From NCBI GenBank assembly GCA_042570925.1, contig JBHPFX010000003.1, positions 10,149-74,148 on the forward strand: a stretch of 64,000 nt of DNA, in the 5' to 3' direction. The notes under the pieces are model-generated. The model did not search any database and was not told the origin of the DNA. It saw nothing but the letters and a program-made list of their open reading frames with translations. Position 1 is the first letter of the stretch, and the number at the start of each line of letters is the position of its first letter. Positions 1-64,000 of the stretch are shown in pieces. The position numbers were made by a program, and so were the translations under genes. Origin of the DNA: Patescibacteria group bacterium. Its GTDB lineage: Bacteria > Patescibacteriota > Patescibacteriia > UBA10025.

Positions 1-1
1 G

Positions 2-1219
2 GTAAAGCGTTTCAAGCTTACCGAACGACAGGCTGTCGCGATTTTAGAAATGAAACTGCAGCAGCTGGCAAATCTCGAGCGTTTAAAAGTAGAGCAGGAA
101 TATAAGGAAAAGCAAAAACTTATCAAGGAATACCAGGCTATTCTTAAGAGCGGAAAACGCATTGCCGGACTTATAAAGGAAGAGCTGGCTGATTTGAAAG
201 AAAAATACGGAGATGATCGCCGAACGAAAGTTCAAAAAGGTGCTGTCGGAGAATTCTCACAAGAAGATCTTATTCCAAATGAAGCGACTGTTGTGATTGT
301 GACGAATGACGGATATGTGAAGCGTCTTGCTCCGGAGACATTCAAGCGACAGGGTAGAGGCGGTAAAGGTGTCATTGGACTTACAACCAAAGAGCAGGAT
401 ACCGTCGAACATCTTGTGGCCACCATGACTCATGCTGATCTCCTTTTCTTTACCAACAAAGGACGGGTATTTGAACTTAAGGCATATGACATTCCTGTGG
501 CATCCAGAACGGCAAAAGGCCAGGCGCTCGTAAACTTTTTACAATTAGCTCCAGAAGAAAAAGTTACGTCAGTGATGTCAATGAAAGAACTTGGAGAAAA
601 TAAATATCTCACCATGGTTACCCAAAGAGGAATTACAAAGCGGGTCAATATCGCCGATTTCCAAAACGTTCGCCGTTCAGGGCTTATTGCGCTCAGACTT
701 AGAAAAAACGACACACTTGAATGGGTGCGCCCTACAACAGGCTCCGCTGATATTATTCTCGCAACAGAAAAAGGCCAGGCTATTCGTTTCAAGGAAAAAC
801 AAATTCGAGTCATGGGCCGCAATGCTGGCGGGGTGCGCGGTATTCGACTTAAAAAAGACGATGTTGTTGCCGGGATGACGTTACTCGACGGTGGCAAAGC
901 GCCTCAAGGCGAGCAACTTCTCGTAGTTATGAAAAACGGTTTTGGAAAGCGAACGAATCTGACCAGCTATAAAGTACAGGGTAGAGGTGGATCAGGTATT
1001 AAGACGGCAAAAATCACACCGAAGACAGGGGTTATTGTTGCGACGTTTACTGTCAACGCAAAACGGGAGCAGGAAGATTTGGTTATCATGTCGGATAAGG
1101 GGCAGGTTATCAGGCTGCCAATAAAGACAGTCTCAGTTCTTGGACGAGCTACTCAGGGTGTCCGACTTATGCGATTCTCAGAAAAGGGTGACGGCGTAGC
1201 AACAGTAACATTTGTGTAA
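2..1219 (+). CDS. gyrA: DNA gyrase subunit A, C-terminal part (5' end lies upstream of the window)
   Basis: The frame is open from the window edge (VKRFKLTERQAVAILEMKLQQLANLE). Repeated beta-pinwheel blades with QGRGGKG / QGRGGSG motifs are typical of the GyrA C-terminal domain. Confidence 0.9.
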   Translation, partial: VKRFKLTERQAVAILEMKLQQLANLERLKVEQEYKEKQKLIKEYQAILKSGKRIAGLIKEELADLKEKYGDDRRTKVQKGAVGEFSQEDLIPNEATVVIVTNDGYVKRLAPETFKRQGRGGKGVIGLTTKEQDTVEHLVATMTHADLLFFTNKGRVFELKAYDIPVASRTAKGQALVNFLQLAPEEKVTSVMSMKELGENKYLTMVTQRGITKRVNIADFQNVRRSGLIALRLRKNDTLEWVRPTTGSADIILATEKGQAIRFKEKQIRVMGRNAGGVRGIRLKKDDVVAGMTLLDGGKAPQGEQLLVVMKNGFGKRTNLTSYKVQGRGGSGIKTAKITPKTGVIVATFTVNAKREQEDLVIMSDKGQVIRLPIKTVSVLGRATQGVRLMRFSEKGDGVATVTFV

Positions 1220-1241
1220 TTAAAGTTTTAAATTAGAACAA

Positions 1242-1270
1242 TCCCCGCTTCGCGATGAGGCGGGGATTTG
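1242..1270 (+). terminator. Intrinsic terminator after gyrA
   Basis: CCCCGC..GCGGGG hairpin (1243-1265) followed by ATTTGT. Confidence 0.6.
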
Positions 1271-1293
1271 TAATTGCCTATATGGCAATTTTG

Positions 1294-1533
1294 TCAGAGT
1301 TGCGGTGGATTCCAGCTTGTCACCGATGCTGTTCGAGAGCGATGGCAACCGGGAGTTTTGCACGTCAATGATGTATGGCCGGCGAGACTGCCGTCTGGCC
1401 ACATACCATCATCTCTGAATACGGGATGTCCGCATGGGCTGACTGAATTCGGGGGTGAGCTCTGTTGTAGAGCTGACGTAATCAAATGAGCCACAATATC
1501 TGGATGGTCGGCAACTGTGCCTCCTTTGGCCAT
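1294..1533 (-). CDS. Hypothetical 79-aa protein in a small G+C-rich patch (coding status uncertain)
   Basis: ATG is preceded by GAAAGGA. A TTGACA-N16-TAAAGT promoter lies on the minus strand near 1610. An ORF on the opposite strand (1274-1489) overlaps it, so either or neither may be real. Confidence 0.25.
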   Translation of the reverse strand: MAKGGTVADHPDIVAHLITSALQQSSPPNSVSPCGHPVFRDDGMWPDGSLAGHTSLTCKTPGCHRSRTASVTSWNPPQL

Positions 1534-1605
1534 TTCGAGTATCCTTTCATCTAGGGAACGTACGATTTTCTTTTTGTCTGGGTCACTTTACCACGTATTT
1601 TCCCC

Positions 1606-1634
1606 TTGTCAAAGCGCTAAAACTGCGCTATACT
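1606..1634 (+). promoter_or_regulatory. Sigma70-type promoter of rpmF-nusB-rnc
   Basis: TTGTCA-N17-TATACT. The ATG lies 12 nt after the -10 box, so the leader is very short and has no SD. Confidence 0.5.
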
Positions 1635-1646
1635 AGCTATACATCT

Positions 1647-1883
1647 ATGGGTCTTCCTAAGAAAAAACGATCTAAACAACAAAAGAGAGAACGTGCTTCG
1701 CATTTTGCATTACAACAAACTTCTTTGAGTTCTTGTCCGAAATGTAAAAAGCCGATCCGTCCTCACACCGTGTGCACACATTGCGGGTACTATAAAGGCA
1801 GGGATGTTCTTAAGCTTGATCTCAAGTCAGAGAGGAAGAAAAAGAAGGAAAAGAAGAGAGAGGATAAAGCAAAAAATAGATAG
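1647..1883 (+). CDS. rpmF: 50S ribosomal protein L32 with Lys-rich C-terminal tail
   Basis: N-terminal PKKKRSK..R and a CPKC..CTHCG zinc ribbon, followed by a KKKKEKKREDKAKNR tail. Confidence 0.85.
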   Translation: MGLPKKKRSKQQKRERASHFALQQTSLSSCPKCKKPIRPHTVCTHCGYYKGRDVLKLDLKSERKKKKEKKREDKAKNR

Positions 1884-1899
1884 TCCCTAAGGCGCCTTT

Positions 1900-2385
1900 A
1901 TGTCGAATCGTCATCTTGCTCGAACGATCGCGATGCAATCACTCTATGAGTGGGACTTTAATAAGCTTGCACCCGAAAAGGCTCAGGAGCTTGTCAGTCG
2001 CAACATCAATGATTTTGCGGCGGATTTTGACGACAACGGATTTTCTGAAAGGGTAGTAAAAGGAGTCATCAACCATCTCGATGAGATTAATGGCCTCATT
2101 AGCACGTACGCGCCGGAGTGGCCGCTTGATCAAATTACTGTCGTTGACCGAAATGTTCTGCGAATCGGAATATTTGAACTCCGATTTTCCGGAGGAGAAA
2201 TACCTCCAAAGGTTGCCATTAATGAAGCGATCGAGTTGGCCAAGACATTTGGCGGCGAGTCATCAGGTAAATTCGTCAACGGCGTGCTCGGTACGATCTA
2301 TAAAGAAATGTTGAAAAAAGGTGAGGCAGTAATTACAGAAGAAAAGTCTGATCAGAAAAAAAGCCCGGAGGGGAAAAAATCATAA
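1900..2385 (+). CDS. nusB: Transcription antitermination factor NusB
   Basis: N-terminus [17 protein letters not shown], then [13 protein letters not shown] and [12 protein letters not shown], the NusB family signature. Confidence 0.85.
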
Positions 2386-2412
2386 ATTCACAAGCAGAAT
2401 TACAGACTTTCA

Positions 2413-3102
2413 ATGAAAGATTTTTCTCATCTTGAACAAAAACTTGGAATCACATTTTCAAATAAAGACCTTCTCAAACAGTCGATGGTCCATCGTTCGT
2501 ATATTAACGAACATCCGAAATTTAATCTTGATAATAATGAACGGCTCGAATTTCTTGGTGATGCGGTTCTCGAGCTGGTGGTAACCGAATATCTCTATCA
2601 AACATACCCAAATCCCGAAGGCGAGCTGACAAACTGGCGCGCCAGCTTAGTCAATGCAAAAATGCTCGCCGAACTTGCCAGGACGTTTGATCTGGATCAC
2701 TATCTTTTCTTAAGTCGGGGGGAGCAAAAAGATAAAAAAAGCAAAGCGCGCGCATTCATTCTTGCGGACGCGTTTGAAGCACTCATAGGATCCATGTATC
2801 TCGATCAGGGATGGGAAGTAACGCGCGACTTTATCACCAAACACATTATGACGCATCTCAAAGTCATTCTGGAGAACCATTTATATCAGGATCCTAAGAG
2901 CAAGTTTCAAGAAGCCGCACAGGACAAGACGGGCGTCACACCGAGTTATCGGGTTCTTCATGAATCCGGTCCTGATCATGCACGTAAGTTTCGCATTGGC
3001 GTCTTCATCAGTGAAGAGTTAATTGCTGAGGGAGAAGGAATGTCAAAGCAAGAAGCTCAGGTGCGGGCGGCAGAGCGGGCACTAGAGGTTAAGGATTGGT
3101 AG
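2413..3102 (+). CDS. rnc: Ribonuclease III
   Basis: ERLEFLGDAVLELVVTEYLY catalytic signature plus a C-terminal dsRBD (GPDHARKF..GEGMSKQEAQVRAAERAL). Confidence 0.9.
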   Translation: MKDFSHLEQKLGITFSNKDLLKQSMVHRSYINEHPKFNLDNNERLEFLGDAVLELVVTEYLYQTYPNPEGELTNWRASLVNAKMLAELARTFDLDHYLFLSRGEQKDKKSKARAFILADAFEALIGSMYLDQGWEVTRDFITKHIMTHLKVILENHLYQDPKSKFQEAAQDKTGVTPSYRVLHESGPDHARKFRIGVFISEELIAEGEGMSKQEAQVRAAERALEVKDW

Positions 3103-3119
3103 AAAATTAGTTAAATTAC

Positions 3120-3145
3120 AGCTTGTGTTGTGCAAGCTTTTTTTA
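3120..3145 (+). terminator. Intrinsic terminator after rnc, running into a TATTTGACA promoter
   Basis: AGCTTG-TGTTGTG-CAAGCT hairpin plus a T7 run. TTGACA at 3147-3152 follows directly. Confidence 0.6.
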
Positions 3146-3239
3146 TTTGACAACTCAAACGTAGGGCTGATAAGGTGACAAACTAAAAAGAAAATCAAGA
3201 TAGTCATTTACCAAACGCTACAAACAGGCGGAGGACGAG

Positions 3240-4535
3240 ATGAGCAATTTTTTCGTGCTCGAAGAAGGAGGTCGCGGACATGCAATTGTGAGGGCCCTTC
3301 TCAACGGATCAGGTGACAACCGTATCACCTGCATTCCAGGTAATCCCGGCATCGATTGTCATCCTGATGTCATATGTCGGGATATGAGAATCTCACAGCA
3401 CACCGCGATCGCTACAATAGCAAAAGCTCAGCAGGCAATTACGTTTGTTGGGCCCGAAGGACCTCTCGTAGGAGGCATTGTTAAACCGTTCGATGCGATA
3501 GGTGCGCCGATAATCGGCCCCGGTGATGACGCTACCTGGCTCGAAGGCAGCAAGGCAAGGTGCTGTGATTTTCTCAGTGGTGCGGGAATACCTGTCCCAC
3601 CGTACGGGGTGTTTACCGATGTCACGGCAGCTACGAACCATATTGGAGCTTCAAGTGGTCCGTGGGTGATCAAAGCCGATGGACTGTGCGGCGGCAAGGG
3701 AGTTGTGATTGCTCTGGAATCTGGTATGGCACTCGCGACTATCAACAACTTCATGTCAGGCGATAGGTTCGACGATGCAGGTAAGACCATCGTCATTCAG
3801 GAATGCGTGACCGGCCGGGAAGTCAGTATATTGGCATTTGTCGATGGTGAGACGGTTCTACCGATGACAACATCAATGGATCACAAGCCGGTTTTTGAAA
3901 ACGATCGAGGCCCAATGACCGGTGGTATGGGCGCGGTTGCACCGGTACCGTTCGTGACAGCCGAGCTGTATGACCTGATCTTACAGACGATCGTTCGTCC
4001 GACCGTGGCTGCTCTCGTGCAAAAAGGAATTCACTATCGCGGTGTCATTTACTTCGGTCTTATGATCACCAGTACTGGCCCAGTCGTACTGGAAATCAAC
4101 ATTCGCTTCGGTGATCCGGAGGCGCAGGTGGTATTGCCGCTTCTCAAGACTCCTCTGGATGAGATTTTCCAGGCGATGGCTGCTGGCGAACTCAGCCGGA
4201 TCGGGGATCTCGAATGGCATCCAGGATTTGCCTGCTGCGTCGTGATGGCCGCTGAGGGTTATCCAGGTAAGCCAGTTGTTGGCGATGAGATTACTGGACT
4301 CGGCGCAGATGGCCAACTTATCAATCGGCTGGGTGAACACGAAATCTTCGTGTATCATTCCGGCACCAGCCGCCAACGGTGCCAGTGGAGAACGAAAAGC
4401 GGACGAGTTCTCGGAGTCTGCTGTACAGCGCGATTGCTTGGTATGGCGATCAAGGGCGCCTATGCTGGCGCTGGCCAAATCGAGTGGCGCGGAATGCATT
4501 ATCGCCATGACATTGGATCCAAGGCATCCAGGTAG
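3240..4535 (+). CDS. purD: Phosphoribosylamine--glycine ligase (GAR synthetase), in a G+C-rich island
   Basis: GGRGHA, GPEGPLVGGIV, LEGSKA, VIKADGLCGGKGVVIA, TGGMGA, FGDPEAQ, VVMAAEGYPG and GRVLGV are collinear with PurD. A GGAGG SD precedes the ATG. Confidence 0.85.
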   Translation: MSNFFVLEEGGRGHAIVRALLNGSGDNRITCIPGNPGIDCHPDVICRDMRISQHTAIATIAKAQQAITFVGPEGPLVGGIVKPFDAIGAPIIGPGDDATWLEGSKARCCDFLSGAGIPVPPYGVFTDVTAATNHIGASSGPWVIKADGLCGGKGVVIALESGMALATINNFMSGDRFDDAGKTIVIQECVTGREVSILAFVDGETVLPMTTSMDHKPVFENDRGPMTGGMGAVAPVPFVTAELYDLILQTIVRPTVAALVQKGIHYRGVIYFGLMITSTGPVVLEINIRFGDPEAQVVLPLLKTPLDEIFQAMAAGELSRIGDLEWHPGFACCVVMAAEGYPGKPVVGDEITGLGADGQLINRLGEHEIFVYHSGTSRQRCQWRTKSGRVLGVCCTARLLGMAIKGAYAGAGQIEWRGMHYRHDIGSKASR

Positions 4536-4555
4536 CACATTTCGGAAGTTTATAA

Positions 4556-4587
4556 CCCCGTCAGTCGAACAGTTTCTGCTGACGGGG
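4556..4587 (+). terminator. Intrinsic terminator after purD
   Basis: CCCCGTCAG..CTGACGGGG hairpin followed by ATTCTTT. Confidence 0.6.
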
Positions 4588-4593
4588 ATTCTT

Positions 4594-4687
4594 TATATAT
4601 TGACAAAGCCACATCGAGGGGATAACCTCATAAAAAGAAAAACTGACAACGAAACAGAAAGTGAACCCGCTATCTTAGGGAGGGATT
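4594..4687 (+). promoter_or_regulatory. Promoter plus A-rich 5'UTR module, copy 1 (paralog of 5031-5123)
   Basis: TATATTGACAAAG..N..GATAACCTCATAAAAAGAAAAA. TTGACA at 4600-4605, N17, TAACCT at 4623-4628, then a GGGAGGG SD. Confidence 0.5.
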
Positions 4688-4975
4688 GTGCACATTCTAC
4701 CAACAGGATCAGTGCGCGCAGGTCGTGTGATTCGACTGTTTCCTGACGCACAGTGCGTAGGCATCAAAGCCACACGCGTAGGGTTCGGTATTCCGGTCAC
4801 GTTGTACTTTCAGTGTCCTGATGGTGACCACGATCGGAGCTTCACGGTCACGTCGATGCAACGTGACCGGGCCGACATTCCACGAGTGGATGTTGGCGAA
4901 GAAGGTGCTGTATTTCTCGGATGTAAACGGGATCGTCTTCCTCCACATGGCTCGATTGTCTGGGTTGCTCCATAG
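4688..4975 (+). CDS. Hypothetical small protein (paralog of 5124-5510), GTG start
   Basis: A GGGAGGG SD lies 3 nt before the GTG. Shares GRV[IF]R[LV]FP and L[YH]F[QR].PD.D with the next ORF. A terminator follows. Confidence 0.4.
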   Translation: MHILPTGSVRAGRVIRLFPDAQCVGIKATRVGFGIPVTLYFQCPDGDHDRSFTVTSMQRDRADIPRVDVGEEGAVFLGCKRDRLPPHGSIVWVAP

Positions 4976-4999
4976 CACCCATCGACGTCGTACTACTTA

Positions 5000-5026
5000 C
5001 AGCCCCTCGGCTTCTCGAGGGGCTGC
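5000..5026 (+). terminator. Intrinsic terminator
   Basis: CAGCCCCTCG-GCTTCT-CGAGGGGCTG hairpin. Confidence 0.55.
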
Positions 5027-5030
5027 TTCA

Positions 5031-5123
5031 TTTATATTGACAAAGTTATATTAAAGCGATAACCTCATTAAAAGAAAAAAACCAGGTAACAAAAACAACG
5101 AACCCTTTTACAAGGAGGTGTAT
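5031..5123 (+). promoter_or_regulatory. Promoter plus A-rich 5'UTR module, copy 2
   Basis: TTGACA at 5037-5042, N17, TAACCT at 5060-5065, then CTCATTAAAAGAAAAAAA and an AAGGAGG SD. Confidence 0.5.
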
Positions 5124-5510
5124 ATGGCAGACGATACCAGTGAATTGGTATCCGTTGGCCGGGTATTTAGAGTGTTTCCCGGCAATGACGACTGGCAGTA
5201 CTTTGGTCTTGAGCTTCCCGATGGAGGATTCTCACGGAGGGATGAACTCCACTTTCGTCCACCGGATACCGATGGATCGGAGGATGTGGTATTCCTTGCC
5301 AGCACGATCGAGATCGAAAAGAAAAGAACCAATGTCGCCCATCAGGGTGATAAATGTGCGGTCAGGCCCAACAAAATGCCTACAGTGATTCCAGCAGTAG
5401 GTTGGACGGTGCATGTCAAGCCAAGTTGTGTCAGTGCTGCCGAGGGAGTTGCGCAGACTTTCAAATCCAGACCCTCAAAACATGTCTCTGAGAGGCATAT
5501 GTTCACATGA
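5124..5510 (+). CDS. Hypothetical small protein (paralog of 4688-4975)
   Basis: AAGGAGG lies 5 nt upstream of ATG 5124. The track ORF starts 2 codons earlier at a GTG. The N-terminal roughly 50 aa align with the preceding ORF. Confidence 0.45.
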   Translation: MADDTSELVSVGRVFRVFPGNDDWQYFGLELPDGGFSRRDELHFRPPDTDGSEDVVFLASTIEIEKKRTNVAHQGDKCAVRPNKMPTVIPAVGWTVHVKPSCVSAAEGVAQTFKSRPSKHVSERHMFT

Positions 5511-5534
5511 AATCGTTCATGTTCCGAGTTTTCC

Positions 5535-5573
5535 ACGCGTATACCCAGCAATCAGGGGTGTACGCGTTTTTTT
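5535..5573 (+). terminator. Intrinsic terminator
   Basis: 10-bp stem ACGCGTATAC / GTGTACGCGT followed by a T7 run. Confidence 0.65.
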
Positions 5574-5575
5574 AT

Positions 5576-5604
5576 TTGACACAGAGTTTTTCAGAGGGTA
5601 CACT
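5576..5604 (+). promoter_or_regulatory. Promoter of the pyr operon
   Basis: TTGACA at 5576-5581, N17, TACACT at 5599-5604. The rRNA promoter at 19693 uses the same -10 box. Confidence 0.5.
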
Positions 5605-5645
5605 GCATGTATACATATGACTTACATCTTTAGTCCATCTGATGA

Positions 5646-7078
<1,433 letters not shown>

Positions 7079-8005
7079 ATGAGTGTAAGTCTCTCAATAC
7101 AGCTAGGAGGCTTAAAGCTATCAAACCCGACACTTTTAGCCTCGGGTATTTTAGGTGTGTCGAGAGCCTCGCTGAAAAATGTCATTGCGAATGGTGCAGG
7201 AGGTTGTGTGATTAAGTCAATCAGTCTGGAAGAACGTGTTGGCCATCATGCGCCGAATATGATTACGTATGAAGGCGGCATGCTCAACGCAGTTGGTTAT
7301 TCAAATCCCGGCGTGGAAGATGCAAAAAAAGAATTTACCGATTTAAAAAGTTTAGACGGGCCCGTTATCGCAAGCATTATCGGAAAAGACGCCGACGAAT
7401 TTGGTCAAATGGCTGAGCAGTTTCTCCCTGGAGATTTTTCTGCAGTTGAAGCGGTTCTTTCATGCCCGCATACTCCGGGGTACGGAACGTTGGCAGGCCA
7501 GGGTACGCCGAAGAGCACCGAAGAGATTACCAAGGCAGTTCGTTCAAGAACTGACCTGCCTTTATTTATAAAAATATCCCCTGACAGCCAGCCGATTGGT
7601 GAGATTGCCAAGGCGGCTGAATCAGCGGGTGCAGACGGAATTGTGGCGGTAAATACTATGGGCCCGGGAATGGTGATAGATATCCACACAGGTCAGCCGA
7701 TCCTTCATTTCAAGGTGGGAGGCGTGTCTGGAGCGGCCTTGCGGCCAATTGCAGTCAGATGTGTGTATGACATACGAAAGTCCGTAAAAATCCCAATTAT
7801 AGGTTGTGGAGGGGTCACGACGGGCCGGGATGCTATAGAGATGATGATGGTAGGAGCATCAGCAATAGAAATCGGCACGGCTATTTACTACCGCGGTGTC
7901 GATGTGTTTAAGAAAGTCTGTGATGAAATTGAACAGTATATGGATCAAAAAGGTCATACAAAGCTTGAGGATTTTATTGGCCAAACTCATAAACTGGAAG
8001 ACTAA
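7079..8005 (+). CDS. pyrD: Dihydroorotate dehydrogenase, class 1B catalytic subunit
   Basis: L.NP...ASG, NAVG.SNPG, ISCPHT-like SCPHTPG and GGV..G.DA.E motifs. Followed by pyrK. Confidence 0.85.
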   Translation: MSVSLSIQLGGLKLSNPTLLASGILGVSRASLKNVIANGAGGCVIKSISLEERVGHHAPNMITYEGGMLNAVGYSNPGVEDAKKEFTDLKSLDGPVIASIIGKDADEFGQMAEQFLPGDFSAVEAVLSCPHTPGYGTLAGQGTPKSTEEITKAVRSRTDLPLFIKISPDSQPIGEIAKAAESAGADGIVAVNTMGPGMVIDIHTGQPILHFKVGGVSGAALRPIAVRCVYDIRKSVKIPIIGCGGVTTGRDAIEMMMVGASAIEIGTAIYYRGVDVFKKVCDEIEQYMDQKGHTKLEDFIGQTHKLED

Positions 8006-8823
8006 TGGAGAGAAAACTTGGTACAATCGATCAGCCGAAAATGTTTCCGATAAAACGGATTCTTGAAGAAGCAAAGGATATTAAAACTTTCTTTTTTGAT
8101 ACGCAGCTTAACTCCAGACCAGGTCAGTTTGTCATTATGTGGATTCCAAGAGTGGATGAAAAGCCATTCAGCATCGCATATGATGAGGGCGGGCAGCTGG
8201 GTTTAACAATTGCGAAAGTTGGAAGGTTTACAGAAAAACTTTACACATTTACAGAAGGCGATCTACTCGGTATACGCGGACCATATGGAGCTCCGTTTAC
8301 ATTGAAAGAGGGTTACAAAAAGATATTACTTGTTGGAGGAGGCTACGGTGTTGCACCTTTGGCAACACTCGCCTCGCAAGCACTTGATAAAAATATTGAA
8401 ATAGATTTCTGCAATGGCGCACGAACAAAAGATCTTTTACTTTTTCAAGATCGTTTAAAGAAATTAGATATCCCGGTTCATGTTTCAACAGATGATGGAA
8501 GCGAAGGGCACAAAGGTTTTGTCACAGATATCGTTGCTGACCTTTTTAAAAAAGGACAATATGATTGTGTATATACGTGTGGCCCGGAGTTAATGGAAAA
8601 AAAGGTTGTTGATTTGGCCGTAGAGGAGAATATTCCTTCTCAAGTAAGCATTGAACGGTATATGAAGTGCGGGTTTGGGATTTGCGGAGCATGTTGTGTC
8701 GACGATTCAGGTAAGCGCATGTGTGTAGAAGGTCCGGTCACTTCAGGAGAGTTCGCACTCAAGCAAAAAGAGTTTGGTGCGTATCATCGTCATGCGAGCG
8801 GGAAGAAAGAATCTTTTTCATGA
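8005..8823 (+). CDS. pyrK: Dihydroorotate dehydrogenase electron-transfer subunit
   Basis: FNR-like fold (PGQFV, GGGYGVAP) and a C-terminal 2Fe-2S motif (CGFGICGACCV). Confidence 0.85.
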   Translation: MERKLGTIDQPKMFPIKRILEEAKDIKTFFFDTQLNSRPGQFVIMWIPRVDEKPFSIAYDEGGQLGLTIAKVGRFTEKLYTFTEGDLLGIRGPYGAPFTLKEGYKKILLVGGGYGVAPLATLASQALDKNIEIDFCNGARTKDLLLFQDRLKKLDIPVHVSTDDGSEGHKGFVTDIVADLFKKGQYDCVYTCGPELMEKKVVDLAVEENIPSQVSIERYMKCGFGICGACCVDDSGKRMCVEGPVTSGEFALKQKEFGAYHRHASGKKESFS

Positions 8824-10112
8824 ACGTCAACTTACACAATTGTACGCTTGTTGATGGAAGAAAAGTAAGTATCGCTATCCGTGAGGGGAAGATTAATGAA
8901 ATTAGTGAGACGGTTTCAGTCTTTGATCAAGAAATAGATATTGGCGGGAAAATGGTTATTCCTGGAATTATCGATACTCATGTTCATTTTAGAGAACCAG
9001 GCGGCGAACAAAAGGAGGACTGGTCGACCGGTTCTGAGGCAGCAGCAGCTGGAGGTGTCACAACAGTCATAGACATGCCAAATACTGATCCGCCAACGAT
9101 TGATTCAAAAACATTAGAGAAAAAAAGAAAGCTTGCGGAAAAGAGCTTAGTAAATTACGGATTTTTTCTCGGGGCAACAAAAGATAATCTGAAAGAAATC
9201 AAAAAAGCTCGTAACATTGCCGGAGTAAAAGTATATGTGGGCTCTTCTACGGGCAATCTATTGGTTTCAGAAGACGATGATTTAGAAAATCTGTTTACCA
9301 TTCCAAATATTCAATGGGTCATTCACGCAGAGGATGAGCCGATCATTTTACAGAATCAAATAAAATTCTCTTCAGACGACTCTCCGTCAGTTCATTCAAA
9401 AATTCGCGAGCGGTCTGCAGCGATTAAAGCTGTTGAAAGGATTATCGTATTAAGTAAAAAAACCGGCGCGCGTATTCATATTTGCCATGTAAGCACTCAG
9501 GAGGAGGTTGAGCTTATTCAAGAAGCAAAGGGAGAAGGCGTGTTTATAACATGCGAAGTAAGTCCCCATCATCTTTTTCTCACTGATCAATATTATTTTC
9601 AAAGAGGAAATTTTGCCAAAGTAAATCCCCCGCTTAGGACGGTGGAAGATACGAAGAAGTTATTTGAAGCATTAGAGATGGGAATTATCGATACGATAGC
9701 CACTGATCACGCTCCTCACACTATTCAAGAAAAAGAACAGGAGTACTCAAAAGCCCCATCAGGCTTACCAGAAGTCCAGACTTCGCTGCCGCTCATGCTT
9801 AATGAAGTTTCAAAAGGGACAATTTCTCTACAAAGAGTTGTAGAAATAATGTCAGAAAAACCTGCCAAACGTTTCCATATACAAAATAAAGGGAAAATTG
9901 CAGAAGGATACGATGCAGATCTAACTGTGATTGATCTGAACAAAAAGCAGAAAGTAGCTCAGGGCATGTTAAGAAGCAAATGCGGCTGGTCACCATATGA
10001 GGGACAAGAAATCACTGGTTGGCCAATTATGACGTTTGTGAACGGGAATCTCATTTTCAATAACAAAACAATTAACAAAGAATATAAAGGAAAGGAAGTA
10101 ATATATGAATAA
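8820..10112 (+). CDS. pyrC: Dihydroorotase
   Basis: DTHVHFREPG, HAED and ATDHAPH motifs. I prefer ATG 8820 (MNVNLHNC), which overlaps the pyrK stop (ATGA), over the track start at 8721. Confidence 0.85.
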   Translation: MNVNLHNCTLVDGRKVSIAIREGKINEISETVSVFDQEIDIGGKMVIPGIIDTHVHFREPGGEQKEDWSTGSEAAAAGGVTTVIDMPNTDPPTIDSKTLEKKRKLAEKSLVNYGFFLGATKDNLKEIKKARNIAGVKVYVGSSTGNLLVSEDDDLENLFTIPNIQWVIHAEDEPIILQNQIKFSSDDSPSVHSKIRERSAAIKAVERIIVLSKKTGARIHICHVSTQEEVELIQEAKGEGVFITCEVSPHHLFLTDQYYFQRGNFAKVNPPLRTVEDTKKLFEALEMGIIDTIATDHAPHTIQEKEQEYSKAPSGLPEVQTSLPLMLNEVSKGTISLQRVVEIMSEKPAKRFHIQNKGKIAEGYDADLTVIDLNKKQKVAQGMLRSKCGWSPYEGQEITGWPIMTFVNGNLIFNNKTINKEYKGKEVIYE

Positions 10113-10737
10113 CGTAGCGAAAATTTTACTCGAAATTAAAGCCGTTACTTTAAGTCCTAAAGAACCGTATACTTTTACCTCGGGCCTTAAAAGTCCGATA
10201 TATTGTGATAACAGACTGTTAATTTCGTACCCCGATTTTCGTACAAAGATTATTGATGAATTCATTAACCTTATTAAAGAACATAATCCAACTTTTGATA
10301 TTGTCGGGGGCACTGCGACGGCTGGTATACCTCATGCAGCGTGGATTGCCGAGCGGCTCAAGAAACCAATGATCTACATTCGTGGTGCGTCAAAAGAGCA
10401 CGGGAAAAAGAATCGTATAGAGGGTAAGCTTGAAAAAGGGCAGACTGTGTTAGTTATTGAAGATCTTATTAGTACAGGTGGGAGCTCCGTTTCGGCTGTT
10501 GAAGGAGTTCGTGAAGCAGGTGGAGAGGTTATGGACTGCTACGCAATATTCACTTATGAACTTGAGAAGGCAAAGAAAAAGTTTGTTGAAGCAAATTGTC
10601 AGCTACGTACGTTAACGACGTTTTCAGAACTTATCGCGACTGCCAAAGATAATAATAATATTACTCCTGAAGAAGCAGCCATTACTCAGGAATGGAATAA
10701 AGATCCGGTAGAATGGGGTAAGAAGTACGGAAAATAA
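10105..10737 (+). CDS. pyrE: Orotate phosphoribosyltransferase
   Basis: FTSGLKSPIYCD and the PRPP loop VLVIEDLISTGGS. Confidence 0.85.
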   Translation: MNNVAKILLEIKAVTLSPKEPYTFTSGLKSPIYCDNRLLISYPDFRTKIIDEFINLIKEHNPTFDIVGGTATAGIPHAAWIAERLKKPMIYIRGASKEHGKKNRIEGKLEKGQTVLVIEDLISTGGSSVSAVEGVREAGGEVMDCYAIFTYELEKAKKKFVEANCQLRTLTTFSELIATAKDNNNITPEEAAITQEWNKDPVEWGKKYGK

Positions 10738-10748
10738 TATATTTATAT

Positions 10749-11558
10749 ATGTCATCAAAAGAATCATATTCACAGCGCGCTCAAACAGTAAAAAACCCTG
10801 CCGCAAAAAAACTATTGGAGTTGATGGATGATAAGCAGACAAACCTTGCTCTAGCGAATGATGAAACAAATCCGGAAAAGTTCTTAGAACTTGCCGATAC
10901 CGTGGGTCCCGAAATTGCCGTATTAAAAACCCACATTGATGTAGTTGAAGGTTTTACCTCGGATATTACCTCACAATTACGTTCATTTGCTGATAAGCAC
11001 AACTTCCTCATATTTGAGGACAGGAAGTTTGCTGACATTGGTAACACGGTCAAACTCCAGTACGAAAAAGGAATTTATAACATTGTTGAGTGGGCAGACT
11101 TTGTGAATGCGCACGTTGTCCCCGGTCCCGGCATCATAGAAGGTTTAAAGGAAATTGCCGACAAACAATCTGATCCCCGCGGACTTATTCTACTAGCGCA
11201 AATGAGTTCAAAGGGCAATCTCGCAACAGATGACTATACAAAAAAAGCTGTCAAAATGGCAAAAGAGTATGATGAGTTCGTTGTCGGGTTTATCGGTAAC
11301 GGCGGGGATGTCTCGGAGCTCAAAAAACTTCGAAAACTTGCAGACGAGAGATTTATTCTTTTTACTCCGGGTGTCAAACTCGGCGGCGGCGGCGACGCAC
11401 TCAAACAGCAATACACAACTCCAAAAGATGTCATCGGTGCCGGATCAGACATTCTCATAGTTGGTAGGGGCATCTACGGTGCAGATGATCCAGTCGCATC
11501 GGCGAAGGAATATCGAAAAGCGGGCTGGGAAGCATATAAAAAAATTTCTACTATCTAG
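10749..11558 (+). CDS. pyrF: Orotidine-5'-phosphate decarboxylase, long URA3-like type
   Basis: KQTNL, LKTHID, FEDRKFADIGNTVKLQY, AEWAD..NAH, PRGL.LLA, GDALKQQY, GSDI.IVGRG and YRKAGWEAY are collinear with S. cerevisiae URA3 as I recall it. Confidence 0.9.
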   Translation: MSSKESYSQRAQTVKNPAAKKLLELMDDKQTNLALANDETNPEKFLELADTVGPEIAVLKTHIDVVEGFTSDITSQLRSFADKHNFLIFEDRKFADIGNTVKLQYEKGIYNIVEWADFVNAHVVPGPGIIEGLKEIADKQSDPRGLILLAQMSSKGNLATDDYTKKAVKMAKEYDEFVVGFIGNGGDVSELKKLRKLADERFILFTPGVKLGGGGDALKQQYTTPKDVIGAGSDILIVGRGIYGADDPVASAKEYRKAGWEAYKKISTI

Positions 11559-11597
11559 TGCATAGTTTTTACAATTCTACTACCATATAATCTCATT

Positions 11598-12311
11598 ATG
11601 GAACAATCTGCTTTAAAAAAAATTCATTCAGTTATTTATAATGTTTCATTTGGTACTGTATTGGGAATAAGCGCAATCATGATTGTGTCTGGGATACCGC
11701 GTCTTGTAGTTAAAACTAATGAATGGGTGGTCTTTTTCCCATATATTGCAGGGATTATTGCTGCGATAATTTTGAGCGTGTGGTACTACAAGACAATAAA
11801 AAATCGTGAGCTTTTTGGCTATTTAACAATTATTGCCGCCGGACTTGTGATCGGATACTGGATGACGGGATTACTTCTCATACTATTTAAGTCAATTGCT
11901 CCCCAGTCAGCTGCGTATTTCGAAGAGTTCAAACGCGGTACTGAAGCGGGAATTCTATACTTTTTCATTAATATTGGCTGGGTTCCTCTTGGGGTTGGTA
12001 TATTTCTTTTTTTGAAGGAGAGGCTTGGATGGACTGCCCAAAAGACAGCCGTAGCATTATCCATGGTTCTCTTTACGATTCTTATTATTGCCCTCATACC
12101 TCGTGTTACAGATGTATTAAACGATTTGCAAGAAGATGGTGTGGATGTAACAGAAGTTCTTGTGCAGCACATCATGAGTCATTCATGGCTGCATATTATA
12201 TTTAATATCATAATTGGTGGTTCACTTTTTACCTACGCCCGTCATAGAGTCAAAGAGATACAAAAAACAGACATACAAAGTCAGAAGCTTAACGAGTGGA
12301 AAAATAATTAA
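11598..12311 (+). CDS. Hypothetical multi-pass membrane protein
   Basis: Six or so hydrophobic segments. No recognisable motif. Confidence 0.5.
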   Translation: MEQSALKKIHSVIYNVSFGTVLGISAIMIVSGIPRLVVKTNEWVVFFPYIAGIIAAIILSVWYYKTIKNRELFGYLTIIAAGLVIGYWMTGLLLILFKSIAPQSAAYFEEFKRGTEAGILYFFINIGWVPLGVGIFLFLKERLGWTAQKTAVALSMVLFTILIIALIPRVTDVLNDLQEDGVDVTEVLVQHIMSHSWLHIIFNIIIGGSLFTYARHRVKEIQKTDIQSQKLNEWKNN

Positions 12312-12322
12312 GACTAATAATA

Positions 12323-13258
12323 ATGAAACATTTTCTTACACTAAAAGACTATTCAGCAGAAGAGCTGAAAGAGATAATCGCCAAGGCTATTGGAATAAAG
12401 AAAGATCCTGAAAAGTACGGAGACATTTTGAAAAACAAAACAATGATCATGCTTTTTCAGAAGTCTTCAACAAGGACTCGGCTGAGTTTTGAAGCAGGAA
12501 TGACACAGTTGGGCGGCCATGCCATTTTTCTGGACAGTAAAACGACACAATTTGCCATCACTGATTTTAAGGACGAAGCACAGGCCGTGATGCGATTTGG
12601 AGATATCTTAATGTTTCGCGCAAAGAAGTTTGAAAATGTAGAAATTGCCGCATTGCAAAACAAGATCCCGGTCATTGATGCATGTTCAGAAAAATACCAT
12701 CCGTGTCAGGCAACAGGAGACATTTTAACAATGGCGGAACATTCCGGCGGCTTGGATAAGATAAAGAAGATTGTCTGGCTCGGCATTGAGAACAATGTTT
12801 CAAATACTCTCAAACTTGCTTGTGCGAAGCTTGGTATTGACGTATATCTTGCAGCCCCGGAAATTGATCCGGATAGTGTTGACGAAGAACTGAATGCCAT
12901 GGCAGATGAGACCGGCCATATCCATAAAACATTAGATCTTGAAGAAGCTCTTAAAGATGCTGACTATATTCACACAGATACGTGGATTAATATGGAATTT
13001 TTCGAAGACGGGAAAGTAAAACCAGAATTCAAGGAAGAATATGATCGTCGGGTGAAAATGTTTAAACCCTACCAACTCAATGCGGCGTTACTTGAGAAGT
13101 ATGCGCCGAAAGCAAAAATCATGCATTGCATGCCATGTCATATTGGATATGAAATAACGCGAGATGCAATTGATCATCCGAACTCGGTTATATTTGATCA
13201 GGCAGAAAATCGTCTTCACGCACAGAAAGCCATAATACTGCATTTGCTTGGGAAATAG
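12323..13258 (+). CDS. Ornithine-carbamoyltransferase-like transcarbamylase with an atypical substrate loop
   Basis: SSTRTR, HPCQ and HCMP (OTC-like HCLP) are present. The OTC D..xSMG loop reads DTWINME. Confidence 0.75.
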   Translation: MKHFLTLKDYSAEELKEIIAKAIGIKKDPEKYGDILKNKTMIMLFQKSSTRTRLSFEAGMTQLGGHAIFLDSKTTQFAITDFKDEAQAVMRFGDILMFRAKKFENVEIAALQNKIPVIDACSEKYHPCQATGDILTMAEHSGGLDKIKKIVWLGIENNVSNTLKLACAKLGIDVYLAAPEIDPDSVDEELNAMADETGHIHKTLDLEEALKDADYIHTDTWINMEFFEDGKVKPEFKEEYDRRVKMFKPYQLNAALLEKYAPKAKIMHCMPCHIGYEITRDAIDHPNSVIFDQAENRLHAQKAIILHLLGK

Positions 13259-13349
13259 CATTTGAACACTAGGGTCTTGACAACCGAGGAGTTTTTGTAT
13301 ACCCTACTTTGTTGCAATGCTCTTTTTTCGTTCACAAGGAGGAGTTTGT

Positions 13350-13583
13350 ATGCCATCAATTATCGCACCAGGGGCATGGAAAGCTCTACTCGACCCCGCC
13401 CTGATCATCGTGTCAACAGTGGTGTTTTGCCTACTGATTGCATCACTTCGCCTGATGCGTTCGGACACACCGGACCCAGAGGTGGTGTCTTGGTGGAAGA
13501 ATGCCTTGTTGAACACCGGACTCTCCACGGCACTGGTCGTGGTAGCAGTATGCATCGGCAGTGCACTTACCGGTGGAAGGTAA
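13350..13583 (+). CDS. Hypothetical small two-TM membrane protein (G+C-rich island)
   Basis: TTGACA promoter at about 13278. AAGGAGG lies 7 nt before ATG 13350 (MPSIIAPGAW). Two hydrophobic helices. A terminator follows at about 13655-13690. Confidence 0.4.
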   Translation: MPSIIAPGAWKALLDPALIIVSTVVFCLLIASLRLMRSDTPDPEVVSWWKNALLNTGLSTALVVVAVCIGSALTGGR

Positions 13584-13781
13584 CATCACCTGTCTCCCCA
13601 GGCTCATTGGATTGAGCCCTTTACTCCCCCTCCTCTCTAACAACGCGATCTCTGCCGCTCGGTCCCACTGTGTTCCGAGCGGTTTTCTTCTATATACCTT
13701 GACAAAGTATGATGTACATGATACAAAGATGTGAAAACAGCACACTATCATACGTAGAACCTATAACAGGAGGTGGTCCAC

Positions 13782-14120
13782 ATGGATCAAGCACCTGCAA
13801 TAACACCTCTCGGGTTAGTTGTCATCGTGGTGATGATTCTCGTTTTTATTGGTTTCGCAACTCGGAAACCCGATGACAAACCAAAAAAACAGCAGCAGAA
13901 AGAGGACCCGCAAAGACAAGCAGCACTCGCAAGGCTTTATAAAACCAATCGGTCACTGTTGGAAAGAGGAAATGAGGAAAAGATCAACGAGGCTGTAGCT
14001 AATCTGATCAGGCTTGACGAAATAAAGAGTACGCAACGTCAAGGATCATGGTTGACAACGGGAATTGTTCTCGCGGCAATCATCTTCACAATATTTGTGA
14101 TTAGTACTGCAACTCATTAA
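13782..14120 (+). CDS. Hypothetical membrane-anchored protein (G+C-rich island)
   Basis: TTGACAAAG promoter at about 13692. AGGAGG precedes ATG 13782 (MDQAPAIT). N- and C-terminal TM segments flank a charged middle. Confidence 0.4.
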   Translation: MDQAPAITPLGLVVIVVMILVFIGFATRKPDDKPKKQQQKEDPQRQAALARLYKTNRSLLERGNEEKINEAVANLIRLDEIKSTQRQGSWLTTGIVLAAIIFTIFVISTATH

Positions 14121-14333
14121 CTGAGTTGGGTTTGGGGCGCCGTGCAGTAGTACCTTCTCAAAATGTTATAGTTCGTTACTTTGATCATTCGATGAAAGTA
14201 TTACCTCGCACCGCCGGCTCATGCAGTTTGGCGGTTTTCTTCTATTTGACTTTCGAATATATCGGAGATAGGATTAATCATTAAAAAAAAGAAACATCGT
14301 TTCCTTTCACGTCTAACCTGGGGGAGGTTCCAG

Positions 14334-14954
14334 ATGCAGAGAACGGAGAAGATCCTTGTTTGTATCGCCGCGTTGCTGATGTTGCTTTCCAGCCCACCGG
14401 CAAGCAGTCGAGTTCAAGTTCCAACCAACCTTTCAACTGGAGCAGCGCTTGAACCGCAAAGCGACGCGACTGCGACAGCATTGACTGACACTACTCCAAT
14501 GGCTGTTCTGAAGATGAGTGACGGAGGACCTGCGTTTACTCAGAAGACTATTAGTCGGTCATCTGAGTATGGGTGCGAAAAGGCAGAGATGGTTTGCGAC
14601 ATATCGCCGCTTGATCTCAATGTCTGTCTCAGCGCCAGCATCAGTGTCTCTGGCATCTCGCTTGAAGAGGGGTGGGAACCGGCAATCATTATGTCCAACT
14701 GCGTGTGTTATCGGCAGTGTGATGAGCTCACTCTGCACGTCTGGACCATGAATGGCCTGGACACTCTATTCCGGTGCTGTGATACAAGCGGTGCGGTCAT
14801 TTCTGCAGAAGTGCCCGTAGGATCATTGATCCACTTTCGCCGGATCGGAAATTCTGACTGGATGGGAACCCAGCATTATGTGATGGTTCTCGACCAAACA
14901 TCATGCATTTGCGAAGACTGTGTCGAGAGGTCGTACTTCAATCGTACGCAGTAA
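14334..14954 (+). CDS. Hypothetical secreted Cys-rich protein (G+C-rich island)
   Basis: GGGGGAGG SD. Signal-peptide-like N-terminus (ILVCIAALLMLLSSPPASS) and 11 Cys in the mature part. Confidence 0.45.
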   Translation: MQRTEKILVCIAALLMLLSSPPASSRVQVPTNLSTGAALEPQSDATATALTDTTPMAVLKMSDGGPAFTQKTISRSSEYGCEKAEMVCDISPLDLNVCLSASISVSGISLEEGWEPAIIMSNCVCYRQCDELTLHVWTMNGLDTLFRCCDTSGAVISAEVPVGSLIHFRRIGNSDWMGTQHYVMVLDQTSCICEDCVERSYFNRTQ

Positions 14955-14976
14955 TCTACGCCTATTGGCGTTCAGC

Positions 14977-15008
14977 CCGCCGGATCTTCGGATTCGGCGG
15001 TGCTTTTT
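14977..15008 (+). terminator. Intrinsic terminator closing the G+C-rich island
   Basis: CCGCCG..CGGCGG hairpin followed by TGCTTTTT. Confidence 0.6.
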
Positions 15009-15141
15009 ATCGTAAAAAAGCTTGATTTTTTAATGAAATTATGCTATGATGGGATTCACTCATGAAACAAATGATAGCCTTTTACTCGTTTACTGAAAGT
15101 TTAAAATCGCTTATTTTGGATAAGCGGTTTTCTTGTTATAT

Positions 15142-17778
15142 ATGTATTTAGAAAAGCTCGAAATCCAGGGGTTCAAGTCATTCGCAACCAAAACCACGCT
15201 TGAATTCAAGCGGGAGATGACTGCTATAGTCGGACCGAATGGTTCTGGGAAGTCGAATATTGCTGATGCGGTTCGTTGGGTACTTGGCGAACAGTCACTA
15301 AAGCTTGTTAGGGGAAAGAGAGCTCAGGATGTAATTTTTTCAGGCTCTGATAGGAAGTCTCAGCTGGGAATGGCTGAGGTTTCTTTGTATTTAAACAATG
15401 AAGATCATAAAGCACCGATCGATTACTCAGAATTAGTCATTACTCGCCGGGTCAATAGAGATGGATCAGGTGAGTATTTTATTAATAAGAGTCAGGTGCG
15501 TCTTCACGATATCCTGCTTCTCTTAGCAAAGGCGAACTTTGGACAGCGGACGTATAGTGTTATTGGTCAGGGAATGATTGATTCAGTGTTGATAGCTTCC
15601 CCTGGTGAGCGACTGCAATTTTTTGAAGAAGCTGCAGGGATACGACAATATCAGATTAAGAAAGAACAAGCTGAGAATAAGTTGGTTACGACCCGCGAGA
15701 ACCTAAAACAGGCAGACATGCTTCTGCAAGAAATCACTCCCCGACTTCGTTCTCTCACTCGTCAGGCAAAAAGGCTTGAGCAGCGCGAAGAGCATGAGAA
15801 AAAACTGGGCGAATATCAGCGAGAATATTATTCAGGCATGTGGGCTGATCTGACTACTCGTCACGGTGATGTCGAGAAACATATGCGGGAAGTTGAAGCA
15901 AAAAAGAATATTGCTGATCAAAAGGTTGTTTCGTTAAATAAATCGATTGAAGTATATGTGTCCAAAGAAGGTCGGGGTGAAGCATTTGCAAAATATGAAC
16001 AGCAGTATCAGTCATTAGCCGATGAAAAAAACCGTATCTTACGAGAGCTCACAGTGGTTAAAGGCCGTGCAGATGTTACCCGCGAACAAAAAGGAGAAAT
16101 GAATCTTGTATGGCTTGAACGTAAACGTGATGCACTGGCAAATGAGATACGTAACGCACAAGCTGGAGTTGGTAATGCTGAGCGACTAGTAAAAGAGGTA
16201 ACCGAGCGACTTACAACAAAACAACAAGAAGAAGAGCACTCTGCACGCTCAATTTCTGAGTTAGAAATCGATTTAGCAGAAGTGAAACGCGGCTTAAGTA
16301 CTGATCCAAGTATTTCAGCACTTAATTTACACGGGGAGCTAAAAAATATTGTTGCAGACCAAGAAGATTTTCTTAAGCAGCTTAAAGAAGTTAAACAAAT
16401 AGAAGAGCTTCCAAAACTCCAAAAGATTACAGAAAGCATCGTGTCACAACTCGCACATACTGTTGAAAAAAGCCGGAAATTAAGCGCAAAAGATCCAAAT
16501 GCCCTTATTCAGGTTCAGGAGAAAATAGCGGATGCATTTAAATCCCAGGACCAGATATTACACGACATCACCGATTTAACCGTTGAAGTACGCGTAGCTG
16601 AAGAAAAATATCACTCTTCTCAGGAGCAGCTGAAGAAAATTCAAGAAGAGCACGCATCAATAGAGAGAGATGTTACCCAACTCCAGGGCAAAGATCCAGA
16701 AAAAATAGCTCAGGATCAACACAACCTAGAGGAGCAGGTTCGAAAAATCGACAGCGAAATCGGTTTAGTTCAATCAAAACTTGATTCAGTCGGCAAAGAC
16801 CAATCAGAGCAGCAGAGGCAGCTTGTTGAAACACAGCGTGAACTTCGTGAAAGGCAAAAAGAGCTTACCGAGGTTACCACCCAGCTTCATGAAATTCAGA
16901 TCGAGCATGCCAAGCTTGAAACCAGAAAAGAAGATCTTGATCGTGAAATGATGGATGAGCTTTCCGATGAAGACAGAGAGCGGGTATATCAGTCAAAGCA
17001 TCCGAGCCCCGTTAATGAAGGCTTGATGCGAGAAATTCAGAAAGAAAAAAGGTATCTGGAACTGATCGGCGGTATCGATGAAGATGTGCCGGAGGAATAC
17101 GGAAAAACTAAAGAACGCCACGATTTCTTAAGTACTCAAATTGATGATCTTACAAAAGCTTCCACAGATCTTGAGGAAGCGATAGATAATCTCAATCAAA
17201 TTATTAAAAAACAGTTTGATCTCGCATTTGAAAAGATAAATCTTGAATTTGGAAAATACTTCAAAACACTCTTTAAAGGTGGTAACGCCAAGCTCAATCT
17301 CGTGAAAGAAGAAGTTCTTTCTCCTGAGGATCAAGAGGATGAAGATGCTGAGGAAAAAGAAGATGAAGACTTGGAGCCCAAAAAGACAAAAAAGACAGGA
17401 GAAAAAGTGTTGACCGGTGTTGATATTTTTGCCACCCCACCGGGAAAAAGGTTAAAAAGCATTAATATGTTATCTGGTGGTGAACGCGCACTAACAGCAA
17501 TTGCGCTCATTAGTGCAATTATTAGCAATAATCCCTCGCCGTTTGTTGTACTCGATGAAGTTGATGCGGCTCTTGATGAATCGAATTCACTCCGATTCGC
17601 AGAGATTATTGACCAACTCTCCAACAAAACTCAGTTTGTTACAATAACTCATAATCGAGCTACGATGCATAAGGCAAGGATTTTATACGGAGTGACTATG
17701 GGTGATGATGGCGTTTCAAAGCTGTTGTCGGTAGAGATGGATGAGGCAGAGAAAGTGCTCGGAAGACACTCAAAATAG
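15142..17778 (+). CDS. smc: SMC-family chromosome partition ATPase, short form without a recognisable hinge
   Basis: LEIQGFKSF, GPNGSGKSN and QG.ID.....P.ER...FEEAAGI head. C-terminal LSGGERALTAIAL and VLDEVDAALD. About 878 aa. The ATG at 15142 is preferred over the TTG at 15133. Confidence 0.85.
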   Translation: MYLEKLEIQGFKSFATKTTLEFKREMTAIVGPNGSGKSNIADAVRWVLGEQSLKLVRGKRAQDVIFSGSDRKSQLGMAEVSLYLNNEDHKAPIDYSELVITRRVNRDGSGEYFINKSQVRLHDILLLLAKANFGQRTYSVIGQGMIDSVLIASPGERLQFFEEAAGIRQYQIKKEQAENKLVTTRENLKQADMLLQEITPRLRSLTRQAKRLEQREEHEKKLGEYQREYYSGMWADLTTRHGDVEKHMREVEAKKNIADQKVVSLNKSIEVYVSKEGRGEAFAKYEQQYQSLADEKNRILRELTVVKGRADVTREQKGEMNLVWLERKRDALANEIRNAQAGVGNAERLVKEVTERLTTKQQEEEHSARSISELEIDLAEVKRGLSTDPSISALNLHGELKNIVADQEDFLKQLKEVKQIEELPKLQKITESIVSQLAHTVEKSRKLSAKDPNALIQVQEKIADAFKSQDQILHDITDLTVEVRVAEEKYHSSQEQLKKIQEEHASIERDVTQLQGKDPEKIAQDQHNLEEQVRKIDSEIGLVQSKLDSVGKDQSEQQRQLVETQRELRERQKELTEVTTQLHEIQIEHAKLETRKEDLDREMMDELSDEDRERVYQSKHPSPVNEGLMREIQKEKRYLELIGGIDEDVPEEYGKTKERHDFLSTQIDDLTKASTDLEEAIDNLNQIIKKQFDLAFEKINLEFGKYFKTLFKGGNAKLNLVKEEVLSPEDQEDEDAEEKEDEDLEPKKTKKTGEKVLTGVDIFATPPGKRLKSINMLSGGERALTAIALISAIISNNPSPFVVLDEVDAALDESNSLRFAEIIDQLSNKTQFVTITHNRATMHKARILYGVTMGDDGVSKLLSVEMDEAEKVLGRHSK

Positions 17779-17868
17779 GCAATTCCCAGCCATGCTTGAC
17801 AGCGAAGGAATAAGTCAATAAGATACCCCATACACCCCTGTGTCGCTTACTTTTTTGTATAAATACGT

Positions 17869-18426
17869 ATGTTAATGATTCGACTTTCCCGAGTCGGTAA
17901 AAAGAAACACCCAACTTTTCGCCTTATCGTATCTGAAAAATCCAAAGATACTCATGGCGACTTTTTAGAACTTCTCGGAACGTATGATCCACATACATCT
18001 CCAGCTACTGTCACTTTAAAAGTAGATCGGATCAAACACTGGATTTCAAACGGTGCCCAGCCATCAGGAGTCGTTCATAATATTCTTATTGATCATGATG
18101 TTATAAAAGGTGAGAAAATCCGTGTGGCCAATATCCGTAAGAAAAAAGAATCTAAAGAAGGCGAAGAGGCTTCTGAAGGTAAGACGCCATCAACTGAGAA
18201 AAAGGAAGAAGTAAAAAAAGAGGAGCCAAAGAAAGAGGGTCCTTCGGCAAGCTCCCCTCGGCCTGCCATCGCCCTGAAGGGCTCAGGCCCTGAACGGGAG
18301 GTCTCGGGACCGAAGGCAGGAGCTGATGAGAAAAAGGAAGAAAAACCTCCCGAGAACAAAGAGCCGGCAGAAAAGAAAGCTGAAGAAAAACCCCAAGACG
18401 ATAAAAAGACTCCAGAGAAACAGTAG
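17869..18426 (+). CDS. rpsP: 30S ribosomal protein S16 with a roughly 100-aa Lys/Glu-rich tail
   Basis: MLMIRLSRVGKKKHPTFRLIV..DRIKHWISNGAQPS. The tail contains a G+C-rich insert at 18241-18317. Confidence 0.85.
   Translation: MLMIRLSRVGKKKHPTFRLIVSEKSKDTHGDFLELLGTYDPHTSPATVTLKVDRIKHWISNGAQPSGVVHNILIDHDVIKGEKIRVANIRKKKESKEGEEASEGKTPSTEKKEEVKKEEPKKEGPSASSPRPAIALKGSGPEREVSGPKAGADEKKEEKPPENKEPAEKKAEEKPQDDKKTPEKQ
18241..18317. repeat. G+C-rich palindromic insert inside the rpsP tail
   Basis: Bounded by CCTTCGG and CCGAAGG. The core CAGGCCCTGAACGGGAGGTCTCGGGACCGAAGG recurs at 22136-22187, 29040-29085, 42810-42855 and 46355-46440. Confidence 0.6.
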
Positions 18427-18591
18427 GTTATGGTAGTTGCAGCTAAGTAATCCCCATGGTTTGACAATCAGGGAGATATTGTGATATTCTCTTTTTGCAC
18501 AGTTACAATGCAGTGGTCCATTTAGTTCTTGTGGAAAGGTCGAGAACGAATACCCTGCTGAACATTACAAATTCAGAAATGAATCAGAACT

Positions 18592-18936
18592 ATGGCAAAA
18601 CAGGAAACCGATCAAGAGTTTGTCGAGTTCGTGGTAAAAGCACTTGTTGATAATCCGAAAGACGTGAAAGCGGAGCGAACGGTTGATGAAATGGGTGTAC
18701 TCATTACGCTCAAGGTCAACCCTCAAGATCTTGGACAGGTTATTGGCCGACAAGGTCAGACCGCCAAGTCACTCCGAACACTTCTCCGTGTTGTCGGCGC
18801 AAAGAACCACGCACGAGTCAATCTAAAGATCTACGAGCCAGAAGGTTACCGCAAAGAACGCGGTCCCAAGCCCGAACGATCAGATCGACCAGTCGCTGAA
18901 GAAGATACTTCAGCCGTTGATGATCTCAAGCTCTAG
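18592..18936 (+). CDS. KH-domain RNA-binding protein (YlqC/KhpA family)
   Basis: LVDNPKDV..V.....L.V...DLGQVIGRQGQTAKSLRTLL. Conserved position between rpsP and trmD. Confidence 0.8.
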   Translation: MAKQETDQEFVEFVVKALVDNPKDVKAERTVDEMGVLITLKVNPQDLGQVIGRQGQTAKSLRTLLRVVGAKNHARVNLKIYEPEGYRKERGPKPERSDRPVAEEDTSAVDDLKL

Positions 18937-19019
18937 GTCCTTGATCTCAACTTACAAACAAAACATCCAACCGCACGTATGATATACTTCATTGTGCGGT
19001 TGTTTGTAACTTATTTTCT

Positions 19020-19673
19020 ATGAGATACGATATTCTAACTATTTTTCCAAATCTTTTTACTTCGTTTCTTCAGGAAACGCTTATTGCGAAAGCGCAAAAA
19101 AAGAAGAAGATTCGAATAAATATTCATGATATTCGAAAATTTTCCAACGATAAGCATAAGACTGTTGACGACCGGCCATATGGCGGTGGGCCGGGAATGA
19201 TTTTAAAAGCTGAACCGATAGTAAAAACATTAAAAAGTATTCCAAAGAAAAAAAAGAGCAAGATCATTCTTCTCTCTCCGCAAGGACCATTTTTTACACA
19301 AAAGGTTGCACAGCATTATTCGAAACTCGATCAGCTCATTCTTATTGCTGGCAGGTATGAAGGATTTGATGAACGGGTAAACTCGTATATTGATGAAGAG
19401 CTCTCTATTGGTGAATACGTCCTCTCAGGTGGCGAGGTGCCAGCGATGGTGGTAATGGAAGCTGTGTCGCGACTCATTCCAGGTGTAGTGGGCGATAAGG
19501 GTTCAATAGAAGATGAGACGTTCTCGTTTTCTCCTGATTATGTCGAGTATCCTCAATATACACGCCCACCTTCTTTTAGCGGGAAAAAAGTACCACCCGT
19601 CCTTTTGAGCGGTGATCACAAGAAAATCTCACAATGGCGGAAGACAAAATCACGCCGCAGACGCCCTTCTTGA
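19020..19673 (+). CDS. trmD: tRNA (guanine37-N1)-methyltransferase
   Basis: DILTIFP, DDRPYGGGPGM, GRYEGFDERV and LSIGEYVLSGGE motifs. Confidence 0.9.
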   Translation: MRYDILTIFPNLFTSFLQETLIAKAQKKKKIRINIHDIRKFSNDKHKTVDDRPYGGGPGMILKAEPIVKTLKSIPKKKKSKIILLSPQGPFFTQKVAQHYSKLDQLILIAGRYEGFDERVNSYIDEELSIGEYVLSGGEVPAMVVMEAVSRLIPGVVGDKGSIEDETFSFSPDYVEYPQYTRPPSFSGKKVPPVLLSGDHKKISQWRKTKSRRRRPS

Positions 19674-19698
19674 CAAGTATGTGAAGCACAGGTACACT
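19670..19698 (+). promoter_or_regulatory. 16S rRNA promoter, overlapping the trmD stop codon
   Basis: TTGACA at 19670-19675, N17, TACACT at 19693-19698. Confidence 0.55.
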
Positions 19699-19910
19699 TG
19701 TGTATACGTTGTGTATAGGGGAAATTTCTTGAAAATCGGCTAATACTTAACAGAATATAGCCTTCCAACCATACATATCATAATATTAGAAGATCTTCAC
19801 AATGACATTATCCTACTTTGGCAAAAGTAGGAGGAAAAACAGAGGCGTCTATAAATCAGGGATTTGGACCTCTCTGTTTTTTCTTCGCTCTTAGTAGGAA
19901 GAAATGAACA

Positions 19911-19935
19911 TTAACAACTTCGATGTGGTAAGAAT
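19911..19935 (+). other. 5' strand of the 16S processing stem (pairs with 21754-21774)
   Basis: The reverse complement of TTAACAACTTCGATGTGGTAAGAAT matches ATTCTTACCACATCAAAGTTG downstream of the 16S. A second inner pairing joins 20044-20075 with 21733-21758. Confidence 0.6.
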
Positions 19936-19996
19936 CCTCTGATCACTTGGCAGAGAATAAGAGAAGAGGTGGTGGAAACCTTTACCGATTTCTGAT

Positions 19997-20008
19997 CGTT
20001 CTTTAAAG
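19997..20008 (+). promoter_or_regulatory. boxA-like antitermination element in the rRNA leader
   Basis: CGTTCTTTAAAG resembles the rrn boxA GCTCTTTAACAA. Confidence 0.4.
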
Positions 20009-20123
20009 TCCATTACGTCTCTTCTTTTCTCTGTCGAGTTTCGGAGAATAGCTCACAATATACGTCAGTTCATATTCAACGAGGTTGGTAACTCCTCATA
20101 TGAAAAAATAGTTACATCAATCT

Positions 20124-21615
<1,492 letters not shown>

Positions 21616-21889
21616 CTAGGGAGTAAATCTAGATCGCTGACACTTTAGTGTCAGTGAACTGTCGCGTGAAACTCATCTCTTTATTACGTAAAGAGAGATG
21701 TCTCACTTAGGTGCAGTGAACCTGCATATACGATATGACTAACGTGTGAGCTAATTCTTACCACATCAAAGTTGCATAATGACTTACTGCCTACCATATA
21801 TACAGGTTACGCCTTCCCCCTCTTGTTCTTCGGATGTCGAGGCGGTAAACTGTGAGTTGTAGGCTTTTTTCATATTTATTATTCATTCA

Positions 21890-21965
21890 GGGCACGTAGC
21901 TCAGTTGGTTATCCCTCGCTATAGCTCGGGACTTAGGAGCGCTTACTGTACTTTACAGAATTCCC
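21890..21965 (+). pseudogene. 5' part of a second, diverged tRNA-Ile-like copy (outer copy)
   Basis: GGGCACGTAGCTCAGTTGGTTA (acceptor plus D arm), then an insert and a degenerate GAGCGC..anticodon region. Its acceptor partner CGTGCCC is at 22202-22208. Confidence 0.5.
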
Positions 21966-21970
21966 TTGGT

Positions 21971-22047
21971 GGGCGCGTAGCTCAGGTGGTTAGAGCGCGT
22001 CACTGATAATGACGAGGTCGGAGGTTCGAGTCCTCCCGCGCCCACCA
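21971..22047 (+). tRNA. tRNA-Ile (anticodon GAU), CCA encoded
   Basis: GGGCGCG acceptor, CTGATAA anticodon loop, GGTTCGAGTCC T arm, CGCGCCC-A-CCA. Full cloverleaf. Confidence 0.9.
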
Positions 22048-22123
22048 AGGGAATGAAGTGTACCCGACTTTCATGTGAGGTCACTGACCCGTCCTGAGTC
22101 CTGAGCGAAGTCGAAGGACGAAG

Positions 22124-22212
22124 GATAATGACGAGCTCGGCCTTCAGCTCTGAGGCCTGAACGGCTCAGAGCTCAGGCTCGAAGAGAGGTTCAAATCCTC
22201 CCGTGCCCACCA
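22124..22212 (+). pseudogene. 3' part of the outer tRNA-Ile-like copy, with a roughly 50-nt G+C-rich insert in the variable region
   Basis: GATAATGACGAG, then the insert (22136-22187), then GGTTCAAATCCTCCCGTGCCCACCA. Confidence 0.5.
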
Positions 22213-22248
22213 GTGGGCTGATATAGGGTTCTCCGTACGGCGGACAGG

Positions 22249-22292
22249 TAATGACGAGGTCGCCCCGCTATGGCGGGGCCGTGTGCCCACCA
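22249..22292 (+). pseudogene. Further tRNA-Ile 3'-half fragment in which a G+C hairpin replaces the T arm
   Basis: TAATGACGAGGTCG + CCCCGCTATGGCGGGG + CCGTGTGCCCACCA. Confidence 0.45.
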
Positions 22293-22345
22293 GCCGAGGT
22301 AGCCTGTCTGCCGATAGGCAGGCTCAGTAGTAGAGTCCCGCACCA
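22293..22345 (+). pseudogene. 5' part of a second tRNA-Phe-like copy (outer copy) with a hairpin insert in the D arm
   Basis: GCCGAGG-TA-G, then the insert CCTGTCTGCCGATAGGCAG, then GCTCAGTAGTAGAG. Its acceptor partner CCTCGGC is at 22563-22569. Confidence 0.45.
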
Positions 22346-22365
22346 TGTGCCTGGAGGTATATAAT

Positions 22366-22437
22366 GCCTGGGTAGCTCAGTGGTAGAGCGAAGGACTGAA
22401 AATCCTTGCGTCGGCAGTTCAATTCTGCCCCCAGGCA
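22366..22437 (+). tRNA. tRNA-Phe (anticodon GAA)
   Basis: GCCTGGG acceptor, GCTCAGTGGTAGAGC D arm, CTGAAAA loop, GGCAGTTCAATTCTGCC T arm, CCCAGGC-A. Confidence 0.9.
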
Positions 22438-22440
22438 CAT

Positions 22441-22573
22441 GTGCGGGATAGACTCTGGACTGAAAAATCCTGGAGCCTGTCCTGAACATTGCGCGGAGCG
22501 AAATGATTCAGGATCGGCAGTTTCCGCCAAAGGCGGATCCGCCCATGGCGGACAATTCTGCCCCTCGGCACCA
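22441..22573 (+). pseudogene. 3' part of the outer tRNA-Phe-like copy, with a 30-nt double-hairpin insert in the T loop
   Basis: GGACTGAAAAATCC anticodon arm, then GGCAG-TT, the 30-nt insert (22523-22552), then CAATTCTGCC-CCTCGGC-A-CCA. Confidence 0.5.
22523..22552. repeat. 30-nt G+C-rich double-hairpin insert (copy in the tRNA-Phe-like T loop)
   Basis: TCCGCCAAAGGCGGATCCGCCCATGGCGGA. The near-identical TCCGCCAGAGGCGGATCCGCCTTCGGCGGA lies at 42719-42748 inside nusA. Confidence 0.7.
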
Positions 22574-22658
22574 CGCGGCAGTAGTTTCCTTCATTTCATT
22601 CAGGACAGGCAGTTGGTAGTATGGTTTCAAAAAACTTTTAGATAATTTATTGGATAAT

Positions 22659-22733
22659 GCGGGAGTAGTTCAGTAGTAGAACGCTTCCTTGCCAAGGAAG
22701 AGGTCGCGGGTGCGAATCCCGTCTCCCGCTCCA
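22659..22733 (+). tRNA. tRNA-Gly (anticodon GCC), CCA encoded
   Basis: GCGGGAG acceptor, TTGCCAA loop, CTCCCGC-T-CCA. The T loop reads TGCGAAT, with G where U55 is expected. Confidence 0.75.
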
Positions 22734-22875
22734 TCAAGTCTTAAAGAAAAACATTCCTAGATTGATTTGCATGCTTAGCAAATTAAGCAGGAGGAAGCGA
22801 CGCAACTGCTTGCGTCGCGTCGGGATGAACAGGGCGAACGATGTCGCCTGAGGCGACCGTGAGCTTCGGCCCGAA

Positions 22876-22899
22876 GGGCGAGTCCGGTCTGCCGCTCCA
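22876..22899 (+). pseudogene. Duplicated tRNA-Gly(GCC) 3'-end fragment
   Basis: GGGCGAGTCCGGTCTGCCGCTCCA versus the tRNA GGGTGCGAATCCCGTCTCCCGCTCCA. G+C hairpins precede it. Confidence 0.45.
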
Positions 22900-23029
22900 T
22901 CGTGCCATATGTATATAGACCCCAAGATGGTGGGAGTTTGTTATAATAAATAAAGACGAGGCCGCCGTGGTGGAACCCCGCTTCTCCTTCACTGCGTTCA
23001 GGATACGCGGGGCAGGCTGGTAGAATTGT

Positions 23030-23113
23030 GGGCCAGTGGCGGAACTGGTATACGCGCTAGACTTAAAATCTGGTGGTGGCAACACCGTGTGGGTTCGACT
23101 CCCACCTGGCCCA
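23030..23113 (+). tRNA. tRNA-Leu (anticodon UAA), long variable arm
   Basis: GGGCCAG acceptor, CTTAAAA loop, GGTGGCAACACC variable arm, GTGGGTTCGACTCCCAC T arm, CTGGCCC-A. Confidence 0.85.
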
Positions 23114-23220
23114 TTAGCAAGAATAAGACTCTCGAAGCGAAGTCCTGAGCGTAGCGAAGGGCGAAGCGGAGATCCCGTCCTGAGTTTACCGAAGGACGGG
23201 ACGACCGGCGGCATATGACA

Positions 23221-23250
23221 AAAAGAGCGAGGTAGTTACTCGCTCTTTTT
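23221..23250. terminator. Bidirectional terminator between the tRNA array and the convergent gene
   Basis: AAAAAGAGCGAG-GTAGTTA-CTCGCTCTTTTT. Confidence 0.7.
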
Positions 23251-23265
23251 GCTTTGTCATTATAT

Positions 23266-23760
23266 TTAGAGGACTTCCAGTGTAGTATATCGCGCTCCCC
23301 ATTCAATTGCTTCTTCTCGTGACTCCATCCAGATGTCTGCCATGTACCAGTAGCGCTGATGCATCCGATCTTCGACGACGAATATTTTATCTCCGTAGTA
23401 TTCAGGAATTCGTACTCGAGTGCCAATTGGTAGGAAGTTGGCAGCGATAATTCCATCACGTACAGTGGACCCGGAAGCAGTTATGAATGGGTCTCCGCTT
23501 GTTTGATCCGGTGTTGAGGAGTAGGCAGTGATTGTGAGATACACAGTCTGCTTAGCTTCCTCACGGGGCTTATCAGCACTAATAGGAAGCCTCGGGCGGG
23601 TTTCAATATTTTCTTCAGTGATTGTTGGTTCAGCTTGAATGTTTCCTGTTTCAAGGATTTCATGACCCACTGCTTGTCCAGGAAAGGTGAATTCCCAGAG
23701 AAGGACGAGCGCAACGATTACTAGAATGTAGGCATTTTTTTGACGAGATAGTTTATACAT
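23266..23760 (-). CDS. 3D-domain (RlpA/MltA-like DPBB) cell-wall protein with N-terminal anchor
   Basis: TAYSSTPDQTSGDPFITASG..V.DGIIAAN.LPIGTRVRIP..G.....VEDR. ATG 23760 (MYKLSRQKNAY plus a TM segment) is preferred over the track start. Confidence 0.7.
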   Translation of the reverse strand: MYKLSRQKNAYILVIVALVLLWEFTFPGQAVGHEILETGNIQAEPTITEENIETRPRLPISADKPREEAKQTVYLTITAYSSTPDQTSGDPFITASGSTVRDGIIAANFLPIGTRVRIPEYYGDKIFVVEDRMHQRYWYMADIWMESREEAIEWGARYTTLEVL

Positions 23761-23942
23761 AATTAGTGAAATAGTTTGGTAATTAAGGTTTATTACTCTA
23801 TTCCAAAAACTCCCATTTAATAGGTTTTTGGGAGATTGAAAGCGCATATTAGCAGATATACGGGATCTGTCAAGGGCTTGATATGCTAACAAAAAACTGC
23901 CGCATTACGCGGCAGTTTGGGTTAATATCAGGATGGGAAACG

Positions 23943-26717
23943 TTACGTACCAAGAATATCGTCAATTACTTCAGCATAGCTGTCAAACGGTTGGGCACCT
24001 GAGATGAGCTCTCCATTAACAAACGTTGCGGGAGTCCCCTGTACACCAAGTAATGCGCCTCCGTCAATATCATCTTGAACTCTTTGTGAATATTTTCCAG
24101 AGTCTAAGCAGCTATCAAACTGACTTTGGGCTAATCCAAGTTCTCCTGCAGCGCTTTTATAATTTTCGACGCTTAATGTTACAGCTGCATTCATCTCAAA
24201 GAGCCTGTCATGCATTTCCCAGAATTGACCCTGTTCTGCGGCACACTCAGAAGCTTCAGCGGCTTTTTGGGCATTAGTGTGAAATGATAACGGGTAATGT
24301 CGAAAAACTATTTGAAGATCGTCCCCGTAGGTAGTTTCGAGTTGCTCGATTGTCGGAACAAATCTGGCACAAAAGGGGCATTCAAAATCAGAATATACCA
24401 CTAATGTCACTTTCGCATTTTCTCCACCTCGTTTGTGATCAGTGTCTTTTAAAGGTAGATAGTATGTCTCAGCTACCACAACCTCATTTGCTGAATTTGT
24501 ATTGCTCACCTGCTGGTCATCAGCAGCTTTTAAGGGATTGTGACCACTTTGTACTTCTTCAAAATCAGTAAATCCATCTCCATCTGTATCAGCGACATAC
24601 TTACTTGTTCCAAACTCTGCCTCTTCAACGTCAGATAATCCATCATTATCAGTGTCTTTATTTTCCTCAGCTTCGAGTGAAACATAATCCTTTGTTGCTG
24701 TATTTTTACCTTCAACATACAGGGAAGTATAGTAGCTATTGTTAGAGCCAAATATACTTTCCGTACTCTCAGGAGGGAATTCAATTTCATATATCAGCTT
24801 ATAATCAGTTCCAGTCGTAGAATACTCAAAAGGTTTTTCGGTATAAATGTCAGTTGGCACGCTCGAGCGAGAATAAAAGTAGCTGTCATAGAAGGAATCT
24901 TCTGGAGGAGTTTCGAGCAGCTTATCAAGACTAGCAGGGTATTTTTTATTAACAGAATTATATTGCCGAAGCGCTGATCGAATATCGCTGACCGCGTCTC
25001 TTTGTTTATCAAAATTCTGCTCTTCAACAGTAATGCCGGTCATTAATCGTATCACTTCATCAATAGAAATTGTATTGCTCGGCTTGGTCACGTTTGGTTT
25101 TTCGCCTAAATGATCGAACGTCATGCCAAAATTGAATCTGAACTGACGATCTACAAGTCTTTCATACTTATCTGGAGGTACGGCAATCATTTCAACTTCC
25201 ATCTTCCTGGGTTTGAATCCTGCCTGATCGACCCATACGGTCAATGTCGTATTCTCAAAAAATGTATCAAGCTGATCGATTACCTCTGGGTCTGAAAATG
25301 AATCAGTAAAGTCTCCGAAATCCCCCAAATCTACACCTCTCTCTACCGCATCATCGTAGTATGCTGATTCAAGTGCCTGAAGCTTTTCTGGATCGATAGT
25401 TATTCGAACACGATGTGTTGGGTGGCCGTTTATTGTTTCTTTTCCATCAACATTTGCGACAATGAGTTTTTCCTGAAAGGCAACTCGGAATATGTGTGGA
25501 ACCTCAGATCGGAAAGTGCTTGTTGTGTCATCATCCGGTATGACGTCATTTACATCTACGAATCCGCCAAGAAGATCACTACCCTCATCGAGATCGATTT
25601 CAATCCATTTGTCTTTAAATGAGCTGGTATCAAAAAAGAGAGCAGGAAATTCATTAGCAAGAAGATACGCCTTATTGTCCTTTAATCGTGCCTCTAAATC
25701 AACAGAAATTGCCACGCCAGAGGAGCTATACGATCCGGAGAGCGACATAAGCCCTTTATTTTCTGACGGGTCATCAGGTGAGTAATTCATAAACACGCTA
25801 ATTGCTCCCTGTACGTTGATGTCGGTTGGAATCATGCCGACTAATAGGTCCATATAATCATCATAGAAATCAGAAAATTCAGAACCACCATAATCTCTAT
25901 CGTATTCACAACTGGTAATATTACCATCAGAGTCTAATATTCCATTTGGTCCCTTATTATTTCCGCCGAGGCAAGAAAAGGAGAGCGTATACTCAGTTTT
26001 ATCACTTGAAGGTTTATATATAAACGATTCTCCATTAGCTTGCTTGGGAACGAAGCTAATGTAATTTGGCGATACTTCAGCCAAAGTATTTGGAAACTGA
26101 GATCTGTGATCATCCCAATATAGTATTAGTGCTGTCTTGATTTGAGCGGCATTTGATACAGTTGTTCTATCTTGTGCCTGAAGTTCAGCATCTGTAGTGC
26201 CCACAGCTGACTCATTATTATTTTTTGAGGTTGATTCAACCGTTCTTTCTTCACCGACTACTTGAAAAGTAAATCCAAACTCACCACTCTTTGCATCTGC
26301 TAATTCATTAAACGCTTTCATCAACATCTCTTCCGCGTTTTTTGTGAGAAATGGAATGGGTAAATAACCCTTCATGTATGCAAAAGCCCCTCCACCAATG
26401 ACAGCCACAGCAATAACTGCTACAACCATCCACTTAGAGAATTTAAAAGACTTTTTTCTCTTTTTACCAAGAGCGTCAGAGATGTATTCTTCTTTTGTAT
26501 GCCACGGCTTATGTGTTTCGGCTGTGTGAGATTGCCAAGGTTTCTTTTTTACTGGTTGAGAATCGGGATATTTTTGCTGTAATGGTGACGGGGGGGCGGC
26601 CAATACTTGATCAACTTGGTCTTTCGTCCATCCGCTTTTCTCGAGCTGCTTATGAATATCTTTATCTGATAAGCCTGATTCACGGGCCTGTTGGATCCAC
26701 TGTTTAATGTCGTTCAT
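23943..26717 (-). CDS. 924-aa membrane-anchored mosaic surface protein: N-terminal helical module, TM, two pilin-like domains, TSP3-type Ca-binding repeats and a C-terminal DsbA-like thioredoxin domain
   Basis: MNDIKQWIQQARESGLSDKDI module. Pilin-like segments (AAQIKTALILYWDDHRSQFPNTL, SDIRSALRQYNSVNKKYPASL). DTDNDGLSDVEE..DTDGDGFTDFEE. SDFECPFCARF..GTPATFVNG. Confidence 0.7.
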   Translation of the reverse strand: MNDIKQWIQQARESGLSDKDIHKQLEKSGWTKDQVDQVLAAPPSPLQQKYPDSQPVKKKPWQSHTAETHKPWHTKEEYISDALGKKRKKSFKFSKWMVVAVIAVAVIGGGAFAYMKGYLPIPFLTKNAEEMLMKAFNELADAKSGEFGFTFQVVGEERTVESTSKNNNESAVGTTDAELQAQDRTTVSNAAQIKTALILYWDDHRSQFPNTLAEVSPNYISFVPKQANGESFIYKPSSDKTEYTLSFSCLGGNNKGPNGILDSDGNITSCEYDRDYGGSEFSDFYDDYMDLLVGMIPTDINVQGAISVFMNYSPDDPSENKGLMSLSGSYSSSGVAISVDLEARLKDNKAYLLANEFPALFFDTSSFKDKWIEIDLDEGSDLLGGFVDVNDVIPDDDTTSTFRSEVPHIFRVAFQEKLIVANVDGKETINGHPTHRVRITIDPEKLQALESAYYDDAVERGVDLGDFGDFTDSFSDPEVIDQLDTFFENTTLTVWVDQAGFKPRKMEVEMIAVPPDKYERLVDRQFRFNFGMTFDHLGEKPNVTKPSNTISIDEVIRLMTGITVEEQNFDKQRDAVSDIRSALRQYNSVNKKYPASLDKLLETPPEDSFYDSYFYSRSSVPTDIYTEKPFEYSTTGTDYKLIYEIEFPPESTESIFGSNNSYYTSLYVEGKNTATKDYVSLEAEENKDTDNDGLSDVEEAEFGTSKYVADTDGDGFTDFEEVQSGHNPLKAADDQQVSNTNSANEVVVAETYYLPLKDTDHKRGGENAKVTLVVYSDFECPFCARFVPTIEQLETTYGDDLQIVFRHYPLSFHTNAQKAAEASECAAEQGQFWEMHDRLFEMNAAVTLSVENYKSAAGELGLAQSQFDSCLDSGKYSQRVQDDIDGGALLGVQGTPATFVNGELISGAQPFDSYAEVIDDILGT

Positions 26718-26738
26718 GGTTAAATACTAGTTAATTAT

Positions 26739-28103
26739 TTAAGGCCAGACTTCACAAGTATGACCTGCGCTGTCCGAATTATAACAGAGTGACCAGCCCT
26801 TTCTATCTTCAGTGGGGGCGTACTCATATATCTCACCCGTCTCCGGATCTGTAAGCAGGGAGTTTAAATACGATGGTACAAGCTCCTCAAGAGTGGCCGG
26901 ATAGATCTCGTTATCCAGGAAATATTCCTGCAAAGTTATCTGGGTGCCGTAAATGTCGATGCTTCGAGTGACATCATTACGCTCCGATTCGTCGTAAATG
27001 AGATTTTCCTTCTCAATTAAAAAATATTGATACTGCAATTTGGCAAACTCAATTCCCTCGCGCGTAATTTTATTTGGTTGTAAGAAATTATCATATTCCC
27101 CGGTGATAATTGCCTTACCACCAGCAAGCCCAAACAGCATAAGCGCAAATATACCCACCATCATAAAACCAATAACAATTTTTCTTCCCACTTCAAGTGT
27201 TGACTCAGGATCGCTCTTATACGGGTGGGCGACAGAAAGGTCCGCATATAATACTGAGTAATAAGATTGTATATATGGAGGAATAATCAGTAGTAGAAGA
27301 AACTGTGAAAGCAAAAATCCTAGTCCGCCTGAAACAAAGAGAAAAAATGACAGTTCACCCGTACTCACATTGGCGACAAAAAGCCAAAATGCAACAAGAA
27401 TGAGACCAAGAATGAATGTGATGAACGCAACGATACCGACAAGCATTACTACTTTCCAGAAGATATCCAATCGGAAGTCGCGGGTAATTGCATAACACCG
27501 TTTTAACGCGGAAAATCCAGATTTTCCTTCTTTCACCATAACGAATGGAAGCGGTATGAATAGTACTGCGAGAATTAGACCAGGGAATATAAACAAAATA
27601 AATCCGCCAATCATGGCGAGGCCAGCTAATATGCTCGTCCAGATGAATGGAAGATACAGTTTGCATGAATTACTAAATATTTTTCTAGTGGATTTTTCAG
27701 AATATACAAGACTATGTGTTATTCCAATGATAAAAAAAGCTCCTGCAAGGTAGATGACGAACAACATGAGCAAGTAGAGTACCAGTGTAGATGGCCAGAT
27801 CGAAAAGAGAATTTGAATCCCGATGATGATGACGGTGCTTATCAGCGCAAGTAAGAGAAGTGGTCCCCAGAGAGACGAGAATACTTTCCAGGATCGTAAT
27901 AGCAATTGATGGCCAACGATAAATTTTTCTGGTGGATTTTCTTTTACTTCAGGGATATTAGAAAGCTCCTGGGAAATATCCAGGGCATCGTGTATTTGAG
28001 TTTTGCTCCAGCCATCTGCGGACAGGCGATTCTCAATTTCTCCATCAGAAATTCCTTTCTCACGAAATTGCTTAACCTGTTCAAAGATGTTTATGTCAGG
28101 CAT
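26739..28103 (-). CDS. Multi-pass membrane protein with the same N-terminal helical module and a C-terminal pilin-like domain
   Basis: FEQVKQFREKGISDGEIENRLSADGWSKTQIHDAL, about 7 TM segments, then TQITLQEYFLDNEIYPATLEELVPSYLNSLLTDPETGEIYEY. Confidence 0.6.
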   Translation of the reverse strand: MPDINIFEQVKQFREKGISDGEIENRLSADGWSKTQIHDALDISQELSNIPEVKENPPEKFIVGHQLLLRSWKVFSSLWGPLLLLALISTVIIIGIQILFSIWPSTLVLYLLMLFVIYLAGAFFIIGITHSLVYSEKSTRKIFSNSCKLYLPFIWTSILAGLAMIGGFILFIFPGLILAVLFIPLPFVMVKEGKSGFSALKRCYAITRDFRLDIFWKVVMLVGIVAFITFILGLILVAFWLFVANVSTGELSFFLFVSGGLGFLLSQFLLLLIIPPYIQSYYSVLYADLSVAHPYKSDPESTLEVGRKIVIGFMMVGIFALMLFGLAGGKAIITGEYDNFLQPNKITREGIEFAKLQYQYFLIEKENLIYDESERNDVTRSIDIYGTQITLQEYFLDNEIYPATLEELVPSYLNSLLTDPETGEIYEYAPTEDRKGWSLCYNSDSAGHTCEVWP

Positions 28104-28184
28104 ACAACCTTTTTTTGTTTTTACATAATAAATATATCATAAAACAGGCCATTTGTCAATGTAATCGCCTTCTAACAGATACAC

Positions 28185-28946
28185 TTATAATTCAACAACT
28201 ACCGGATAGTGATCCGATGCCAAGTTAGTTATCTTATTTTTTATAACCTTGTAGGACTGTAAAAATGGTAGTAATGACTTTGAAAGAAATATGTAGTCAA
28301 GTCGCATTGGTGAATGCTTAGTGCCGACTTTGGATAATGTTGGTACTGTCGTGTCTATGTTCTTTTCCAATAGTTGTGCTGTGTCGTGGTATCCAGCTTT
28401 CAGAATTTTATCAATAATATCAAACCGTAATTTTCCATTTGTAGTGAATTTTCTTATTCGAATTTCATCAAAGTCCTTTATGATATTATCCTTGTACCCA
28501 TCATTTCTCGACAAGGAATTCATATCTCCCATGAGAATCTTATGCGAAAAAGGTTTTTGATACGCAATGATACTCTCAATCTCCGGTTGACGAAGATCTT
28601 CAGTATATGGCGTTAAATGAAGGCTCGCAATTGATATTGGGCCATAGATGGACTCGATTGTAGCTATTATACACGCACGAGCCAAGGGTTTGAGCATGTA
28701 AATATTCTTTAAGGGATATTTTGAAAAAACGGCTATATGCCAATCTCCCTCACCTGATAAGGATATTTTAAAATACGGAAAACCGGTTTTTACGGCGAAT
28801 TCCTTAAGTAGCGCATTATTATTTTTTGCAAACGTATTTGCTTCATTAAGCATTAAAAAATCCGGGGACTCTTTTTTTACTACCTCAATAATTTGAGGGA
28901 GTGTCTCCACAGCCCCGTTTAAAATATTGTACGTCATGAATTTCAT
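28185..28946 (-). CDS. Endonuclease/exonuclease/phosphatase (EEP) family protein
   Basis: TYNILNG, LMLNEAN, GDMNS and SDHYPVVVEL motifs. Confidence 0.75.
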   Translation of the reverse strand: MKFMTYNILNGAVETLPQIIEVVKKESPDFLMLNEANTFAKNNNALLKEFAVKTGFPYFKISLSGEGDWHIAVFSKYPLKNIYMLKPLARACIIATIESIYGPISIASLHLTPYTEDLRQPEIESIIAYQKPFSHKILMGDMNSLSRNDGYKDNIIKDFDEIRIRKFTTNGKLRFDIIDKILKAGYHDTAQLLEKNIDTTVPTLSKVGTKHSPMRLDYIFLSKSLLPFLQSYKVIKNKITNLASDHYPVVVEL

Positions 28947-28968
28947 ATAACTTGTGTGATTGGCTCTT

Positions 28969-28979
28969 TGGAGCGGGTA
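28969..28979 (-). pseudogene. Duplicated 3' end of tRNA-Gly(UCC), followed by a G+C-rich tract
   Basis: TGGAGCGGGTA is identical to the tRNA 3' end at 29161-29171. G+C-rich hairpins lie between the two (28980-29100). Confidence 0.45.
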
Positions 28980-29039
28980 GGACCCCGCTATCCAGCGGGA
29001 TCTCGCAATTATATTTCTTATTGAGCTCGAGAATCGAGT

Positions 29040-29085
29040 TCTGGGCGCCCTTCGGTCTGAGGACCTCAGGATCGAAGACTTCGTT
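29040..29085. repeat. G+C-rich palindromic element copy
   Basis: CCCTTCGGTCTGAGGACCTCAGGATCGAAGACTTCG, related to the 18241-18317 core. Confidence 0.45.
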
Positions 29086-29160
29086 CACTCGCGCCGTTCA
29101 ATTCCAGGTATTGTATGTGTAAATCGATGCTCACAAGTTTGAAAGTGAAATCGAACTATT

Positions 29161-29235
29161 TGGAGCGGGTAACGGGAATCGAACCCGTATCTTCAGGTTG
29201 GAAACCTGACATAATAGCCATTATACTATACCCGC
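29161..29235 (-). tRNA. tRNA-Gly (anticodon UCC), CCA encoded
   Basis: The reverse complement reads GCGGGTA..TTTCCAA..ACGGGTTCGATTCCCGT-TACCCGC-T-CCA. Same architecture as E. coli tRNA-Gly2. Confidence 0.9.
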
Positions 29236-29248
29236 TTGAGATGTAGCA

Positions 29249-29572
29249 TTAAGGTTGCCACAAAAACTTGTCGAGGTCAATCCAGAAATTGTTTTCTCGT
29301 TTAATTACTTTTACCCCATCCTTTTGTAAGAGTACAGATTGTTCTTCTGCCGGATGGTCAAGGCATGTAGTGCTTATTCTTCCTTCTCGATTTATTACTC
29401 TCTGCCAAGGAATGTGTTCCAATTTACCCCCATCCATCGCGTGCATGGCCCAGCCGACCATCCGAGCTGACCTCGGTGATCCGATAAGAGCGGCAATTTG
29501 GCCATACGTAGCAACCCTGCCTTTTGGGATTTTTTTGACCATATCGTAAACTTTTTGATAAAAATTTGGCAT
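29249..29572 (-). CDS. Alkyltransferase-like (ATL) protein of the MGMT DNA-binding family, lacking the acceptor Cys
   Basis: KIPKGRVATYGQIAALIGSPRSARMVGWAM..IPWQRVI. PWQRV replaces the PCHRV active site. Confidence 0.75.
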   Translation of the reverse strand: MPNFYQKVYDMVKKIPKGRVATYGQIAALIGSPRSARMVGWAMHAMDGGKLEHIPWQRVINREGRISTTCLDHPAEEQSVLLQKDGVKVIKRENNFWIDLDKFLWQP

Positions 29573-29575
29573 GTA

Positions 29576-30565
29576 CTATTTCTCAAACTTTATGAAATAT
29601 TCTTTCGGTTTGAGCTCCTCTTTAACAATCTTTTTCCACTGAGGATTGATATCGGAGACACGCTTTATCTTTTCTTCATGATAGCAAAGCGGATCAACTG
29701 CTCGAGATTTTACAAACACATGAGCATCAAAATCTGAGGGGGAATTTTTGTACTTAATTTTATTATTCATACGATCCCAAAAAGACTGTGCCTTAGTATC
29801 GTTTGAGAGGAAAGGCGCAATTTTGTTTAATACTATTTGATCAGTGGTATATAAATCTTGTTCCACAATGTATCCCATTGTTATTGCATGTGCTATGTAG
29901 TCTCCGACTGTTTGAAACATGACCCCAGACCCCATATCAGCCCAGTAGCCCTTATTAAGCTCATAAAAAAGCTTGGCAAACGTAGCCGCATGGGTGTACT
30001 GAGAAAATATCCACTGATTATCCTTAACAGTAAGATGAGTAAGGAGGTTTTGAGCCTCTTGTATAGAAAAATCATATTCTTCATATGCGATTCCATCTCT
30101 TAGTGCATAATCGATACGATCAGCGCATAGATCCGGTATATTATTTTCTTTTAAAGGGAAATGGGAATCATTCAGTATATGGTCAAGATCAAAATGGTAT
30201 TTTGATAGTATAGAAGGAATATCTGTTTTTCTAATGTAATTGTTAAAAATGCTGTCCTGATGATTTTGTGTTTTTTCAGTTCCCTGCTTGAGTATGTAGT
30301 CAATGCCGTGCGAAAAAGCAGAATGAGATGCATCATGAATTAATCCGGAAATTTGCTCATCAATAGCTGCGCCGTATTTTTTTAATAACAGCATCACACC
30401 CACTGAATGTTGAAATCGATTTGGAGAAATGCCCGGGTGAAAAGGTTTACGAAAAGCTCCTTGTTCGACACCTTTTAAACGTTGGAGGGCGGGGCTGTTG
30501 GTAATTTCAACGAGTACTGGTTCGGTGATCTCTATTTTCCCATAGATTTGGTCCTGATAGTGCAT
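29576..30565 (-). CDS. HD-domain phosphohydrolase
   Basis: RFQHSVGV..GLIHDASHSAFSH (the H..HD..H pattern). Confidence 0.7.
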   Translation of the reverse strand: MHYQDQIYGKIEITEPVLVEITNSPALQRLKGVEQGAFRKPFHPGISPNRFQHSVGVMLLLKKYGAAIDEQISGLIHDASHSAFSHGIDYILKQGTEKTQNHQDSIFNNYIRKTDIPSILSKYHFDLDHILNDSHFPLKENNIPDLCADRIDYALRDGIAYEEYDFSIQEAQNLLTHLTVKDNQWIFSQYTHAATFAKLFYELNKGYWADMGSGVMFQTVGDYIAHAITMGYIVEQDLYTTDQIVLNKIAPFLSNDTKAQSFWDRMNNKIKYKNSPSDFDAHVFVKSRAVDPLCYHEEKIKRVSDINPQWKKIVKEELKPKEYFIKFEK

Positions 30566-30737
30566 AGTATAGAGATTATAGCATACACAAAATTTACTCC
30601 ATGGAAATAATTTACTATAACGATTTAACCGATTTTACATGTTCTGCTTTAATCTTTTATAAAAATACCAAAAAGGACAGACTCGTAATCTGCCTCTTTT
30701 TGAATTTATTTGATGTTTTGTGATATTTGAACGTTTT

Positions 30738-31346
30738 TCAAATAGACTGTTTGCGTACGTACAGTATTCTTTGTAAAGCGGTAAAGTGACACAAAATTGC
30801 AAGAGTAATAATGGTACTTCCAAGCACTATTTCACCTTGGGAGATGAAGGAAGCCACAAGTATGCTTATAAATAATACTGCCATTCGTATTTTTCGCTTC
30901 ATAAGGCCAAAACGGCAAAAGAACCCTACTCCTTCTGCACGCGCACGAGTATAGCTTACGAGAATTGAGCCGATAAACGCTAAAAGGATAAACAGAGAAA
31001 TAATCAAACTTTTTTCCCAGAAAAATACTAAAAGGCCGAGGTAGATGAATCCCTCGGCATATCGATCGATGGTTGAATCAATAAATGCTCCAAATCGACT
31101 TTCCTTCTTTGCATATCGCGCGAGCAGGCCATCAACAATATCGTTAAGTTCAGTTACTAAAATCATAATACTAGCCCAAAAAAGCGATCCTGATACTAAA
31201 AACAGAAACGAAAAAAAACTTGCTATAAGGCCACCTATGGTAAAAGTAACTGGTTGGACATTAAAATGAGACAGTAGCCTCCCCAGTGGAAAGAAGAAGG
31301 GATAGACGGCCTTTTTTACCTCCTCATGTGCTATATCTTGGGCCAT
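30738..31346 (-). CDS. CDP-alcohol phosphatidyltransferase
   Basis: DIVDGLLAR....SRFGAFIDSTIDR = D.xDG.xAR...G...D...D. Confidence 0.75.
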   Translation of the reverse strand: MAQDIAHEEVKKAVYPFFFPLGRLLSHFNVQPVTFTIGGLIASFFSFLFLVSGSLFWASIMILVTELNDIVDGLLARYAKKESRFGAFIDSTIDRYAEGFIYLGLLVFFWEKSLIISLFILLAFIGSILVSYTRARAEGVGFFCRFGLMKRKIRMAVLFISILVASFISQGEIVLGSTIITLAILCHFTALQRILYVRKQSI

Positions 31347-31477
31347 AGCACTCTAAAGAAAACAGTTAAATAAGCGGATTATTAAGCAAATGCAGTTCTT
31401 AAATCCGGATATACGATACATGAATGTATCATATCCGTAAAGGGCCTATATGCTTATACAATAGGTTGTTTTTTTGG

Positions 31478-31560
31478 TCGGGATGCCCGGACTCGCCCTG
31501 CGGGCCTGGGTGCTGCGCTCGCTCGCACCTCTCGAGTCAAATCTCCCAACCTAAACTCAA
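31478..31560 (-). pseudogene. tRNA-Pro 3'-half copy with a G+C-rich insert at the T loop
   Basis: In RNA sense: TTGGGAG..CTCGAGAGGT, the insert GCGAGCGAGCGCAGCACCCAGGCCCGCAGGG, then CGAGTCCGGGCATCCCGA. Confidence 0.5.
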
Positions 31561-31596
31561 TCTTGAATAACTGGATTATGTTGTACTTTTGAAAAA

Positions 31597-31634
31597 TCGG
31601 GATGCCCGGACTCGAACCGGGGACCTCTCGCTCC
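31597..31634 (-). pseudogene. Exact copy of the tRNA-Pro 3' half (38 nt)
   Basis: TCGGGATGCCCGGACTCGAACCGGGGACCTCTCGCTCC is identical to 31683-31720. Confidence 0.6.
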
Positions 31635-31682
31635 TGTTCAGCCCGAGCCACATAATAGCCAATAAAATAATCCTGCGCTGAG

Positions 31683-31756
31683 TCGGGATGCCCGGACTCG
31701 AACCGGGGACCTCTCGCTCCCAAAGCGAGCGTTCTAGCCAACTGAACTACATCCCG
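31683..31756 (-). tRNA. tRNA-Pro (anticodon UGG)
   Basis: The reverse complement reads CGGGATG-TA-GTTCAGTTGGCTAGAAC-G-CTCGC-TTTGGGA-GCGAG..CCCGGTTCGAGTCCGGG-CATCCCG-A. Confidence 0.9.
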
Positions 31757-31812
31757 ACTCAGAGCGAGATTTTTTAGTATGATATTAAGATTCTTAATGT
31801 TCACAGCGAGGG

Positions 31813-31849
31813 CCAAAGCGAGCGTTCTAGCCAACTGAACTACATTCCG
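31813..31849 (-). pseudogene. Copy of the tRNA-Pro 5' half
   Basis: CCAAAGCGAGCGTTCTAGCCAACTGAACTACAT is identical to 31721-31753, then diverges. Confidence 0.55.
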
Positions 31850-31851
31850 CG

Positions 31852-31925
31852 TGGAGGCCACGGGCGGAATCGTTTCCGGGGCGCTTCGCACGCTTGCGCC
31901 CTTCGATTCCTAACCTTCCAAGCCT
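31852..31925 (-). pseudogene. tRNA-Cys 3'-end copy interrupted by a G+C hairpin
   Basis: TGGAGGCCACGGGCGGAATCG is identical to 31964-31984. It is followed by the GGGCGC..GCGCCC hairpin insert and a T-loop remnant. Confidence 0.5.
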
Positions 31926-31963
31926 CTTGTTTTTTAAAGTTACCAAACGATGAAATATCACTT

Positions 31964-32038
<75 letters not shown>

Positions 32039-32102
32039 ATCATTAATGCGTACGAGGAGCGTACCAGAAAACTTCTTCCTTTTCAATAGAAGTAAGTCAG
32101 AA

Positions 32103-32657
32103 TTAGACTTTCTTCAATACAAAAGGTATTTTTTTAAAATCCTTTATTAACACGTCCCTCATCGAACCTCTATACAGAGCAGCTGCGGGATGATAAAGAG
32201 GAAAAAAGATTTGCCCCTTTCTTCGATAGGGATTGCCGTGTACTTGTGATATTTTAAAATCTTCAGGAAGGAAGCGATGCATAGAGTGTCTACCCAGTGG
32301 AATGATGAGTTTCGGTTTTATAATATCAATCTGTTTGTAAAGATATAACGTAGTGCATGTTTCAACTTCAGACGGTTCGGGATCACGGTTATCAGGGGGC
32401 CGACATTTTACAATATTTGTTATGAATACATCTTTTCGAGTTAGATTAATGAGTGTGAGCATTTCATCAAGAAATTTGCCCGCCCCTCCAACAAACGGTC
32501 TTCCGAGCTCATCCTCTCGTTTACCGGGTCCTTCACCAATGAAAAGAAGATCGGCATCGGCATTTCCTTCACCGGGTACTGCATGAGTTCGTTGCTTACC
32601 AAGAGGACACTGGTCACATCCTGCGATATCTAATCCGATTTTATCTAGATCGGCCAT
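32103..32657 (-). CDS. Uracil-DNA glycosylase, family 4
   Basis: C.QCPL, GEGN..A.LLFIGEGPG..ED..G.PFVG.AG..L and the HP.A..Y motif. Confidence 0.85.
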   Translation of the reverse strand: MADLDKIGLDIAGCDQCPLGKQRTHAVPGEGNADADLLFIGEGPGKREDELGRPFVGGAGKFLDEMLTLINLTRKDVFITNIVKCRPPDNRDPEPSEVETCTTLYLYKQIDIIKPKLIIPLGRHSMHRFLPEDFKISQVHGNPYRRKGQIFFPLYHPAAALYRGSMRDVLIKDFKKIPFVLKKV

Positions 32658-32671
32658 TATTCTCTACTTAG

Positions 32672-33046
32672 TTATTCCAGTAATAAGCGCGCACGCTGGC
32701 AGTCTTCCTCTATCTGCGTGATGAGTTCCCGGGTCGATCCAAATTTCTTAAATGGCCGGATTTTCTCTACAATTTCAGCAATAAGTTTTTGTTTGTACAA
32801 ATTACCTTCAAAATCTAACACATACAATTCCACTTTTATTTGCCCAGGATGAATTCGATTCTTATCCCCCATAATAAGCAATCCATTATGCTTCTTTTGA
32901 GCAATAAAAATTCGCGCAGCATATATGCCATCCTTCAAAGCAGTGGGAATACGCTTACAGTCGATATTTGCCGTAGGGTACCCGTACTTAACACCGAGAC
33001 CATCACCTTTAATGACAATTCCCTCAAGTGTATACAAGCGCTTCAT
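32672..33046 (-). CDS. Riboflavin kinase (stand-alone RibF C-terminal domain type)
   Basis: G.V..G.G.G...GYPTANI..........GIYA pattern and a beta-barrel sized ORF. Confidence 0.7.
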   Translation of the reverse strand: MKRLYTLEGIVIKGDGLGVKYGYPTANIDCKRIPTALKDGIYAARIFIAQKKHNGLLIMGDKNRIHPGQIKVELYVLDFEGNLYKQKLIAEIVEKIRPFKKFGSTRELITQIEEDCQRARLLLE

Positions 33047-33819
33047 AATTTTATCGTACGAATAAGGTGTTTGTGAATTTTACCGTTACTGGCAATCAGA
33101 CTTTTACTTTTATAATTCCATTGTTTTCCGTCAAGGTCGGTTACTTGTCCACCTGCCTCTCTTATGAGAAGAACGCCCGCAATAATATCCCACAGGTTTG
33201 ACGGGGGAGCGAGATAGCACCCTTCGATTCTACCGGCAGCCATATAGGCAAGGCTGAGACATCCACTTCCAAAAACACGCGTGTTAAGAAATGATTTCCA
33301 TAAGTATCGAAGCGATTTCGCTATTCGAACTCTAGAACGATAGTCACGTGAATAGCCCACAGAGACAATACTGTGAGAACTACGCTTTTCCGGAGAAACA
33401 CGAATCTTTTTTCCATTGAGTGTTGCCCCCTTTCCTTTTTCAGCAATATAGAATTCATTCAAAACAGGTGCGAAAGTCACGCTTACCAATGGCTCATGAT
33501 TACAGAGAAGAGAAATGGCAACACAAAAAAGCGGATTACCAATCGAGTAATTGGTCGTACCATCGAGCGGATCTATTACCCATTGGTATGTACCCGGATT
33601 GTTTTCGAGTCCCGTTTCTTCGCTTAAATAATCGTGATTCGGAAACTTTCTTTTAATGGTCTTAAGAATAATATCGTTTGCCTCAATATCTGCCTTTGTA
33701 ACTATTTCATGCTTGCTCTTAAGATGAATATCTTTCTTCTTAAGTTTCCGGTGATGTTTTGCCAGATACAAACCGGCTTTCTTCGCCGCCTGGACTGCAA
33801 TGGATCGATATACTGACAT
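33043..33819 (-). CDS. Inositol monophosphatase family protein
   Basis: LSEETG, WVIDPLDGTTNY and the W.D.A.G motif. ATG 33819 (MSVYRSIAVQAAKKAG) is preferred over the track start. Confidence 0.8.
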   Translation of the reverse strand: MSVYRSIAVQAAKKAGLYLAKHHRKLKKKDIHLKSKHEIVTKADIEANDIILKTIKRKFPNHDYLSEETGLENNPGTYQWVIDPLDGTTNYSIGNPLFCVAISLLCNHEPLVSVTFAPVLNEFYIAEKGKGATLNGKKIRVSPEKRSSHSIVSVGYSRDYRSRVRIAKSLRYLWKSFLNTRVFGSGCLSLAYMAAGRIEGCYLAPPSNLWDIIAGVLLIREAGGQVTDLDGKQWNYKSKSLIASNGKIHKHLIRTIKL

Positions 33820-33823
33820 GTTT

Positions 33824-34333
33824 TTAAAGTTCCTCCAATGAAAGTAATTTCGCCTCTCCTGTCGCCGTATCATATGTCGCAAGTGTTGCCGGTGCAAAAA
33901 TCCCACCCAAAGTACCTGGATTTAACATCAAAGTGTTACCCACCTTCTCCTCAGCCTGAATATGATTATGACCGTAGCAGACGAGGTCGTAGTTACCCGA
34001 GGCTGCTAGATTTTTGGCAATAGCTGGGTAATGATTCATGGCGATTTTTTTACCATCAATCTCAATTTCGGCAAGTTCACCATGAAGCAACACGTTATGT
34101 AGCGCTTTTTCACTGATAAGCTTTTGCATCAGAAAACGATCACCATCAACGTTCCCAAATACTACATTAATAGTTCCCGGAAACTTCTCTGCCAGCACGT
34201 TCACAAGTATCGATGGAGCACACAGATCTCCGCAGTGTAATAACGTTTTAATTCCCTGTTTATTAAACCACTCAAGTACTTTTGAAATATTTTCGATATT
34301 GTCGTGAGAGTCGGAAATAATTCCTATAAGCAT
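33824..34333 (-). CDS. YfcE/MJ0936-family metallophosphoesterase
   Basis: ISDSHDN, HCGD, GNVDGD and GHNH motifs. Confidence 0.8.
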   Translation of the reverse strand: MLIGIISDSHDNIENISKVLEWFNKQGIKTLLHCGDLCAPSILVNVLAEKFPGTINVVFGNVDGDRFLMQKLISEKALHNVLLHGELAEIEIDGKKIAMNHYPAIAKNLAASGNYDLVCYGHNHIQAEEKVGNTLMLNPGTLGGIFAPATLATYDTATGEAKLLSLEEL

Positions 34334-34390
34334 AGTTTTTTTAATTACTCTTACTTAGTACTATACCATGAGAACGCATAATTCGCAGGT

Positions 34391-35014
34391 TTATATATAC
34401 CCTTTCATCGAATAATACATTGTTGCCCCATATTCTCTCATAATACTCCAGAAATCAACCAGACGGTCTATGAGTGATATTCGGGGGACTAAGTCAGGAT
34501 CTGCCGGAATACATGTCACTGAAATATTTTGTGCCTTAAAGACGTTACAAGCACGCTTAGAATGAAAAGCGGAAGTTACTACAAGTGCATCCTCCCACAT
34601 ATTTTCCGCCATAATTTCTTTGCTAAAAAGCGCGTTCTCATAGGTGCTGGTTGATTCTCGCTCGGTGATAATATATGTTTCTGGCACTCCAAGTGATTGA
34701 GCATGCAGCGACATCTGCTCACTTTCGTAATAGGAAGTGTTTTCATACTGGCCTCCGCTCATCAACATCATGCTCCCATAGCTTTGTTCAAGAAGTATGG
34801 CGCCCTGTAGAACTCTCTCTTGCCCATTTGGCGTCAGGCTGCCATTGTCGTGGAGGCCACTTCCCAAAACAATAATTACATCAGCATTCTGAAGCTTATC
34901 TTCGTGTGTAAGTGGGACTGAAATCCATTCATTTAAAGGAGTAAATCCAATAATAAAAATTAGGATTAGGCAGAAAATATAGAATACAATTGCGACACTT
35001 CGAATTATGGGCAT
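34391..35014 (-). CDS. DUF218 (YdcF/SanA-like) membrane-anchored protein
   Basis: N-terminal TM, then DVIIVLGSG....G.....R, TSA.H..R. Confidence 0.6.
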   Translation of the reverse strand: MPIIRSVAIVFYIFCLILIFIIGFTPLNEWISVPLTHEDKLQNADVIIVLGSGLHDNGSLTPNGQERVLQGAILLEQSYGSMMLMSGGQYENTSYYESEQMSLHAQSLGVPETYIITERESTSTYENALFSKEIMAENMWEDALVVTSAFHSKRACNVFKAQNISVTCIPADPDLVPRISLIDRLVDFWSIMREYGATMYYSMKGYI

Positions 35015-35018
35015 GATA

Positions 35019-35873
35019 TTACGTTGAATTACGAAGTTTTTTTAATATTCCAAGATCATCAGCCTCCTTACCGTCTTTGGGAGTTTCAAGTACCATATCA
35101 ACCTTTTTCAATTTTGGATGGTTAACAAGTGCACGAAATCCATTAAGGCCGATGTTGCCCATGCCAAGGTGCTCATGACGATCTTTATGCTCTCCGAGGC
35201 CAGCCTGTGAATCATTGGCATGAATAAGCTTAAGATACTCTAATCCGATATGTTGGTCGAATTGTCCCAGTGTATGCTGAACTTCTTTTTTTGATCGCAG
35301 GTCATACCCTGAGGCAAATGCGTGACACGTATCAAAACACACCGCGGCTTGTGGCTTCGAGGTAGTCAGCTTTGTTTGTTTAAGAAGAAAATTGAGATCT
35401 TTAAATGTGTCTCCTACAACTTTTCCCGCACCTGCGGAATTTTCCAGCAAGAGAATTGAGTTTCCCTTGTAGCCGGCTAGAATTTTTTTTAATCCCTCAC
35501 CCACTTGTTTTAAGGCTGCTGTATCGCCAAGATCTTTTGCCGATCCGAGATGAGTCATGACATACTCCACACCCAACAAGCTTCCTCGTTCAAGCTCTTC
35601 GCGAATAACCTCGATTGAGCCGAATCGAATACGATTATTTGCCGAAGCTAGATTGATATAATATGGCGTGTGAATATAGTACTTTTCAAAGCCATGTTTC
35701 TTACAGGTCGACTTGAATTCATCAATAAGAGATTGTGTGAGCTTCGGTGCAGGACCACCACGTGGAGAGCGCGAAAACATCTGGAAACACTCGCACTGTG
35801 AATTATGAGCATTTTGCGGTGCGAGTGCGATTGAGCCGGCTATCGACACATGCATGCCAAAAAGCATAGACAA
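35019..35873 (-). CDS. nfo: Endonuclease IV (AP endonuclease)
   Basis: TIM-barrel Nfo pattern: GMHVSIAG, YYI.HTPY.INLAS, HLGS, LLEN.AG, CFDTCH.FA.GYD, HANDS...G...DRHE..G.G.IG. Confidence 0.85.
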   Translation of the reverse strand: MSMLFGMHVSIAGSIALAPQNAHNSQCECFQMFSRSPRGGPAPKLTQSLIDEFKSTCKKHGFEKYYIHTPYYINLASANNRIRFGSIEVIREELERGSLLGVEYVMTHLGSAKDLGDTAALKQVGEGLKKILAGYKGNSILLLENSAGAGKVVGDTFKDLNFLLKQTKLTTSKPQAAVCFDTCHAFASGYDLRSKKEVQHTLGQFDQHIGLEYLKLIHANDSQAGLGEHKDRHEHLGMGNIGLNGFRALVNHPKLKKVDMVLETPKDGKEADDLGILKKLRNST

Positions 35874-35881
35874 GGGGATAA

Positions 35882-37168
35882 TTATTTTTCTGTCGCCGCC
35901 TGTTCGAGAAGTTTGAGAACTTTCTTATTTCCCTGAATAGTCGTGAGATACTCTTTATATTCTTTCGAATCAATTTTTTTTATCACATCGGGCTGATCTT
36001 TGTAGTTTTCTTTTTCGCGCGCTACCTGCTGTTCAATTTCTTCAGGCGAGGCGGTGATATTTTCCTTTTTTGAAATCTCTCTCATTACAAGTGCGCTTTT
36101 TATGCGCTTTTCAGCCTGTTCGGTCATACCCTGCCGCAACTCATCTTCAGTCTTTTTGATGCTTGAGAGATAATCCTCAAACTTCATACTTCGTCGCTCA
36201 ATATCTGCTTTCAGCTCCTCAACCATGCGATTGAGCTCATTTTGTACCAGCATATCCGGAAGTTCGCCGAATGTAGATCGGGCAATGACAGCCTCAAGAA
36301 GTGCCAGCTCAAAACGCTGTTGCTCCTTCTCATTTTTTTCATCATGAATATTTTTTTCAACCTGTCTGCGCATATCGTCTACGGTCTCAAACTTTCCTAC
36401 CATTTTAACAAAAGCATCATCAAGAGCGGGTAAATCAATCTTATAGACTCCCTTAACAGCGACTTTGAATAGCGCTTCTTTGCCTGCGAGTGTTTTTTGA
36501 TGGTATTCTTTAGGAAATTTCAAAGTGAATTCCTTTTTCTCATTCTCGCTCATACCAATGAGATGATCCTCAAAACCTGGTATAAATTTCTCTTCTCCAA
36601 TCATTACAGGTTGATTTTTTGCCTCTCCTCCATCCATCGGTACTTTGTCGCGAAATACGCTCAAATCGATTTCAACTTTATCACCTTTCTCTGCTTTACG
36701 CTGGACACGCTCTTCTTTTGCATACATTCGGCGGATATTATTCACTGTTTCATCAACATCTTTTTGTTCAACATGTACATCTTTTTTCTTTTCCTTAAAC
36801 TTCGTATAATCGCCGAGTGTTATTGTCGGTAAGAGGGAGACGATTGCAGTGTAGACGAAGGGATTTCCCGGAGCGATTTTTTTCAATTCAATTTTTGGGT
36901 TACCAATCGTCTCAAGCTTGTGCTCAAGTACTGCCTTTGGATATGTGTCCTGCACAGTTAGCTCCGCTGCGTGCTGGTAGATGCGCATTGCTCCCACTTG
37001 TTTTTCAACTAGATCATATGGAGCTTTTCCTGGCCGAAAGCCCTCAATGGTTATCTCCTTAGAGATATCTTCAGCAGCTTTGGTGAGATATTTTTGGAGC
37101 GCCTCTACAGGGACCTCAATAGTGAGTTCTAATTGATTTTTTGGAAGTTCCTTACGTGATATTTGCAT
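35882..37168 (-). CDS. tig: Trigger factor
   Basis: N-terminal ribosome-binding domain with GFRPGKAP, a central PPIase-like segment and a helical C-terminal domain. Confidence 0.85.
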   Translation of the reverse strand: MQISRKELPKNQLELTIEVPVEALQKYLTKAAEDISKEITIEGFRPGKAPYDLVEKQVGAMRIYQHAAELTVQDTYPKAVLEHKLETIGNPKIELKKIAPGNPFVYTAIVSLLPTITLGDYTKFKEKKKDVHVEQKDVDETVNNIRRMYAKEERVQRKAEKGDKVEIDLSVFRDKVPMDGGEAKNQPVMIGEEKFIPGFEDHLIGMSENEKKEFTLKFPKEYHQKTLAGKEALFKVAVKGVYKIDLPALDDAFVKMVGKFETVDDMRRQVEKNIHDEKNEKEQQRFELALLEAVIARSTFGELPDMLVQNELNRMVEELKADIERRSMKFEDYLSSIKKTEDELRQGMTEQAEKRIKSALVMREISKKENITASPEEIEQQVAREKENYKDQPDVIKKIDSKEYKEYLTTIQGNKKVLKLLEQAATEK

Positions 37169-37170
37169 GG

Positions 37171-38622
37171 TTATTCTTTCGGGCGGTTATCAATAATCCG
37201 TTTTTCCTTAAGCTCTGTTTCCATGCCAAGCTGTTGGAGAAGTTGGTCAAGGGGGCGCTGCACCATATCGACGTTAACCATAATTTCATTATGGATTTTT
37301 CTGGCAACCATTTCTTTTATGCTATCGAAATCTTGACCTTGCTTCGGACAGATATATAAGACTAATTCATCAAGGCCATACGGATCATTATCCTTTTTCT
37401 TGATTTCCAGCTGCCATTCCTCAATTTCAGACATACCGGAAAGAAGAGGAAAGAACTGATTCAAATTCACTAACTCACCTTTTACTTTTGTCAGACGAAA
37501 CTCTTTGAATTCCGATGAGCGTTGAAGGTCAGGCAGAATTCGTGGAACCGTTCGTCCACAATGAACACAGGGGCCATACTCGATCCCTTGAGTCATATCA
37601 CCTGTTTTATAGCGAATCACAATTGTTCCACGCCAATCGAGCGCGGTATAGACCAATTCTCCGGGATGTCCGTCTGGAACGCGCTTTCCTTCCTTATCGA
37701 CAACCTCGAAATAGCCAATATCCGGGTAAATATGATACCCCTCACTCTCATGACACTGGATCCAGGCCGTTTTTCCTTCGGTAAATGCATAGGTAACGAA
37801 TATCTGCAGATCTTTTGTACCCATTTCTTTGCAAAGTTCTTTCACTTTATCCCGCAGGCCCGGGCTTGCTCGCTCGCCGCCGAAAATAATATATTTCAGA
37901 TTTTCCAGATTCCTTCCTTCTTTGCGTGCTGTACGGAGTAAGTGATAGATATAGCCAGGAATTCCGAGCAGAAGCCCACCTTTCATCCTCTCAAGTCCGT
38001 CAAGAATTTTCTGTGTACCTGATATTTTTCCTCCCCCTGTTTGCAATGAAGTCAAACCGACTGTAGTGAGACCGAAAAATGCAAGCCAAAAGGCAAGATG
38101 GGGGGCGTAAGGAAACGCATTAATTGCTACAATGTCATTTGGGATACCGATGACGTTGAACATTCTCTTCGCACTTTCTTTCAGCGTTTCAATATCGCGC
38201 GCTGAATAAGCAAAGGGGGTGGGGAGCGCCGTTCTGCCCGTTGTGAAATGAATATGAATGGGCTTATATTCCCACTCGAGTTTTGGCTTTGGGTCTTGGC
38301 CGGTAAGCTTTTTAACTATTAGCCCAGCCAATCTTCCCGGAGATGAATGTTTTTTCAGGAGTTTTTCATCTGGTTGAAGAATGAACTGACGGGGCTTGGC
38401 GGGATCTTCTTGTGTCGGCGCCAGGTCGGTTTTTGTGGTAAATGGAATTTTTGCCAAGTCATCGGTTGTCTGGATATCCTTAAAATTGATATTATGCTTC
38501 TTAAACAGTTCTCGATAATACGGTGAAAAAGGCGCCTCATAGCGCATGAGATGCTTAATTTTTTGGTTTTGGACCTCCTGTATTTCCTCCTGAGATAAAT
38601 GAGAAAGTTCTGACCATTCCAT
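37171..38622 (-). CDS. Adenylate-forming ligase of the PaaK / F390-synthetase type
   Basis: FTTGRT (P-loop-like), YGP.E.. pattern, and size and order typical of phenylacetate-CoA ligase-like enzymes. Substrate unknown. Confidence 0.6.
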   Translation of the reverse strand: MEWSELSHLSQEEIQEVQNQKIKHLMRYEAPFSPYYRELFKKHNINFKDIQTTDDLAKIPFTTKTDLAPTQEDPAKPRQFILQPDEKLLKKHSSPGRLAGLIVKKLTGQDPKPKLEWEYKPIHIHFTTGRTALPTPFAYSARDIETLKESAKRMFNVIGIPNDIVAINAFPYAPHLAFWLAFFGLTTVGLTSLQTGGGKISGTQKILDGLERMKGGLLLGIPGYIYHLLRTARKEGRNLENLKYIIFGGERASPGLRDKVKELCKEMGTKDLQIFVTYAFTEGKTAWIQCHESEGYHIYPDIGYFEVVDKEGKRVPDGHPGELVYTALDWRGTIVIRYKTGDMTQGIEYGPCVHCGRTVPRILPDLQRSSEFKEFRLTKVKGELVNLNQFFPLLSGMSEIEEWQLEIKKKDNDPYGLDELVLYICPKQGQDFDSIKEMVARKIHNEIMVNVDMVQRPLDQLLQQLGMETELKEKRIIDNRPKE

Positions 38623-38642
38623 ATAAAAATTTTCTTAGTGAA

Positions 38643-39269
38643 TTATTTACTTAATTCTAGGACACGATTAATAATTTGCGAGGTAAGATCCCGAAGCAGT
38701 TCATGAGTGATCGGCTTATCGTATGCCTCAGGGAATGTCATCGGTTCTCCAATAGTTATTCGAAGATAGTGCGGGTTGGTTAAATGTTTTACGATAATGC
38801 TTTTTAACCTTCTTGACTGATGATTGTAAAGGCCCACAGGTATTACTGGCACTTTTGACCAAAGTGCTAAACGTGCCACTCCCGTCTTACCGCGATTATT
38901 ATCCATATCACTTTCTTCAAGGATACCACCTGGAAAAATGCCCACAATGCGCCCTTTGTGTAAGTACTTATTGGCAACGTTCAGGCACTGCTGACGATTG
39001 TTTGAATCGAATGGAATACATCCTCCCCACCATTCAGCCACAATCTTTTTCCATAGCCAGCCCCAGGGGGCTATGCGGGTGATAAAGCGAATTTTACGGT
39101 TTATTTTATTTATCACTGCTGCGGCGATGAATGCGCCGTCGAGCGGACTCGTATGATGACACGCAAGAATAAAAGGACCCTTATAAGGAATATACTCTAG
39201 TCCGCTTACTGACCTAGTATAAAAACGAAGTAGCGGGAGAAGAGTGAATCGGGAAATTGGATATGCCAT
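38643..39269 (-). CDS. PlsC-family acyltransferase, tandem paralog 1
   Basis: HHTSPLDG (H.x4.D), GIFPGG, GKTGVARLAL. About half the residues are identical to the next gene by eye. Confidence 0.75.
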   Translation of the reverse strand: MAYPISRFTLLPLLRFYTRSVSGLEYIPYKGPFILACHHTSPLDGAFIAAAVINKINRKIRFITRIAPWGWLWKKIVAEWWGGCIPFDSNNRQQCLNVANKYLHKGRIVGIFPGGILEESDMDNNRGKTGVARLALWSKVPVIPVGLYNHQSRRLKSIIVKHLTNPHYLRITIGEPMTFPEAYDKPITHELLRDLTSQIINRVLELSK

Positions 39270-39301
39270 TAAGAGTTTGTTTACAGCGATTGAGTTATAA
39301 T

Positions 39302-39931
39302 CTACTTTGCGCTTAGTTCTTCAAGGCGATTAACGACGCGCCTGGTAACTTCTCTTAGTAAGTCATGTGTGATCGGTTTGTTGTAAGCGTCAGGAAATGT
39401 CATTGGTTGGCCGATAGTAATCCGCATGTTATGAGGATTCATGAGATGTTTAATAATCATTGCTCCCCGCTTAACAACATGGAAATTATGGAGTCCTACG
39501 GGAATGACCGGCATCTGAGACCATAATGCAAGTCGGGCGACGCCCGTTTTACCTCTTTTGCGCATCTTGTCGGATTCCTGTAAAAGACCGCTCGGGAAAA
39601 TTCCCACTATCTCCCCTTTTTTCAAATACTCCATTGCAGTTTCAAGACATTTACTTGGATTTGTTTTGTCGAATTGGATTGATCCCGCCCATCGCTCAAA
39701 TATTGGCTTTTTCCAGAACCACCCTCTTTTTCGAACATTTGAGATAAAGTGTAGCTTTCTTTTAACTTTTGAAATTATTACCGATGCTATAAAAATACCA
39801 TCAAGCGTTCCAGTATGTTTGCATGCAATGATATAGGATCCTTCCTTCGGGATGTTTTCAAGTCCTGAAATAGAGCGTATAAAAAACTTCAGAAAACGGG
39901 GTATAAAATGGCGCGCAATCGGATAGGCCAT
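39302..39931 (-). CDS. PlsC-family acyltransferase, tandem paralog 2
   Basis: KHTGTLDG, GIFPSG, GKTGVARLAL. Confidence 0.75.
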   Translation of the reverse strand: MAYPIARHFIPRFLKFFIRSISGLENIPKEGSYIIACKHTGTLDGIFIASVIISKVKRKLHFISNVRKRGWFWKKPIFERWAGSIQFDKTNPSKCLETAMEYLKKGEIVGIFPSGLLQESDKMRKRGKTGVARLALWSQMPVIPVGLHNFHVVKRGAMIIKHLMNPHNMRITIGQPMTFPDAYNKPITHDLLREVTRRVVNRLEELSAK

Positions 39932-39940
39932 ATCGTTATA

Positions 39941-40570
39941 TTAGAATGTATACGGCTTTCCGCTTAGTGTGCTAATAGCTTTCATAATTCTGCCAGTGAC
40001 TTCGTGCAGTAGTTCCCCAGTAATTGGCCGGTTATAGTATTCTTCAAGGGAGATTGACTCACCAATACGGATATGGAATTTTTTTTTCTGAAAGAAGTAA
40101 ATCCATGATCGAATAGCACTTCTTGTCGCTGGGCCGGTAATTCCAATCGGAATAACGGGAGTTTTTGTCCATAGTGCTAATCTTGCTGCACCGGTTTTCC
40201 CTCTCAGAAGTTCTGCATGTATATTTCGGGATCCTTCGGGATATAGGACGCATATCTCTCCTTTTTCCAAATGACGTTGTAAATGCTTCAGGGCTGATGC
40301 GGGCGAATTTCTTTCAACAAACGTCGTACCGGTCCATTGACCAAGCTTCCGACCTCCGGGAAATCTCCAATACTCTCCAAAAGACATGAAATGCAGTGAT
40401 CGCTTTAATTTTGTATACAGTACCCCGAAAAGGACTAGCGGATCGAAATAACTAATGTGATTTGGGACGAGTAATGCAGGTCCATGAACGGGCAGGTTTT
40501 CAAAACCCTCGATATTCTCAACTCTACTTGCTGCCCACGAACTTAACGTTTGGACCAGGCGCTGTCCCAT
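39941..40570 (-). CDS. PlsC-family acyltransferase, tandem paralog 3 (more divergent)
   Basis: NHISYFDP, LYPEGSR, GKTGAARLAL. Confidence 0.75.
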   Translation of the reverse strand: MGQRLVQTLSSWAASRVENIEGFENLPVHGPALLVPNHISYFDPLVLFGVLYTKLKRSLHFMSFGEYWRFPGGRKLGQWTGTTFVERNSPASALKHLQRHLEKGEICVLYPEGSRNIHAELLRGKTGAARLALWTKTPVIPIGITGPATRSAIRSWIYFFQKKKFHIRIGESISLEEYYNRPITGELLHEVTGRIMKAISTLSGKPYTF

Positions 40571-40575
40571 ACGTT

Positions 40576-42570
40576 CTAGATGATTAATCCTACAATAAGT
40601 AATGCAACAATATTTAACACCTTTATCATCGGATTCATTGCCGGGCCAGCCGTGTCCTTGTATGGATCACCTACTGTATCTCCCGTAATAGCAGCTTGAT
40701 GAGCAAGAGATCCTTTGCCCCCAAAATTTCCGTCCTCAATATACTTTTTTGCATTGTCCCATGCTCCGCCACCTGAAGTCATTGAAATAGCTACAAAAAT
40801 TCCAGAAATGATGCTTCCTACGAGCAATCCCCCAAGTGCGATGGGGCCGAGAATAAGACCAACTGCAATAGGTGCTGCTACCGGAACCAGTGCGGGGATT
40901 ATCATTTCTCTGATTGCTCCCTTGGTAACAATATCAACTGCACGGCCATATTCGGGCTTTGCTTTTCCTTCCATAATACCGGGGATCTCTTTGAACTGGC
41001 GCCTGACCTCATGAACAACTTTTTGAGCAACTTTCCCGACTGCTTCCATTGCTCTTGCACCAAAATAATATGGCAGGAGAGCGCCGATAAAAAGACCAAT
41101 CAATACCAGTGGATCAGAAAGTGAAAAAAGATATTCTTTTCCGCGATCAACTAATTCCTGTGTATATGAAGCGAATAATACAATTGCGGCGAGGCCAGCG
41201 GATCCTATCGCGTACCCTTTTGTAACTGCTTTGGTGGTATTGCCGACTGCATCAAGTGGATCGGTAACTTCTCGTACACTTTCAGGAAGTCCTGCTGATT
41301 CTGCGATTCCTCCCGCATTGTCAGTAATGGGTCCATAGGCGTCGATAGTAACGATAATACCCGTTAGTGAAAGCATACTCATTGCTGCGACGGCAATACC
41401 ATACAATTCAGCAAGCTGATAAGCACCATATATACCAGCGGCGATAACGATGACCGGAAGGACAGTAGATTTCATGCTCACCGCTAGTCCGGTAATAATA
41501 TTAGTCCCGTGCCCGGTAGTTGAACTTTCTGCAATTGATTTTACGGGCTTATATTTTGAAGAGGTAAAGTACTCAGTAATTACGACCAGAAGAGCAGTAA
41601 CGACGAGGCCGACTAATGCCGAAAGGAAAATATCCAATGTCGAAAATTGGCCATTGTCACTCATCAACCATTGTGTTGCCCACCAGAAGCCGATTGCAGC
41701 CAGTACACCTGAACCAAGCAGGCCCTTATACAGAGCGCCCATAATATTTTTACTTTTTCCAAGCCGAATAAAGAAAAGACTGATAATAGATGCAACGATT
41801 GATATGGCACCAAGCATGAGTGGAAATAAAATGACATTTTCTGATCCTTGGAAGGTAAGCGCACCGAGAATCATGGCTGCAATTGCTGTAACGGCATATG
41901 TTTCAAATAAATCAGCGGCCATTCCTGCGCAATCTCCTACGTTATCGCCGACATTATCAGCAATAAAAGCCGGATTTCGCGGGTCGTCTTCTGGAATTCC
42001 TGCTTCAAGCTTACCCACTAAATCAGCACCAACATCGGCCGCTTTTGTATAAATACCACCACCAAGCCGGGCGAATATCGAAATTAAACTCGCACCAAAT
42101 CCAAGTCCAATTAGTGCATCAATATCTTGAAAAATTGCATAAAAGCCGGTAACAGCAATAAGTCCCAAGCCAACAACAAAGAAGCCGGTAACAGCTCCTC
42201 CGCGTGTTGCAAGTGAAAGAGCTGATGCTAAACCATTTTTTGCGGCTTCAGCTGTTCTGACATTTGCTCGGACTGATACCATCATTCCGATAAATCCCGC
42301 GGCACCGGAAAATAATGCGCCAATAAAAAATCCAAGTGCAATTACGATTCCCAGCCACCACCAGAGCACAACAAACAATATGGCCGCAATTATTCCGATA
42401 GTGCGATATTGCCGAAACAGATATGCTTTTGCACCTTCCTGAATCGCTTGAGCGATTGCCTGCATTTTATCGTCTCCGCTGGGTTTTGAGAGTACCCATC
42501 GAGTGAGGATGATTGCGAAGATCAGGGCGGCGAGGCCACTAAGAAGGGAAATGGTATATACGAGAGACAT
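40576..42570 (-). CDS. hppA: Membrane-bound proton-translocating pyrophosphatase, K+-independent type
   Basis: [36 protein letters not shown] and [12 protein letters not shown]. The Lys in GNTTKA marks K+-independent enzymes. Confidence 0.9.
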
Positions 42571-42595
42571 ATATTGGTTTATATGTTATTAATTC

Positions 42596-44197
42596 TTATT
42601 TAGCATCCTCTGAAGATTTTTCTGACTTATCTTCATCAGAAGCTGCCTTGGTTTTTTTAGTTTTTGGCTCCTTATCCTCTTTTTCTTTAATAACTGCTTT
42701 ATTCTCTTTTACCTCTTTTCCGCCAGAGGCGGATCCGCCTTCGGCGGACTTTTCCTCTTTTTCAGGTTTGTTGTTTTCTTTATCAGTTTCTGTCTCTGAT
42801 ACCGTCTTTGACCCGAGGGGCTTCAGGCCCGATTGGGAGGTCTCAGATCGAAGGGAATCACCAGGCTGAGCGGGGTCTGCTGTAAGCTTCGTGCTTTCCG
42901 GGGATGCAGAAGATTCCTTCAGGTCTTTTTCATCGGTAGATTCTTTATCTTCTTTGGCTGGTTCTTCTTTCGGTTTTTGTGCCGCGGGCTTAGTACCTCC
43001 TTCACCGACAATATCAATTTTCCAACCCGTCAGTTTCGCTGATAACCGGACATTTTGACCGGCTTTTCCGATAGCCAAGGAAAGCTGGTCTTCTTTAACC
43101 TCTGCAAGAGCAGTTTTTTCAGCTTCATTAGTTTTAACGCTTAATACTTTTGCAGGTGATAAAGCGTTACTGATAAATATCTCCGAATCATCGGCCCATT
43201 CAATTATATCAATCTTTTCTCCACCGAGCTCGGTGATAATAGTTTGCACTCGACTTCCTCGCTGTCCAACACACGACCCAACAGGATCGATATTGCTTTG
43301 GTGAGCGACGACAGCTACTTTTGATCTGGCACCGGCTTCTCTAGCCACAGATTTAATCTCCACGGAGCCATTATTAATTTCAGGTACTTCAATAGTAAAC
43401 AGTTTGCGGACCATTTCAGCGTGAGAGCGGGAAATAATTATTTCCGGTCCTTTCGGAGTTTTATTAACTGCTACAACAAAAAATTTCATCCTCTGACCGG
43501 GTCGATAGCGTTCATTTGGAATTTGTTCCGGAGGTGGCAGGAGGGCTGCAGTGCGGCCAAGATCAATGATCACCATCTTTCCTTCAATACGCTGGACCGT
43601 TCCATTGATCAGTTGCCCCTCTTTGTCTTTGAATTCCGTATAGATGGTTTCTCGCTCGGCTTCTCGTAATCGTTGAATAATGACCTGTTTTGCAGTTTGA
43701 GCAGCCATTCGGCCATATGCAGCAGGTGGAAATAATTCAGTTTTAATTTCATCTCCAACTTTTGATCCTTTCTTCATTTTTTTCGCTTCAGCAAGCCCAA
43801 CTTCTTTTTTAGGATCAAAGCGGTCTTCCTTCTCATCCTCTCCTTCTTCTGATGACTGATCCTTACCTTTCTTTATTTCCTCTTTCTTTTTAACTTCCTT
43901 TTCTTCCTTACCTTCCTTTTCTTCCGCCTGCTCTTTCTCGCGACGTTTCTCACGTTCCGCCATAAGCTTTTCATAACGTTTTACTTTTTCGTCATCTACA
44001 ACTGCTTTAATATCAAAAACACGAGCCTGGGCTGTTTCTGCGTCAAACTCAACATGAATATTTTGATTTTTTTCTCCAAAGTCTTTTCGATAAGCTACGG
44101 CAAGCGCTGCTTCAATGGTTTCAACCACTGCTTCCATTGAAATGTTCTTTTCCTCCGTAATTTGCTTCATTGCTTGATATATTGACGATTGCGCCAT
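42596..44197 (-). CDS. nusA: Transcription termination/antitermination factor NusA, with a Lys/Glu-rich insertion and a long low-complexity tail
   Basis: N-terminal domain (AIEAALAVAYRK), S1 (GTVQRIEGKMVIIDLG) and KH1/KH2 (AVVA.....DPVGSCVGQRGSRV; AIGKAGQNVRLSAKLTGWKIDI). The tail contains two G+C-rich inserts. Confidence 0.85.
   Translation of the reverse strand: MAQSSIYQAMKQITEEKNISMEAVVETIEAALAVAYRKDFGEKNQNIHVEFDAETAQARVFDIKAVVDDEKVKRYEKLMAEREKRREKEQAEEKEGKEEKEVKKKEEIKKGKDQSSEEGEDEKEDRFDPKKEVGLAEAKKMKKGSKVGDEIKTELFPPAAYGRMAAQTAKQVIIQRLREAERETIYTEFKDKEGQLINGTVQRIEGKMVIIDLGRTAALLPPPEQIPNERYRPGQRMKFFVVAVNKTPKGPEIIISRSHAEMVRKLFTIEVPEINNGSVEIKSVAREAGARSKVAVVAHQSNIDPVGSCVGQRGSRVQTIITELGGEKIDIIEWADDSEIFISNALSPAKVLSVKTNEAEKTALAEVKEDQLSLAIGKAGQNVRLSAKLTGWKIDIVGEGGTKPAAQKPKEEPAKEDKESTDEKDLKESSASPESTKLTADPAQPGDSLRSETSQSGLKPLGSKTVSETETDKENNKPEKEEKSAEGGSASGGKEVKENKAVIKEKEDKEPKTKKTKAASDEDKSEKSSEDAK
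42719..42748. repeat. 30-nt G+C-rich double-hairpin insert, in frame in nusA (encodes SAEGGSASGG)
   Basis: TCCGCCAGAGGCGGATCCGCCTTCGGCGGA. The stems are identical to 22523-22552 and only loop bases differ. 30 nt equals 10 codons, and I checked the frame against the ORF coordinates. Confidence 0.7.
42810..42855. repeat. G+C-rich palindromic element copy inside the nusA tail
   Basis: GACCCGAGGGGCTTCAGGCCCGATTGGGAGGTCTCAGATCGAAGGG aligns with the rpsP insert core, on the same + strand text although the two genes are on opposite strands. Confidence 0.6.
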
Positions 44198-44304
44198 ATG
44201 TCTATTGTGTGTTTAAAAAATCTTTTAATAAAAAAAACTAGTCTTAATAAAAACTAGTCTCTGAGCGGAGTATACAGCGGCAAGTCAAGAAATGCAAGTG
44301 TCAA

Positions 44305-44658
44305 CTATCCACATGAGTAGTAATGTGAGATTTCAGCCTTGAAATTACTGATAAATACGCAAATACAGTCGAGTCTATAGGGAGTATGCTCGGGATAATT
44401 TGAAATATAGGTGCCTATGGCACTTGTAAGACGTTTTAATTTTGTGGTTGTGATGGATTCCTCTGAACTGCCAAACTTTACGGAGGAACGTGTTTTAACT
44501 TCCACAAATACAAGTTCACCGAATTGATCAGCAACTAAGTCGAGCTCTCCCTCTCGGCTTGTGACATGCTGGTCAATGATACGGTAGCCCTTTTGAATAA
44601 GATAATCACAAGCGATAAATTCTCCAATTTTTCCTAGATGTTGTTGATATGTCGACAT
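44305..44658 (-). CDS. YraN-family (UPF0102) endonuclease
   Basis: GE..A..YL...GY.I......S..GELDLVA......VFVEVKTRS. Confidence 0.75.
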   Translation of the reverse strand: MSTYQQHLGKIGEFIACDYLIQKGYRIIDQHVTSREGELDLVADQFGELVFVEVKTRSSVKFGSSEESITTTKLKRLTSAIGTYISNYPEHTPYRLDCICVFISNFKAEISHYYSCG

Positions 44659-44708
44659 AAAGAAAATCGCTTAGCGCAAGCGCTATTCGGTTGTTAGTAT
44701 GTAATTTT

Positions 44709-45260
44709 TTACTTTTTAAACAAAAGGCCGAAATGATACTGTCCGGGATCGTATGCTTTTTCAAGTGTTAGTCCATTTGCCTCACCGTGTTGTTGTATTT
44801 CACGAGGAGAAACAAGATCTTTTTCATTCGGACCGAATGAAAGGCCGCCTGTTTTCCAGTCAATTACGAGAAGCTTTCCCCCGGGACTGATAATTCGAAC
44901 AGCTTCTTTTATAATCGCCGCCTTGTTATGTGATTGAAAAAGAGTGTTAACCAGTAGCGCGATGTCGAGTGAGTCATCTTTTATTTGTTTGGCGGCTCCG
45001 TACATTTCCAAATTTGACCAAACTAAAATTACATTCTGCGTCCCCTCTAATTCGAGCTTGCTTTTAAGTCCTGAGAGAGCATGTTTAAGAACATCTACTC
45101 CATACACAATTCCGCGATCGCCCACGATTTTAGAAGCCTGTAAAACAAAGTAGCCCGCACCGCCACATCCAAGATCGGCGATCCGGTGCCCATATGTCAG
45201 GCCAACTTCATGCAGTATTTTTTGCGGATTCAGAAATTCATTTCCAGAAGCGACTTTCAT
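44709..45260 (-). CDS. Class I SAM-dependent methyltransferase
   Basis: IADLGCGGAGYF (motif I), GVD (motif II) and the PGG.L motif. Confidence 0.7.
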   Translation of the reverse strand: MKVASGNEFLNPQKILHEVGLTYGHRIADLGCGGAGYFVLQASKIVGDRGIVYGVDVLKHALSGLKSKLELEGTQNVILVWSNLEMYGAAKQIKDDSLDIALLVNTLFQSHNKAAIIKEAVRIISPGGKLLVIDWKTGGLSFGPNEKDLVSPREIQQHGEANGLTLEKAYDPGQYHFGLLFKK

Positions 45261-45279
45261 ATATGACAGTATACCATTT

Positions 45280-45927
45280 TTACACTTTCTCCACCATGTT
45301 TTTTATCGGCTTAAAAGAGCGTCTATGCAAGGGGCATGCGCCGTGCTTTTGTAAACTCAGTTGATGCGAATGTGTCCCATATCCTTTATGAATGTGAAAT
45401 CCATAGAGTGGGAACCGCCGGTGATACGATACCATAAGTCGGTCACGGGTTACTTTTGCGATAATTGATGCCGCCGCAATCGACTGAACTTTTTCATCTC
45501 CTTTTATTATTGCCCGCATCGGTACAGAAGAAGGAATAGCGAACGCATCAATAAGCAGTGCATGAGGAGTTATTGCCAACTTTCGGATTGCCTGGGAAAT
45601 AGCTTTTTTATTTGCATATGAAATGCCATGTCTGTCAATTGTTCGCGGCAACACGGAATACACAGCCCATGCTTTGGCTTGGCTGATTATTTCTACATAC
45701 AGCTTTTCCCGCGTAGATGGGGAAAGCTGCTTTGAATCTTTTATTCCATGAATAGAATGTCGTGAAGGCAGGATAACAGCAGCGGCGACAAGTGGACCCG
45801 CCCAGGCTCCTCTTCCCGCTTCATCACTACCTGCGATGAGCGTACATCCTTTTTTACGTAATCGCCCCTCTTCTAATGTATGTGGTTGTTTCATTATCTT
45901 CAGTATACTTCTTTCTGAGAAAAACAT
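45280..45927 (-). CDS. rnhB: Ribonuclease HII
   Basis: IAGSDEAGRGAWAGPLVAAAV, GIKDSKQLS, IDA and AASIIAKV.RD motifs. The true start may be the internal MKQPH. Confidence 0.85.
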   Translation of the reverse strand: MFFSERSILKIMKQPHTLEEGRLRKKGCTLIAGSDEAGRGAWAGPLVAAAVILPSRHSIHGIKDSKQLSPSTREKLYVEIISQAKAWAVYSVLPRTIDRHGISYANKKAISQAIRKLAITPHALLIDAFAIPSSVPMRAIIKGDEKVQSIAAASIIAKVTRDRLMVSYHRRFPLYGFHIHKGYGTHSHQLSLQKHGACPLHRRSFKPIKNMVEKV

Positions 45928-45946
45928 TAATGAAAAATTTTTAGAT

Positions 45947-46273
45947 ACAAAAAGGCCGCAGTCGCCTCATGACAAAGTTATTAAAAGGCGCTACGGCCTC
46001 TAAAGGCTTCTATGCTCGAGTGCTTACCGCCCCGGAGGGCAGTAAAGCGCTACCACGCAGAAAAGCCGTTGTGTTCATCTGTATCTCACTATAGATGAAC
46101 AAATTTTCTCAGCCGCCTCTTGGTAGATCTCTTCTAGCAAGCTAGAAAGGAATAACCTTTTTGTTTTGTTTTAACAATTTTTTGCCGGTGAGCTCGGCGT
46201 TTGGCAGTAGAGAAAGATCCGTCAAAAACGGTTTTTTATTTTTGAAAGATCTTTCTCGGCTGAATCACTTAAT
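45947..46273 (-). ncRNA. Candidate structured ncRNA of unknown class (about 325 nt) with its own promoter and terminator
   Basis: Minus-strand TTGACA (46308-46303), N17, TATACT (46285-46280). At least 5 strong local helices. 3' hairpin GGCCGTAGCGCC..GGCGACTGCGGCC plus T5 (45998-45947). No ORF of 60 aa or more. Confidence 0.4.
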
Positions 46274-46354
46274 ATCCGGAGTATAGCACATATTTTAGGG
46301 GTTGTCAACCCGTTCGAGAGATGAATATATCTATATATTAATGGTAGAAACAAA

Positions 46355-46440
46355 AAAAGCTCCTCAGGCCTTCGGCTCTGAGAATCTCAGGCTCGCCTTC
46401 TGGCCCTGAGGGTCATCAGGCCCGATGGGAAGAGGTTGAT
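46355..46440. repeat. G+C-rich palindromic element copy (intergenic, downstream of cmk)
   Basis: CTCAGGCCTTCGGCTCTGAG..GGCCCTGAGGGTCATCAGGCCCGATGGGAAGAGGT aligns with the rpsP and nusA inserts. On the minus strand it ends in a T7 run and probably terminates cmk. Confidence 0.55.
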
Positions 46441-46521
46441 ACTGAGAATGTATCAAGGCACTTTATAAACTACAAATCACATTTTCACCCAATGATGACT
46501 GTCTCAAGTGATTTAGGTATT

Positions 46522-47088
46522 TTATTTCTGAATTTTCCTCTGAACAAAGCTTACAACGCGGTTAAATTCTTCTTCTTGACTGAGTTTTGTTGTGTCTACA
46601 AACAAATCATAATGAGAGGGATCGAATATATCGATCTTGTAGTATTTTTGATATCTCAGTATGTCACTTTTTAACCGAGCTTCGACAGATGCCAATACTG
46701 CCTCGTAGCTATCCAGGGCTTTTGCTTCATTCCTGCTTTTATTATCCCCATCTTGGAGTGATCTCCAGATACGGCGCGCACCTTCTTCATTCGAGACATC
46801 TAAAAAGATTTTCAGTGAATGAGGAATAAAGTGAAACGCTGTTCTGCTCTCAATAACAATATTGTCTTTCTCTCTTCCAAGTTTTGCTATATACTCGTCA
46901 AATTCTTTATCACCTTCTTCATTGCTTTCGCTCCAAGTGTTAAACTCTGCTAACGTCATACCTTTTTTTCGTGCCGCATCTCTGCGAATTTTTCCTATAT
47001 ATACTCTCTCATACCCAAGCGCCGCAGCAAGTTTCTCTGCTACGGTGCTTTTTCCTGATCCCGGTTTGCCGCTGATGCTAATGATCAT
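46522..47088 (-). CDS. cmk: Cytidylate kinase-like P-loop kinase (archaeal-type cmk)
   Basis: MIISISGKPGSGKSTVAEKLA P-loop. Size and layout match short (d)CMP kinases. Confidence 0.65.
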   Translation of the reverse strand: MIISISGKPGSGKSTVAEKLAAALGYERVYIGKIRRDAARKKGMTLAEFNTWSESNEEGDKEFDEYIAKLGREKDNIVIESRTAFHFIPHSLKIFLDVSNEEGARRIWRSLQDGDNKSRNEAKALDSYEAVLASVEARLKSDILRYQKYYKIDIFDPSHYDLFVDTTKLSQEEEFNRVVSFVQRKIQK

Positions 47089-47117
47089 AACTTCTTGAAC
47101 CGGTGGTGATAATGTTT

Positions 47118-49358
47118 TTACGAACGTCTTCGTGGAATCGGGCGACGTGATTGAGATCCACCGGATCGGTGATCTCGGCGTGGTCGCTGAGGGCGTCTGG
47201 ATTGTGCCGATCGTTCAAAATTTTCTGTAAGTGCTTTAACTGAAAGTGCAAGACGATTTTTCTCCTTATCAATATCAACAACCTTTACTTTTAATGTATT
47301 ACCAACTTGCGTTTTATCAGTTACCCTGTCTATTCGTTCCGGAGAGAATTCTGAAATATGAACCATACCATCTCTGCCGGGAAGAATTTCAACAATTGCA
47401 CCAATCTCACCCCCACTCATATCCGTAACAATCTTTACAACCTTTCCTTCATAGATTTCGCCAATTTTTATCTCTTTTGTAAGATCTTCAATCCACTTCT
47501 TTGCTTTATCAGACATTTCAGAATTATTAGAGGTGACTGAGATAGTACCGTCATCCTCAATGTCAATTTTGATCACATCTGCGCCGCCGCATTCTTCAAT
47601 GATCTTGTTAATCATTTCGCCGCCTTTTCCAATCACAGTGCGAATTTTATCAGGATCAACTTTAATCGCAGTAATTCTCGGAGCGTACGGGGAAAGTTCT
47701 TTACGCGGCTCTGCAAGTGCCTGACTCATATTATCAAGAATTTTTTTACGCGCTATCTTTGCTGCTTCAAGCGTTTCGTCAAGAATGCGCGGAGAAATGC
47801 CATGAAGTTTTGTGTCCATTTGCATGGCGGTAATTCCTTTAGTCGTGCCGGCCACTTTAAAATCCATATCGCCATTATGATCTTCGACTCCCTGAATATC
47901 GGTGAGGATCATGTATTTGGATGCATCATTTTCATCACTTACCAATCCCATAGCAATGCCGGCAACTGGGGAGGATATCGGTACCGCAGCATCCATGAGC
48001 GCAAGGCTCGAACCGCATATCGACGCTTGTGAAGTAGAGCCGTTTGAAGCGAGCACTTCCGATACTACTCGAATAGTGTAGGGAAATTTATCTTGTTCCG
48101 GGAGGACGGGAACCAATGCTTTTTCTGCAAGTGCGCCATGACCAATTTCCCGTCTTCCGGCACCTCGAAGCGGTTTTACTTCTCCAACGGAGAAACCCGG
48201 GAAATTATAGTGGTGCATGTATTTCTTTGTTCCTGATAATTCCATCGTATCCAAGAATTGCTCTTCACCCGGAGAACCAAGCGTAACTACTGATAAAATC
48301 TGCGTTTCTCCCCTTTGAAACAGGCCTGATCCGTGTGTACGGGGTAAAATGCCGGCTTCAGAGGCAAGTGTCCGGATTTCGTCTGTTTTTCTTCCATCAA
48401 CGCGCTTTCCTTGCTCGAGAAGCAGTGTCCGGGCTCTTTTTTCATACATTTCCTGAATAAGTTCAAGTGCTTTTATTCGTTCATCTTTTGACACTTCATT
48501 ATCTTCCTTAAGTATAGCGTCAAGTTCAGTCTGAATGTCGGCAAGTCCTCCACTAAGCTCTTTTTTATCTCTTGGCTGTTGAAGGAGTGCGTCGAGCTTT
48601 GGAATGCTCAAGTTTTCAATTTTTGCTTTTACAGCTTCAGAAACTTTCTCAGGTATCTCAATAGTAATTTTCTCCAGTCCAACGCTGTCTTTTACTTCAT
48701 TGATAAGCTCAATGATCGGCTTGATGTTTTCATGGCCGAACTGGATTGCCTGTTTCATTACCTCTTCCTCAATTTCATTACCTCCGGCTTCGATCATGAT
48801 TATTTTATCATCGTTCCCACATACTACGAGATCGAGATCGCTTTTTTCCCGTGCTTCGTAAGTGGGATTCAAAATCCATTTTCCATCAATGCGGCCGACG
48901 CGTGTTCCGGCTACCGGTCCGTTCCAAGGAATTGGAGATATCATCAAAGCAGCTGACGCGGCAATGACTGAAAGAATATCTGCGTCATTTTCCTGATCAC
49001 TCGAGAGTACCGTCAATACAACCTGCACATCACGACGCATTCGTTCGTCGAATAATGGGCGGATAGTCCTGTCAACGAGCCTTGAAGTAAGAATTGCTTC
49101 GTCTGAAGGTCGGCCTTCACGTTTTATAAAGCGAGAACCTTTTATCTTACCTGCGGCATACAGCCGTTCCTCATAATCAACAAGCAACGGGAAGTAGTCC
49201 ACCCCTTCTCTCTCGGTATTCCCGATGACTGCCGTAGCTAAAACAACCGTTCCGTTATACTGAACGGTACAAGCCCCATGTGCCTGTCCGGCAAAGCGCC
49301 CTGTCTCAATAATTAACTTTTTTCCACCGACTTCTGTTTCGAACGTCTTACGTTCCAT
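47118..49358 (-). CDS. pnp: Polyribonucleotide nucleotidyltransferase (PNPase)
   Basis: Two RNase PH domains (GRFAGQAHGA; REIGHG.LAE.A), KH (VIGKGGEMINKI) and S1 (GEIYEGKVVKI) domains. Confidence 0.92.
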   Translation of the reverse strand: MERKTFETEVGGKKLIIETGRFAGQAHGACTVQYNGTVVLATAVIGNTEREGVDYFPLLVDYEERLYAAGKIKGSRFIKREGRPSDEAILTSRLVDRTIRPLFDERMRRDVQVVLTVLSSDQENDADILSVIAASAALMISPIPWNGPVAGTRVGRIDGKWILNPTYEAREKSDLDLVVCGNDDKIIMIEAGGNEIEEEVMKQAIQFGHENIKPIIELINEVKDSVGLEKITIEIPEKVSEAVKAKIENLSIPKLDALLQQPRDKKELSGGLADIQTELDAILKEDNEVSKDERIKALELIQEMYEKRARTLLLEQGKRVDGRKTDEIRTLASEAGILPRTHGSGLFQRGETQILSVVTLGSPGEEQFLDTMELSGTKKYMHHYNFPGFSVGEVKPLRGAGRREIGHGALAEKALVPVLPEQDKFPYTIRVVSEVLASNGSTSQASICGSSLALMDAAVPISSPVAGIAMGLVSDENDASKYMILTDIQGVEDHNGDMDFKVAGTTKGITAMQMDTKLHGISPRILDETLEAAKIARKKILDNMSQALAEPRKELSPYAPRITAIKVDPDKIRTVIGKGGEMINKIIEECGGADVIKIDIEDDGTISVTSNNSEMSDKAKKWIEDLTKEIKIGEIYEGKVVKIVTDMSGGEIGAIVEILPGRDGMVHISEFSPERIDRVTDKTQVGNTLKVKVVDIDKEKNRLALSVKALTENFERSAQSRRPQRPRRDHRSGGSQSRRPIPRRRS

Positions 49359-49463
49359 AGTGTAGTCCTTTCTTTGTGCATCTCGTTCGGCAGGCTCCTG
49401 ACCTCACTTCCCTCATACATGCTCGTCAATGAGTGAGCTCAGCGTGTCTACCGAAGAGTACGC

Positions 49464-50000
49464 TTAGTTATTAGTTTTTTTAGTAAATGCTTTTTTAATT
49501 GGATTTTTTAATAAGAGGTAATTTTTTTTATCTTTGCTTAAATCCATGAATTCATCAGCTTCTTCGATAATTTTGTGCGATGATGATTCGCCAAAAGCCA
49601 GCACCTCAATGTAGTGGCCGTGATTTCGTACATATTCTATCAATGGAGCATAGTCACCGTCTCCACTCACCAGCACAATCACATCCAGCTTATTAGAAAG
49701 TCGGATGATATCCATTGCGATACCGACGTCCCAGTCAGCTTTTTTCATTCCTGAGGCAAAAATCTGCAAGTTCTTCATTTTGACTTCAAAGCCCTGCATT
49801 GATAACGCTTCAAAAAATTTCTGTTCCTCGGGATTATTCGCTCGAACGACGTAGGCAATGGCGCGTATCAGTTTTCTATCCGATACAGCTTTTTTTAGAA
49901 TATTGCCAAAATTTACCTTTGCGCCGTACAGGTTTTTTGCAGAGTAGTACATGTTTTGTACGTCCACAAATACCCCTACTCGCTGTTCAACGTGTTTCAT
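49464..50000 (-). CDS. NYN-domain (LabA-like) putative ribonuclease
   Basis: VGVFVDVQNMYY, KADWDVGIAMDI and VLVSGDGDYAPL motifs. Confidence 0.7.
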   Translation of the reverse strand: MKHVEQRVGVFVDVQNMYYSAKNLYGAKVNFGNILKKAVSDRKLIRAIAYVVRANNPEEQKFFEALSMQGFEVKMKNLQIFASGMKKADWDVGIAMDIIRLSNKLDVIVLVSGDGDYAPLIEYVRNHGHYIEVLAFGESSSHKIIEEADEFMDLSKDKKNYLLLKNPIKKAFTKKTNN

Positions 50001-50368
50001 TTTTTCTTTTCGCTTTTTTCTTCATTAGTCACTTCATTTTCTACAGGTTCTTCTGGTGCTGCTGCAGAGATTCCAAATCCTCGCGCCTCTTCTGGTGCAA
50101 TAATAATTTTCAGCTTTAATTTCTTAGAGAGATTTTCTGCACTCTTTGGATTTTCCTTTTGTAAAAATTTAAAAAGTCTGCGCCGCATTCCTACCTTGCG
50201 CAATAGACCTCGTCTGGATGAGAAATCCTTCTTATGGGTTTTAAGATGCTCAGTGAGGAGAGATATTTCCTCTGTAAGGATTGCGATCTGAACTTCGGGT
50301 GAACCAGTATCAGAAGCGTGGACCTTGAATTTTTTTATTATTTTATCTTTTTGCTCTTTTGTTAACAT
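49997..50368 (-). CDS. rpsO: 30S ribosomal protein S15 with an acidic/Lys-rich C-terminal extension
   Basis: MLTKEQKDKII..DTGSPEVQIAILTEEI..LTEHLK.HKKD..SRRGLL..V..RR. ATG 50368 is preferred over the TTG at 50380. Confidence 0.85.
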   Translation of the reverse strand: MLTKEQKDKIIKKFKVHASDTGSPEVQIAILTEEISLLTEHLKTHKKDFSSRRGLLRKVGMRRRLFKFLQKENPKSAENLSKKLKLKIIIAPEEARGFGISAAAPEEPVENEVTNEEKSEKKK

Positions 50369-50554
50369 GGTCGAGTTCAATCAATTATTATGCGGATATC
50401 CGAGTTATACAGGGGACCATTCCTCAAACCCAGAATACCGTCTTCGTTATTATGAAGTAGCCAGAAGTCTAGCTCATATGGGTATGCTTGTCAACTGGTA
50501 TTGTATGGATTGGTCATGTGTCGTATAATGTAAGTTGCCTCACACATCAGTACT

Positions 50555-51487
50555 ATGCCCTCAAAACTCCAAAATTATATTACACAGTATCTCGAGTATC
50601 TTGAGATAGAAAAAAACAAATCCCCTTTAACTGTAAGGAATTATGAATTTTATCTGCGAAGATTCCTTACATGGGGCCAATTAAAAAATCCGGAAGACAT
50701 CACGCTTGAGAAAGTACGACAGTATCGCCTGTTTCTCAACCGTCTTAAAAGCCAGCGAAAAGAATTCGTAAAAAAATCAACGCAAAATTATCATCTCATT
50801 GCCCTTCGATCGTTTTTAAAATATTTAGCGCGTAATGATGTAACAACACTTGCTCCTGAGAAAATTGAACTTGCAAAGATCTCCGAACGCCAAGTTTCAT
50901 TTCTTGAAGGAGATGATCTGGAGCGTTTTCTCGAAGCTCCGTTGAAATCAAAAGAGTCAGAAATTATTCAGCAGCGTGATAAAGCACTTTTAGAACTACT
51001 ATTTTCTACTGGATTGCGTGTATCAGAGCTCGCCTCCTTACAACGCGATTCGATCAATCTTACAAAGGATGAATTCACCGTGCGCGGAAAAGGCGGAAAA
51101 CTACGAGTGGTTTTTCTTTCAAACCAATCGAAGCATTGGATAAAAAAATATCTGGCGACACGGAAAGATGATGCTTCACCACTTTTTTTACGACATGACC
51201 GGGCAGCAGCTTCTGAAAAAGATCCGAAATCAATTACCTCAAGGTCCATTCAGCGAATAGTTGAAAGTTATGCAAAGCAGGCAGGCATTACAAAAAAAGT
51301 CACCCCGCATACACTGCGCCACAGTTATGCGACTGATCTTCTCATGAACGGAGCTGATATTCGCTCGGTACAATCAATGCTCGGGCATGCCTCAATTACT
51401 ACCACACAGATTTATACTCATATAACTAATCAGCAGCTGCGAGACGTGTATAAGGCGTTTCATGCTCGAAGAAGAAAAAAGGAATGA
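50555..51487 (+). CDS. Tyrosine site-specific recombinase (XerC/XerD-like)
   Basis: N-terminal SAM-like domain (YLEYLEIEKN.SPLTV.NY). Catalytic R (GLRVSEL), HTLRHSYAT, GH and the TQIYTH tyrosine. Confidence 0.85.
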   Translation: MPSKLQNYITQYLEYLEIEKNKSPLTVRNYEFYLRRFLTWGQLKNPEDITLEKVRQYRLFLNRLKSQRKEFVKKSTQNYHLIALRSFLKYLARNDVTTLAPEKIELAKISERQVSFLEGDDLERFLEAPLKSKESEIIQQRDKALLELLFSTGLRVSELASLQRDSINLTKDEFTVRGKGGKLRVVFLSNQSKHWIKKYLATRKDDASPLFLRHDRAAASEKDPKSITSRSIQRIVESYAKQAGITKKVTPHTLRHSYATDLLMNGADIRSVQSMLGHASITTTQIYTHITNQQLRDVYKAFHARRRKKE

Positions 51488-51647
51488 TTTGACGAATGTG
51501 ACGTTTGTCCTATACTGATTAGCCAATTTCTTCTACAATTCAACATATTATGCGCCCATAGTTTTCCTCGCATGCGCTCGGAACTTTCAGCCCTCCGCTG
51601 CGCTCAGGACAGGCAACGGATAGAAAAATTGCTTGAACTCCCCTGGT

Positions 51648-51722
51648 GCCCCTGTAGTTCAACGGATAGAACGGTGGCCTTCTAAGCCTCAGATCGAGGT
51701 TCGATTCCTCGCGGGGGCACCA
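51648..51722 (+). tRNA. tRNA-Arg (anticodon UCU), CCA encoded
   Basis: GCCCCTG acceptor, GTTCAACGGATAGAAC D arm, CTTCTAA loop, CGAGGTTCGATTCCTCG T arm, CGGGGGC-A-CCA. One U-U mismatch in the anticodon stem. Confidence 0.8.
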
Positions 51723-51734
51723 GGGGAGTAAATC

Positions 51735-51812
51735 GCATTCGATTCTCGAAGTATAAACGGAAACCCTGAGGATGACACGAAATGTCATGCCGAAGGGCTG
51801 GTGGGCGCACCA
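51735..51812 (+). pseudogene. Degenerate tRNA-Arg 3' fragment split by an insert
   Basis: GCATTCGATTCTCG (T-arm-like), a roughly 50-nt insert, then GGTGGGCGCACCA. Confidence 0.4.
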
Positions 51813-51840
51813 ATCAGCATAATTTGTTATCATTACGTAT

Positions 51841-52116
51841 ATGGACAAGGAGGAACAAAAGAAATCACATCTTATCATCCATTGGAAGCGATGGCTTCTA
51901 GTAATTGTTATCGGTGGGGGTATTGTGGTGGGGTTCGGTCTCTGGGTTTGGAATCTCTATACAGAAAATCAGATCGCTGAATTGATCATTGACACCCGAG
52001 ATACAGTAATTGAAGAACTTGATCGATGTGAGGAATTTCTAGCTTTGCCGGGCGGTGAATTTGATACATATGACTATTGTAAAGAATTTGTAGAAAAATT
52101 TTCTACCCTGCGTTAG
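51841..52116 (+). CDS. Hypothetical small single-TM protein
   Basis: One hydrophobic helix (WLLVIVIGGGIVVGFGLWVW). No motif. Confidence 0.4.
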   Translation: MDKEEQKKSHLIIHWKRWLLVIVIGGGIVVGFGLWVWNLYTENQIAELIIDTRDTVIEELDRCEEFLALPGGEFDTYDYCKEFVEKFSTLR

Positions 52117-52125
52117 AATTATTTT

Positions 52126-52809
52126 ATGCCAACTCTTGCTGTTATATTCTCCGTCCTAGGTATCACGCTTCTCATTATTGGGGGACGGTATCGTTCAATT
52201 CAGGCTGAGATGCGTTCAATTAAACGAATGCTGGTTCGTGAATTACGACCCGGAATTCTTGCTGAGATTTCTGGAACCGCGCAATTAGAGCCGCCGCTTA
52301 TCACACCATTCAGTAAAAAGACCTGCGTATATTACGAATATGAGGTAGAGCGCCTGGAAGAGAGACATGGAAAAACAGAATGGGAACCGATTTGGCAGAA
52401 AAAAACAGATAGTCGGTTTTACGTATATGATGGGACTGGGACTGTTTCAATAACACCAAAAGATGCTTCAATTGATATTCCTGTCATTTCTGAAGGTTCA
52501 TTACAAGCAGGTGACATATATGCGCAAAAAGATCTTCGCGAACTGGTAAATCTCATTTCAGGCTATGAGGCGAGGGTGCGGGAAAAAGCGATTCCCATTG
52601 GTTCATCGACGTATGTGTTTGGTTCGGTGTATTCAAGTGACGATAAGCTCTATATGATGAAGGGACGACGGCCTCTCTATATAAGTACTAAGTCGGAAGA
52701 AATGGTAGAACAGGAAATAGGACGCAAAGGGGCATTATTCTCTATTGCAGGACTCGTCGGGCTCTTTGGGGGCTTGACCTTGATTTTTCTCATATATTTT
52801 GTATTATAG
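52126..52809 (+). CDS. GIDE-domain-like membrane protein (TM, beta-rich domain, TM)
   Basis: N- and C-terminal TM helices flank a segment with C.YYEYEV......W and F.V.DGTG.V.I.P, resembling the GIDE family. Confidence 0.5.
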   Translation: MPTLAVIFSVLGITLLIIGGRYRSIQAEMRSIKRMLVRELRPGILAEISGTAQLEPPLITPFSKKTCVYYEYEVERLEERHGKTEWEPIWQKKTDSRFYVYDGTGTVSITPKDASIDIPVISEGSLQAGDIYAQKDLRELVNLISGYEARVREKAIPIGSSTYVFGSVYSSDDKLYMMKGRRPLYISTKSEEMVEQEIGRKGALFSIAGLVGLFGGLTLIFLIYFVL

Positions 52810-53032
52810 AAAGCTGACATTCGTGGTGGCTATGGGTCGAGGCAATAAGTGAAGCTGAATGCTTCACGCATGCCGAGACGGGCGAAGCGTTGTCCCGAGT
52901 AATCGAGGGACCGTGAAGCCCCGGAGTAGTGGTAGCATCCTTCGACTTCGCTCAGGACATTGCAGAGGCCTGCCGAAGGTCCCGCTCGCCAAAGCCTCGA
53001 AAGACAATTAATTACTGAAAGGGATGTGCGGG

Positions 53033-53104
53033 GGTGACTATGGTGTAGTGGTAGCACAGGGGCCTGTGAAGCCCTTAGCTCGGGTTCAAATCCCGATAGT
53101 CACC
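53033..53104 (+). tRNA. tRNA-His (anticodon GUG) with encoded G-1
   Basis: G-1 + GTGACTA acceptor, GTGTAGTGGTAGCAC D arm, CTGTGAA loop, TCGGGTTCAAATCCCGA T arm, TAGTCAC-C. No CCA encoded. Confidence 0.85.
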
Positions 53105-53210
53105 CCCGCCCACCTCTTTTGTGATTTTTTTGAATTTACTTGCGTGCTTTGGCGGGCAGGGATGACCTGCTCTGAGCGTGGCCCGCCGTAGGCGGGAGAA
53201 GCCGAAGAGA

Positions 53211-53363
53211 GCCTTTAGCTCGGGTTCGAGCCCCGATAGCGACCTTTTTCTCTGAGCATTGTGTTCGAAGAAAAAGGAAAAAACATCTCCTATTCATTGT
53301 GAGGTGTTTTTGGTTCCAGAAAAGAGGTATACTATATTTAGATAATCATTAGAATAAATATGT
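53211..53363 (+). repeat. Composite intergenic element, copy 1 (starts with a long tRNA-His 3'-half-like segment)
   Basis: GCCTTTAGCTCGGGTTCGAGCCCCGATAGCGACC, hairpin 53243-53277, terminator CATCTCC..GAGGTG plus T run, then the GGTATACT promoter. Confidence 0.7.
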
Positions 53364-54743
53364 ATGATTAATCAAAGAGGATTCATTAGTGCAACATTGG
53401 TTGTCATTATTGTAGTGCTCGCAGTTTTTATGGTTGGAGTTGCTTGGTATTATGAGGAGAATAAGGAAGAAATCAGTTCGGAGACAGTAAATACTCCGAT
53501 TAATTCGAATAGCAATATTAATTCATCAATACTTCATAATACTAATTCGATAGCTTCGAATGAACTTTTTCCGAAAGTGGCATATTTAGATTCAGGTAAT
53601 ATATATTCATTAAGTTTGTCATATGCAGACGTACAACTACTTGTTTCAAATGCAACGCCAATCATTGAATACGATATTTCTGATAATGGTCAGCATATTA
53701 TATATCTTGTAGCTAGCGATAATGAAAGCGAGATACATTATTATAACGTTTTGGATGAAAATGATTCCGTAGTATTGAAGGAAACAAATGTTTATTATCA
53801 TAGTATTGCGTTGTCGCCAGATAATACAAAAATTGCATATGCAAAAAAGAATTTCAACAGCTCAGTGAATAAATTTCTTAATCAAGCAATTTATGTAAGC
53901 GACCTTAATGGTAATGATGAGAACAAAATAGTAGATATTGGAAAGACTGAGGATGAAGTTAGTGAATATTACGGTAATGATGTCTGTGAATGGTCAAATG
54001 ACTCCAATCTTATTGGGCTTGAAAAGTGGTCCCCAGAGAGTGATTATTTAGTTTATTATATAAATGATAACTATGAATGTAGTGGTCCAGGGCATTCAAT
54101 AATACACATTACTGATTTGAATGGTAATGAAAGCTTTTTTGATGAACATTTGCCAAATCCAGGGACATATATATTTAATGAAGAAGAAAGGGAGTGGAGC
54201 GCTGCGGATATTTTTTGGCAGACTTTTTCTTCGGATAATGGTGACTTTATTCTTAAACAGCGAGCAGGTATGCCCTTTGTAAATAGTAGAGTAGTATTTG
54301 TCAAGGATGGTGAGGTGGTATCCGCATTTAATACTGTTGATTACCAAGATGACGAATATCAAAATAATACCCAAAGGCTTAGATCACACTATGAATATGG
54401 ATTTGACGTAGTTGGATGGGATGAAAGAATTAGTTATTTTGGGGGTAGGGCAGGTGAACCTGGTACTAATGAAGTGATAAAGACAAACATTGCCGGAGGA
54501 AATATTATTCAGTTAACCAATACTGAGGATGATTTGGCATTTACTCACCCAATAGTAATTGATGATGAGTATGTACTTTTTAGAAGGTATAATATAGATC
54601 CAGTTACTAATCAATACGGAAATACGTCTAGTTCTAAATCAGATACGTATGATATTTTAGTAAAGAATGTTGAAAATAATGAAGAAACTATTATTACTGA
54701 GGGGGCAGCTTTTAATCTGTTGAAGATTTACAGGTTGGAATGA
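53364..54743 (+). CDS. Pilin-signal-like anchored surface protein, family member 1 (C-terminal TolB/beta-propeller-like repeats)
   Basis: MINQRGFISATLVVIIVVLAVFMVGVAWYYEENKEE, an Asn/Ser-rich linker, then repeats such as DISDNGQHIIYL and IALSPDNTKIAYA. Confidence 0.6.
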   Translation: MINQRGFISATLVVIIVVLAVFMVGVAWYYEENKEEISSETVNTPINSNSNINSSILHNTNSIASNELFPKVAYLDSGNIYSLSLSYADVQLLVSNATPIIEYDISDNGQHIIYLVASDNESEIHYYNVLDENDSVVLKETNVYYHSIALSPDNTKIAYAKKNFNSSVNKFLNQAIYVSDLNGNDENKIVDIGKTEDEVSEYYGNDVCEWSNDSNLIGLEKWSPESDYLVYYINDNYECSGPGHSIIHITDLNGNESFFDEHLPNPGTYIFNEEEREWSAADIFWQTFSSDNGDFILKQRAGMPFVNSRVVFVKDGEVVSAFNTVDYQDDEYQNNTQRLRSHYEYGFDVVGWDERISYFGGRAGEPGTNEVIKTNIAGGNIIQLTNTEDDLAFTHPIVIDDEYVLFRRYNIDPVTNQYGNTSSSKSDTYDILVKNVENNEETIITEGAAFNLLKIYRLE

Positions 54744-54792
54744 TTGTTACTTTTTTTGGGTTGATTTGATCATATTGAATCGCTTAGATAGG

Positions 54793-54987
54793 TTTGACAT
54801 ATACCCAAAATCACCAAAAACTCCCATAAGATTAGTTAAAATAACGTACCGATAGCCACCTTTTTCTCTGAGTATTAGATTCGGAGCAAAAGGAAAAGAC
54901 ATCTTCCCCACACCATATAATGGTGTGTGGGAGAGGTGTTTTTGTTAGAGAAATGGTATAATGAATATATAAAATTAATATAATAAA
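54793..54987 (+). repeat. Composite intergenic element, copy 2
   Basis: Box A, CCGATAGCCACC, hairpin 54859-54893, long terminator hairpin 54898-54943, TGGTATAAT extended -10. Confidence 0.7.
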
Positions 54988-55701
54988 ATGCAAATAGCAG
55001 ATAATAAGAAGTTAAAAAAGCATCCCCTTGATTATGCGATAAAATCATCTCGTGTCATAGCCACAATTATCCTTTTTTATGGATTTATGATGGGCTTGGC
55101 AATTGGTTTTTTCGGTATCCCTCTAAACATTACCGTTTATGGTACATCAATTTCTGGATTTATTCCCTACCTTATCGCCATAGTAATAGCTGTAGCCTCA
55201 TTCATTTTATATCCAATATTATTAAAAAAGAAGTATCCTGGCATTAAAACAAATATATATACTATTGGAAAATTAAAAACGCACGTTGGATTATTAACCC
55301 TTATCGCAGGCGGAGCTGGTTTCGTCTTAGCATTATGGGCATATATTCTTCTTTTTATCAAAACATCAGATAATACCTCCATCAATGAATTTCTATATTA
55401 CCCAAACTATGCAACTAAAATTGCATTTATACCTATAATTGCCTCGGTTTATTTTTCTTTTCTTAAAAAAATAATATCTCACTCCCTAAAAGCAATCGAG
55501 CTTGTTTTTCTTGTTTTTTCTACAATCCTGTTAATTATGGTGGCTGCTTTCATTTCTTTTGTGGGCATCAGTAATTCAATGATTGAAAACTGGTGGTTAC
55601 TCATTCCTGACTTGATTGCCGGAGGCTCATCATATACTTTTGCTATGTTCTTTTTGCTAAAATTTAGGCCCACGGAAAATATACAGTCTTCAAGCACTTA
55701 A
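54988..55701 (+). CDS. Hypothetical multi-pass membrane protein
   Basis: Six or so hydrophobic segments. No motif. Confidence 0.5.
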   Translation: MQIADNKKLKKHPLDYAIKSSRVIATIILFYGFMMGLAIGFFGIPLNITVYGTSISGFIPYLIAIVIAVASFILYPILLKKKYPGIKTNIYTIGKLKTHVGLLTLIAGGAGFVLALWAYILLFIKTSDNTSINEFLYYPNYATKIAFIPIIASVYFSFLKKIISHSLKAIELVFLVFSTILLIMVAAFISFVGISNSMIENWWLLIPDLIAGGSSYTFAMFFLLKFRPTENIQSSST

Positions 55702-55780
55702 TAATTGGAGCACTAAAGTTCGAAAACTATCAAATTCAAACAATAAGAACTCTGAACAGTTATTCCTATTGAGCAATACT

Positions 55781-56791
55781 TTAATTGGCTCCTGTAAAGC
55801 TAAAACTTTCGACTACTTCTGTAAAAATCTGCTCCGCAGTTTGTTGAACATCAGCGCCATACAATACGCTAATCTCAAATATTATTGATCCTTCTCCCTG
55901 AGGGCTGTTTATTGTGTCAGTGTTATATATAACCGTCGAATAATTGATAGGTGAATCAGGTGTTTGTTCAGTACCGCTCAGTTTCTTTGCTGCATAGCCG
56001 CCTAAAGTTGAACTTGTTTCACTAGTTAAACTACGAGAATAGTCACCAGAGCTATTAAAATTTGGGCTAGTATATTCATCTTGAGTATCTAACATAACAC
56101 TAATAGACATACAATCTGCGGGTATTGAAAAAATCTCAAAACTTCTAATTAAGCAATCCTCACTTGAGTAATACGTTCTATTGGCGTCATAAATTGACAC
56201 TGTACTTTCAAGGCCTGATTCGCTCAAGTCTAAAAAATATAAATTATCAGGGTACTCAAAAGAAAAACTATAATCATCATTAGTATATGTTAACCAATTA
56301 TCCAGCATCGTGTTTGTTAATTGGGTATTGGTGCTTTCAGTAGAATTTACATTACTTGTATTTATATTATCTATATTTTCATTAATATTTCTAACAAGTT
56401 GGGTATTTGTATTATCTGCAAATAAATTTTCGTTAAGATTCCCTAAGTTAATATTACTATTCTGATTAACTAAAGAATTAACATTAGAGACAGGGGTGTT
56501 TTTTATTACAACACCCTCCGTTTTATTATCTTTATTGAAAAACAAAAAATATACTGCTAAACCAGCTAAGATAACAAATACAACAACTACGATTATAATT
56601 AGTGTGGACTTATTACTAGCGCTTACCGTCACATTTGGCTGTCTAGCACTTTTCTGGACGTCAGATGGATTTAATATTTCAGAAATCATTTCTCGAGTAT
56701 AACCCTGAGCCAATAATTTTTCGGTAATTTGTTCATCTGTTAAGCCAGCAGCCCTTGCCTGCTCTAACCATTGTTTAATTGCATCATTCAT
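55781..56791 (-). CDS. Membrane-anchored surface protein with the N-terminal helical module, an Asn-rich linker and a unique C-terminal domain
   Basis: MNDAIKQWLEQARAAGLTDEQITEKLLAQGYTREMISEIL is about half identical (by eye) to the N-terminus of 23943-26717. TM, then an NVNSLVNQNSNINLGN.. linker. Confidence 0.6.
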   Translation of the reverse strand: MNDAIKQWLEQARAAGLTDEQITEKLLAQGYTREMISEILNPSDVQKSARQPNVTVSASNKSTLIIIVVVVFVILAGLAVYFLFFNKDNKTEGVVIKNTPVSNVNSLVNQNSNINLGNLNENLFADNTNTQLVRNINENIDNINTSNVNSTESTNTQLTNTMLDNWLTYTNDDYSFSFEYPDNLYFLDLSESGLESTVSIYDANRTYYSSEDCLIRSFEIFSIPADCMSISVMLDTQDEYTSPNFNSSGDYSRSLTSETSSTLGGYAAKKLSGTEQTPDSPINYSTVIYNTDTINSPQGEGSIIFEISVLYGADVQQTAEQIFTEVVESFSFTGAN

Positions 56792-56825
56792 AGTTTATAT
56801 ATTTAGTAATCTAACATCCTTTATT

Positions 56826-57010
56826 AAGCTTACCATATACCCAAAATCCTCCAAAACCTTAACAAACTCAGACTTTTTAGTTAAACTAACCTTATCCCTC
56901 GACTCGTTCCACTTGCTCGGGACAGGCGGTAGCGACCTTTTTCTCTGAGCATTTAAGTTCGAAGAAAAAGGAAAAGACATCTCCCCTTATGAGGGAGGTG
57001 TTTTTGGTAT
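56826..57010 (+). repeat. Composite intergenic element, copy 3 (+ orientation between two minus-strand genes)
   Basis: Box A, a G+C tract, GGTAGCGACC, hairpin 56936-56971, terminator 56976-57005. Confidence 0.65.
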
Positions 57011-57013
57011 TAT

Positions 57014-57337
57014 TTATTCGCTACTCAACGCTACAATAATCAAAGTTATAAATGCAAGTACTATTAAAGAAAAATATATAGCAAGTCTACTAATAATTTT
57101 TCCTTTAGACGTATTTTTTTTAGTTTTATAAAGGCTGATAATACCTAGAACAAGAGGTATGAAAAAAGAGATTATAATTAAGTCTATTCGGAGAACTTCT
57201 GATATGTCCATCATAAACAAAATAAAGTTCGTTCCGGCAATTAGAAATAAAACAAAAGCAATAATTGCTAATTTGTTAAATTTCTTCTTTGGTTGTTCTG
57301 ACTGTGGCGCTGGTTGTTGTTTTGTTAGTTCTTCCAT
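57014..57337 (-). CDS. Hypothetical small 3-TM membrane protein
   Basis: Hydrophobic segments only. Confidence 0.45.
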   Translation of the reverse strand: MEELTKQQPAPQSEQPKKKFNKLAIIAFVLFLIAGTNFILFMMDISEVLRIDLIIISFFIPLVLGIISLYKTKKNTSKGKIISRLAIYFSLIVLAFITLIIVALSSE

Positions 57338-57370
57338 ATTTATATCTTTAGTGACTTAATCTCCTGCATT

Positions 57371-57560
57371 AAGTCTACCACATACCTAAAATCCCCTAAA
57401 ACCCTCATAAGATTAGTTAAAATAACGTACCGATAGGGACCTTTTTCTCTGAGCATTGTGTTCGAAGAAAAAGGAAAAAACATCTCCTATTCATTGTGAG
57501 GTGTTTTTGGTTCCAGAAAAGAGGTATACTATATTTAGATAATCATTAGAATAAATATGT
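57371..57560 (+). repeat. Composite intergenic element, copy 4
   Basis: Box A, CCGATAGGGACC, hairpin 57440-57474. Identical to copy 1 from 57438 onward. Confidence 0.7.
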
Positions 57561-58358
57561 ATGATTAATCAAAGAGGATTCATTAGTGCAACATTGGTTG
57601 TCATTATTGTAGTGCTCGCAGTTTTTATGGTTGGAGTTGCTTGGTGGTATGAGGAGAATAAAGAGGAGGTTGCAAATACTCAGGTTGTTAGTAACGAATC
57701 TATTGAAAACAATTCTGTAAATGTGAAGAATTCGAATGCAATAAATTCTAATGCAGCAACGAATACTAATTTCGTTTCCAACACCAATTCAACTACTAAT
57801 GTAAACACAAACGTTACCTCAGATAGTGGCAATAACTGGCGCACAGTTAATTATAATAAAAACGATTTGAGTTTTTTAATCAGCGTTCCTGCTGACTGGA
57901 GAGAAGAAACCAGCCTCTATAATCCACCACGAGAAAGATATTCTTTGATTAGTTATACTTGGCCGCCAGAAAGTGGCGTTACTCAATATCTCAGATTAAT
58001 TGTCAGATATTTTATAAATGATGAAGCCTCATTAAAGGAGTGGGTTGATAAGCACGAAACACATCTCCGAGAAGGTGAACAAAATCATAATCGTCTAACA
58101 GAACTTACTTTGAGCGAAATAACAGTTAATGGAGAGTTAGGATATGCATATGACGCTGATTATAAAAGAACAATTGGCGAGTGGGATGATGAAGGAAATT
58201 ACGTTGGAACTAAAATTGAGCATAAATCATACAAATATATTAATTTTCAAAAAGATAATAAAATTTATCAAATTTATATTGGTGGTGATAATAATCTCGT
58301 AATCGATAATCAGGATTTAATTATTGAAATTATTGACTCCTTTAATTTTCTCGAATAA
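57561..58358 (+). CDS. Pilin-signal-like anchored surface protein, family member 2
   Basis: The first 28 aa are identical to 53364-54743. AWWYEENKEE, an Asn/Thr-rich linker, and an unrelated C-terminal domain. Confidence 0.6.
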   Translation: MINQRGFISATLVVIIVVLAVFMVGVAWWYEENKEEVANTQVVSNESIENNSVNVKNSNAINSNAATNTNFVSNTNSTTNVNTNVTSDSGNNWRTVNYNKNDLSFLISVPADWREETSLYNPPRERYSLISYTWPPESGVTQYLRLIVRYFINDEASLKEWVDKHETHLREGEQNHNRLTELTLSEITVNGELGYAYDADYKRTIGEWDDEGNYVGTKIEHKSYKYINFQKDNKIYQIYIGGDNNLVIDNQDLIIEIIDSFNFLE

Positions 58359-58550
58359 GTCTACCATATACCTGAAATCCCCTAAAACACCCATAAGGTT
58401 AGTACAAATAAGCGACCCCTTCGGCTTCGCTCAGGGCAGGCCGATAGGGACCTTTTTCTCTGAGCATTTACGTTCGGAGCAAAAGGAAAAGACATCTCTC
58501 AGGTTATGAGAGGTGTTTTTTTATAATAGAATAATGCTATAATTTAATAT
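58359..58550 (+). repeat. Composite intergenic element, copy 5
   Basis: Starts right after the stop codon. Box A, CTTCGGCTTCGCTCAGGGCAGGCCGATAGGGACC, hairpin 58451-58486, terminator, then TGCTATAAT 7 nt before the ATG. Confidence 0.7.
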
Positions 58551-58997
58551 ATGAAATTCATTTCTTCATTGCTCATACTCGTATCTAGTATAGCCGGCGG
58601 CATCTTTTTGGCTAGGCTGATAAAGAATAAAATAACTGATTTCAAAAAATACGGAGTCTTGTTTATTATTTATTCATTTGTAAATATTGCACTCCTTGGC
58701 TTAAGTGAGAAGACTCAAGTATTAATAATAGATATATATGTTGCGTGGACTATCGCCTTTGCAGCACTTATTATTTTTTTAATTCTTGTTCGAAAACAAC
58801 CAAGTATAAAAAAAATATTAAGCTTACGAGAAAATGTGAGTTATGAGTGGAGTAAAGATGCTAAGTTATTTCAGAAGGTGATCATACGGCTATCCACTGT
58901 TGGAGCACTTTATGGAGTAATTATATTAGCTTATTTTGACTTATTCGGGATTGTAATTGCGATTATTGAAGTATTAAAGAGAGTTAATCTTATTTGA
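58551..58997 (+). CDS. Hypothetical 4-TM membrane protein (possibly a leaderless mRNA)
   Basis: Hydrophobic segments. The -10 box ends 7 nt before the ATG. Confidence 0.45.
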   Translation: MKFISSLLILVSSIAGGIFLARLIKNKITDFKKYGVLFIIYSFVNIALLGLSEKTQVLIIDIYVAWTIAFAALIIFLILVRKQPSIKKILSLRENVSYEWSKDAKLFQKVIIRLSTVGALYGVIILAYFDLFGIVIAIIEVLKRVNLI

Positions 58998-59082
58998 TTA
59001 CAAACATCTCCCTTTTTGAAGAAGTGTTTTTGGTTGGGAAAAAGAGTATAATATATTTAGATAATCATTCAAATATATACCT
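58998..59082 (+). repeat. Composite element, short form (terminator and promoter modules only)
   Basis: ACATCTCCC..GAAGTGTTTTTGG, then AGAGTATAATATATTTAGATAATCATT. Confidence 0.55.
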
Positions 59083-60147
59083 ATGAATTATCAAAAGGGT
59101 TTTACTCATTGGGTAGTTGTAATTCTCATTTCTGTTATAGCTGTGGGTTTGGTCGGTGCAGCTTGGTATTATGAGGAGAATAAGGAAGAAGTAACCACTA
59201 CGACCAATACAGGCACTATCAATGTAAATACAAATATTGTACCCACTAATTCAGCAGTAAACACCAATACAGCTGTAAATGTAAATAGTTCTACAAACAC
59301 GAACACTGTAATTGATGAAACTGATGATTGGCAAGTACATAGAGATGATTTTAGATACGGCTTTACGTTTAAGTATCCAACTGATTGGGAATTTAGCTTT
59401 ACAGACCAATTAGATAAGTCTGAAATTTTATTTAGAGTATCAAATTCAAATGGCTCAAAATTTGACGTGCTACCATTAGGTGACTTTGATTTTGAATTGA
59501 GCGAAATAATTACATCAGAGACAGTAATAATTGATGGTCAATCAGCACAGAAAACCGTTTATAAAGACTCACCAAATTATGAAATATATTCCATAATCGA
59601 CTATGAATTAAATGAGTGGACATCCTCTAATAGGATTGAGCTTATTCCAACTAATGAAGCAGATGCTGAAATTCTTCAAAATATTCTTTCTACATTCGAA
59701 TTCCTCCAAGACACCTCTGATTGGTTGACGTATACGAATGATGAGTATGGGTATTCTATTAGCTACCCCAATGACTGGACCACAACGTCAACTCTAGCAA
59801 GTCCTGGTTCCATCGGTATCTACGCGCCAAGCGATTCTGCGCATATAACCATTGTTCCCGACTACGGTATCAACACTCTTGGCTTCGACGCTCTCACACA
59901 ATCCACTACACAAACAATATTAGGCGGGGAAGCAGTCACTCAGGTCACTTGGCGAGATGCAGATGGGATGCTAGAGCACTGTTCATACCAATTTGAGCAG
60001 TCACCAAATGAAAGCTGGGTACCCGCTGTGGTGACCAACGAAATACATACGACTACAGAGACTCCACCAGGTAATTTCATCAATTACGAATGTGCGGATG
60101 AAGTGACGGTTCCACAAATCCTCTCCACTTTCCAATTCACCGATTAG
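59083..60147 (+). CDS. Pilin-signal-like anchored surface protein, family member 3
   Basis: MNYQKGFTHWVVVILISVIAVGLVGAAWYYEENKEE, a Thr/Asn-rich linker, and two related C-terminal repeats (DDWQVHRDD..YPTDWEF / SDWLTYTNDEYGYSISYPNDWTT). Confidence 0.6.
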   Translation: MNYQKGFTHWVVVILISVIAVGLVGAAWYYEENKEEVTTTTNTGTINVNTNIVPTNSAVNTNTAVNVNSSTNTNTVIDETDDWQVHRDDFRYGFTFKYPTDWEFSFTDQLDKSEILFRVSNSNGSKFDVLPLGDFDFELSEIITSETVIIDGQSAQKTVYKDSPNYEIYSIIDYELNEWTSSNRIELIPTNEADAEILQNILSTFEFLQDTSDWLTYTNDEYGYSISYPNDWTTTSTLASPGSIGIYAPSDSAHITIVPDYGINTLGFDALTQSTTQTILGGEAVTQVTWRDADGMLEHCSYQFEQSPNESWVPAVVTNEIHTTTETPPGNFINYECADEVTVPQILSTFQFTD

Positions 60148-60189
60148 TACCACAATCTAGCTCAGTACTTGTTTACTTTCGTGTAGTAG

Positions 60190-60395
60190 CTTTCTGGTAT
60201 ACCTAAAATCCCTTAAAACCTTTATAAGATTAGTACAAATAAGCGACCCCTTCGGCTTCGCTCAGGGCAGGCCGATAGGGACCTTTTTCTCTGAGCACTT
60301 ATGTTCGGAGCAAAAGGAAAAGACATCCTCCCTTTTATAAGAGGAGGTGTTTTTGGTAAGAAAGTGATATAATATATCTAACTTAATGAATTACT
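60190..60395 (+). repeat. Composite intergenic element, copy 7
   Basis: Box A and a G+C tract identical to copy 5. Hairpin 60282-60317, terminator, TGATATAAT. Confidence 0.7.
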
Positions 60396-60872
60396 ATGAC
60401 TTTAGATAAACAGACAAATCAAACATTAAATCCATCTTCGAAAAAACCAATAACACTTAAACCGATTATTGCCATATTAATACTTGTTAGTATAGTAAAT
60501 TTATTTTCATTCTTTACTATTGGAGGGTGCAAATACTCACTCATTAACCTTCATATTAATGAGGTGGTACCTACAGATACCATAATTGAGTTTGAGTGTT
60601 CAGGATTAAATGTTAATGGAGAATACTCTGGGAGGGATTTTACAATTGAAGGTACGGCTAATCCAAGTTTTGCTTTTGGAAAATCAAATATAAACATTAT
60701 TGGCAATACTCAGGATGGTAACCAATATGAAGTAAGCGCATACACTCGTTATAATACAATTGGTATTTTTCTAGGTCTATCATTATATTCTTGGCCGATA
60801 TTAATAGTTGTATTAGTAGTCTTACTAATAGTGAATATAAGTAGAAGGAGAATTAAGTCAACAGATTTATAA
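60396..60872 (+). CDS. Hypothetical protein with N- and C-terminal TM segments
   Basis: Hydrophobic ends around a beta-rich middle. No motif. Confidence 0.45.
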   Translation: MTLDKQTNQTLNPSSKKPITLKPIIAILILVSIVNLFSFFTIGGCKYSLINLHINEVVPTDTIIEFECSGLNVNGEYSGRDFTIEGTANPSFAFGKSNINIIGNTQDGNQYEVSAYTRYNTIGIFLGLSLYSWPILIVVLVVLLIVNISRRRIKSTDL

Positions 60873-60899
60873 TAAAATTTGTTTTACTTCTTTCAATAA

Positions 60900-61100
60900 A
60901 ACTCTCGTACACCCAAAATCACCTAAAACACCCATAAGATTATTTAATATAACCTTACCCTTCAACTTCCCCTTCGATTCGCTCAGGGCGGGGCCGATAG
61001 GGACCTTTTTCTCTGAGCATTATGTTCGGAGCAAAAGGAAAAGACATCTCTCTATTCAAGAGAGGTGTTTTTGATTTAAGAAAAGGAGTATACTACAAGT
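60900..61100 (+). repeat. Composite intergenic element, copy 8
   Basis: Box A, CCCTTCAACTTCCCCTTCGATTCGCTCAGGGCGGGGCCGATAGGGACC, hairpin 61004-61038, terminator, promoter. Confidence 0.7.
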
Positions 61101-61748
61101 ATGAATGATTCAATTTCCTATACAATTACCTCCTCTGAATTTGCTAAGAGATTAGAGGCTACAAAATATCGGTTGGTTCCTGTTTTTATCTTTATCATTA
61201 TTGGTCTGGCAGCTTACGCATTCATCGACTCAGGTAGCAGCACTGCAATCTCAGTTCTTGTCGTTGGACTAATATTTATCGTTGCAGGAATAATTAAAAT
61301 TCGATTTCAAAAACCCTCCACAACTAAAATTGATGTTGAAATTAACAGAAATGGTATTACGATTAAAAAGGATAAAGTAATTCAGTATGATTGGAAAGCA
61401 TTTAAGAAAGTTATGACTAGTACTGAATATGTTAAAAGCTATTCTCCAACTTTTTTCAATAGTTTTGGTTTTGAAAGATTATTTTATACTTCTGCACAAG
61501 TCTCAGAAGAAACTCACGGAAGAGTTTTTTATTTGATTTTTAAGAAAGGATCCTCTCTTTATGGTCATCAACATCTGATAGTATATGCTGAGCCCGATAA
61601 CTATCAGGAAGTTGAAAACTTATTACATAAATACCTGCCGCATCCTCAGGAGGCCACTCCAGTAAATAAATTGAAGAATTTCTTAATAGGACTTGCTTTT
61701 GTAGTGATTGCTATCGGACTGGTAGCTTTAATATTTATTATAGTATAG
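61101..61748 (+). CDS. Hypothetical membrane protein (two N-terminal TM segments, a soluble domain, a C-terminal TM)
   Basis: Hydrophobicity pattern only. Confidence 0.45.
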   Translation: MNDSISYTITSSEFAKRLEATKYRLVPVFIFIIIGLAAYAFIDSGSSTAISVLVVGLIFIVAGIIKIRFQKPSTTKIDVEINRNGITIKKDKVIQYDWKAFKKVMTSTEYVKSYSPTFFNSFGFERLFYTSAQVSEETHGRVFYLIFKKGSSLYGHQHLIVYAEPDNYQEVENLLHKYLPHPQEATPVNKLKNFLIGLAFVVIAIGLVALIFIIV

Positions 61749-61845
61749 ATACAATAATCGAAGAAAAGACATCTCCCCTTTTGAGCGAAGTCCCGAACCC
61801 TTTATGTGGTGAGGGAGGAGGTGTTTTTGGTTTTACATATGAATG
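61749..61845 (+). repeat. Composite element, terminator module with a G+C-rich insert in its loop
   Basis: GACATCTCCCC, then the insert TTTTGAGCGAAGTCCCGAACCC.., then GGGAGGAGGTGTTTTTGG. Confidence 0.5.
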
Positions 61846-62175
61846 TTACCTAAAGCATGAACAAGGCTTGTTGCGAAGTATATATACCTGACGGTTTGGT
61901 TTATCAATAAATTTTTTTTGGATTCTTACGCCTATCGCCTTTGTATACTCAAGAGGCGTCAAATGGCAGTAGCCCCGTCTTTTCATCTCGAGGACGAGTT
62001 TTTCATGGCGCATATAGAGAGCTTTGAGCTTTCCTATCCAGCGTTGCGTCTCGGGGTGATTGCGGTACCCGCATTTGTTTTTTGTGAGTATCGACCATAC
62101 GGCGTGCAACTCCCGGTGCTCTCCTAAGAGATGCTGTCTACATAATTTTTTTGGTGCGATATCCCAAATACGCAT
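61846..62175 (-). CDS. Pyrimidine-dimer DNA glycosylase (T4 endonuclease V / DenV family)
   Basis: MRIWDIAPKKLCRQHLLGEHRELHAVWSIL....GYRNHPETQRW matches the family pattern M R.W..P..L....L..E.RE, including the catalytic Glu context. Confidence 0.75.
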   Translation of the reverse strand: MRIWDIAPKKLCRQHLLGEHRELHAVWSILTKNKCGYRNHPETQRWIGKLKALYMRHEKLVLEMKRRGYCHLTPLEYTKAIGVRIQKKFIDKPNRQVYILRNKPCSCFR

Positions 62176-62254
62176 AGAGAAGTAGTATACTAACGAACAA
62201 TTATTAAATCAAAAACACTTCTGTTATTCAAAAAGTGTTTTTGAAAGTCTGAAA

Positions 62255-62548
62255 TTACTTCACGTGTTCTGATACTGCACCTGGGTACATTTGTGCAAGA
62301 TCGCTGACCAAGTCACCAAATGTCATGCCGTCAACACCATGTGCTGCAGGCATACCCATACCGTTTCCACCCATGTTGCTCACGTGTTCAGAGATTACTC
62401 CAGGTTCGAGACTTGAAACCATCATACCAAATGTTTTCCCGTCAACACCATGTGCTGCAGGCATACCCATAGCTACTACTGGAGTGGCAACGAGTGCACC
62501 GAGTCCAAAGATGAATGAGAAGATTAATGCTTTTTTCATGAAGTTCAC
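62255..62548 (-). CDS. Small secreted protein with an internal tandem duplication
   Basis: Signal peptide, then two copies of MGMPAAHGVDG[KM]TFG..VS.L....[AV][IV]SEHV. Confidence 0.5.
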   Translation of the reverse strand: MNFMKKALIFSFIFGLGALVATPVVAMGMPAAHGVDGKTFGMMVSSLEPGVISEHVSNMGGNGMGMPAAHGVDGMTFGDLVSDLAQMYPGAVSEHVK

Positions 62549-62687
62549 CTCCTTTCATACGTAGATAATTTTCATCACTATTCTGTATGCCAAGTGTACT
62601 CGACACCTGAAATTCGGTCGGTATGCAAAAACACAAAAAGATGTGTATTCACATCTTTTTGTAATATTTACTTACTATTATTTGATC

Positions 62688-63479
62688 TTATACAGGACGG
62701 AGCGTGCCAGCAAATACCTGCCATGCGAGCAATGATTTTGCCACAAGGCTTAAAATAATATACGCACGTTCGCCATACAGGTAATCTCGCCACTTGCCGA
62801 CTTTTTTGTACTGCAAGATCATATTAATGGCAAAAGAATTGAAGAAGAGGAATATTGAGAAATAAATCCAGTATACGAACGCTGGCGCTTTATTATCTCC
62901 CTCACCTGCCAAAAACAGGTAAAAACCAACGACCACCCAGGGAATAGCTCCTGCTAATATTCCAAACCAGTATGATGTCCAATTGGTTTTTTCAGTTCTC
63001 TGATTGTGAAGCTCCATCATCCAGCCAAATAAAATCATCATCATATTGAGAAAGAATATCATCAGCAGACCAAGTCCGTCATAAAGACCAACGAGCATTG
63101 CAATAATTACAATCATCAAGGAAGAGCTAAACGCGTATTCTATCCAACGAGCTTTATTAATTCCTATTTTCAAATTGGCCACATATTTTTTATAACCGGC
63201 TGGCAATGAAATGAATAGATGAGCTAAAGCAGATATAAATAAGAACGCAGCCACCAGCGGCCCTATTTGGACGGAGAATTCTGTTTGTAATACTGGTTCT
63301 AATTTTAGTGTGATCGTATTCATTTCCACGAAGGCTGATGTAACTGGAAGCGAGAAATCAGAGCTTAAAAACAGCATCAGAAATCCCTGAATGGCATGCA
63401 TTACCGCCATAATGACATTAAAACGCCTTAATTTTGGAAACTTTGTGTCTTCGATAAATTGTTGATTTTGTTCTTCCAT
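62688..63479 (-). CDS. Heliorhodopsin
   Basis: Collinear with heliorhodopsin 48C12 as I recall it: RWIEYAFSSSLMIVIIA, MILFGWMME, FLFFNSFA, YLYGERAYIILSLVAKSLLAWQVFAGTL, including the retinal Lys in SLVAKS. Seven TM segments. Confidence 0.85.
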   Translation of the reverse strand: MEEQNQQFIEDTKFPKLRRFNVIMAVMHAIQGFLMLFLSSDFSLPVTSAFVEMNTITLKLEPVLQTEFSVQIGPLVAAFLFISALAHLFISLPAGYKKYVANLKIGINKARWIEYAFSSSLMIVIIAMLVGLYDGLGLLMIFFLNMMMILFGWMMELHNQRTEKTNWTSYWFGILAGAIPWVVVGFYLFLAGEGDNKAPAFVYWIYFSIFLFFNSFAINMILQYKKVGKWRDYLYGERAYIILSLVAKSLLAWQVFAGTLRPV

Positions 63480-63524
63480 AGTTATGAATTTAATAATTTA
63501 ATCTTATTGTTTAATTCTAGCATA

Positions 63525-63720
63525 TATGAAAAATCAGCAAAAACCCTCATAAGATTAGTTAAAATAACCATACCCTTCGACTTCCCCTTCGATTCGCTAC
63601 GCTCACTCAGGATTCGCTCAGGGCGGGGCCGATAGGGACCCCATCAAAAAATCATCCTACAGATATGTTCTTAGGGTGGTTTTTTGTTTGAGAAAAATGC
63701 TACAATACATTCAGATAATT
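63525..63720 (+). repeat. Composite intergenic element, copy 10 (lacks the 35-nt hairpin)
   Basis: Box A remnant CCCTCATAAGATTAGTTAAAATAA, a long G+C tract ending GGCCGATAGGGACC, terminator CATCCTA..TAGGGTG plus T run, TGCTACAAT. Confidence 0.6.
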
Positions 63721-63775
63721 ATTAATACTAAAAACTATAGCTTGTTTCATTGCTCCGACAGCAGCAGCAATCATT

Positions 63776-64000
63776 GTGACTGCGGTCAGGAAAAAAATCC
63801 CATCTCCTTACCACATTAAATGGCTTTTTGCCCTTCTTTGGGGTGGAGTGGTATGGCTTATACCGGAACATATCTACCACGGCGAGGTGGTACTCTATCC
63901 GCCCTTCTTTACCGCCGGTCTTGATAACATAATTCCCGAAGTTATCAGGGTTGGCGTTCCCATGACCATCGCTGCAATTACTGTATGGCTAGTTATGATT
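63776..64000 (+). CDS. Hypothetical membrane protein, 3' end beyond the window (start uncertain)
   Basis: The frame is open from 63722 to the window end and is hydrophobic (LFALLWGGVVWLIPEH..). The first plausible start is GTG 63776. Confidence 0.3.
   Translation, partial: MTAVRKKIPSPYHIKWLFALLWGGVVWLIPEHIYHGEVVLYPPFFTAGLDNIIPEVIRVGVPMTIAAITVWLVMI

Follow-up and report, generated by a model that had tools for sequence, protein, structure and literature searches.

In a 64-kb stretch of the genome of an ultra-small Parcubacteria (CPR) bacterium nearly every tRNA gene seems to be nested in an older copy of itself, whose two halves flank it and were parted cleanly by hairpin-shaped DNA, and this nesting suggests an undescribed route of essential-gene replacement and not the usual scarring of phage integration. 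The stretch, here called the window, is all of this genome that was seen. Its nine tRNA genes, called with ARAGORN and Rfam, are without exception flanked by same-strand partial copies of themselves (9/9, with tRNA-Leu the weakest in evidence), as an earlier sequence-only reading of the same DNA had claimed for every tRNA locus. The nesting, the polarity of the pieces, clean insertion confined to loops and the gain, loss and swapping of hairpins are seen directly, as are the pairing of the outer halves and the absence of flank duplication. The view that these partial copies derive from older resident tRNA genes, halved by the insertion of hairpin units, is put at a probability of about 0.5.

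Scans with TrmD (genome contigs) and with an endonuclease/phosphatase family protein (metagenome contigs) gave only relatives at 45-67%, and closer ones were obtained via protein searches and contig look-ups. Among these comparison loci and genomes, given L-numbers here, the same pattern occurs in L001, L002, L003, L017, L043, L055-56, L059 and L060, and also in L054 and L058, an independent Logan assembly of a close relative whose neighbouring proteins are 95-97% identical. The pattern is restricted neither to the window nor to a single assembly. Full-text literature searches turned up no description of nested tRNA fragments or of the hairpin modules in CPR.

Layout of the nested loci

The tRNA-Pro/tRNA-Cys locus lies on the minus strand and displays the nesting in a young form.

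31964-32038, minus strand: functional tRNA-Cys(GCA) (ARAGORN; Rfam tRNA, 66.5 bits)
31873-31915, minus strand: G+C hairpin block (GGGGCGCTTCGCACGCTTGCGCCCC plus flanks) replacing the 5' side of the Cys T arm
31852-31872, minus strand: displaced tRNA-Cys 3' end, positions 55-75, exact over 21 nt, ending in CCA
31813-31849, minus strand: outer (older) tRNA-Pro 5' half, positions 1-37, 36/37 identical, ending at the anticodon
31635-31812, minus strand: inserted hairpin unit around the functional tRNA-Pro(UGG)
31682-31756, minus strand: functional tRNA-Pro(UGG) (ARAGORN, Rfam)
31597-31634, minus strand: outer tRNA-Pro 3' half, positions 37-74, exact over 38 nt, contiguous with the outer 5' half
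31477-31549, minus strand: oldest tRNA-Pro 3' piece, with a 19-nt exact 3' end

The displaced Cys 3' end starts in the T loop; the hairpin GGGGCGC..GCGCCCC comes before it, and 2 nt separate this 3' end from the outer Pro 5' half. The arms of the Pro unit (56 nt left, 47 nt right) are mutually complementary over 38 nt at 76% and show no relation to what flanks the outer halves. The L054 orthologue of the outer Pro 3' half has a 24-nt hairpin in its T loop, absent from the window. In the oldest and distal-most Pro piece there is an 8-nt insert, and a G+C block (GGTGCGAGCGAGCGCAGCACC, GCCCGCAGGGC) replaces the 5' side of the T arm; the piece ends in CCA and the chromosomal flank, the inner copies being without CCA, and L055 has the orthologous piece with the same GGCCCGCAGGGC hairpin. 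The old piece follows the T-stem variant of its own genome (CCGGG vs CCGGC), a tracking counted as evidence for gene conversion, which the sequences may well reflect. All the Pro and Cys copies that had been picked out before, including the second Pro 3' copy with its G+C insert and the Cys copy with its hairpin, are borne out, and the cutting of T loops by G+C hairpins is real, as are the cuts in the anticodon loop.

On the plus strand a second cluster holds the genes for tRNA-Ile, Phe, Gly(GCC) and Leu.

21890-21942, plus strand: outer tRNA-Ile 5' part, positions 1-28, acceptor strand GGGCACG, orthologous in L001
21960-22054, plus strand: inner Ile unit, 100% identical in L001
21971-22047, plus strand: functional tRNA-Ile(GAU) (ARAGORN)
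22079-22212, plus strand: outer tRNA-Ile 3' part, positions 29-77
22217-22292, plus strand: second degenerate tRNA-Ile copy, T arm replaced by the hairpin GCCCCGCTATGGCGGGGC, missing in L001
22293-22335, plus strand: outer tRNA-Phe 5' part, acceptor strand GCCGAGG, clean 20-nt D-loop hairpin insert
22336-22448, plus strand: foldback unit, termini TCCCGCAC...GTGCGGGA, around the functional tRNA-Phe
22366-22438, plus strand: functional tRNA-Phe(GAA)
22449-22573, plus strand: outer tRNA-Phe 3' part with several inserts
22575-22621, plus strand: outer tRNA-Gly(GCC) 5' part, acceptor strand GCGGCAG, 1 nt past the outer Phe end
22659-22733, plus strand: functional tRNA-Gly(GCC) (ARAGORN, Rfam)
22791-22899, plus strand: outer tRNA-Gly(GCC) 3' part with G+C inserts
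22961-23028, plus strand: probable outer tRNA-Leu 5' part, GCCGCCGTGGTGGAAC, with a CCCCGC..GCGGGG hairpin in the D loop (weakest case)
23029-23114, plus strand: functional tRNA-Leu(UAA) (ARAGORN, Rfam)
23115-23251, plus strand: downstream side of Leu, with CTGAGCG..CGAAGG modules at 23145-23160 and 23180-23195
23206-23213, plus strand: probable outer Leu acceptor 3' strand CGGCGGC+A
23219-23251, plus strand: operon terminator after Leu

Here the outer acceptor strands still find each other across the inner genes, CGTGCCC of the outer Ile 3' part pairing with 21890-21896, CCTCGGC (followed by ACCA) of Phe with 22293-22299, and CTGCCGC (followed by TCCA) of Gly(GCC) with 22575-22581. The outer Ile 5' part has a clean 25-nt D-loop hairpin insert (21912-21936), and its 3' part holds 38 nt in the anticodon loop (22086-22123) and a further 46 nt (22141-22186), both of which L001 is without; in the 46-nt insert the right half mirrors, as an imperfect reverse complement, the left half and the adjoining flank. 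The acceptor stem of the functional tRNA-Ile is extended by 11 bp of perfect leader-trailer pairing. The second Ile copy adjoins the outer Phe 5' part with no gap, and in the outer Phe 3' part a 30-nt double hairpin (TCCGCCAAAGGCGGATCCGCCCATGGCGGA) occupies the T loop at 22523-22552. The pieces at Ile and Phe, and the weaker pair at Leu, had not been listed before; those listed at Gly(GCC), Gly(UCC), Arg and His were all recovered, and the last three lie as follows.

28969-29037, minus strand: tRNA-Gly(UCC) 3' piece, exact 11-nt acceptor end, T arm replaced by the hairpin CCCGCTGGATAGCGGG
29161-29235, minus strand: functional tRNA-Gly(UCC) (ARAGORN, Rfam)
51552-51625, plus strand: outer tRNA-Arg 5' part, acceptor strand GCGCCCA, clean 50-nt D-loop insert after TAGTT
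51637-51733, plus strand: inner Arg unit, 11-bp perfect leader-trailer extension
51648-51722, plus strand: functional tRNA-Arg(UCU) (ARAGORN)
51738-51812, plus strand: outer tRNA-Arg 3' part (TTCGATTC, insert, TGGGCGC+ACCA), kept in the independent assembly L058
52825-53019, plus strand: outer tRNA-His 5' pieces GGTGGCTATGG, GGAGTAGTGGTAGCA and CAGAGGCCTG, with hairpin modules between
53033-53107, plus strand: functional tRNA-His(GUG), the inner gene (ARAGORN, Rfam)
53120-53244, plus strand: right arm and outer tRNA-His 3' part (53210-53244), also the first, attL-like repeat of a cassette array

The outer Arg strand TGGGCGC pairs with 51552-51558, the outer Arg copy is without positions 25-52, and a promoter-like site (51489-51516) stands directly upstream of its 5' part. 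Two of the modules on the 5' side of His have unrelated hairpins in their place in L058.

The tRNA-His locus also opens into something of quite another scale.

53234-63640, plus strand: array of seven small gene cassettes with eight repeats

The repeats (at 53234, 54850, 56927, 57431, 58442, 60273, 60995 and 63630) are of about 190 nt, built around the tRNA-His 3' end CG(A/G)TAG(C/G)(C/G)ACC, and the last retains CCA and the original flank. The array is a genuine integrase-type scar of kilobase scale and the exception to the nested pattern. Cargo genes are present in it and an integrase is not; the window has one Xer-like tyrosine recombinase gene, 1.7 kb upstream of tRNA-His, which is syntenic in relatives with and without arrays.

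Polarity, contiguity and folding

The polarity of the pieces was counted over 54 tRNAs at 54 loci (705 kb), taking pieces that match exactly, in the same sense, over 11 nt or more and lie no further than 400 nt away. Twenty-five were found, 12 upstream and all of them 5' parts, 13 downstream and all of them 3' parts, with opposite polarity in 0/25; the same census gave two antisense pieces and none in control flanks 3 kb off. Scores of spliced alignments run from 23 to 62, the maxima for shuffled queries from 16 to 24, and a chance origin of the pieces is excluded. Several other origins were considered and rejected: decay of full tandem arrays (upstream 3' or downstream 5' pieces, 0/25), a rolling-circle or permuted origin (opposite polarity would result), a single-crossover circle with a full tRNA (two complete genes would result instead of nesting), diversity-generating retroelements (the copy differences are not adenine-specific) and TIGR or CRISPR-like arrays (a regular period is lacking).

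The 5' and 3' pieces belong together as contiguous halves of a single older gene. Split points fall at 1-28/29-77 for Ile and 1-37/37-74 for Pro in the window, and at 1-34/35- for His of L059, whose inserted unit has complementary G+C termini. With the inserts taken out ARAGORN calls a tRNA-Ile (window and L001) and a tRNA-Pro (window); the outer pieces of Arg, Cys, Gly-UCC and Phe do not add up to an intact tRNA. Since the outer halves meet with 0-1 nt of overlap, no crossover core has been duplicated. Cys, Gly-UCC, Arg of L059 and Pro of L003 have only one half present.

The outer halves represent an ancestral tight tRNA cluster and abut one another still, the spacers between outer genes being 0 nt for Ile/Phe, 1 nt for Phe/Gly and 2 nt for Cys/Pro, as compared with 3-5 nt in the intact tRNA clusters of L004, L003 and L001. 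Promoter-like sites and the terminator are positioned outside the outer halves. For six window tRNAs, and for Ile of L017 and Gly of L002, the outer acceptor strands pair mutually and are unlike the inner gene; the outer Arg piece of L059 is of a different type from the inner tRNA-Arg(UCU) and equals the working gene of L060. Compensatory differences in outer stems could also stem from arm-to-arm conversion and not from separate origin.

Duplication of leader or trailer was sought in nine window comparisons, all of which fell within shuffles, whereas tRNA-Pro of L003, the positive control, scored 65 against a shuffle maximum of 37. That gene is a plain tandem duplication with a duplicated leader, and so more than one process has been active. 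The leaders of Phe and Ile are partly inverted copies of the 3' end and trailer of their own tRNA, which a mobile element and local template switching would explain equally well.

Folded whole, the loci give a single nested hairpin (z = -7.5 for Ile in the window, -10.2 in L001). Perfect leader-trailer extensions of 5-13 bp occur only in nested genes and are repeatedly of 11 bp, making an 18-bp duplex with the acceptor stem, and constructs of the arms alone are much more stable than shuffles (-105 vs -75 kcal/mol in one case). Sense RNA folds better than antisense in 9/10 loci, and long-range G-U pairs number 38/386 as against 17/326, the sense bias being a modest one. The His leaders and trailers of L059 and L060 are one compensatory pair apart. 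The nested Ile structure, including leader, trailer and a CTGT..ACAG hairpin with variable loop, persists across 9% 16S rRNA divergence, which suggests constraint and not pure junk. The whole primary transcript, with its outer halves and arms paired, probably folds into one long leader-trailer helix.

Small G+C hairpin modules

Through the dead halves are scattered G+C hairpin modules of 15-50 nt. By manual alignment reading 15/15 of the small hairpins scored are exact loop insertions, with no loss and no target duplication. A double hairpin of 30 nt, TCCGCC-AAA-GGCGGA / TCCGCC-CAT-GGCGGA, was found in the window (two copies), L002, L003, L013, L043 and two IMG/VR contigs, and the second window copy lies within a protein gene.

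42720-42749, minus strand: second double hairpin, in frame (SAEGGSASGG) in the low-complexity C-terminal tail of NusA

The CTGAGCG..CGAAGG type has seven copies in the 64-kb window; foldbacks terminated by CCCGCACC..GGTGCGGG surround tRNA-Phe in the window and recur in L010, L013, L021 and L049; and the CCCCGC..GCGGGG hairpins likewise fold from their ends. Beyond the window, module copies are present in five other genomes and two viral contigs. The Ile unit had no match in IMG/VR, and a GTAG or CGTC tag was absent from the ends of the modules inspected.

These modules turn over. Filled and empty orthologous sites are seen between the window and L001 (38 and 46 nt) and between the window and L054 (24 nt), and against L058, at about 1% flank divergence, two hairpins have been swapped for unrelated ones, one layer is extra and one deletion has occurred, falling between repeated His pieces. 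That the G+C hairpins are dispersed families, found also in a protein gene, in other genomes and in viral contigs, had escaped the sequence-only reading, as had the strict nesting, the polarity and the long-range pairing of flanks.

Origin of the nested loci

In the preferred reading an old gene would be split cleanly, at a loop position, by a hairpin-shaped unit with mutually pairing ends. The largest units, of about 100-300 nt, would carry at their tip a complete tRNA gene, namely the gene now working, and each tRNA would thus sit within the remains of the gene before it, at times several layers deep. The smallest, the 15-50 nt G+C hairpins including the double hairpin, would be members of dispersed families common to Parcubacteria genomes and would keep entering the D, anticodon and T loops of the dead halves. 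Where an essential single-copy tRNA gene is hit, the insertion would persist only with a working copy, and for that reason only self-replacing insertions would be seen, a survivorship argument. Wrecks may stay recognisable through gene conversion by the working gene, and the long leader-trailer helix may be tolerated or even used in processing. The units would move in hairpin form, perhaps as folded single-stranded DNA on which an HUH-type or a Xer/IntI-type enzyme acts, or else may arise by replication template switching; in the 64-kb window, with its single Xer-like gene, no transposase or recombinase could be attributed to them.

A stronger form of the idea, tentative at best, has the inner units as selfish non-coding "tRNA cassettes", foldbacks with a tRNA tip that enter a loop of the homologous resident gene, destroy it and thereby become indispensable. 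If true this would be addictive replacement of an essential gene, with successive invasions giving Russian-doll layers, foreign variants displacing residents (as with the L059 tRNA-Arg(UCU) inside the wreck of another type) and the 15-50 nt hairpins being cargo-less members of this one loop-seeking system. An origin without any mobile element, by slippage and template switching during replication of structured tRNA genes, which would produce partial tandem and inverted duplications (palindrome extension) and hairpin filler, with selection keeping one intact copy, seems unlikely. Partial tandem duplication would yield the observed polarity automatically, the L003 tRNA-Pro is just such a duplication of leader and 5' part, inverted 3'-end copies stand in leaders (TGGT opposite ACCA in Ile and Arg, TGCCTGG opposite CCAGGCA in Phe), and the self-templated look of the 46-nt Ile insert and the L058 deletion between His repeats are in keeping with it. 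However flanks are duplicated in 0/9 window comparisons, the very young Pro event (36/37, 38/38) included, and so simple tandem duplication fails in the window; moreover the 5' and 3' break points coincide in Ile, Pro and L059 His, the double hairpin and CCCGCACC termini recur at unrelated sites, in other genomes and in viral contigs, and the outer Arg piece of L059 is of another tRNA type than its inner gene. Decayed serial integrations, in which segments duplicated by tRNA-targeting integrases, acting at the anticodon loop, T loop or 3' end, later lost their cargo to leave stubs of 50-200 bp, had been one of two causes offered from the sequence. Integrase scarring does stand at the His array, which that reading had not seen, and the CCA and flank retained by both its last repeat and the distal-most Pro piece, the Xer-like gene near tRNA-His and the many 3' pieces beginning in the T or the anticodon loop, where integrases usually cross over, would suit it. 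For the pieces of 50-300 nt it is quite improbable: 5' pieces are as frequent as 3' (12 vs 13), no crossover core is duplicated and the inserts are non-coding, on which counts integrase scarring fails for them. The gene that works there lies complete between halves which pair and form the ancestral cluster; it is no chimera joining a resident 5' part to a 3' part from an element, and its acceptor stem departs from the outer pair on both strands. Between the copies, the 46-130 nt are a self-complementary arm with no coding or element remnant, and the recombinase is a conserved syntenic gene whether or not relatives have arrays. The other cause offered, a distinct tRNA-targeting micro-element, comes close to what the evidence indicates.

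That the flanks exist mainly as useful RNA, as leader-trailer processing stems such as RNase III substrates resembling those of rRNA, is about as improbable as decayed integration. The arm-only folding, the 9/10 sense bias, the conserved Ile leader, trailer and hairpin, the L059/L060 compensatory pair, the recurring 11-bp extension and the placing of promoters and terminator outside the outer halves all favour such a role, but many Parcubacteria cope with spacers of 3-20 nt and no flanks (L004), hairpins swapped, gained or lost at 1% divergence do not behave as constrained RNA, the sense bias is modest, and neither the tRNA-half arms nor the same modules in a protein tail and viral contigs are accounted for. 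Since it would explain the persistence of the flanks and not their origin, it can coexist with the insertion of hairpin units. It is very improbable that the outer genes still function, as multi-intron bacterial tRNA genes or as split tRNAs joined via complementary arms. Clean inserts kept to loops, the recovery of tRNA-Ile and tRNA-Pro on their removal, outer acceptor stems kept paired through compensatory changes and the long complementary G+C arms linking the halves would be expected of it, yet the insert termini pair from the first base and sequence inspection found no bulge-helix-bulge and no 3-nt bulges at insert junctions. For group I introns Rfam gave no match in the window at gathering threshold, nor any at E<=1 in two loci scanned, and relaxed Rfam thresholds returned only tRNAs and chance-level matches. 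Further, whole arms are missing (25-52 in Arg; Cys and Gly-UCC are 3' ends only), stems have mismatches (Pro A4·C69, Ile G27·G43), 5'-only pieces bear the same inserts (L003, L043) and an intact copy of the same tRNA is always there. An assembly artefact, with strain variants concatenated by a short-read metagenome assembler, is scarcely credible. The window apparently comes from a metagenome-assembled genome and close-relative contigs do end within loci (L054 ends in tRNA-Pro, L058 starts in tRNA-Arg); against this, the same architecture, diverged, appears in independent assemblies from different projects and assemblers, the Pro locus is identical in L055 and L056, L054 and L058 have the architecture too, and orthologous pieces differ by substitutions and clean indels as expected of real evolution.

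Among known systems, the att-site duplications of genomic islands, prophages and tycheposon-like arrays share with the present loci an intact tRNA followed by same-strand 3' copies (here downstream of Pro, Cys, Ile, Phe, Gly, Arg and His), a distal copy with the original flank, and breaks at the anticodon loop, T loop and 3' end. The 53.2-63.6 kb His array fits them well, whereas the small pieces depart from them in their upstream 5' halves (12/25), in lacking a duplicated core and a chimera, and in an insert of 46-300 nt that is a non-coding hairpin with a complete tRNA. Mitochondrial elements come close in another way, for instance the double-hairpin elements of Allomyces and the G+C palindromes flanking tRNA genes in Neurospora. 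Shared are G+C hairpins and double hairpins in an A+T-richer genome, at intergenic, RNA-gene and coding sites, mobility between strains and clustering beside tRNA genes; here the host is a free bacterial genome and not an organelle, and we know of no described link of such elements to halves of duplicated tRNAs or to nested replacement copies. G+C clusters, double hairpins and repetitive hairpin-forming elements are described from the mitochondria of yeast and sponges (PMC4478555, PMC2800124).

REP/REPIN sequences and Rickettsia palindromic elements are likewise short hairpin repeats, present or absent at orthologous sites and without target duplication, and the Rickettsia elements share the in-frame copy in a protein tail. 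They form dispersed families, as the modules here probably do too. REPs and REPINs are mobilised by RAYT transposases (PMC3733652, PMC3116915), and REPs in the strict sense are marked on one side by a conserved tetranucleotide, GTAG or CGTC, as a terminal tag (PMC3733652). The units here are much smaller (15-30 nt) with no such tag visible, their targets are loops of tRNA-derived stem-loops and some members enclose a whole tRNA gene; a RAYT-type gene was not seen in the part of the ORFs of the 64-kb window that was scanned. Archaeal disrupted tRNAs share short hairpin-like inserts at non-canonical loop positions, and archaeal split tRNAs halves flanked by complementary G+C sequences, but here the host is a bacterium, bulge-helix-bulge motifs are lacking, the outer copies are damaged or partial and an intact copy is always present. 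In E. coli tyrT the tRNA gene is followed by co-transcribed repeats (RtT), each ending in a copy of the tRNA 3' end. RtT RNA (RF00391) gave a weak Rfam match at 31467-31565 (20.5 bits vs a threshold of 45, E = 0.24), and the tyrT repeats differ in being 178-bp tandem units, downstream only, with no 5' halves, nesting or hairpin inserts.

For the annotation and binning of CPR genomes it matters that nested loci widen tRNA spacers about tenfold, break short-read assemblies and make spurious ORFs; they also drive local rearrangements. The 18-bp perfect duplexes around nested tRNAs lead to a concrete prediction on the processing of tRNA precursors. Very small, loop-seeking palindromic elements in CPR bacteria, with members also in protein tails and viral contigs, would be a new element class, and if the insertion of hairpin units is true then essential single-copy tRNA genes in some of the smallest bacterial genomes would be replaced from within, by units that bring the substitute with them.

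tRNA pieces around the working genes

The window (G+C about 42%) holds a bacterial 16S rRNA gene (20124-21615) with no 23S gene 3' of it, the order there being tRNA-Ile, Phe, Gly(GCC) and Leu, and five further tRNAs lie elsewhere in the window. The 16S is 91.3% identical to that of the nearest named genome, Parcubacteria GW2011_GWA2_48_9 (also labelled Kerfeldbacteria), and about 80-82% identical to those of other relatives; every relative of TrmD, UDG and a GIDE-domain protein comes from a metagenome-assembled genome of Patescibacteria/Parcubacteria. A closer relative, with neighbouring proteins 95-97% identical, is present in the SRR22387827 Logan assembly. Apparently the 16S and its four tRNAs (20124-23251) form a single transcription unit closed by a strong terminator (23219-23251), and TrmD-16S-tRNA-Ile-Phe synteny is kept in several Parcubacteria.

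Partial copies of tRNA-Pro and tRNA-Cys, which the sequence-only reading had listed, are all there, at the coordinates it gave:

Partial tRNA copies at the Pro/Cys locus
31597-31634, exact 38-nt copy of Pro positions 37-74
31813-31849, copy of Pro positions 1-37 (36/37 identical)
31477-31549, older Pro 3' piece with G+C inserts
31852-31915, exact 21 nt of the Cys 3' end with a G+C hairpin before it

Pieces at its other tRNA loci were borne out on checking, and Ile, Phe and (weaker) Leu have pieces beyond its list. The pattern is also stricter than that reading had noticed. A census of 54 tRNAs from 54 Parcubacteria loci (705 kb; exact pieces of at least 11 nt, no more than 400 nt from the parent gene) gave 25 same-sense pieces and just 2 antisense, with none in control flanks at a distance of 3 kb; the 12 that lie upstream are 5' parts without exception, and the 13 that lie downstream are likewise all 3' parts. 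Successive copies start exactly 119 nt apart at Ile (22002/22121), Pro (31478/31597) and His (52923/53042), and the next Ile copy follows at 123 nt. A minus-strand ORF of 145 codons (31454-31891) overlaps the Pro fragments and hairpins; it matches nothing in Pfam and is almost certainly spurious, though gene callers may annotate it.

Outer halves, inner genes and their arms

Wherever both 5' and 3' pieces exist they are contiguous halves of a single gene, split at 1-28/29-77 in window Ile, at 1-37/37-74 in window Pro and at 1-34/35 onwards in the His gene of L059 (L-numbers denote comparison loci from other genomes, mostly Parcubacteria). When the inserts are deleted ARAGORN accepts the sequences as tRNA-Ile and tRNA-Pro. 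The outer halves adjoin each other and so resemble an intact tight tRNA cluster: outer Phe begins at 22293, directly after the last base of the Ile copy (22292), outer Gly begins at 22575 after an outer Phe that runs to 22573, and the gap from the outer Pro half to the Cys piece is 2 nt, the spacers in relatives' intact clusters being 3-5 nt. Promoter-like sites and the operon terminator stand outside the outer halves, which together with the tight abutment argues that the outer copies are the original genes and that the working genes sit on inserted DNA. For six tRNAs the outer acceptor strands pair mutually and differ from those of the inner gene.

Acceptor strands (5'/3') of outer and inner copies
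Ile: outer GGGCACG/CGTGCCC; inner GGGCGCG/CGCGCCC
Phe: outer GCCGAGG/CCTCGGC; inner GCCTGGG/CCCAGGC
Gly(GCC): outer GCGGCAG/CTGCCGC; inner GCGGGAG/CTCCCGC
Arg: outer GCGCCCA/TGGGCGC; inner GCCCCTG/CGGGGGC
Leu: outer GCCGCCG/CGGCGGC; inner GGGCCAG/CTGGCCC
His: outer GGTGGCTAT/ATAGCCACC (L058, close relative); inner GGTGACTAT/ATAGTCACC

At L059 the outer Arg 5' piece is a different type of tRNA-Arg(UCU), near-identical to the working gene of L060, and the inner gene is similar to that of the window, so there at least the inner gene is no recent copy of the outer.

The arms flanking the inner tRNA are complementary to each other, and the outer acceptor stem closes the single nested hairpin into which the whole Ile locus folds (z = -7.5 for the window, -10.2 for L001); the arms alone, without the inner tRNA, also fold far better than shuffled sequences. 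A perfect leader-trailer extension of the acceptor stem is seen in nested genes only, being 11 bp in window Ile (unit 21960-22054), window Arg (unit 51637-51733), L001 Ile and the His genes of L059 and L060, 13 bp in L002 Gly, 6 bp in window Pro and 5 bp in window His; the remaining 37 tRNAs have 0-3 bp. The Ile and Arg leaders are alike (ATTCCCTTGGT vs ACTCCCCTGGT). Window tRNA-Phe is enclosed in a foldback with termini TCCCGCAC..GTGCGGGA, and foldbacks of 26-150 nt at L010, L013, L021 and L049, which contain no tRNA, end in the same sequences.

The window and L001 share an orthologous nested Ile structure whose non-tRNA leader and trailer are conserved, and sense RNA folds better than antisense at 9 of 10 loci, with about twice the long-range G-U pairs; taken together, some RNA-level constraint on the nested loci is plausible.

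Hairpin modules and the tRNA-His array

All 15 small hairpins scored by hand from alignments are exact additions within loops (10 in the D loop, 3-4 in the T loop and 1 each in the anticodon loop and the variable region), with no loss of tRNA bases and no target duplication in any of them. By our own estimate loops make up about 40% of a tRNA, and so chance does not explain 15 of 15. One 30-nt double hairpin is found repeatedly, its stems showing compensatory changes:

Occurrences of the double hairpin
Window, T loop of the Phe piece
L003, D loop of a Pro piece; L043, D loop of a His piece
L002, close to the Cys gene; also in L013
42720-42749, within the low-complexity tail at the C-terminus of NusA (42596-44197, minus strand), in frame as SAEGGSASGG
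L061 3802-3827 and L062 3535-3560 (IMG/VR contigs), as TCCGCCAAAGGCGGATCAGCCTATGGCTGA, intergenic between two ORFs

The last two contigs are related and classed as viral, and carry more small G+C hairpins after the double one. More G+C-rich stretches lie directly upstream of it in the NusA tail. Ribosomal protein S16 (ORF 17869-18426) has a long C-terminal extension whose G+C-rich island (18244-18282) may be another in-frame module. A hairpin family with the loop motif CTGAGCG..(T/C)CGAAGG occurs at 58418-58434, 60249-60265, 60971-60986, 52939-52955, 22101-22117 and 23145-23195, its orientation upstream of tRNAs being opposite to that downstream.

The small G+C hairpins are insertions with a fast turnover. 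Inserts of 38 and 46 nt in the window are absent from L001, and what is an exact tRNA copy in the window corresponds in L054, from the close relative, to one with a 24-nt T-loop insert. Against flanks only about 1% diverged, the window and L058 differ by two hairpins swapped for unrelated ones at the same sites, one additional 48-nt layer in L058 and one deletion between repeated His pieces. The old Pro piece is orthologous in the window and L055 (Kerfeldbacteria), which share a GGCCCGCAGGGC hairpin, though its T-stem variant matches each genome's own working gene (CCGGG in the window, CCGGC in L055), and this points to gene conversion. Relative to the UDG gene the tRNA-Cys/Pro block (31477-32102) is inverted compared with L054 10556-10728 and L055 16690-18280, and in L055 a pyruvate kinase gene and about 7.7 kb of further genes intervene; the inversion could have come about through the repeated Pro 3' pieces. 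Two close-relative contigs end inside tRNAs (L054 at 10728 in tRNA-Pro, L058 at 1 in tRNA-Arg), and apparently the repeated pieces break short-read assembly.

At 53234-63640 a repeat of about 190 nt, centred on the tRNA-His 3' end CG(A/G)TAG(C/G)(C/G)ACC, occurs eight times with seven cassettes of 0.5-2.6 kb between, mostly encoding unknown proteins, at a low G+C of 33-35%. The first repeat is the outer His 3' half; the last runs into CCA and then unrelated DNA, the original flank. G+C hairpin modules are wedged right before the core in five repeats, and the A+T-rich hairpin opening each repeat (CCTTTTTCTCTGAGCA..TTCGAAGAAAAAGG) also has the CTGAGCG..(T/C)CGAAGG loop motif. L058 has different genes at this position. 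There is no integrase inside the array, which looks like serial site-specific integration, or something integron- or tycheposon-like. The last cassette (62688-63479) encodes a heliorhodopsin (Pfam E = 3e-99), and a 171-nt repeat, 98% identical (53300-53470 and 57497-57667), takes in, for each of two distinct cassette genes (53364-54743, 57561-58358), the promoter-like region together with the first ~35 codons. A Xer-like tyrosine recombinase gene (50555-51487), syntenic in L059 and L060, directly precedes tRNA-Arg and is 1.7 kb upstream of tRNA-His and the array; the protein falls below the XerC and XerD cut-offs and above that of the archaeal XerA/integron-integrase model (235 vs 220 bits).

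Origin of the nested loci

Simple tandem duplication should leave duplicated flanks, as at the true tandem duplication of L003 Pro (flank score 65 against a shuffle maximum of 37), and none of nine window comparisons has them, the young Pro event included. Full tandem arrays, a rolling-circle origin or single-crossover integration would each give either two complete genes or a polarity other than the one observed. The 3'-end copies on the downstream side are reminiscent of att duplications, and the sequence-only reading had proposed integrase scars as one of two causes; this holds for the His array locus and the kilobase scale only, the small pieces contradicting it by their 5' parts, the lack of core duplication, a non-chimeric inner gene and no coding capacity. 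The same copies recall E. coli tyrT/RtT repeats, though the Rfam RtT match, at 20.5 bits (threshold 45), is weak. Outer copies that are incomplete and damaged, the lack of a bulge-helix-bulge and identical inserts in 5'-only pieces speak against introns of archaeal type or split tRNAs, which fail as explanations, and an assembly artefact is unlikely given diverged orthologous structures in independent assemblies.

In our best reading, hairpin-shaped units would insert cleanly into loops of tRNA-type stem-loops; those of 15-50 nt without cargo would build up in disabled halves, and tRNA-carrying units could sit within the homologous gene, whose function they take over. Template switching during replication is one candidate mechanism; others are that folded single-stranded DNA recombines or transposes. 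In behaviour the hairpin modules resemble REP/REPIN elements and Rickettsia palindromic elements (PMC3733652, PMC3116915), and also mitochondrial G+C clusters or double-hairpin elements (PMC4478555, PMC2800124). A literature search found no account of tRNA genes nested between halves of the genes that came before them, and none of such modules in CPR bacteria. There is roughly one chance in four that the loci represent self-replacing tRNA cassettes, which would be new in kind.

Follow-up and report, generated by a model that had tools for sequence, protein, structure and literature searches.

The Patescibacteria (CPR) are ultra-small bacteria with very small genomes, and most of their regulatory complexity is believed to have been lost; to our knowledge almost nothing is known about their noncoding RNAs. 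Literature searches on CPR noncoding RNAs returned only a report on diverged RNase P RNA (PMC8172020) and no description of the RNA considered here, which is predicted to be encoded in the gap between cmk and rnhB and is referred to as the cmk-rnhB RNA. According to Lui et al., 10 of 35 complete CPR genomes appeared to lack RNase P RNA at normal thresholds, and the missing RNAs surfaced only when the RF00010 threshold was lowered to ~5 bits (PMC8172020).

Bacterial RNase P RNA (RF00010/RF00011) resembles the cmk-rnhB RNA in its size of 330-420 nt, its multi-domain organization and its long-range tertiary pairing, and the diverged CPR representatives share with it a host in which RNase P RNA is hard to detect. 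The cmk-rnhB RNA, however, has neither the P1, P2 and P4 pairings nor the GGAAAGUC and ACAGAA strands, and it gave no model match even at ~10 bits. The resemblance to 6S RNA (ssrS, RF00013) concerns a stand-alone, probably abundant structured RNA with a strong sigma-70-type promoter, and also the likely mode of action of the cmk-rnhB RNA as a protein-binding decoy or scaffold. Unlike 6S RNA, it lacks a rod shape, a 5'-3' closing stem and a central bubble; its length is roughly double, it is predicted to form eight separate hairpins with a kissing loop, and it is not matched by the covariance model.

The OLE, raiA, ROOL, GOLLD and HEARO RNAs are likewise lineage-restricted and intricately folded, with pseudoknot-type tertiary contacts, and were found by comparative analysis with their biochemical function unknown. 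The cmk-rnhB RNA has no sequence or structure match to any of them, differs in its patescibacterial host, and occupies a fixed chromosomal site without association with mobile elements or prophages. The RNA I / RNA II system of ColE1 also comprises structured RNAs of several hundred nucleotides with a strong promoter of their own and loop-loop kissing, and the cmk-rnhB RNA adjoins an RNase H gene and, in relatives, a DnaA box. In contrast to the plasmid system, kissing in the cmk-rnhB RNA is intramolecular and no antisense partner is present, its transcript terminates, and the locus is chromosomal without plasmid similarity.

The cmk-rnhB gap, its transcription signals and its relatives

The window, i.e. 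the whole stretch of DNA analysed (64,000 nucleotides), comes from a metagenome-assembled genome of Patescibacteria (CPR). The window shares with its relatives the gene order pnp - cmk - RNA - rnhB - SAM-methyltransferase - UPF0102 - nusA. Read on the minus strand, the cmk-like kinase gene (PF13189) ends at 46522 and the RNase HII gene (PF01351) starts at 45894; the window RNase HII is 100 % identical over 204 aa to NCBI protein P0001, for which the start is likewise placed at ATG 45894. A first-pass annotation, made from the letters of the window alone, had proposed a structured element between cmk and rnhB in a gap without any ORF of 60 aa or more. Both statements were upheld. The RNA locus lies on the minus strand and spans 46308-45949 from the promoter through the U-run (Table 1).

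Table 1. Positions of the features of the cmk-rnhB RNA locus in the window (helices and transcript are predicted)
Feature	Positions	Strand	Remarks
-35 hexamer TTGACA	46303..46308	-	identical in 10/10 lineages
Extended -10 TGcTATACT	46280..46288	-	11/12 match, TG present; TG-n-TATACT invariant in 10/10 lineages
Predicted transcript, ~325 nt	45949..46273	-	start inferred ~7 nt past the -10; end inferred as the U-run
H1, long 5' hairpin	46205..46262	-	folds in 10/10 lineages
Hairpin A, GCCG-AGCUCAC-CGGC	46184..46198	-	double changes in 4/4 stem pairs
A-rich single-stranded linker ending in AAAACAAAACAAAAAGG	46156..46183	-	motif conserved
H3, AAGG-N5-CCUU	46147..46159	-	stem nearly invariant, loop variable; 95 % of cells paired
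H3b, UCUAGC-UU-GCUAGA	46133..46146	-	double changes in 5/6 pairs
H4 hairpin, then conserved GAGAAAAUU	46102..46126	-	84 % paired, one-sided changes only
Hairpin B, GUUCAUCU-AUAGUGAGAUAC-AGAUGAAC	46073..46100	-	stem compensation vs L081, C:G to U:A
H6, compound hairpin	46005..46067	-	outer GGCUUUU/AGAAGCC, inner conserved CUGCCC-UCCG-GGGCGG
H7, terminal GC hairpin of 12-17 bp, then U5	45949..45998	-	conserved A/U loop AAUAACUUUGU; terminator-like
-10-like box TATACT	45902..45907	-	7 nt before the rnhB ATG (45894); read from sequence, promoter action inferred

The minus-strand promoter proposed earlier, TTGACA (46308-46303) and TATACT (46285-46280) separated by 17 nt, was confirmed in the sequence and by a promoter scan, in which it was the sole site above 9/12 between 45000 and 47500. 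Promoter-like sites as a class were not enriched in this region (4 found vs 4.9 expected). A perfect TTGACA-N17-TATACT preceded by TG is present in all ten lineages, and these motifs identify the putative promoter as near-consensus, of the sigma-70 type with an extended -10.

At the opposite end, the terminator described in the first-pass annotation, GGCCGTAGCGCC-N20-GGCGACTGCGGCC (45998-45954) followed by T5 (45953-45949), is indeed present; only its end had to be moved from 45947 to 45949, where the T-run stops. Written as RNA, this element (H7) reads GGCCGUAGCGCC-N20-GGCGACUGCGGCC and then U5 (45998-45949). The distance of 20 nt originally given between the terminator and rnhB was wrong, because the upstream in-frame ATG 45927 had been assumed as the rnhB start; counted to ATG 45894 the spacing is ~54 nt. 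Across the family the A/U loop of H7 is AAUAACUUUGU or AAGUAAUUU, and the U-run measures 5-8 nt in nine lineages. In L148 the hairpin is followed by UUU alone, and read-through past H7 would be possible there. The RNA lengths in the ten lineages are 331-424 nt, where the first base counted is the one that follows the -10 hexamer and the last is the final U of the U-run.

The relatives were found via RNase HII homologues obtained in a protein search, the contigs of which were then inspected. The RNA is carried in the cmk-rnhB gap of nine further distinct contigs, with RNase HII 55-87 % identical to that of the window. These are L081 (87 %, the closest relative), L148 (58 %, a short form as in the window) and the long-form L083 (=L084=L131), L085, L149 (=L150) and L152 (57 % each), L151 and L153 (=L154=L155) (56 % each) and L147 (55 %). 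The label "orphan" given to the RNA in the first-pass annotation must be qualified, as it has at least ten members in one Patescibacteria lineage, in a fixed neighbourhood.

Predicted fold and the contact between hairpins A and B

For a 331-nt stretch of the minus strand the minimum free energy was -126.8 kcal/mol, in comparison to -80.7 ± 5.3 kcal/mol for dinucleotide shuffles (z -8.7, 0 of 100); the plus strand of the same stretch gave z -7.0. The minus strand is the functional one, since the U:G that is fixed in H6 of the seven long-form relatives and a second U:G, the most frequent form of one pair in hairpin B (5 of 10 sequences), would both be C·A mismatches on the other strand.

The comparative data demonstrate, as far as an alignment can, that the RNA folds into eight helices, designated H1, hairpin A, H3, H3b, H4, hairpin B, H6 and H7. 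The hairpins noticed in the window alone were all recovered: GAGAAAGATC/GATCTTTCTC enclosing CCGT-TTTTG-ACGG (H1), TCTAGC-TT-GCTAGA (H3b), GTTCATCT-N12-AGATGAAC (hairpin B) and CTGCCC-TCCG-GGGCGG inside GGCTTTT...AGAAGCC (H6). The statistics of the central domain were derived from a model-based alignment of ten sequences, with slid controls in which the pairing partners were moved by 1-3 columns. Standard pairs were found in 83.4 % of cells vs 42-53 % in the slid controls, and the covariation score was 0.346 vs 0.158 ± 0.021 in shuffles, none of which (0 of 500) reached it. The 3' domain was evaluated with the seven long-form members only; here 88.4 % of cells were paired vs 42-52 % after sliding, and double changes occurred in 24 of 43 pairs vs 8.6 ± 2.1 in shuffles (0 of 500). 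For both domains the shuffle controls may overstate the significance, because the sample consists of ten related lineages.

H1 is composed of a basal CAG/CUG, a 2x2 internal loop, the stem GAGAAAGAUC/GAUCUUUCUC and an apical CCGU/ACGG. Compensation in this helix is seen as GAGAAAG/CUUUCUC in the window changed to GAGACAG/CUGUCUC in L153, and as the apical CCGU/ACGG changed to CUGU/ACAG in L081; another version of the stem among the lineages is GGCAGCAGGAAG/UUUUCUGCUGUC. The outer stem UCAGCC/GGCUGA of the minimum free energy structure of the window alone is not supported by the relatives and was rejected; the comparative data extend H1 with CAG/CUG.

Downstream of hairpin A, the unpaired A-rich strand (AAAAYAAAAYAAAAAGG) comprises 17-28 nt. 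Its motif AAAAYAAAAYAAAA(A/C)GG is kept in all lineages and occurs once in the window, vs 0.02 matches expected. The pairs of H3 never vary, and covariation speaks neither for nor against this helix. H4 is weaker in the window lineage, with CUACC-AAGA-GGCGG in the window vs ACCACC-AA-GGUGGU in relatives.

In H6 of the seven long-form relatives, double changes were found in 4 of 8 pairs of the outer stem and in 7 of 13 pairs of the middle stem, and no variation was seen in the core G:C, C·A, C:G, U:G, G:C. This internal-loop core, GCCUGC/GCGGAC with its fixed C·A and fixed U:G, shrinks to CUGCC/GGCGG in the window, L081 and L148. The apex of H6 is variable, and in the same three members it is short (CUGCCC-UCCG-GGGCGG); a long apex is dispensable, since L152 and L151 also lack it. 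Double changes affect 10 of 15 pairs of H7 in the 3' domain alignment.

The loop of hairpin B, GUGAG (46089-46085), is complementary to the loop CUCAC of hairpin A, ~90 nt apart. Complementarity between the two loops was found in all ten lineages, extends over 5-7 bp and falls into three sequence classes. The first consists of CUCAC/GUGAG (window, L081) and GCUCAC/GUGAGC (L148), the second of AGCUGAC/GUCAGCU (L083, L149), AGCUGGC/GUCAGCU (L152) and AGCUGG/CCAGCU (L085), and the third of GUUGGC/GCCAAC (L147) and GUUGG/CCAAC (L151, L153). Where the pairing is only 5 bp, shuffle tests on single sequences give weak support case by case; what speaks for the contact is that the pairing sequence is replaced across lineages. 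On this covariation the kissing of hairpins A and B is established as a predicted tertiary contact, which would clamp the central domain.

Conservation, distribution and known RNA families

The strength of conservation was assessed by comparing the window with L081 region by region. The RNA with its promoter is 93.6 % identical, in comparison to 87.6 % for pnp, 86.6 % for the methyltransferase gene, 84.4 % for rnhB, 82.6 % for cmk, 76.5 % for the non-RNA spacer upstream and 66.3 % for the third codon positions of rnhB. The two sequences do not differ at all between 46067 and the U-run, and the few substitutions in stems are compensatory, namely the apical change in H1 mentioned above and GUUCAUCU/AGAUGAAC changed to GUUUAUCU/AGAUAAAC in hairpin B. 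The pattern indicates purifying selection on an RNA more conserved than the genes that flank it. The RNA very probably does something important, since it is held more tightly than essential flanking genes.

These data also bear on the idea that the gap contains a small-protein gene, or is merely a spacer without function in which hairpins cluster by chance. Short ORFs of 21-30 aa with TTG starts do exist on the sense strand of the window, and ORFs have been called over the RNA in L084 and L149. No ORF on either strand, however, is shared among the ten lineages, whether by position, by frame or by sequence, so that the check on which the first-pass annotation would have been refuted did not reveal a conserved small-protein gene. 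Moreover, the RNAs of the window and L081 are separated by single-nucleotide indels, the substitutions in helices are compensatory and conservation of the region exceeds that of the flanking genes. Neither form of this idea can be regarded as tenable in practice.

The search for homologous spacers proposed at the outset thus revealed that such spacers exist and that they covary extensively. A covariance model of the central domain, R1 (141 positions, 26 pairs), was built from all ten sequences and comprises hairpin A, the A-rich linker, AAGG/CCUU, H3b, H4 and hairpin B. The window scored 124.5 bits (E ~1e-24) and is itself among the sequences used to build R1; as R1 was derived from the ten members, their scores of 88-136 bits are bound to be high and give no independent support for membership. 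When R1 was applied to 81 other rnhB loci from other bacteria and other CPR groups (L001-L080, L082), none was significant. The best outsider, L066 (18.9 bits, E 0.17), was rejected with the pairs of hairpin A broken. The locus L082, with rnhB 60 % identical and the order rnhB-MTase-nusA, has neither the gap nor the RNA. The family appears to be restricted to one Patescibacteria (CPR) lineage, because these 81 loci were negative, L066 had to be rejected and L082 lacks both gap and RNA.

A scan of genome contigs with RNase HII gave 80 loci, the best 54 % identical, and in none of them was the RNA detected by blastn, nhmmer, motif or covariance model searches. In metagenome contigs the pattern GAGCT-N15-40-AAAACAAAAAGG-N5-CCTT had 61 matches, equal to 60 chance matches and one already known member; the pattern was too strict, because the motif varies (AAAAYAAAAY..., ACGG). 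No match to the RNA was found by blastn in plasmid and phage collections.

Rfam 15 (4227 families) was searched with cmscan at gathering scores and also with permissive filters at E<=10. At gathering thresholds the whole window yielded only 16S rRNA and nine tRNAs. At E<=10 nothing credible was obtained for 45600-46800, for the 346-nt RNA alone or for four homologous loci. The sub-threshold matches were to hairpins of miRNA precursors, to Srn266 on the strand opposite to the RNA, and to SAM-II, the only cis-regulatory match (15.7 bits vs a gathering score of 44); all lay far below gathering scores and were judged to be chance. The cmscan run suggested as a check in the first-pass annotation assigned the RNA to no family under either setting. 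Since none of the 4227 Rfam families accommodates it, the cmk-rnhB RNA is a candidate new RNA class, without detectable relation to Rfam and of unknown function, in ten related lineages.

The lack of an Rfam match could also be due to extreme divergence of a housekeeping RNA, i.e. 6S RNA, RNase P RNA, SRP RNA or tmRNA that escapes the models. 6S RNAs are notorious for low sequence conservation. The size of the cmk-rnhB RNA, its invariant and very strong promoter and its multi-domain fold are housekeeping-like, and RNase P RNAs of CPR bacteria are known to escape Rfam thresholds (PMC8172020). The RF00010/RF00011, 6S, SRP and tmRNA models, however, gave no match at E<=10, either to the 346-nt stretch, for which matches down to ~10 bits were listed, or to the four relatives. 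The helices supported by covariation are all local hairpins, to which the A/B kissing loop is added, and none of them pairs the 5' and 3' ends in the way that P1 does in RNase P RNA and the closing stem in 6S RNA. The P4-type strands of RNase P (GGAAAGUC / ACAGAA) were not found on reading the ten sequences by eye. In place of the closing stem and large central bubble of 6S RNA there are eight independent hairpins without a match to RF00013. With ARAGORN, neither the gap of the window nor any of nine relatives yielded a tmRNA or tRNA, a tRNA-like domain or a reading frame for a tag. No SRP domain IV (helix 8) motif was detected and no bacterial SRP model matched at E<=10; the H6 core GCCUGC/GCGGAC differs from SRP domain IV. 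The earlier failure to see RNase P, SRP, tmRNA or 6S signatures by eye is in line with the Rfam and ARAGORN negatives, and, judged from the 64 kb of the window and loci of 5-10 kb in relatives, a diverged housekeeping RNA is considered unlikely.

Some further readings were considered and dropped. In these, the cmk terminator was taken as SRP-like, CUCUUUAA in L083 as boxA-like, and the sequence past the A-rich linker, the frames of which are not conserved, as encoding a tag peptide.

Downstream genes, DnaA boxes and the possible role of the RNA

The orientation of the RNA and its position ahead of rnhB-MTase-UPF0102-nusA are constant in all ten lineages. The RNA could on this ground be a cis-acting leader of these genes, with H7 as a conditional terminator (NusA-dependent, or controlled by a ligand or protein) setting the level of read-through. 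In E. coli and B. subtilis, nusA is known to be autoregulated by means of terminators upstream of it, and H7 is atypical for a terminator, with its long stem, its large A/U-rich loop and a run of U5 in the window and only UUU in L148.

The arrangement of the downstream genes argues against such a leader. In L083/L084 the RNA is intact although a gene of 91 aa on the opposite strand is inserted between its terminator and rnhB, and two further genes on that strand are found between UPF0102 and nusA. The locus L082 shows that rnhB-MTase-nusA can also exist without gap or RNA. Besides the box of the window (Table 1), TATACT or TATAAT is found 5-9 nt before the called rnhB start in L147, L149, L151, L152 and L153. 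In L085 the distance from the box to the called start is 16 nt, or 5 nt if an ATG further upstream is taken, and in L148 no -10-like box was seen before rnhB. These boxes suggest that in most lineages rnhB has its own, nearly leaderless transcript, their promoter role being inferred. No alternative antiterminator pairing was seen, and the whole gene block is syntenic, so that the position of the RNA says little. With the interruption in L083/L084, the box of rnhB and the absence of any Rfam cis family, the RNA does not meet the criteria of cis leaders such as riboswitches or T-boxes. A cis role is not fully excluded, because the RNA always lies in the same orientation ahead of rnhB-MTase-UPF0102-nusA, but it is improbable.

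In all seven long-form lineages a perfect DnaA box, TGTGGATAA, is present 70-100 bp upstream of the -35 hexamer, and L147 has a second one, TTATCCACA, inside the 5' leader. In total 8 perfect boxes were counted in 5.7 kb of spacer, in comparison to 0 in 50 kb of flanks. With rnhB, the RNase HII gene, next to it, such an RNA could be thought to serve replication, as a DnaA-controlled transcript forming an RNA-DNA hybrid primer or R-loop like RNA II of ColE1; the kissing loops, too, recall the RNA I / RNA II control system. However, no DnaA box is present in the spacer of the window, L081 and L148, which have nonetheless kept the RNA. The transcript ends at a hairpin and U-run and does not run into an origin, neither an AT-rich unwinding element nor a cluster of boxes was seen, and a single box points to transcriptional control more readily than to an origin. 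A role as replication primer is very hard to support.

At the level of sequence, the results taken together establish a conserved, selected and independently framed gene for a folded RNA. Its most plausible interpretation, favoured with a confidence only slightly above even and in the absence of expression or binding data, is that of a gene in its own right, the product of which would be a structured noncoding RNA of a new, lineage-restricted Patescibacteria family, expressed at a high level and acting in trans, preferably as a protein-binding scaffold or decoy. The unit would be started by the invariant near-consensus sigma-70-type promoter and ended by the GC hairpin with its U-run. The RNA is inferred to act as a folded particle that binds at least one protein, as a scaffold or decoy in the manner of 6S, SRP or Y RNAs, and protein contacts would be made by the single strand and the internal loop, both of which are invariant.

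The trans-acting particle is inferred because the promoter is of housekeeping grade, because conservation is concentrated on nucleotides of unpaired strands and of an internal loop and not on one long antisense seed, and because the single strands have no better-than-chance complementarity to 16S rRNA (pairing of the conserved single strands with the 16S rRNA of the window was no better than that of shuffled versions). The RNA is probably neither a base-pairing sRNA nor a leader of rnhB, the latter because an opposite-strand gene intervenes in one lineage and rnhB apparently has its own -10 box. The case for protein binding rests solely on the architecture and the invariant unpaired nucleotides, as no partner or target was identified.

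The same reading can be narrowed, although only tentatively and with more doubt than belief, to an RNA subunit of an unknown ribonucleoprotein of this CPR lineage, which in most members would be under DnaA (cell-cycle) control and in which the A-rich strand and the GCCUGC/GCGGAC loop would dock proteins. If the ribonucleoprotein reading is true, the RNA would represent a new class of housekeeping or regulatory RNA and not a diverged copy of a known one. That a CPR lineage has kept an RNA of 325-420 nt with a perfect promoter, eight helices and a conserved tertiary contact is in itself a sign of importance.

The analysis provides an alignment, a covariance model and a secondary and tertiary structure that can be tested. 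The ORFs over the RNA in L084 and L149 were set there by gene callers, and annotators should beware of such spurious ORFs in relatives.

DnaA boxes upstream of the RNA promoter

Seven related Patescibacteria loci carry the long form of the RNA between cmk and rnhB, and each of these long-form relatives has a perfect DnaA box, TGTGGATAA, 70–100 bp 5' of the −35 motif of the RNA. In total, 5.7 kb of spacer comprised 8 perfect boxes, in comparison to none in 50 kb of the flanks. In one of the long-form relatives (L147) an additional DnaA box, TTATCCACA, was present within the 5' leader of the RNA. No DnaA box was detected in the spacer of the window, L081 and L148. The RNA promoter may be under the control of DnaA in the long-form lineages that carry the box.

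The site at which the relatives carry the DnaA box is occupied in the window by a second structured element, lying between the cmk stop codon and the RNA promoter. It consists of CCUCAGGGCC...GGCCUGAGG placed around an inner hairpin, CUGAG-AUU-CUCAG, and followed by U7, and is most simply interpreted as the cmk terminator. The element is kept in L081, shortened by 11 nt through deletion of the inner hairpin.

Features in and around the cmk-rnhB spacer (window or locus coordinates)
Feature	Locus	Position	Strand	Remark
DnaA box	L083	1970
DnaA box	L149	1934
DnaA box	L152	1249
DnaA box	L085	2431
DnaA boxes (two)	L147	1966 and 2089
DnaA box	L151	2005
DnaA box	L153	1982
Second structured element	window	46360-46445	minus
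Called ORF, 72 aa	L084	2134-2352		overlaps the RNA
Called ORF, 31 aa	L149	2224-2319		overlaps the RNA
TATACT box	window	45902-45907		7 nt before rnhB ATG (45894)

The 5' leader, called ORFs and the rnhB start

In one long-form subgroup (L083, L149 and L152) the first ~55 nt of the RNA form an additional A-rich 5' leader, AAAAACAAAAAUACAAGAAAGG, similar to the motif of the internal A-rich linker. This leader may represent a duplicated binding site.

Automatic gene calling placed two short ORFs over the RNA, in L149 and in L084, a duplicate of L083. Neither is conserved across lineages, and both are probably spurious.

Boxes resembling TATACT precede rnhB, encoding RNase HII, by 5–9 nt in most relatives as well as in the window, and therefore the rnhB mRNA may be leaderless or nearly so. 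The in-frame ATG at 45927, upstream of the called start codon, is probably not the start of rnhB.

rRNA genes and GC skew in the window

The 16S rRNA gene and, after it, the genes for tRNA-Ile, Phe, Gly and Leu are located at 20124-23114, and 23S and 5S rRNA are absent from the whole 64-kb window. Linkage of the rRNA genes is thus lacking, as has been described for many CPR genomes (PMC8172020). The GC skew changes sign twice, from plus to minus at ~24 kb and from minus to plus at ~51 kb, both changes coinciding with switches in gene orientation.

Follow-up and report, generated by a model that had tools for sequence, protein, structure and literature searches.

In a 64 kb stretch of DNA from an uncultured Patescibacteria bacterium (the window), a low-GC region of 10.5 kb adjoins tRNA-His and looks like a gene-cassette collecting site, with unrelated membrane-protein genes parted by spacers of ~200 bases. 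Our preferred reading, to which we assign a probability of roughly 40%, is that of a flexible island with tRNA-His as its anchor, in which a portable junction module joins seven units, most of them made up of low-GC, foreign-looking genes whose products are membrane-anchored. The units would be gained and shuffled as cassettes by recombination within a conserved core block.

The composite spacer is present in eight full copies (c1 to c8) and two short forms, all between tRNA-His and position 63736 (Table 1), and no copy was found in the remaining 53 kb of the window. All eight point in the same direction, including those next to the minus-strand gene G4, as the initial annotation had it (chance ~0.008 if orientation were random), and the copy coordinates given there were correct within ~20 nt. 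It had also described 13 single-gene units; however, five of the 12 gene gaps (G2/G3, G6/G7, G9/G10, G10/G11 and G11/G12) lack the composite element, so the layout is one of seven units: four with a single gene, G2-G3 and G6-G7 with two each, and G9-G12 with four.

Table 1. Coordinates and make-up of the features at the tRNA-His locus.
Feature	Position	Strand	Content	Basis
Xer-type tyrosine recombinase, housekeeping, outside island	50555..51487	+		family models, synteny
tRNA-His unit leader	52891..52960	+	inverted GC-rich motif pair (52891-52912, 52939-52960) around D-arm-like and anticodon-arm-like tRNA-His pieces	motif match CTTCGACTTCGCTCAGGAC at 52940; RNAfold pairs both motif copies
tRNA-His (GTG), array anchor	53033..53107	+		ARAGORN; Rfam tRNA model 53034-53104, 67.6 bits
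Trailer GC-rich motif, inverted	53140..53205	-	minus-strand reading CTTCGGCTTC[..]CGCTCAGAGCAGG; GC-rich segment 53151-53213; flanks predicted to pair with tRNA-His leader (RNAfold)	read from sequence
c1	53210..53363	+	fossil tRNA-His 3' half 53210-53244 (core 53233-53244), hairpin 53243-53277, terminator 53283-53312, -10 TATACT 53328-53333; no box A	repeat family D20; L099 comparison; orthologous arrangement in L003; alignment
G1	53364-54743	+		ORF
c2	54793..54987	+	box A, core CCGATAGCCACC (54849-54860), hairpin, long terminator, TGGTATAAT promoter	repeat families, motif matches, alignment, nhmmer
G2	54988-55701	+		ORF
G3	55781-56791	-		ORF
c3	56826..57013	+	box A with 9-nt insert, GC tract, core GCGGTAGCGACC (56926-56937), hairpin, bidirectional terminator; no rightward promoter, G4 being a minus-strand gene	repeat families, alignment, nhmmer, terminator search
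G4	57014-57337	-		ORF
c4	57371..57560	+	box A, core CCGATAGGGACC (57430-57441)	repeat family D4; alignment
G5	57561-58358	+		ORF
c5	58359..58550	+	box A, GC tract, core 58441-58452, hairpin, terminator, TGCTATAAT promoter	repeat families, motif matches, alignment, nhmmer
G6	58551-58997	+		ORF
Short form G6/G7	58998..59082	+	terminator and promoter only	nhmmer E 8.5e-07; families D6, D7, D12
G7	59083-60147	+		ORF
c6	60190..60395	+	box A, GC tract, core 60272-60283, hairpin, terminator, TGATATAAT promoter	repeat families, motif matches, alignment, nhmmer
G8	60396-60872	+		ORF
c7	60900..61100	+	box A, GC tract, core 60994-61005, hairpin, terminator, promoter	repeat families, motif matches, alignment, nhmmer
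G9	61101-61748	+		ORF
Short form G9/G10	61749..61845	+	terminator only	nhmmer E 4.9e-05
G10, Pyr_excise glycosylase	61846-62175	-		Pfam
G11	62255-62548	-		native-like block 61846..63479
G12, heliorhodopsin	62688-63479	-		Pfam
c8, distal half-site	63505..63736	+	box A (predicted heliorhodopsin promoter), long GC tract, core 63629-63640, CCA, tRNA-His-type terminator 63651-63686, TGCTACAAT promoter after terminator; no hairpin	motif matches, alignment; terminator homology with L004

A spacer runs from a leftward promoter/leader (box A) through an optional GC-rich motif to a 12-nt tRNA-His 3' end, the core, and onward through a 15-bp inverted repeat and a bidirectional terminator to a rightward extended -10 promoter. 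This is the module order first proposed, and it holds in the alignment, with the correction that c8 goes from core to CCA and a different terminator without the hairpin. Motif counts are far above chance, with expectations of 0.16-0.9 across the spacer motifs. Allowing one mismatch, CCGATAGNGACC gave eight matches, all on the + strand and within 53093-63640, against 0.47 in shuffles. The box A pattern gave six against 0.16 expected, with a diverged seventh in c3 that lies outside the strict pattern and was found by nhmmer and alignment. The first hairpin arm CCTTTTTCTCTGAGCA has seven + strand copies with 0-1 mismatches, all inside the array, and the terminator arms AAAAGACATCTC and GAGGTGTTTTTG have seven and ten, only within 53-62 kb. 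An nhmmer profile of the copies recovered every full copy (8/8, E 1e-60 to 4e-37) as well as the two short forms; its sole further + strand match in the window is a marginal one to the GC motif at 52937-52960.

The order of hairpin, A-rich linker and Rho-independent terminator would also suit a regulatory sRNA of ~80-110 nt encoded by each copy (core, or GC hairpin plus core, then the 15-bp hairpin and intrinsic terminator), whose pyrimidine-rich arm ACCUUUUUCUCU might block ribosome-binding sites, or whose tRNA-His-like 3' end might imitate the tRNA. Such an RNA would fit the uniform orientation, a hairpin that is 90% paired with G-U pairs arising on the + strand only, the TAAAAT box immediately before the core in c2, c4 and c8, and the retention of the hairpin in the relative L004 with one-sided, pair-preserving changes. 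Nonetheless we regard it as improbable: the spacer matches no Rfam family, almost no covariation was detected in the hairpin, and the hairpin is missing from c8 and from the L096 and L003 copies, which retain box A, some with the core and some without. A consistent promoter is lacking: owing to the GC tract, the candidate -10 box stands anywhere from 12 to 69 nt away from the core. The low-GC cargo and the half-sites described below would also go unexplained.

Sequence comparison shows that the core derives from tRNA-His, as had been proposed. The longer match ascribed to copy 1 is likewise present: c1 shares 34-35 nt (83%) with the 3' half of the adjacent tRNA-His (family D20), and 32 of 34 positions are identical to the functional tRNA-His 3' half of the relative L099, whose tRNA-His 3' end is the c2 core. 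In c8 and in a short L004 copy, CCA comes next after the core and then a terminator, which has the blocks AAAATCATCC and GGGTGGTTTTTTG in common with the one after L004's own tRNA-His. In the alignment the left and right halves of the spacers assort independently, with the core as the switch point. The left sides of c1 and c4 are unrelated and their right sides 100% identical from the core onward, while c7 and c8 are identical over 30 nt up to the core end and unrelated past it. Overall, the left-half groups {c2,c4}, {c5,c6} and {c7,c8,c3} cross the right-half groups {c1,c3,c4} and {c2,c5,c6,c7}.

The end copies c1 and c8 are half-sites, as predicted for serial recombination at a tRNA 3' end. 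However, c1 is orthologous in L003 and has counterparts in L002 and L099, and is therefore ancestral, not a recent scar. Partial tRNA copies with GC-rich inserts, for which leader-trailer helices are predicted, lie around all the tRNAs inspected in this genome. A lone tRNA fragment is therefore weak evidence for an integrase, and such fragments here need not record past integration.

The tyrosine recombinase upstream of the tRNA, which the initial annotation mentioned alongside integrase-mediated insertion, proved to be a housekeeping Xer, not an island integrase. Across many Patescibacteria lineages its identity is 65-78%, the models that it matches best are XerD, XerC and XerA (the integron-integrase model is far under cut-off), and it keeps the same S15-Xer-tRNA-Arg neighbourhood with or without the array, tRNA-His coming next in L002, L003, L004 and L099. 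The 64 kb window, island included, encodes no other recombinase and no integrase, excisionase or transposase, and the element was not found in viral, phage and plasmid collections.

The cargo block G1-G9 (53364..61748) has a GC content of 29-39% and GC3 of 20-34%, against 44±4% and 39±6% for core genes, and all nine genes encode at least one TM-like segment. None matched a family above cut-off in Pfam, NCBIfam or PHROG. The products described initially as pilin-like match no pilin family and have no Glu at +5; they are instead proteins with an N-terminal membrane anchor, which is common to the paralogues G1, G5 and G7. Only three homologues of G1 beyond this genome were found among 5.8 billion protein clusters. 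The heliorhodopsin and the DenV-like glycosylase (Pyr_excise) named in the same list were both recovered by Pfam; they belong to the G10-G12 block (61846..63479), whose composition is native-like (GC 39-47%). Each of the six internal composite junctions has a low-GC gene next to it, and none separates the native pairs G10/G11 and G11/G12. Counting against the preferred reading, the last unit combines low-GC G9 with native-like G10-G12, and the distal compositional edge of the low-GC block, at the G9/G10 short form (61749-61845), lies away from any core.

The genes following tRNA-His differ in every relative examined (L002, L003, L099 and L004). The element is present in four genomes, three of which hold all their copies within ~11 kb of tRNA-His. 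Heliorhodopsin with box A is 79% identical in DNA and 90% in protein to L004, against 58-67% for shared core proteins, an excess that we count as suggesting that the element moves with the gene; in L004 and L095, too, the gene is found within a few kb of Xer and on the other strand. L001, a relative with 86-88% DNA identity, has a tRNA-Arg arrangement unlike that of the window (the L001 contig breaks within this region), which we likewise count as pointing to ongoing tRNA-directed rearrangement in the lineage. In L096 box A and the core occur together with no tRNA within 10 kb, and this genome has its own, different intergenic repeat family, so repeated spacers seem to be a habit of these genomes. 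The cassette-accretion reading of the initial annotation is retained in part: tRNA-derived cores, mosaicism at the core, half-sites, low-GC G1-G9 and variable gene content speak for it, while the housekeeping recombinase, the ancestral c1, the conserved box A promoter/leader and the L096 copies speak against it.

The main rival, possible but in our view less likely than cassette exchange, is that the spacer is a lineage-specific expression module with divergent promoters around a bidirectional terminator. A single event would have put it together from a promoter nearby and the tRNA-His unit's 3' end and terminator. Tandem duplication, unequal crossing-over, gene conversion and homologous gene replacement (e.g. 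after DNA uptake) would then have spread it through a membrane-protein locus that is hypervariable, with no dedicated site-specific system and the tRNA-like core a passenger. Every part has a plausible expression role: terminators are enriched (18 against 6.3±2.5 expected, many predicted to act both ways), extended -10 boxes precede rightward genes, and box A, the leftward promoter/leader, stands 40-90 nt ahead of each leftward start codon; in four genomes it is conserved together with the first codons of leftward genes starting MEE(Q/L). The tract of 238 nt at 98% identity that c1/G1 and c4/G5 share, from the core start into the coding sequence of these paralogues, shows that ordinary gene conversion takes place, which also counts against our preferred reading. 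Unequal crossover of c8-type and c1-type cores alone would yield the order box A, core, hairpin, and the lack of an integrase in the window and the tRNA-less L096 copies fit as well. However, duplication does not explain unrelated, compositionally foreign genes between homologous spacers, nor does this account fit the native-composition gene pairs without a spacer at the same locus, the absence of the module from the other 53 kb of intergenic DNA, or a conservation that peaks at a 28-nt core block, above the promoter and terminator signals.

Correia-type elements carry outward promoters and a terminator, and the spacer, a compact repeated unit with both, might be a non-autonomous mobile element (MITE, Correia or REP-like) with repeated insertions between genes already in place; the conserved left edge of c5, which includes the G5 stop codon, would agree with this. 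We consider this quite unlikely, since the spacer has no terminal inverted repeats or target duplications, its halves have different histories, and it keeps to a single orientation and locus. Searches with the strict box A pattern in collections of species-representative genomes and of metagenomes yielded only single genuine matches, all of them at one locus in one genome. Least probable, and very unlikely, is that the array order is an artefact of a short-read MAG assembly that collapsed or chimerised repeats. The repeats are 70-100% identical, c1 and c4 share the tract just described, and a break such as that in L001 would be in keeping; such an assembly may have mis-ordered units across near-identical repeats, which also counts against our preferred reading. 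Whatever the order, the eight copies are distinct and diverged with unique flanks, and homologous elements occur in independent assemblies (L004/L005, L003/L011/L091 and L096).

Under cassette exchange, we infer that the array arose through recombination at the core, that this recombination is site-specific and that units travel from genome to genome. The junctions would be hybrid attachment sites, and units would be gained, lost and shuffled via the near-invariant 28-nt block CCGATAGGGACCTTTTTCTCTGAGCA, made of the tRNA-His 3' end and the first arm of the 15-bp inverted repeat. The head of a unit would be a right half-junction (hairpin, bidirectional terminator, rightward extended -10 promoter) and its tail a left half-junction (box A, with or without the GC-rich motif). 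Because these halves are expression signals, we propose that a unit would be insulated and expressed in either orientation, anywhere. At the ends, c1 would represent a fossil 3' half of the tRNA-His unit joined to a right half, and c8 a left half joined to a tRNA-His 3' end still bearing CCA and its native terminator. The recombining enzyme would act in trans; the adjacent Xer is the sole candidate in the window, with nothing linking it to the array. A precedent is found in the islands of Prochlorococcus, in which tandem elements are parted only by partial tRNAs and newcomers push older ones inward (10.1101/2020.12.28.424599).

Between tRNA-His and position 63736 the window carries eight co-oriented copies of a composite spacer of about 200 bases (c1-c8, all on the plus strand), together with two short forms reduced to the terminator, in one case with the promoter as well. 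The initial annotation gave the coordinates, module order and constant orientation of this spacer correctly. It had also described 13 single-gene units: the spacer that separates them is real, but the composite element occupies only seven of the 12 gene gaps, giving seven units (G1; G2-G3; G4; G5; G6-G7; G8; G9-G12) of 0.5-2.7 kb with one to four genes each. Five of the 13 array genes lie on the minus strand. The 12-nt core (CCGATAGNGACC) has eight matches against 0.47 expected and the pattern of the left module, box A, six against 0.16; within the window both are confined to the array stretch, as are seven close plus-strand copies of the first hairpin arm and the seven and ten plus-strand copies of the two terminator arms. 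A diverged seventh box A, in c3, was recovered via nhmmer and alignment. An nhmmer profile of the copies retrieves every one, and its sole other plus-strand match in the window is a marginal one to the GC motif at 52937. The anatomy of the array is real and unusual.

Coordinates of the array anchor, nested tRNA sites and shared modules in the window and in loci from related genomes (L numbers)
Feature	Locus	Position	Remark
tRNA-His	Window	53033-53107	Anchor at one array end, intact
Nested tRNA-Ile	Window	21885-22320	
Nested tRNA-Phe/Gly	Window	22440-22620	
Nested tRNA-Gly/Leu	Window	22740-23200	
Nested tRNA-Pro/Cys	Window	31470-31910	
Nested tRNA-Arg	Window	51545-51830	
Nested tRNA-His	Window	52885-53245	
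Nested tRNA site	L001	10985-11146	
Nested tRNA site	L002	12480-12660	
Nested tRNA site	L003	12200-12500	
Nested tRNA site	L099	13430-13640	
Heliorhodopsin region	Window	62688-63566	
Heliorhodopsin region	L004	9914-10792	
Heliorhodopsin region	L095	10001-10804	
MEE(Q/L)..QQ(P) module	Window	57290-57445, 63432-63645	
MEE(Q/L)..QQ(P) module	L003	16974-17125	
MEE(Q/L)..QQ(P) module	L004	9880-10048	
MEE(Q/L)..QQ(P) module	L096	14171-14325	
Intergenic repeat	L096	9885-9950, 12855-12885, 14335-14400	One copy directly 3' of box A and core

The array lies beyond 50 kb of ordinary housekeeping sequence (gyrase, NusB, RNase III, pyrimidine synthesis, SMC, S16, TrmD, 16S rRNA, trigger factor, H+-PPase, NusA, PNPase and S15), and the window as a whole holds nine tRNA genes. 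Gene orientation and GC skew both flip at about 20000-24000 (from plus-strand genes and positive skew to minus-strand genes and negative skew, with the change at about 23 kb), which is a replication-terminus pattern. Four tRNAs come after the 16S rRNA gene (20124-21615), and the 23S rRNA gene is absent from the window. The ORF for ribosomal protein S16 (17869-18426) encodes 185 amino acids with the S16 domain confined to residues 8-66; its C-terminal extension holds a 92-nt GC-rich tract (18234-18325) resembling the motif family of the tRNA flanks.

The array genes G1-G9 are compositionally foreign, with 29-39% GC and 20-34% GC3 against 44±4% and 39±6% in core genes. Each of the six internal composite junctions adjoins low-GC genes of this kind, and the native-like pairs G10|G11 and G11|G12 have no element between them. 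TM-like segments occur in all nine G1-G9 products, none of which matched a known family; G1 (NCBI locus tag ACFL0L_01575) has three homologues outside its own genome among 5.8 billion protein clusters. The cargo had been called pilin-like, a label that does not hold: G1, G5 and G7 have an N-terminal membrane anchor in common, but match no pilin family and lack a Glu at +5. An origin of the cargo in phages or plasmids was rejected, as no PHROG family was matched except for one weak holin-like match of G4, and blastn was negative in phage and plasmid collections. Further along, G11 (62255-62548, minus strand) encodes a small secreted or anchored protein with no assigned family; it contains a 46-nt direct repeat, 93% identical and 111 nt apart (62315-62360 and 62426-62471), that yields two copies of a GMPAAHGVDG.TFG motif.

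Each module of the junction was considered in turn. Read on the minus strand, the left edge of box A is TGGTAGACT, TGGTAAGCT or TGCTAGAAT, which look like the extended -10 boxes of the rightward genes. Each leftward neighbour (G3, G4 and the heliorhodopsin gene G12) has box A 40-90 nt ahead of its start codon, and conservation runs from box A into the first ~10 codons, MEE(Q/L)..QQ, in G4, the heliorhodopsin genes of the window and L004, a 592-aa gene of L003 and a 415-aa gene of L096. From this position and this conservation, box A is best understood as a portable leftward promoter/leader; its -10 box is decayed in c2, c6 and c7, whose left neighbours are rightward genes. The leftward genes with this promoter/5'UTR/first-codons module are otherwise unrelated (those for a 107-aa membrane protein, heliorhodopsin and the 592-aa and 415-aa proteins), as though one shared expression-and-leader cassette had become joined to a variety of genes. 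G4 and G5, which are divergent, also have an identical start context, ATAAATATG, forming a 14-nt inverted pair (57330-57343 and 57551-57564) that flanks c4 and is absent at c6.

The GC-rich tract (consensus YCCTTCGRCTTCGCTCAGGRCAGG) is optional in the junctions, and its motif is also found beside other tRNA genes of the window. The junction terminator is intrinsic and predicted to be bidirectional, with 18 terminator-like sites against 6.3±2.5 expected; a rightward extended -10 promoter closes the junction, and rightward units each come with an extended -10 box and a terminator of their own. The 15-bp inverted repeat is 90% paired, with conserved arms and a variable loop of 3-7 nt, and its covariation is almost nil (one double change in 15 pairs), the variation being too small to decide. 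With such a hairpin the spacer might be read as a multicopy small RNA, which we think quite unlikely: Rfam 15 gathering scores were reached solely by tRNAs and the 16S rRNA, and at E-values up to 5 nothing credible appeared in 51400-64000. Three further ideas were discarded. Box A as a decayed tRNA-His gave alignment z-scores of 0.3-2.3 against shuffles and the GC tract as a decayed T arm -0.8 to 1.4, scores on which neither module is tRNA-derived; a pairing of box A with the core, considered by eye, was dropped because box A does not vary with the core variants.

The match of the core to the 3' end of tRNA-His, which the initial annotation had pointed out, is borne out. The first copy, c1, has 34-35 nt in common with the resident tRNA-His at 83% identity, and agrees at 32 of 34 positions with the 3' half of the functional tRNA-His of L099, a locus whose Xer recombinase is 77% identical; the c2 core (CCGATAGCCACC) is exactly the 3' end of that tRNA. 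The last copy, c8, departs from the claim that every full copy has the hairpin: there, as in one short L004 copy, the core runs into CCA and a different terminator, one that has the blocks AAAATCATCC and GGGTGGTTTTTTG in common with the terminator directly 3' of the L004 tRNA-His. In c2-c7 the likeness to the tRNA is limited to 12 nt, and the assignment rests on homology to c1 via the common right flank. Taken together, these alignments let us regard the tRNA-His origin of the core as established.

At the core the spacers are mosaic. The left sides of c1 and c4 are unrelated and their right sides identical from the first core base; c7 and c8 are identical for 30 nt through the last core base and unrelated past it; and groupings of left halves cut across those of right halves. 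The two halves of the spacer have different histories, with the switch at the core. The first copy is ordered tRNA-like sequence/core/right half, internal copies left half/core/right half, and c8 left half/core/tRNA 3' flank, which is the pattern predicted from serial recombination at a tRNA 3' end. Our preferred reading, to which we assign a probability of about 0.4, is that recombination within the conserved 28-nt block (core plus first hairpin arm, with putative breakpoints inside CCGATAGGGACC(TTTTTCTC)) assembled the units and shuffles them. Each unit would begin with a right half-junction and end with a left one, both of them doubling as insulating expression signals; exchange at the block could be site-specific or homologous, and if site-specific would be carried out by an enzyme in trans. 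In the main alternative, which we hold somewhat less likely, the spacer would be purely regulatory and have spread through duplication and homologous exchange. Ordinary gene conversion is clearly at work in the array, judging from the 238 nt at 98% identity common to c1/G1 and c4/G5.

Partial tRNAs are found well beyond the array. We inspected eight of the nine tRNA genes of the window (tRNA-Gly(tcc) was left out), and all eight are nested: a partial 5' copy of the same tRNA lies upstream and a partial 3' copy, often ending in CCA, downstream, both interrupted by the GC-rich motif in opposite orientations on the two sides. As every inspected tRNA is flanked by partial copies of itself, tRNA fragments are a general feature of this genome. 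RNAfold predicts that the leader and trailer flanks pair as long helices, the inner acceptor stems being extended by 9-10 bp and the outer pseudo-acceptors pairing together. In the close relative L001 (86-88% DNA identity) the 5' part of the window's functional tRNA-Arg has a motif insertion in the D loop and an extra tRNA-Arg copy follows, a difference that points to a dynamic architecture. We found no description of such nested tRNA genes in the literature searched.

The arrangement at c1 is orthologous in L003, where tRNA-His is followed by the flank, GC tract, 3' fragment, TTTCTC.., terminator, promoter and a G7-like gene, and pseudo-3' halves with GC-rich inserts also occur in L002 and L099; on this comparison c1 is no recent scar. 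Mis-assembly of the array is very improbable. Distally, the low-GC block ends at a short form (61749-61845) and not at a core. The age of c1, the generality of tRNA fragments, the non-core distal edge and gene conversion all weaken the integrase reading.

The neighbourhood H+-PPase ... PNPase-NYN-S15-Xer-tRNA-Arg-p91-GIDE-tRNA-His is conserved wholly or partly in L001, L002, L003 and L099, and in looser form in L004 and L095. Gene content 3' of tRNA-His differs in every genome compared; relatives with a 67-78% identical Xer lack the array or have one or two copies only, and the L001 contig ends before tRNA-His. Homologues of an inositol monophosphatase and an Exo_endo_phos protein lie about 4-6 kb downstream of tRNA-His in L002 (16627-18453), whereas in the window the same two families (28185-28946 and 33043-33906, minus strand) lie about 20-25 kb from it on the opposite side, a difference suggestive of a rearrangement whose breakpoint was the tRNA-His locus.

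The element family is rare. One L004 copy (box A, CGATAGAC, hairpin, terminator and promoter) lies directly upstream of heliorhodopsin and the other consists of a truncated box A, GCGGTAGGGACC, CCA and terminator; in L003, a locus that L011 and L091 also represent, a single box A lies 4.7 kb from tRNA-His; and L096, another Patescibacteria contig (Logan SRR24923741), has box A with a core-like CCAATCGGGACC and no tRNA within 10 kb. The exact 21-mer of core plus hairpin (ATAGSGACCTTTTTCTCTGAG) had no match in genome, metagenome or viral collections, and this form is private to the window's genome. A strict box A pattern retrieved the GW2011_GWA2_48_9 locus (that of L003) and chance matches only. 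The relaxed pattern gave 73 viral matches, none confirmed by the nhmmer profile, and core plus CCA plus terminator gave no viral match; no copy of the element was found in viral, phage or plasmid collections. L096 has its own distinct intergenic repeat, TACAACAACGTCTCCGGATCAC..ATGATCCA, between accessory genes, and repeated spacer families may be common in Patescibacteria genomes of this kind.

In the window, L004 and L095 alike, the heliorhodopsin gene sits on the strand opposite to Xer and a few kb downstream of it. Protein identities to the window are 90% in L004 and 85% in L095, against 58-67% and 42-73% for the core proteins PNPase, NYN, S15 and Xer, a contrast compatible with, though no proof of, a joint horizontal transfer of heliorhodopsin and box A. 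The likeness to L004, 79% in DNA, runs through box A and ends at the stop codon. No element was found in L095 or L094 (heliorhodopsin 88% identical); L006, from the same sample as the close relative, has a 92% identical heliorhodopsin, no element and no other gene in common.

The tyrosine recombinase at 50555-51487 is, by synteny and model scores, a housekeeping Xer. Its counterparts in Kerfeldbacteria, Buchananbacteria, Falkowbacteria and other lineages are 65-78% identical, and it keeps its position in genomes with and without the array. This recombinase and G1 both match NCBI proteins encoded on one contig of 107,810 bp. Its best model scores are XerD 251, XerC 247 and XerA_Arch 235 (cut-off 220); the integron-integrase models TIGR02249 (130.4 bits, cut-off 265) and NF011946 (80.7, cut-off 435) fall far below. 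The initial annotation had counted this gene as evidence for an integrase and had set grouping with chromosomal Xer proteins against its own proposal; the latter is what we observe, as the gene is syntenic with or without arrays and scores best as XerD/XerC/XerA. There is no recombinase, and hence no island-encoded tyrosine or serine integrase, within 53105-64000, and none besides Xer in the 64-kb window. Allowing up to three mismatches, the general bacterial dif consensus (that of Patescibacteria may differ) has no match in the array and one in the window, inside tRNA-Gly at 29204. The cassette-accretion locus proposed earlier is plausible but unproven, and its recombinase argument was wrong.

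Members of the Patescibacteria, or candidate phyla radiation, have very small genomes, rely on other cells and differ mainly in their surface proteins. To our knowledge, few mobile elements of the classical kinds are on record for them, and little has been established about the routes by which they gain and trade surface genes. A more far-reaching version of our preferred reading, which we consider unlikely, is that they possess an integron-like cassette system without an integron integrase: membrane-protein units would be captured and reshuffled at a site derived from the tRNA-His 3' end by an enzyme in trans, possibly the single housekeeping Xer, each bringing a half-junction with bidirectional termination and promoters and so being expressed in either orientation, and the same tRNA-directed activity would also make the nested, "Russian-doll" tRNA genes. 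A true cassette collector would be a compact, integrase-less means to diversify the cell envelope, its recombination site doubling as a complete expression adaptor, and a new entry among cassette systems beside integrons and pdif modules. On the conservative reading, the locus offers a portable promoter/terminator module and a tRNA-linked hypervariable region that can be tracked in metagenomes, and it has in either case drawn notice to an unusual nested tRNA-gene architecture in the lineage.

Several known systems invite comparison. Like Correia, ERIC and BOX repeats, the array has repeated spacers of ~100-250 bp supplying promoters, terminators and hairpins between genes. Neisseria Correia elements, ERIC and BOX occur throughout the genome in either orientation and carry terminal inverted repeats, whereas the array spacer occupies one locus in one orientation, has no inverted termini and holds a tRNA 3' end. 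The traits of MITEs and dispersed repeats are likewise not seen in the 64 kb examined: all copies are plus, neither motif patterns nor nhmmer find one in positions 1-53000, and no terminal inverted repeats of the spacer were found. A spacer that is itself mobile is improbable.

The pdif modules of Acinetobacter plasmids and IMEX are Xer-dependent; pdif sites alternate in orientation, and dif consists of ~11-bp arms around a 6-bp spacer. The likeness here is that small modules would be moved in trans by the housekeeping Xer, the sole recombinase near the array; the array differs in lacking a dif-like 11-6-11 site (by the general bacterial consensus), in its direct junctions and in that no observation connects Xer with the core. 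Integrons have IntI, with its extra domain, adjacent to an array of mostly promoterless, co-oriented cassettes expressed from a common Pc promoter; attC sites are imperfect R''-L''/L'-R' palindromes with extrahelical bases at the cassette 3' end, and CALINs are attC arrays without integrase. A co-oriented array, short units and a structured, site-like repeat with halves from different partners make our locus integron-like in logic, but by IntI and common-promoter architecture it is not an integron: it has no IntI, five of 13 genes point the other way, each unit has its own promoter and terminator, and by eye the repeat is a plain stem beside a tRNA-like core, unlike attC.

The closest known kind is the tRNA-anchored island built by tandem integrations, of the Islander type or tycheposon-fed. 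Tycheposon-fed islands of this kind are described for Prochlorococcus, where partial tRNAs mark the tandem integrations (10.1101/2020.12.28.424599). Unlike such islands, the array consists of small units rather than multi-kb elements, has no integrase, remnant integrase or replication module, and keeps only the 12-nt tRNA remnant in most copies, with a fixed promoter/terminator set at each junction; its mobility is putative. In common with them it has an intact tRNA at one end, direct copies of the tRNA 3' end between blocks of accessory genes, compositionally distinct cargo and a locus that varies among relatives.
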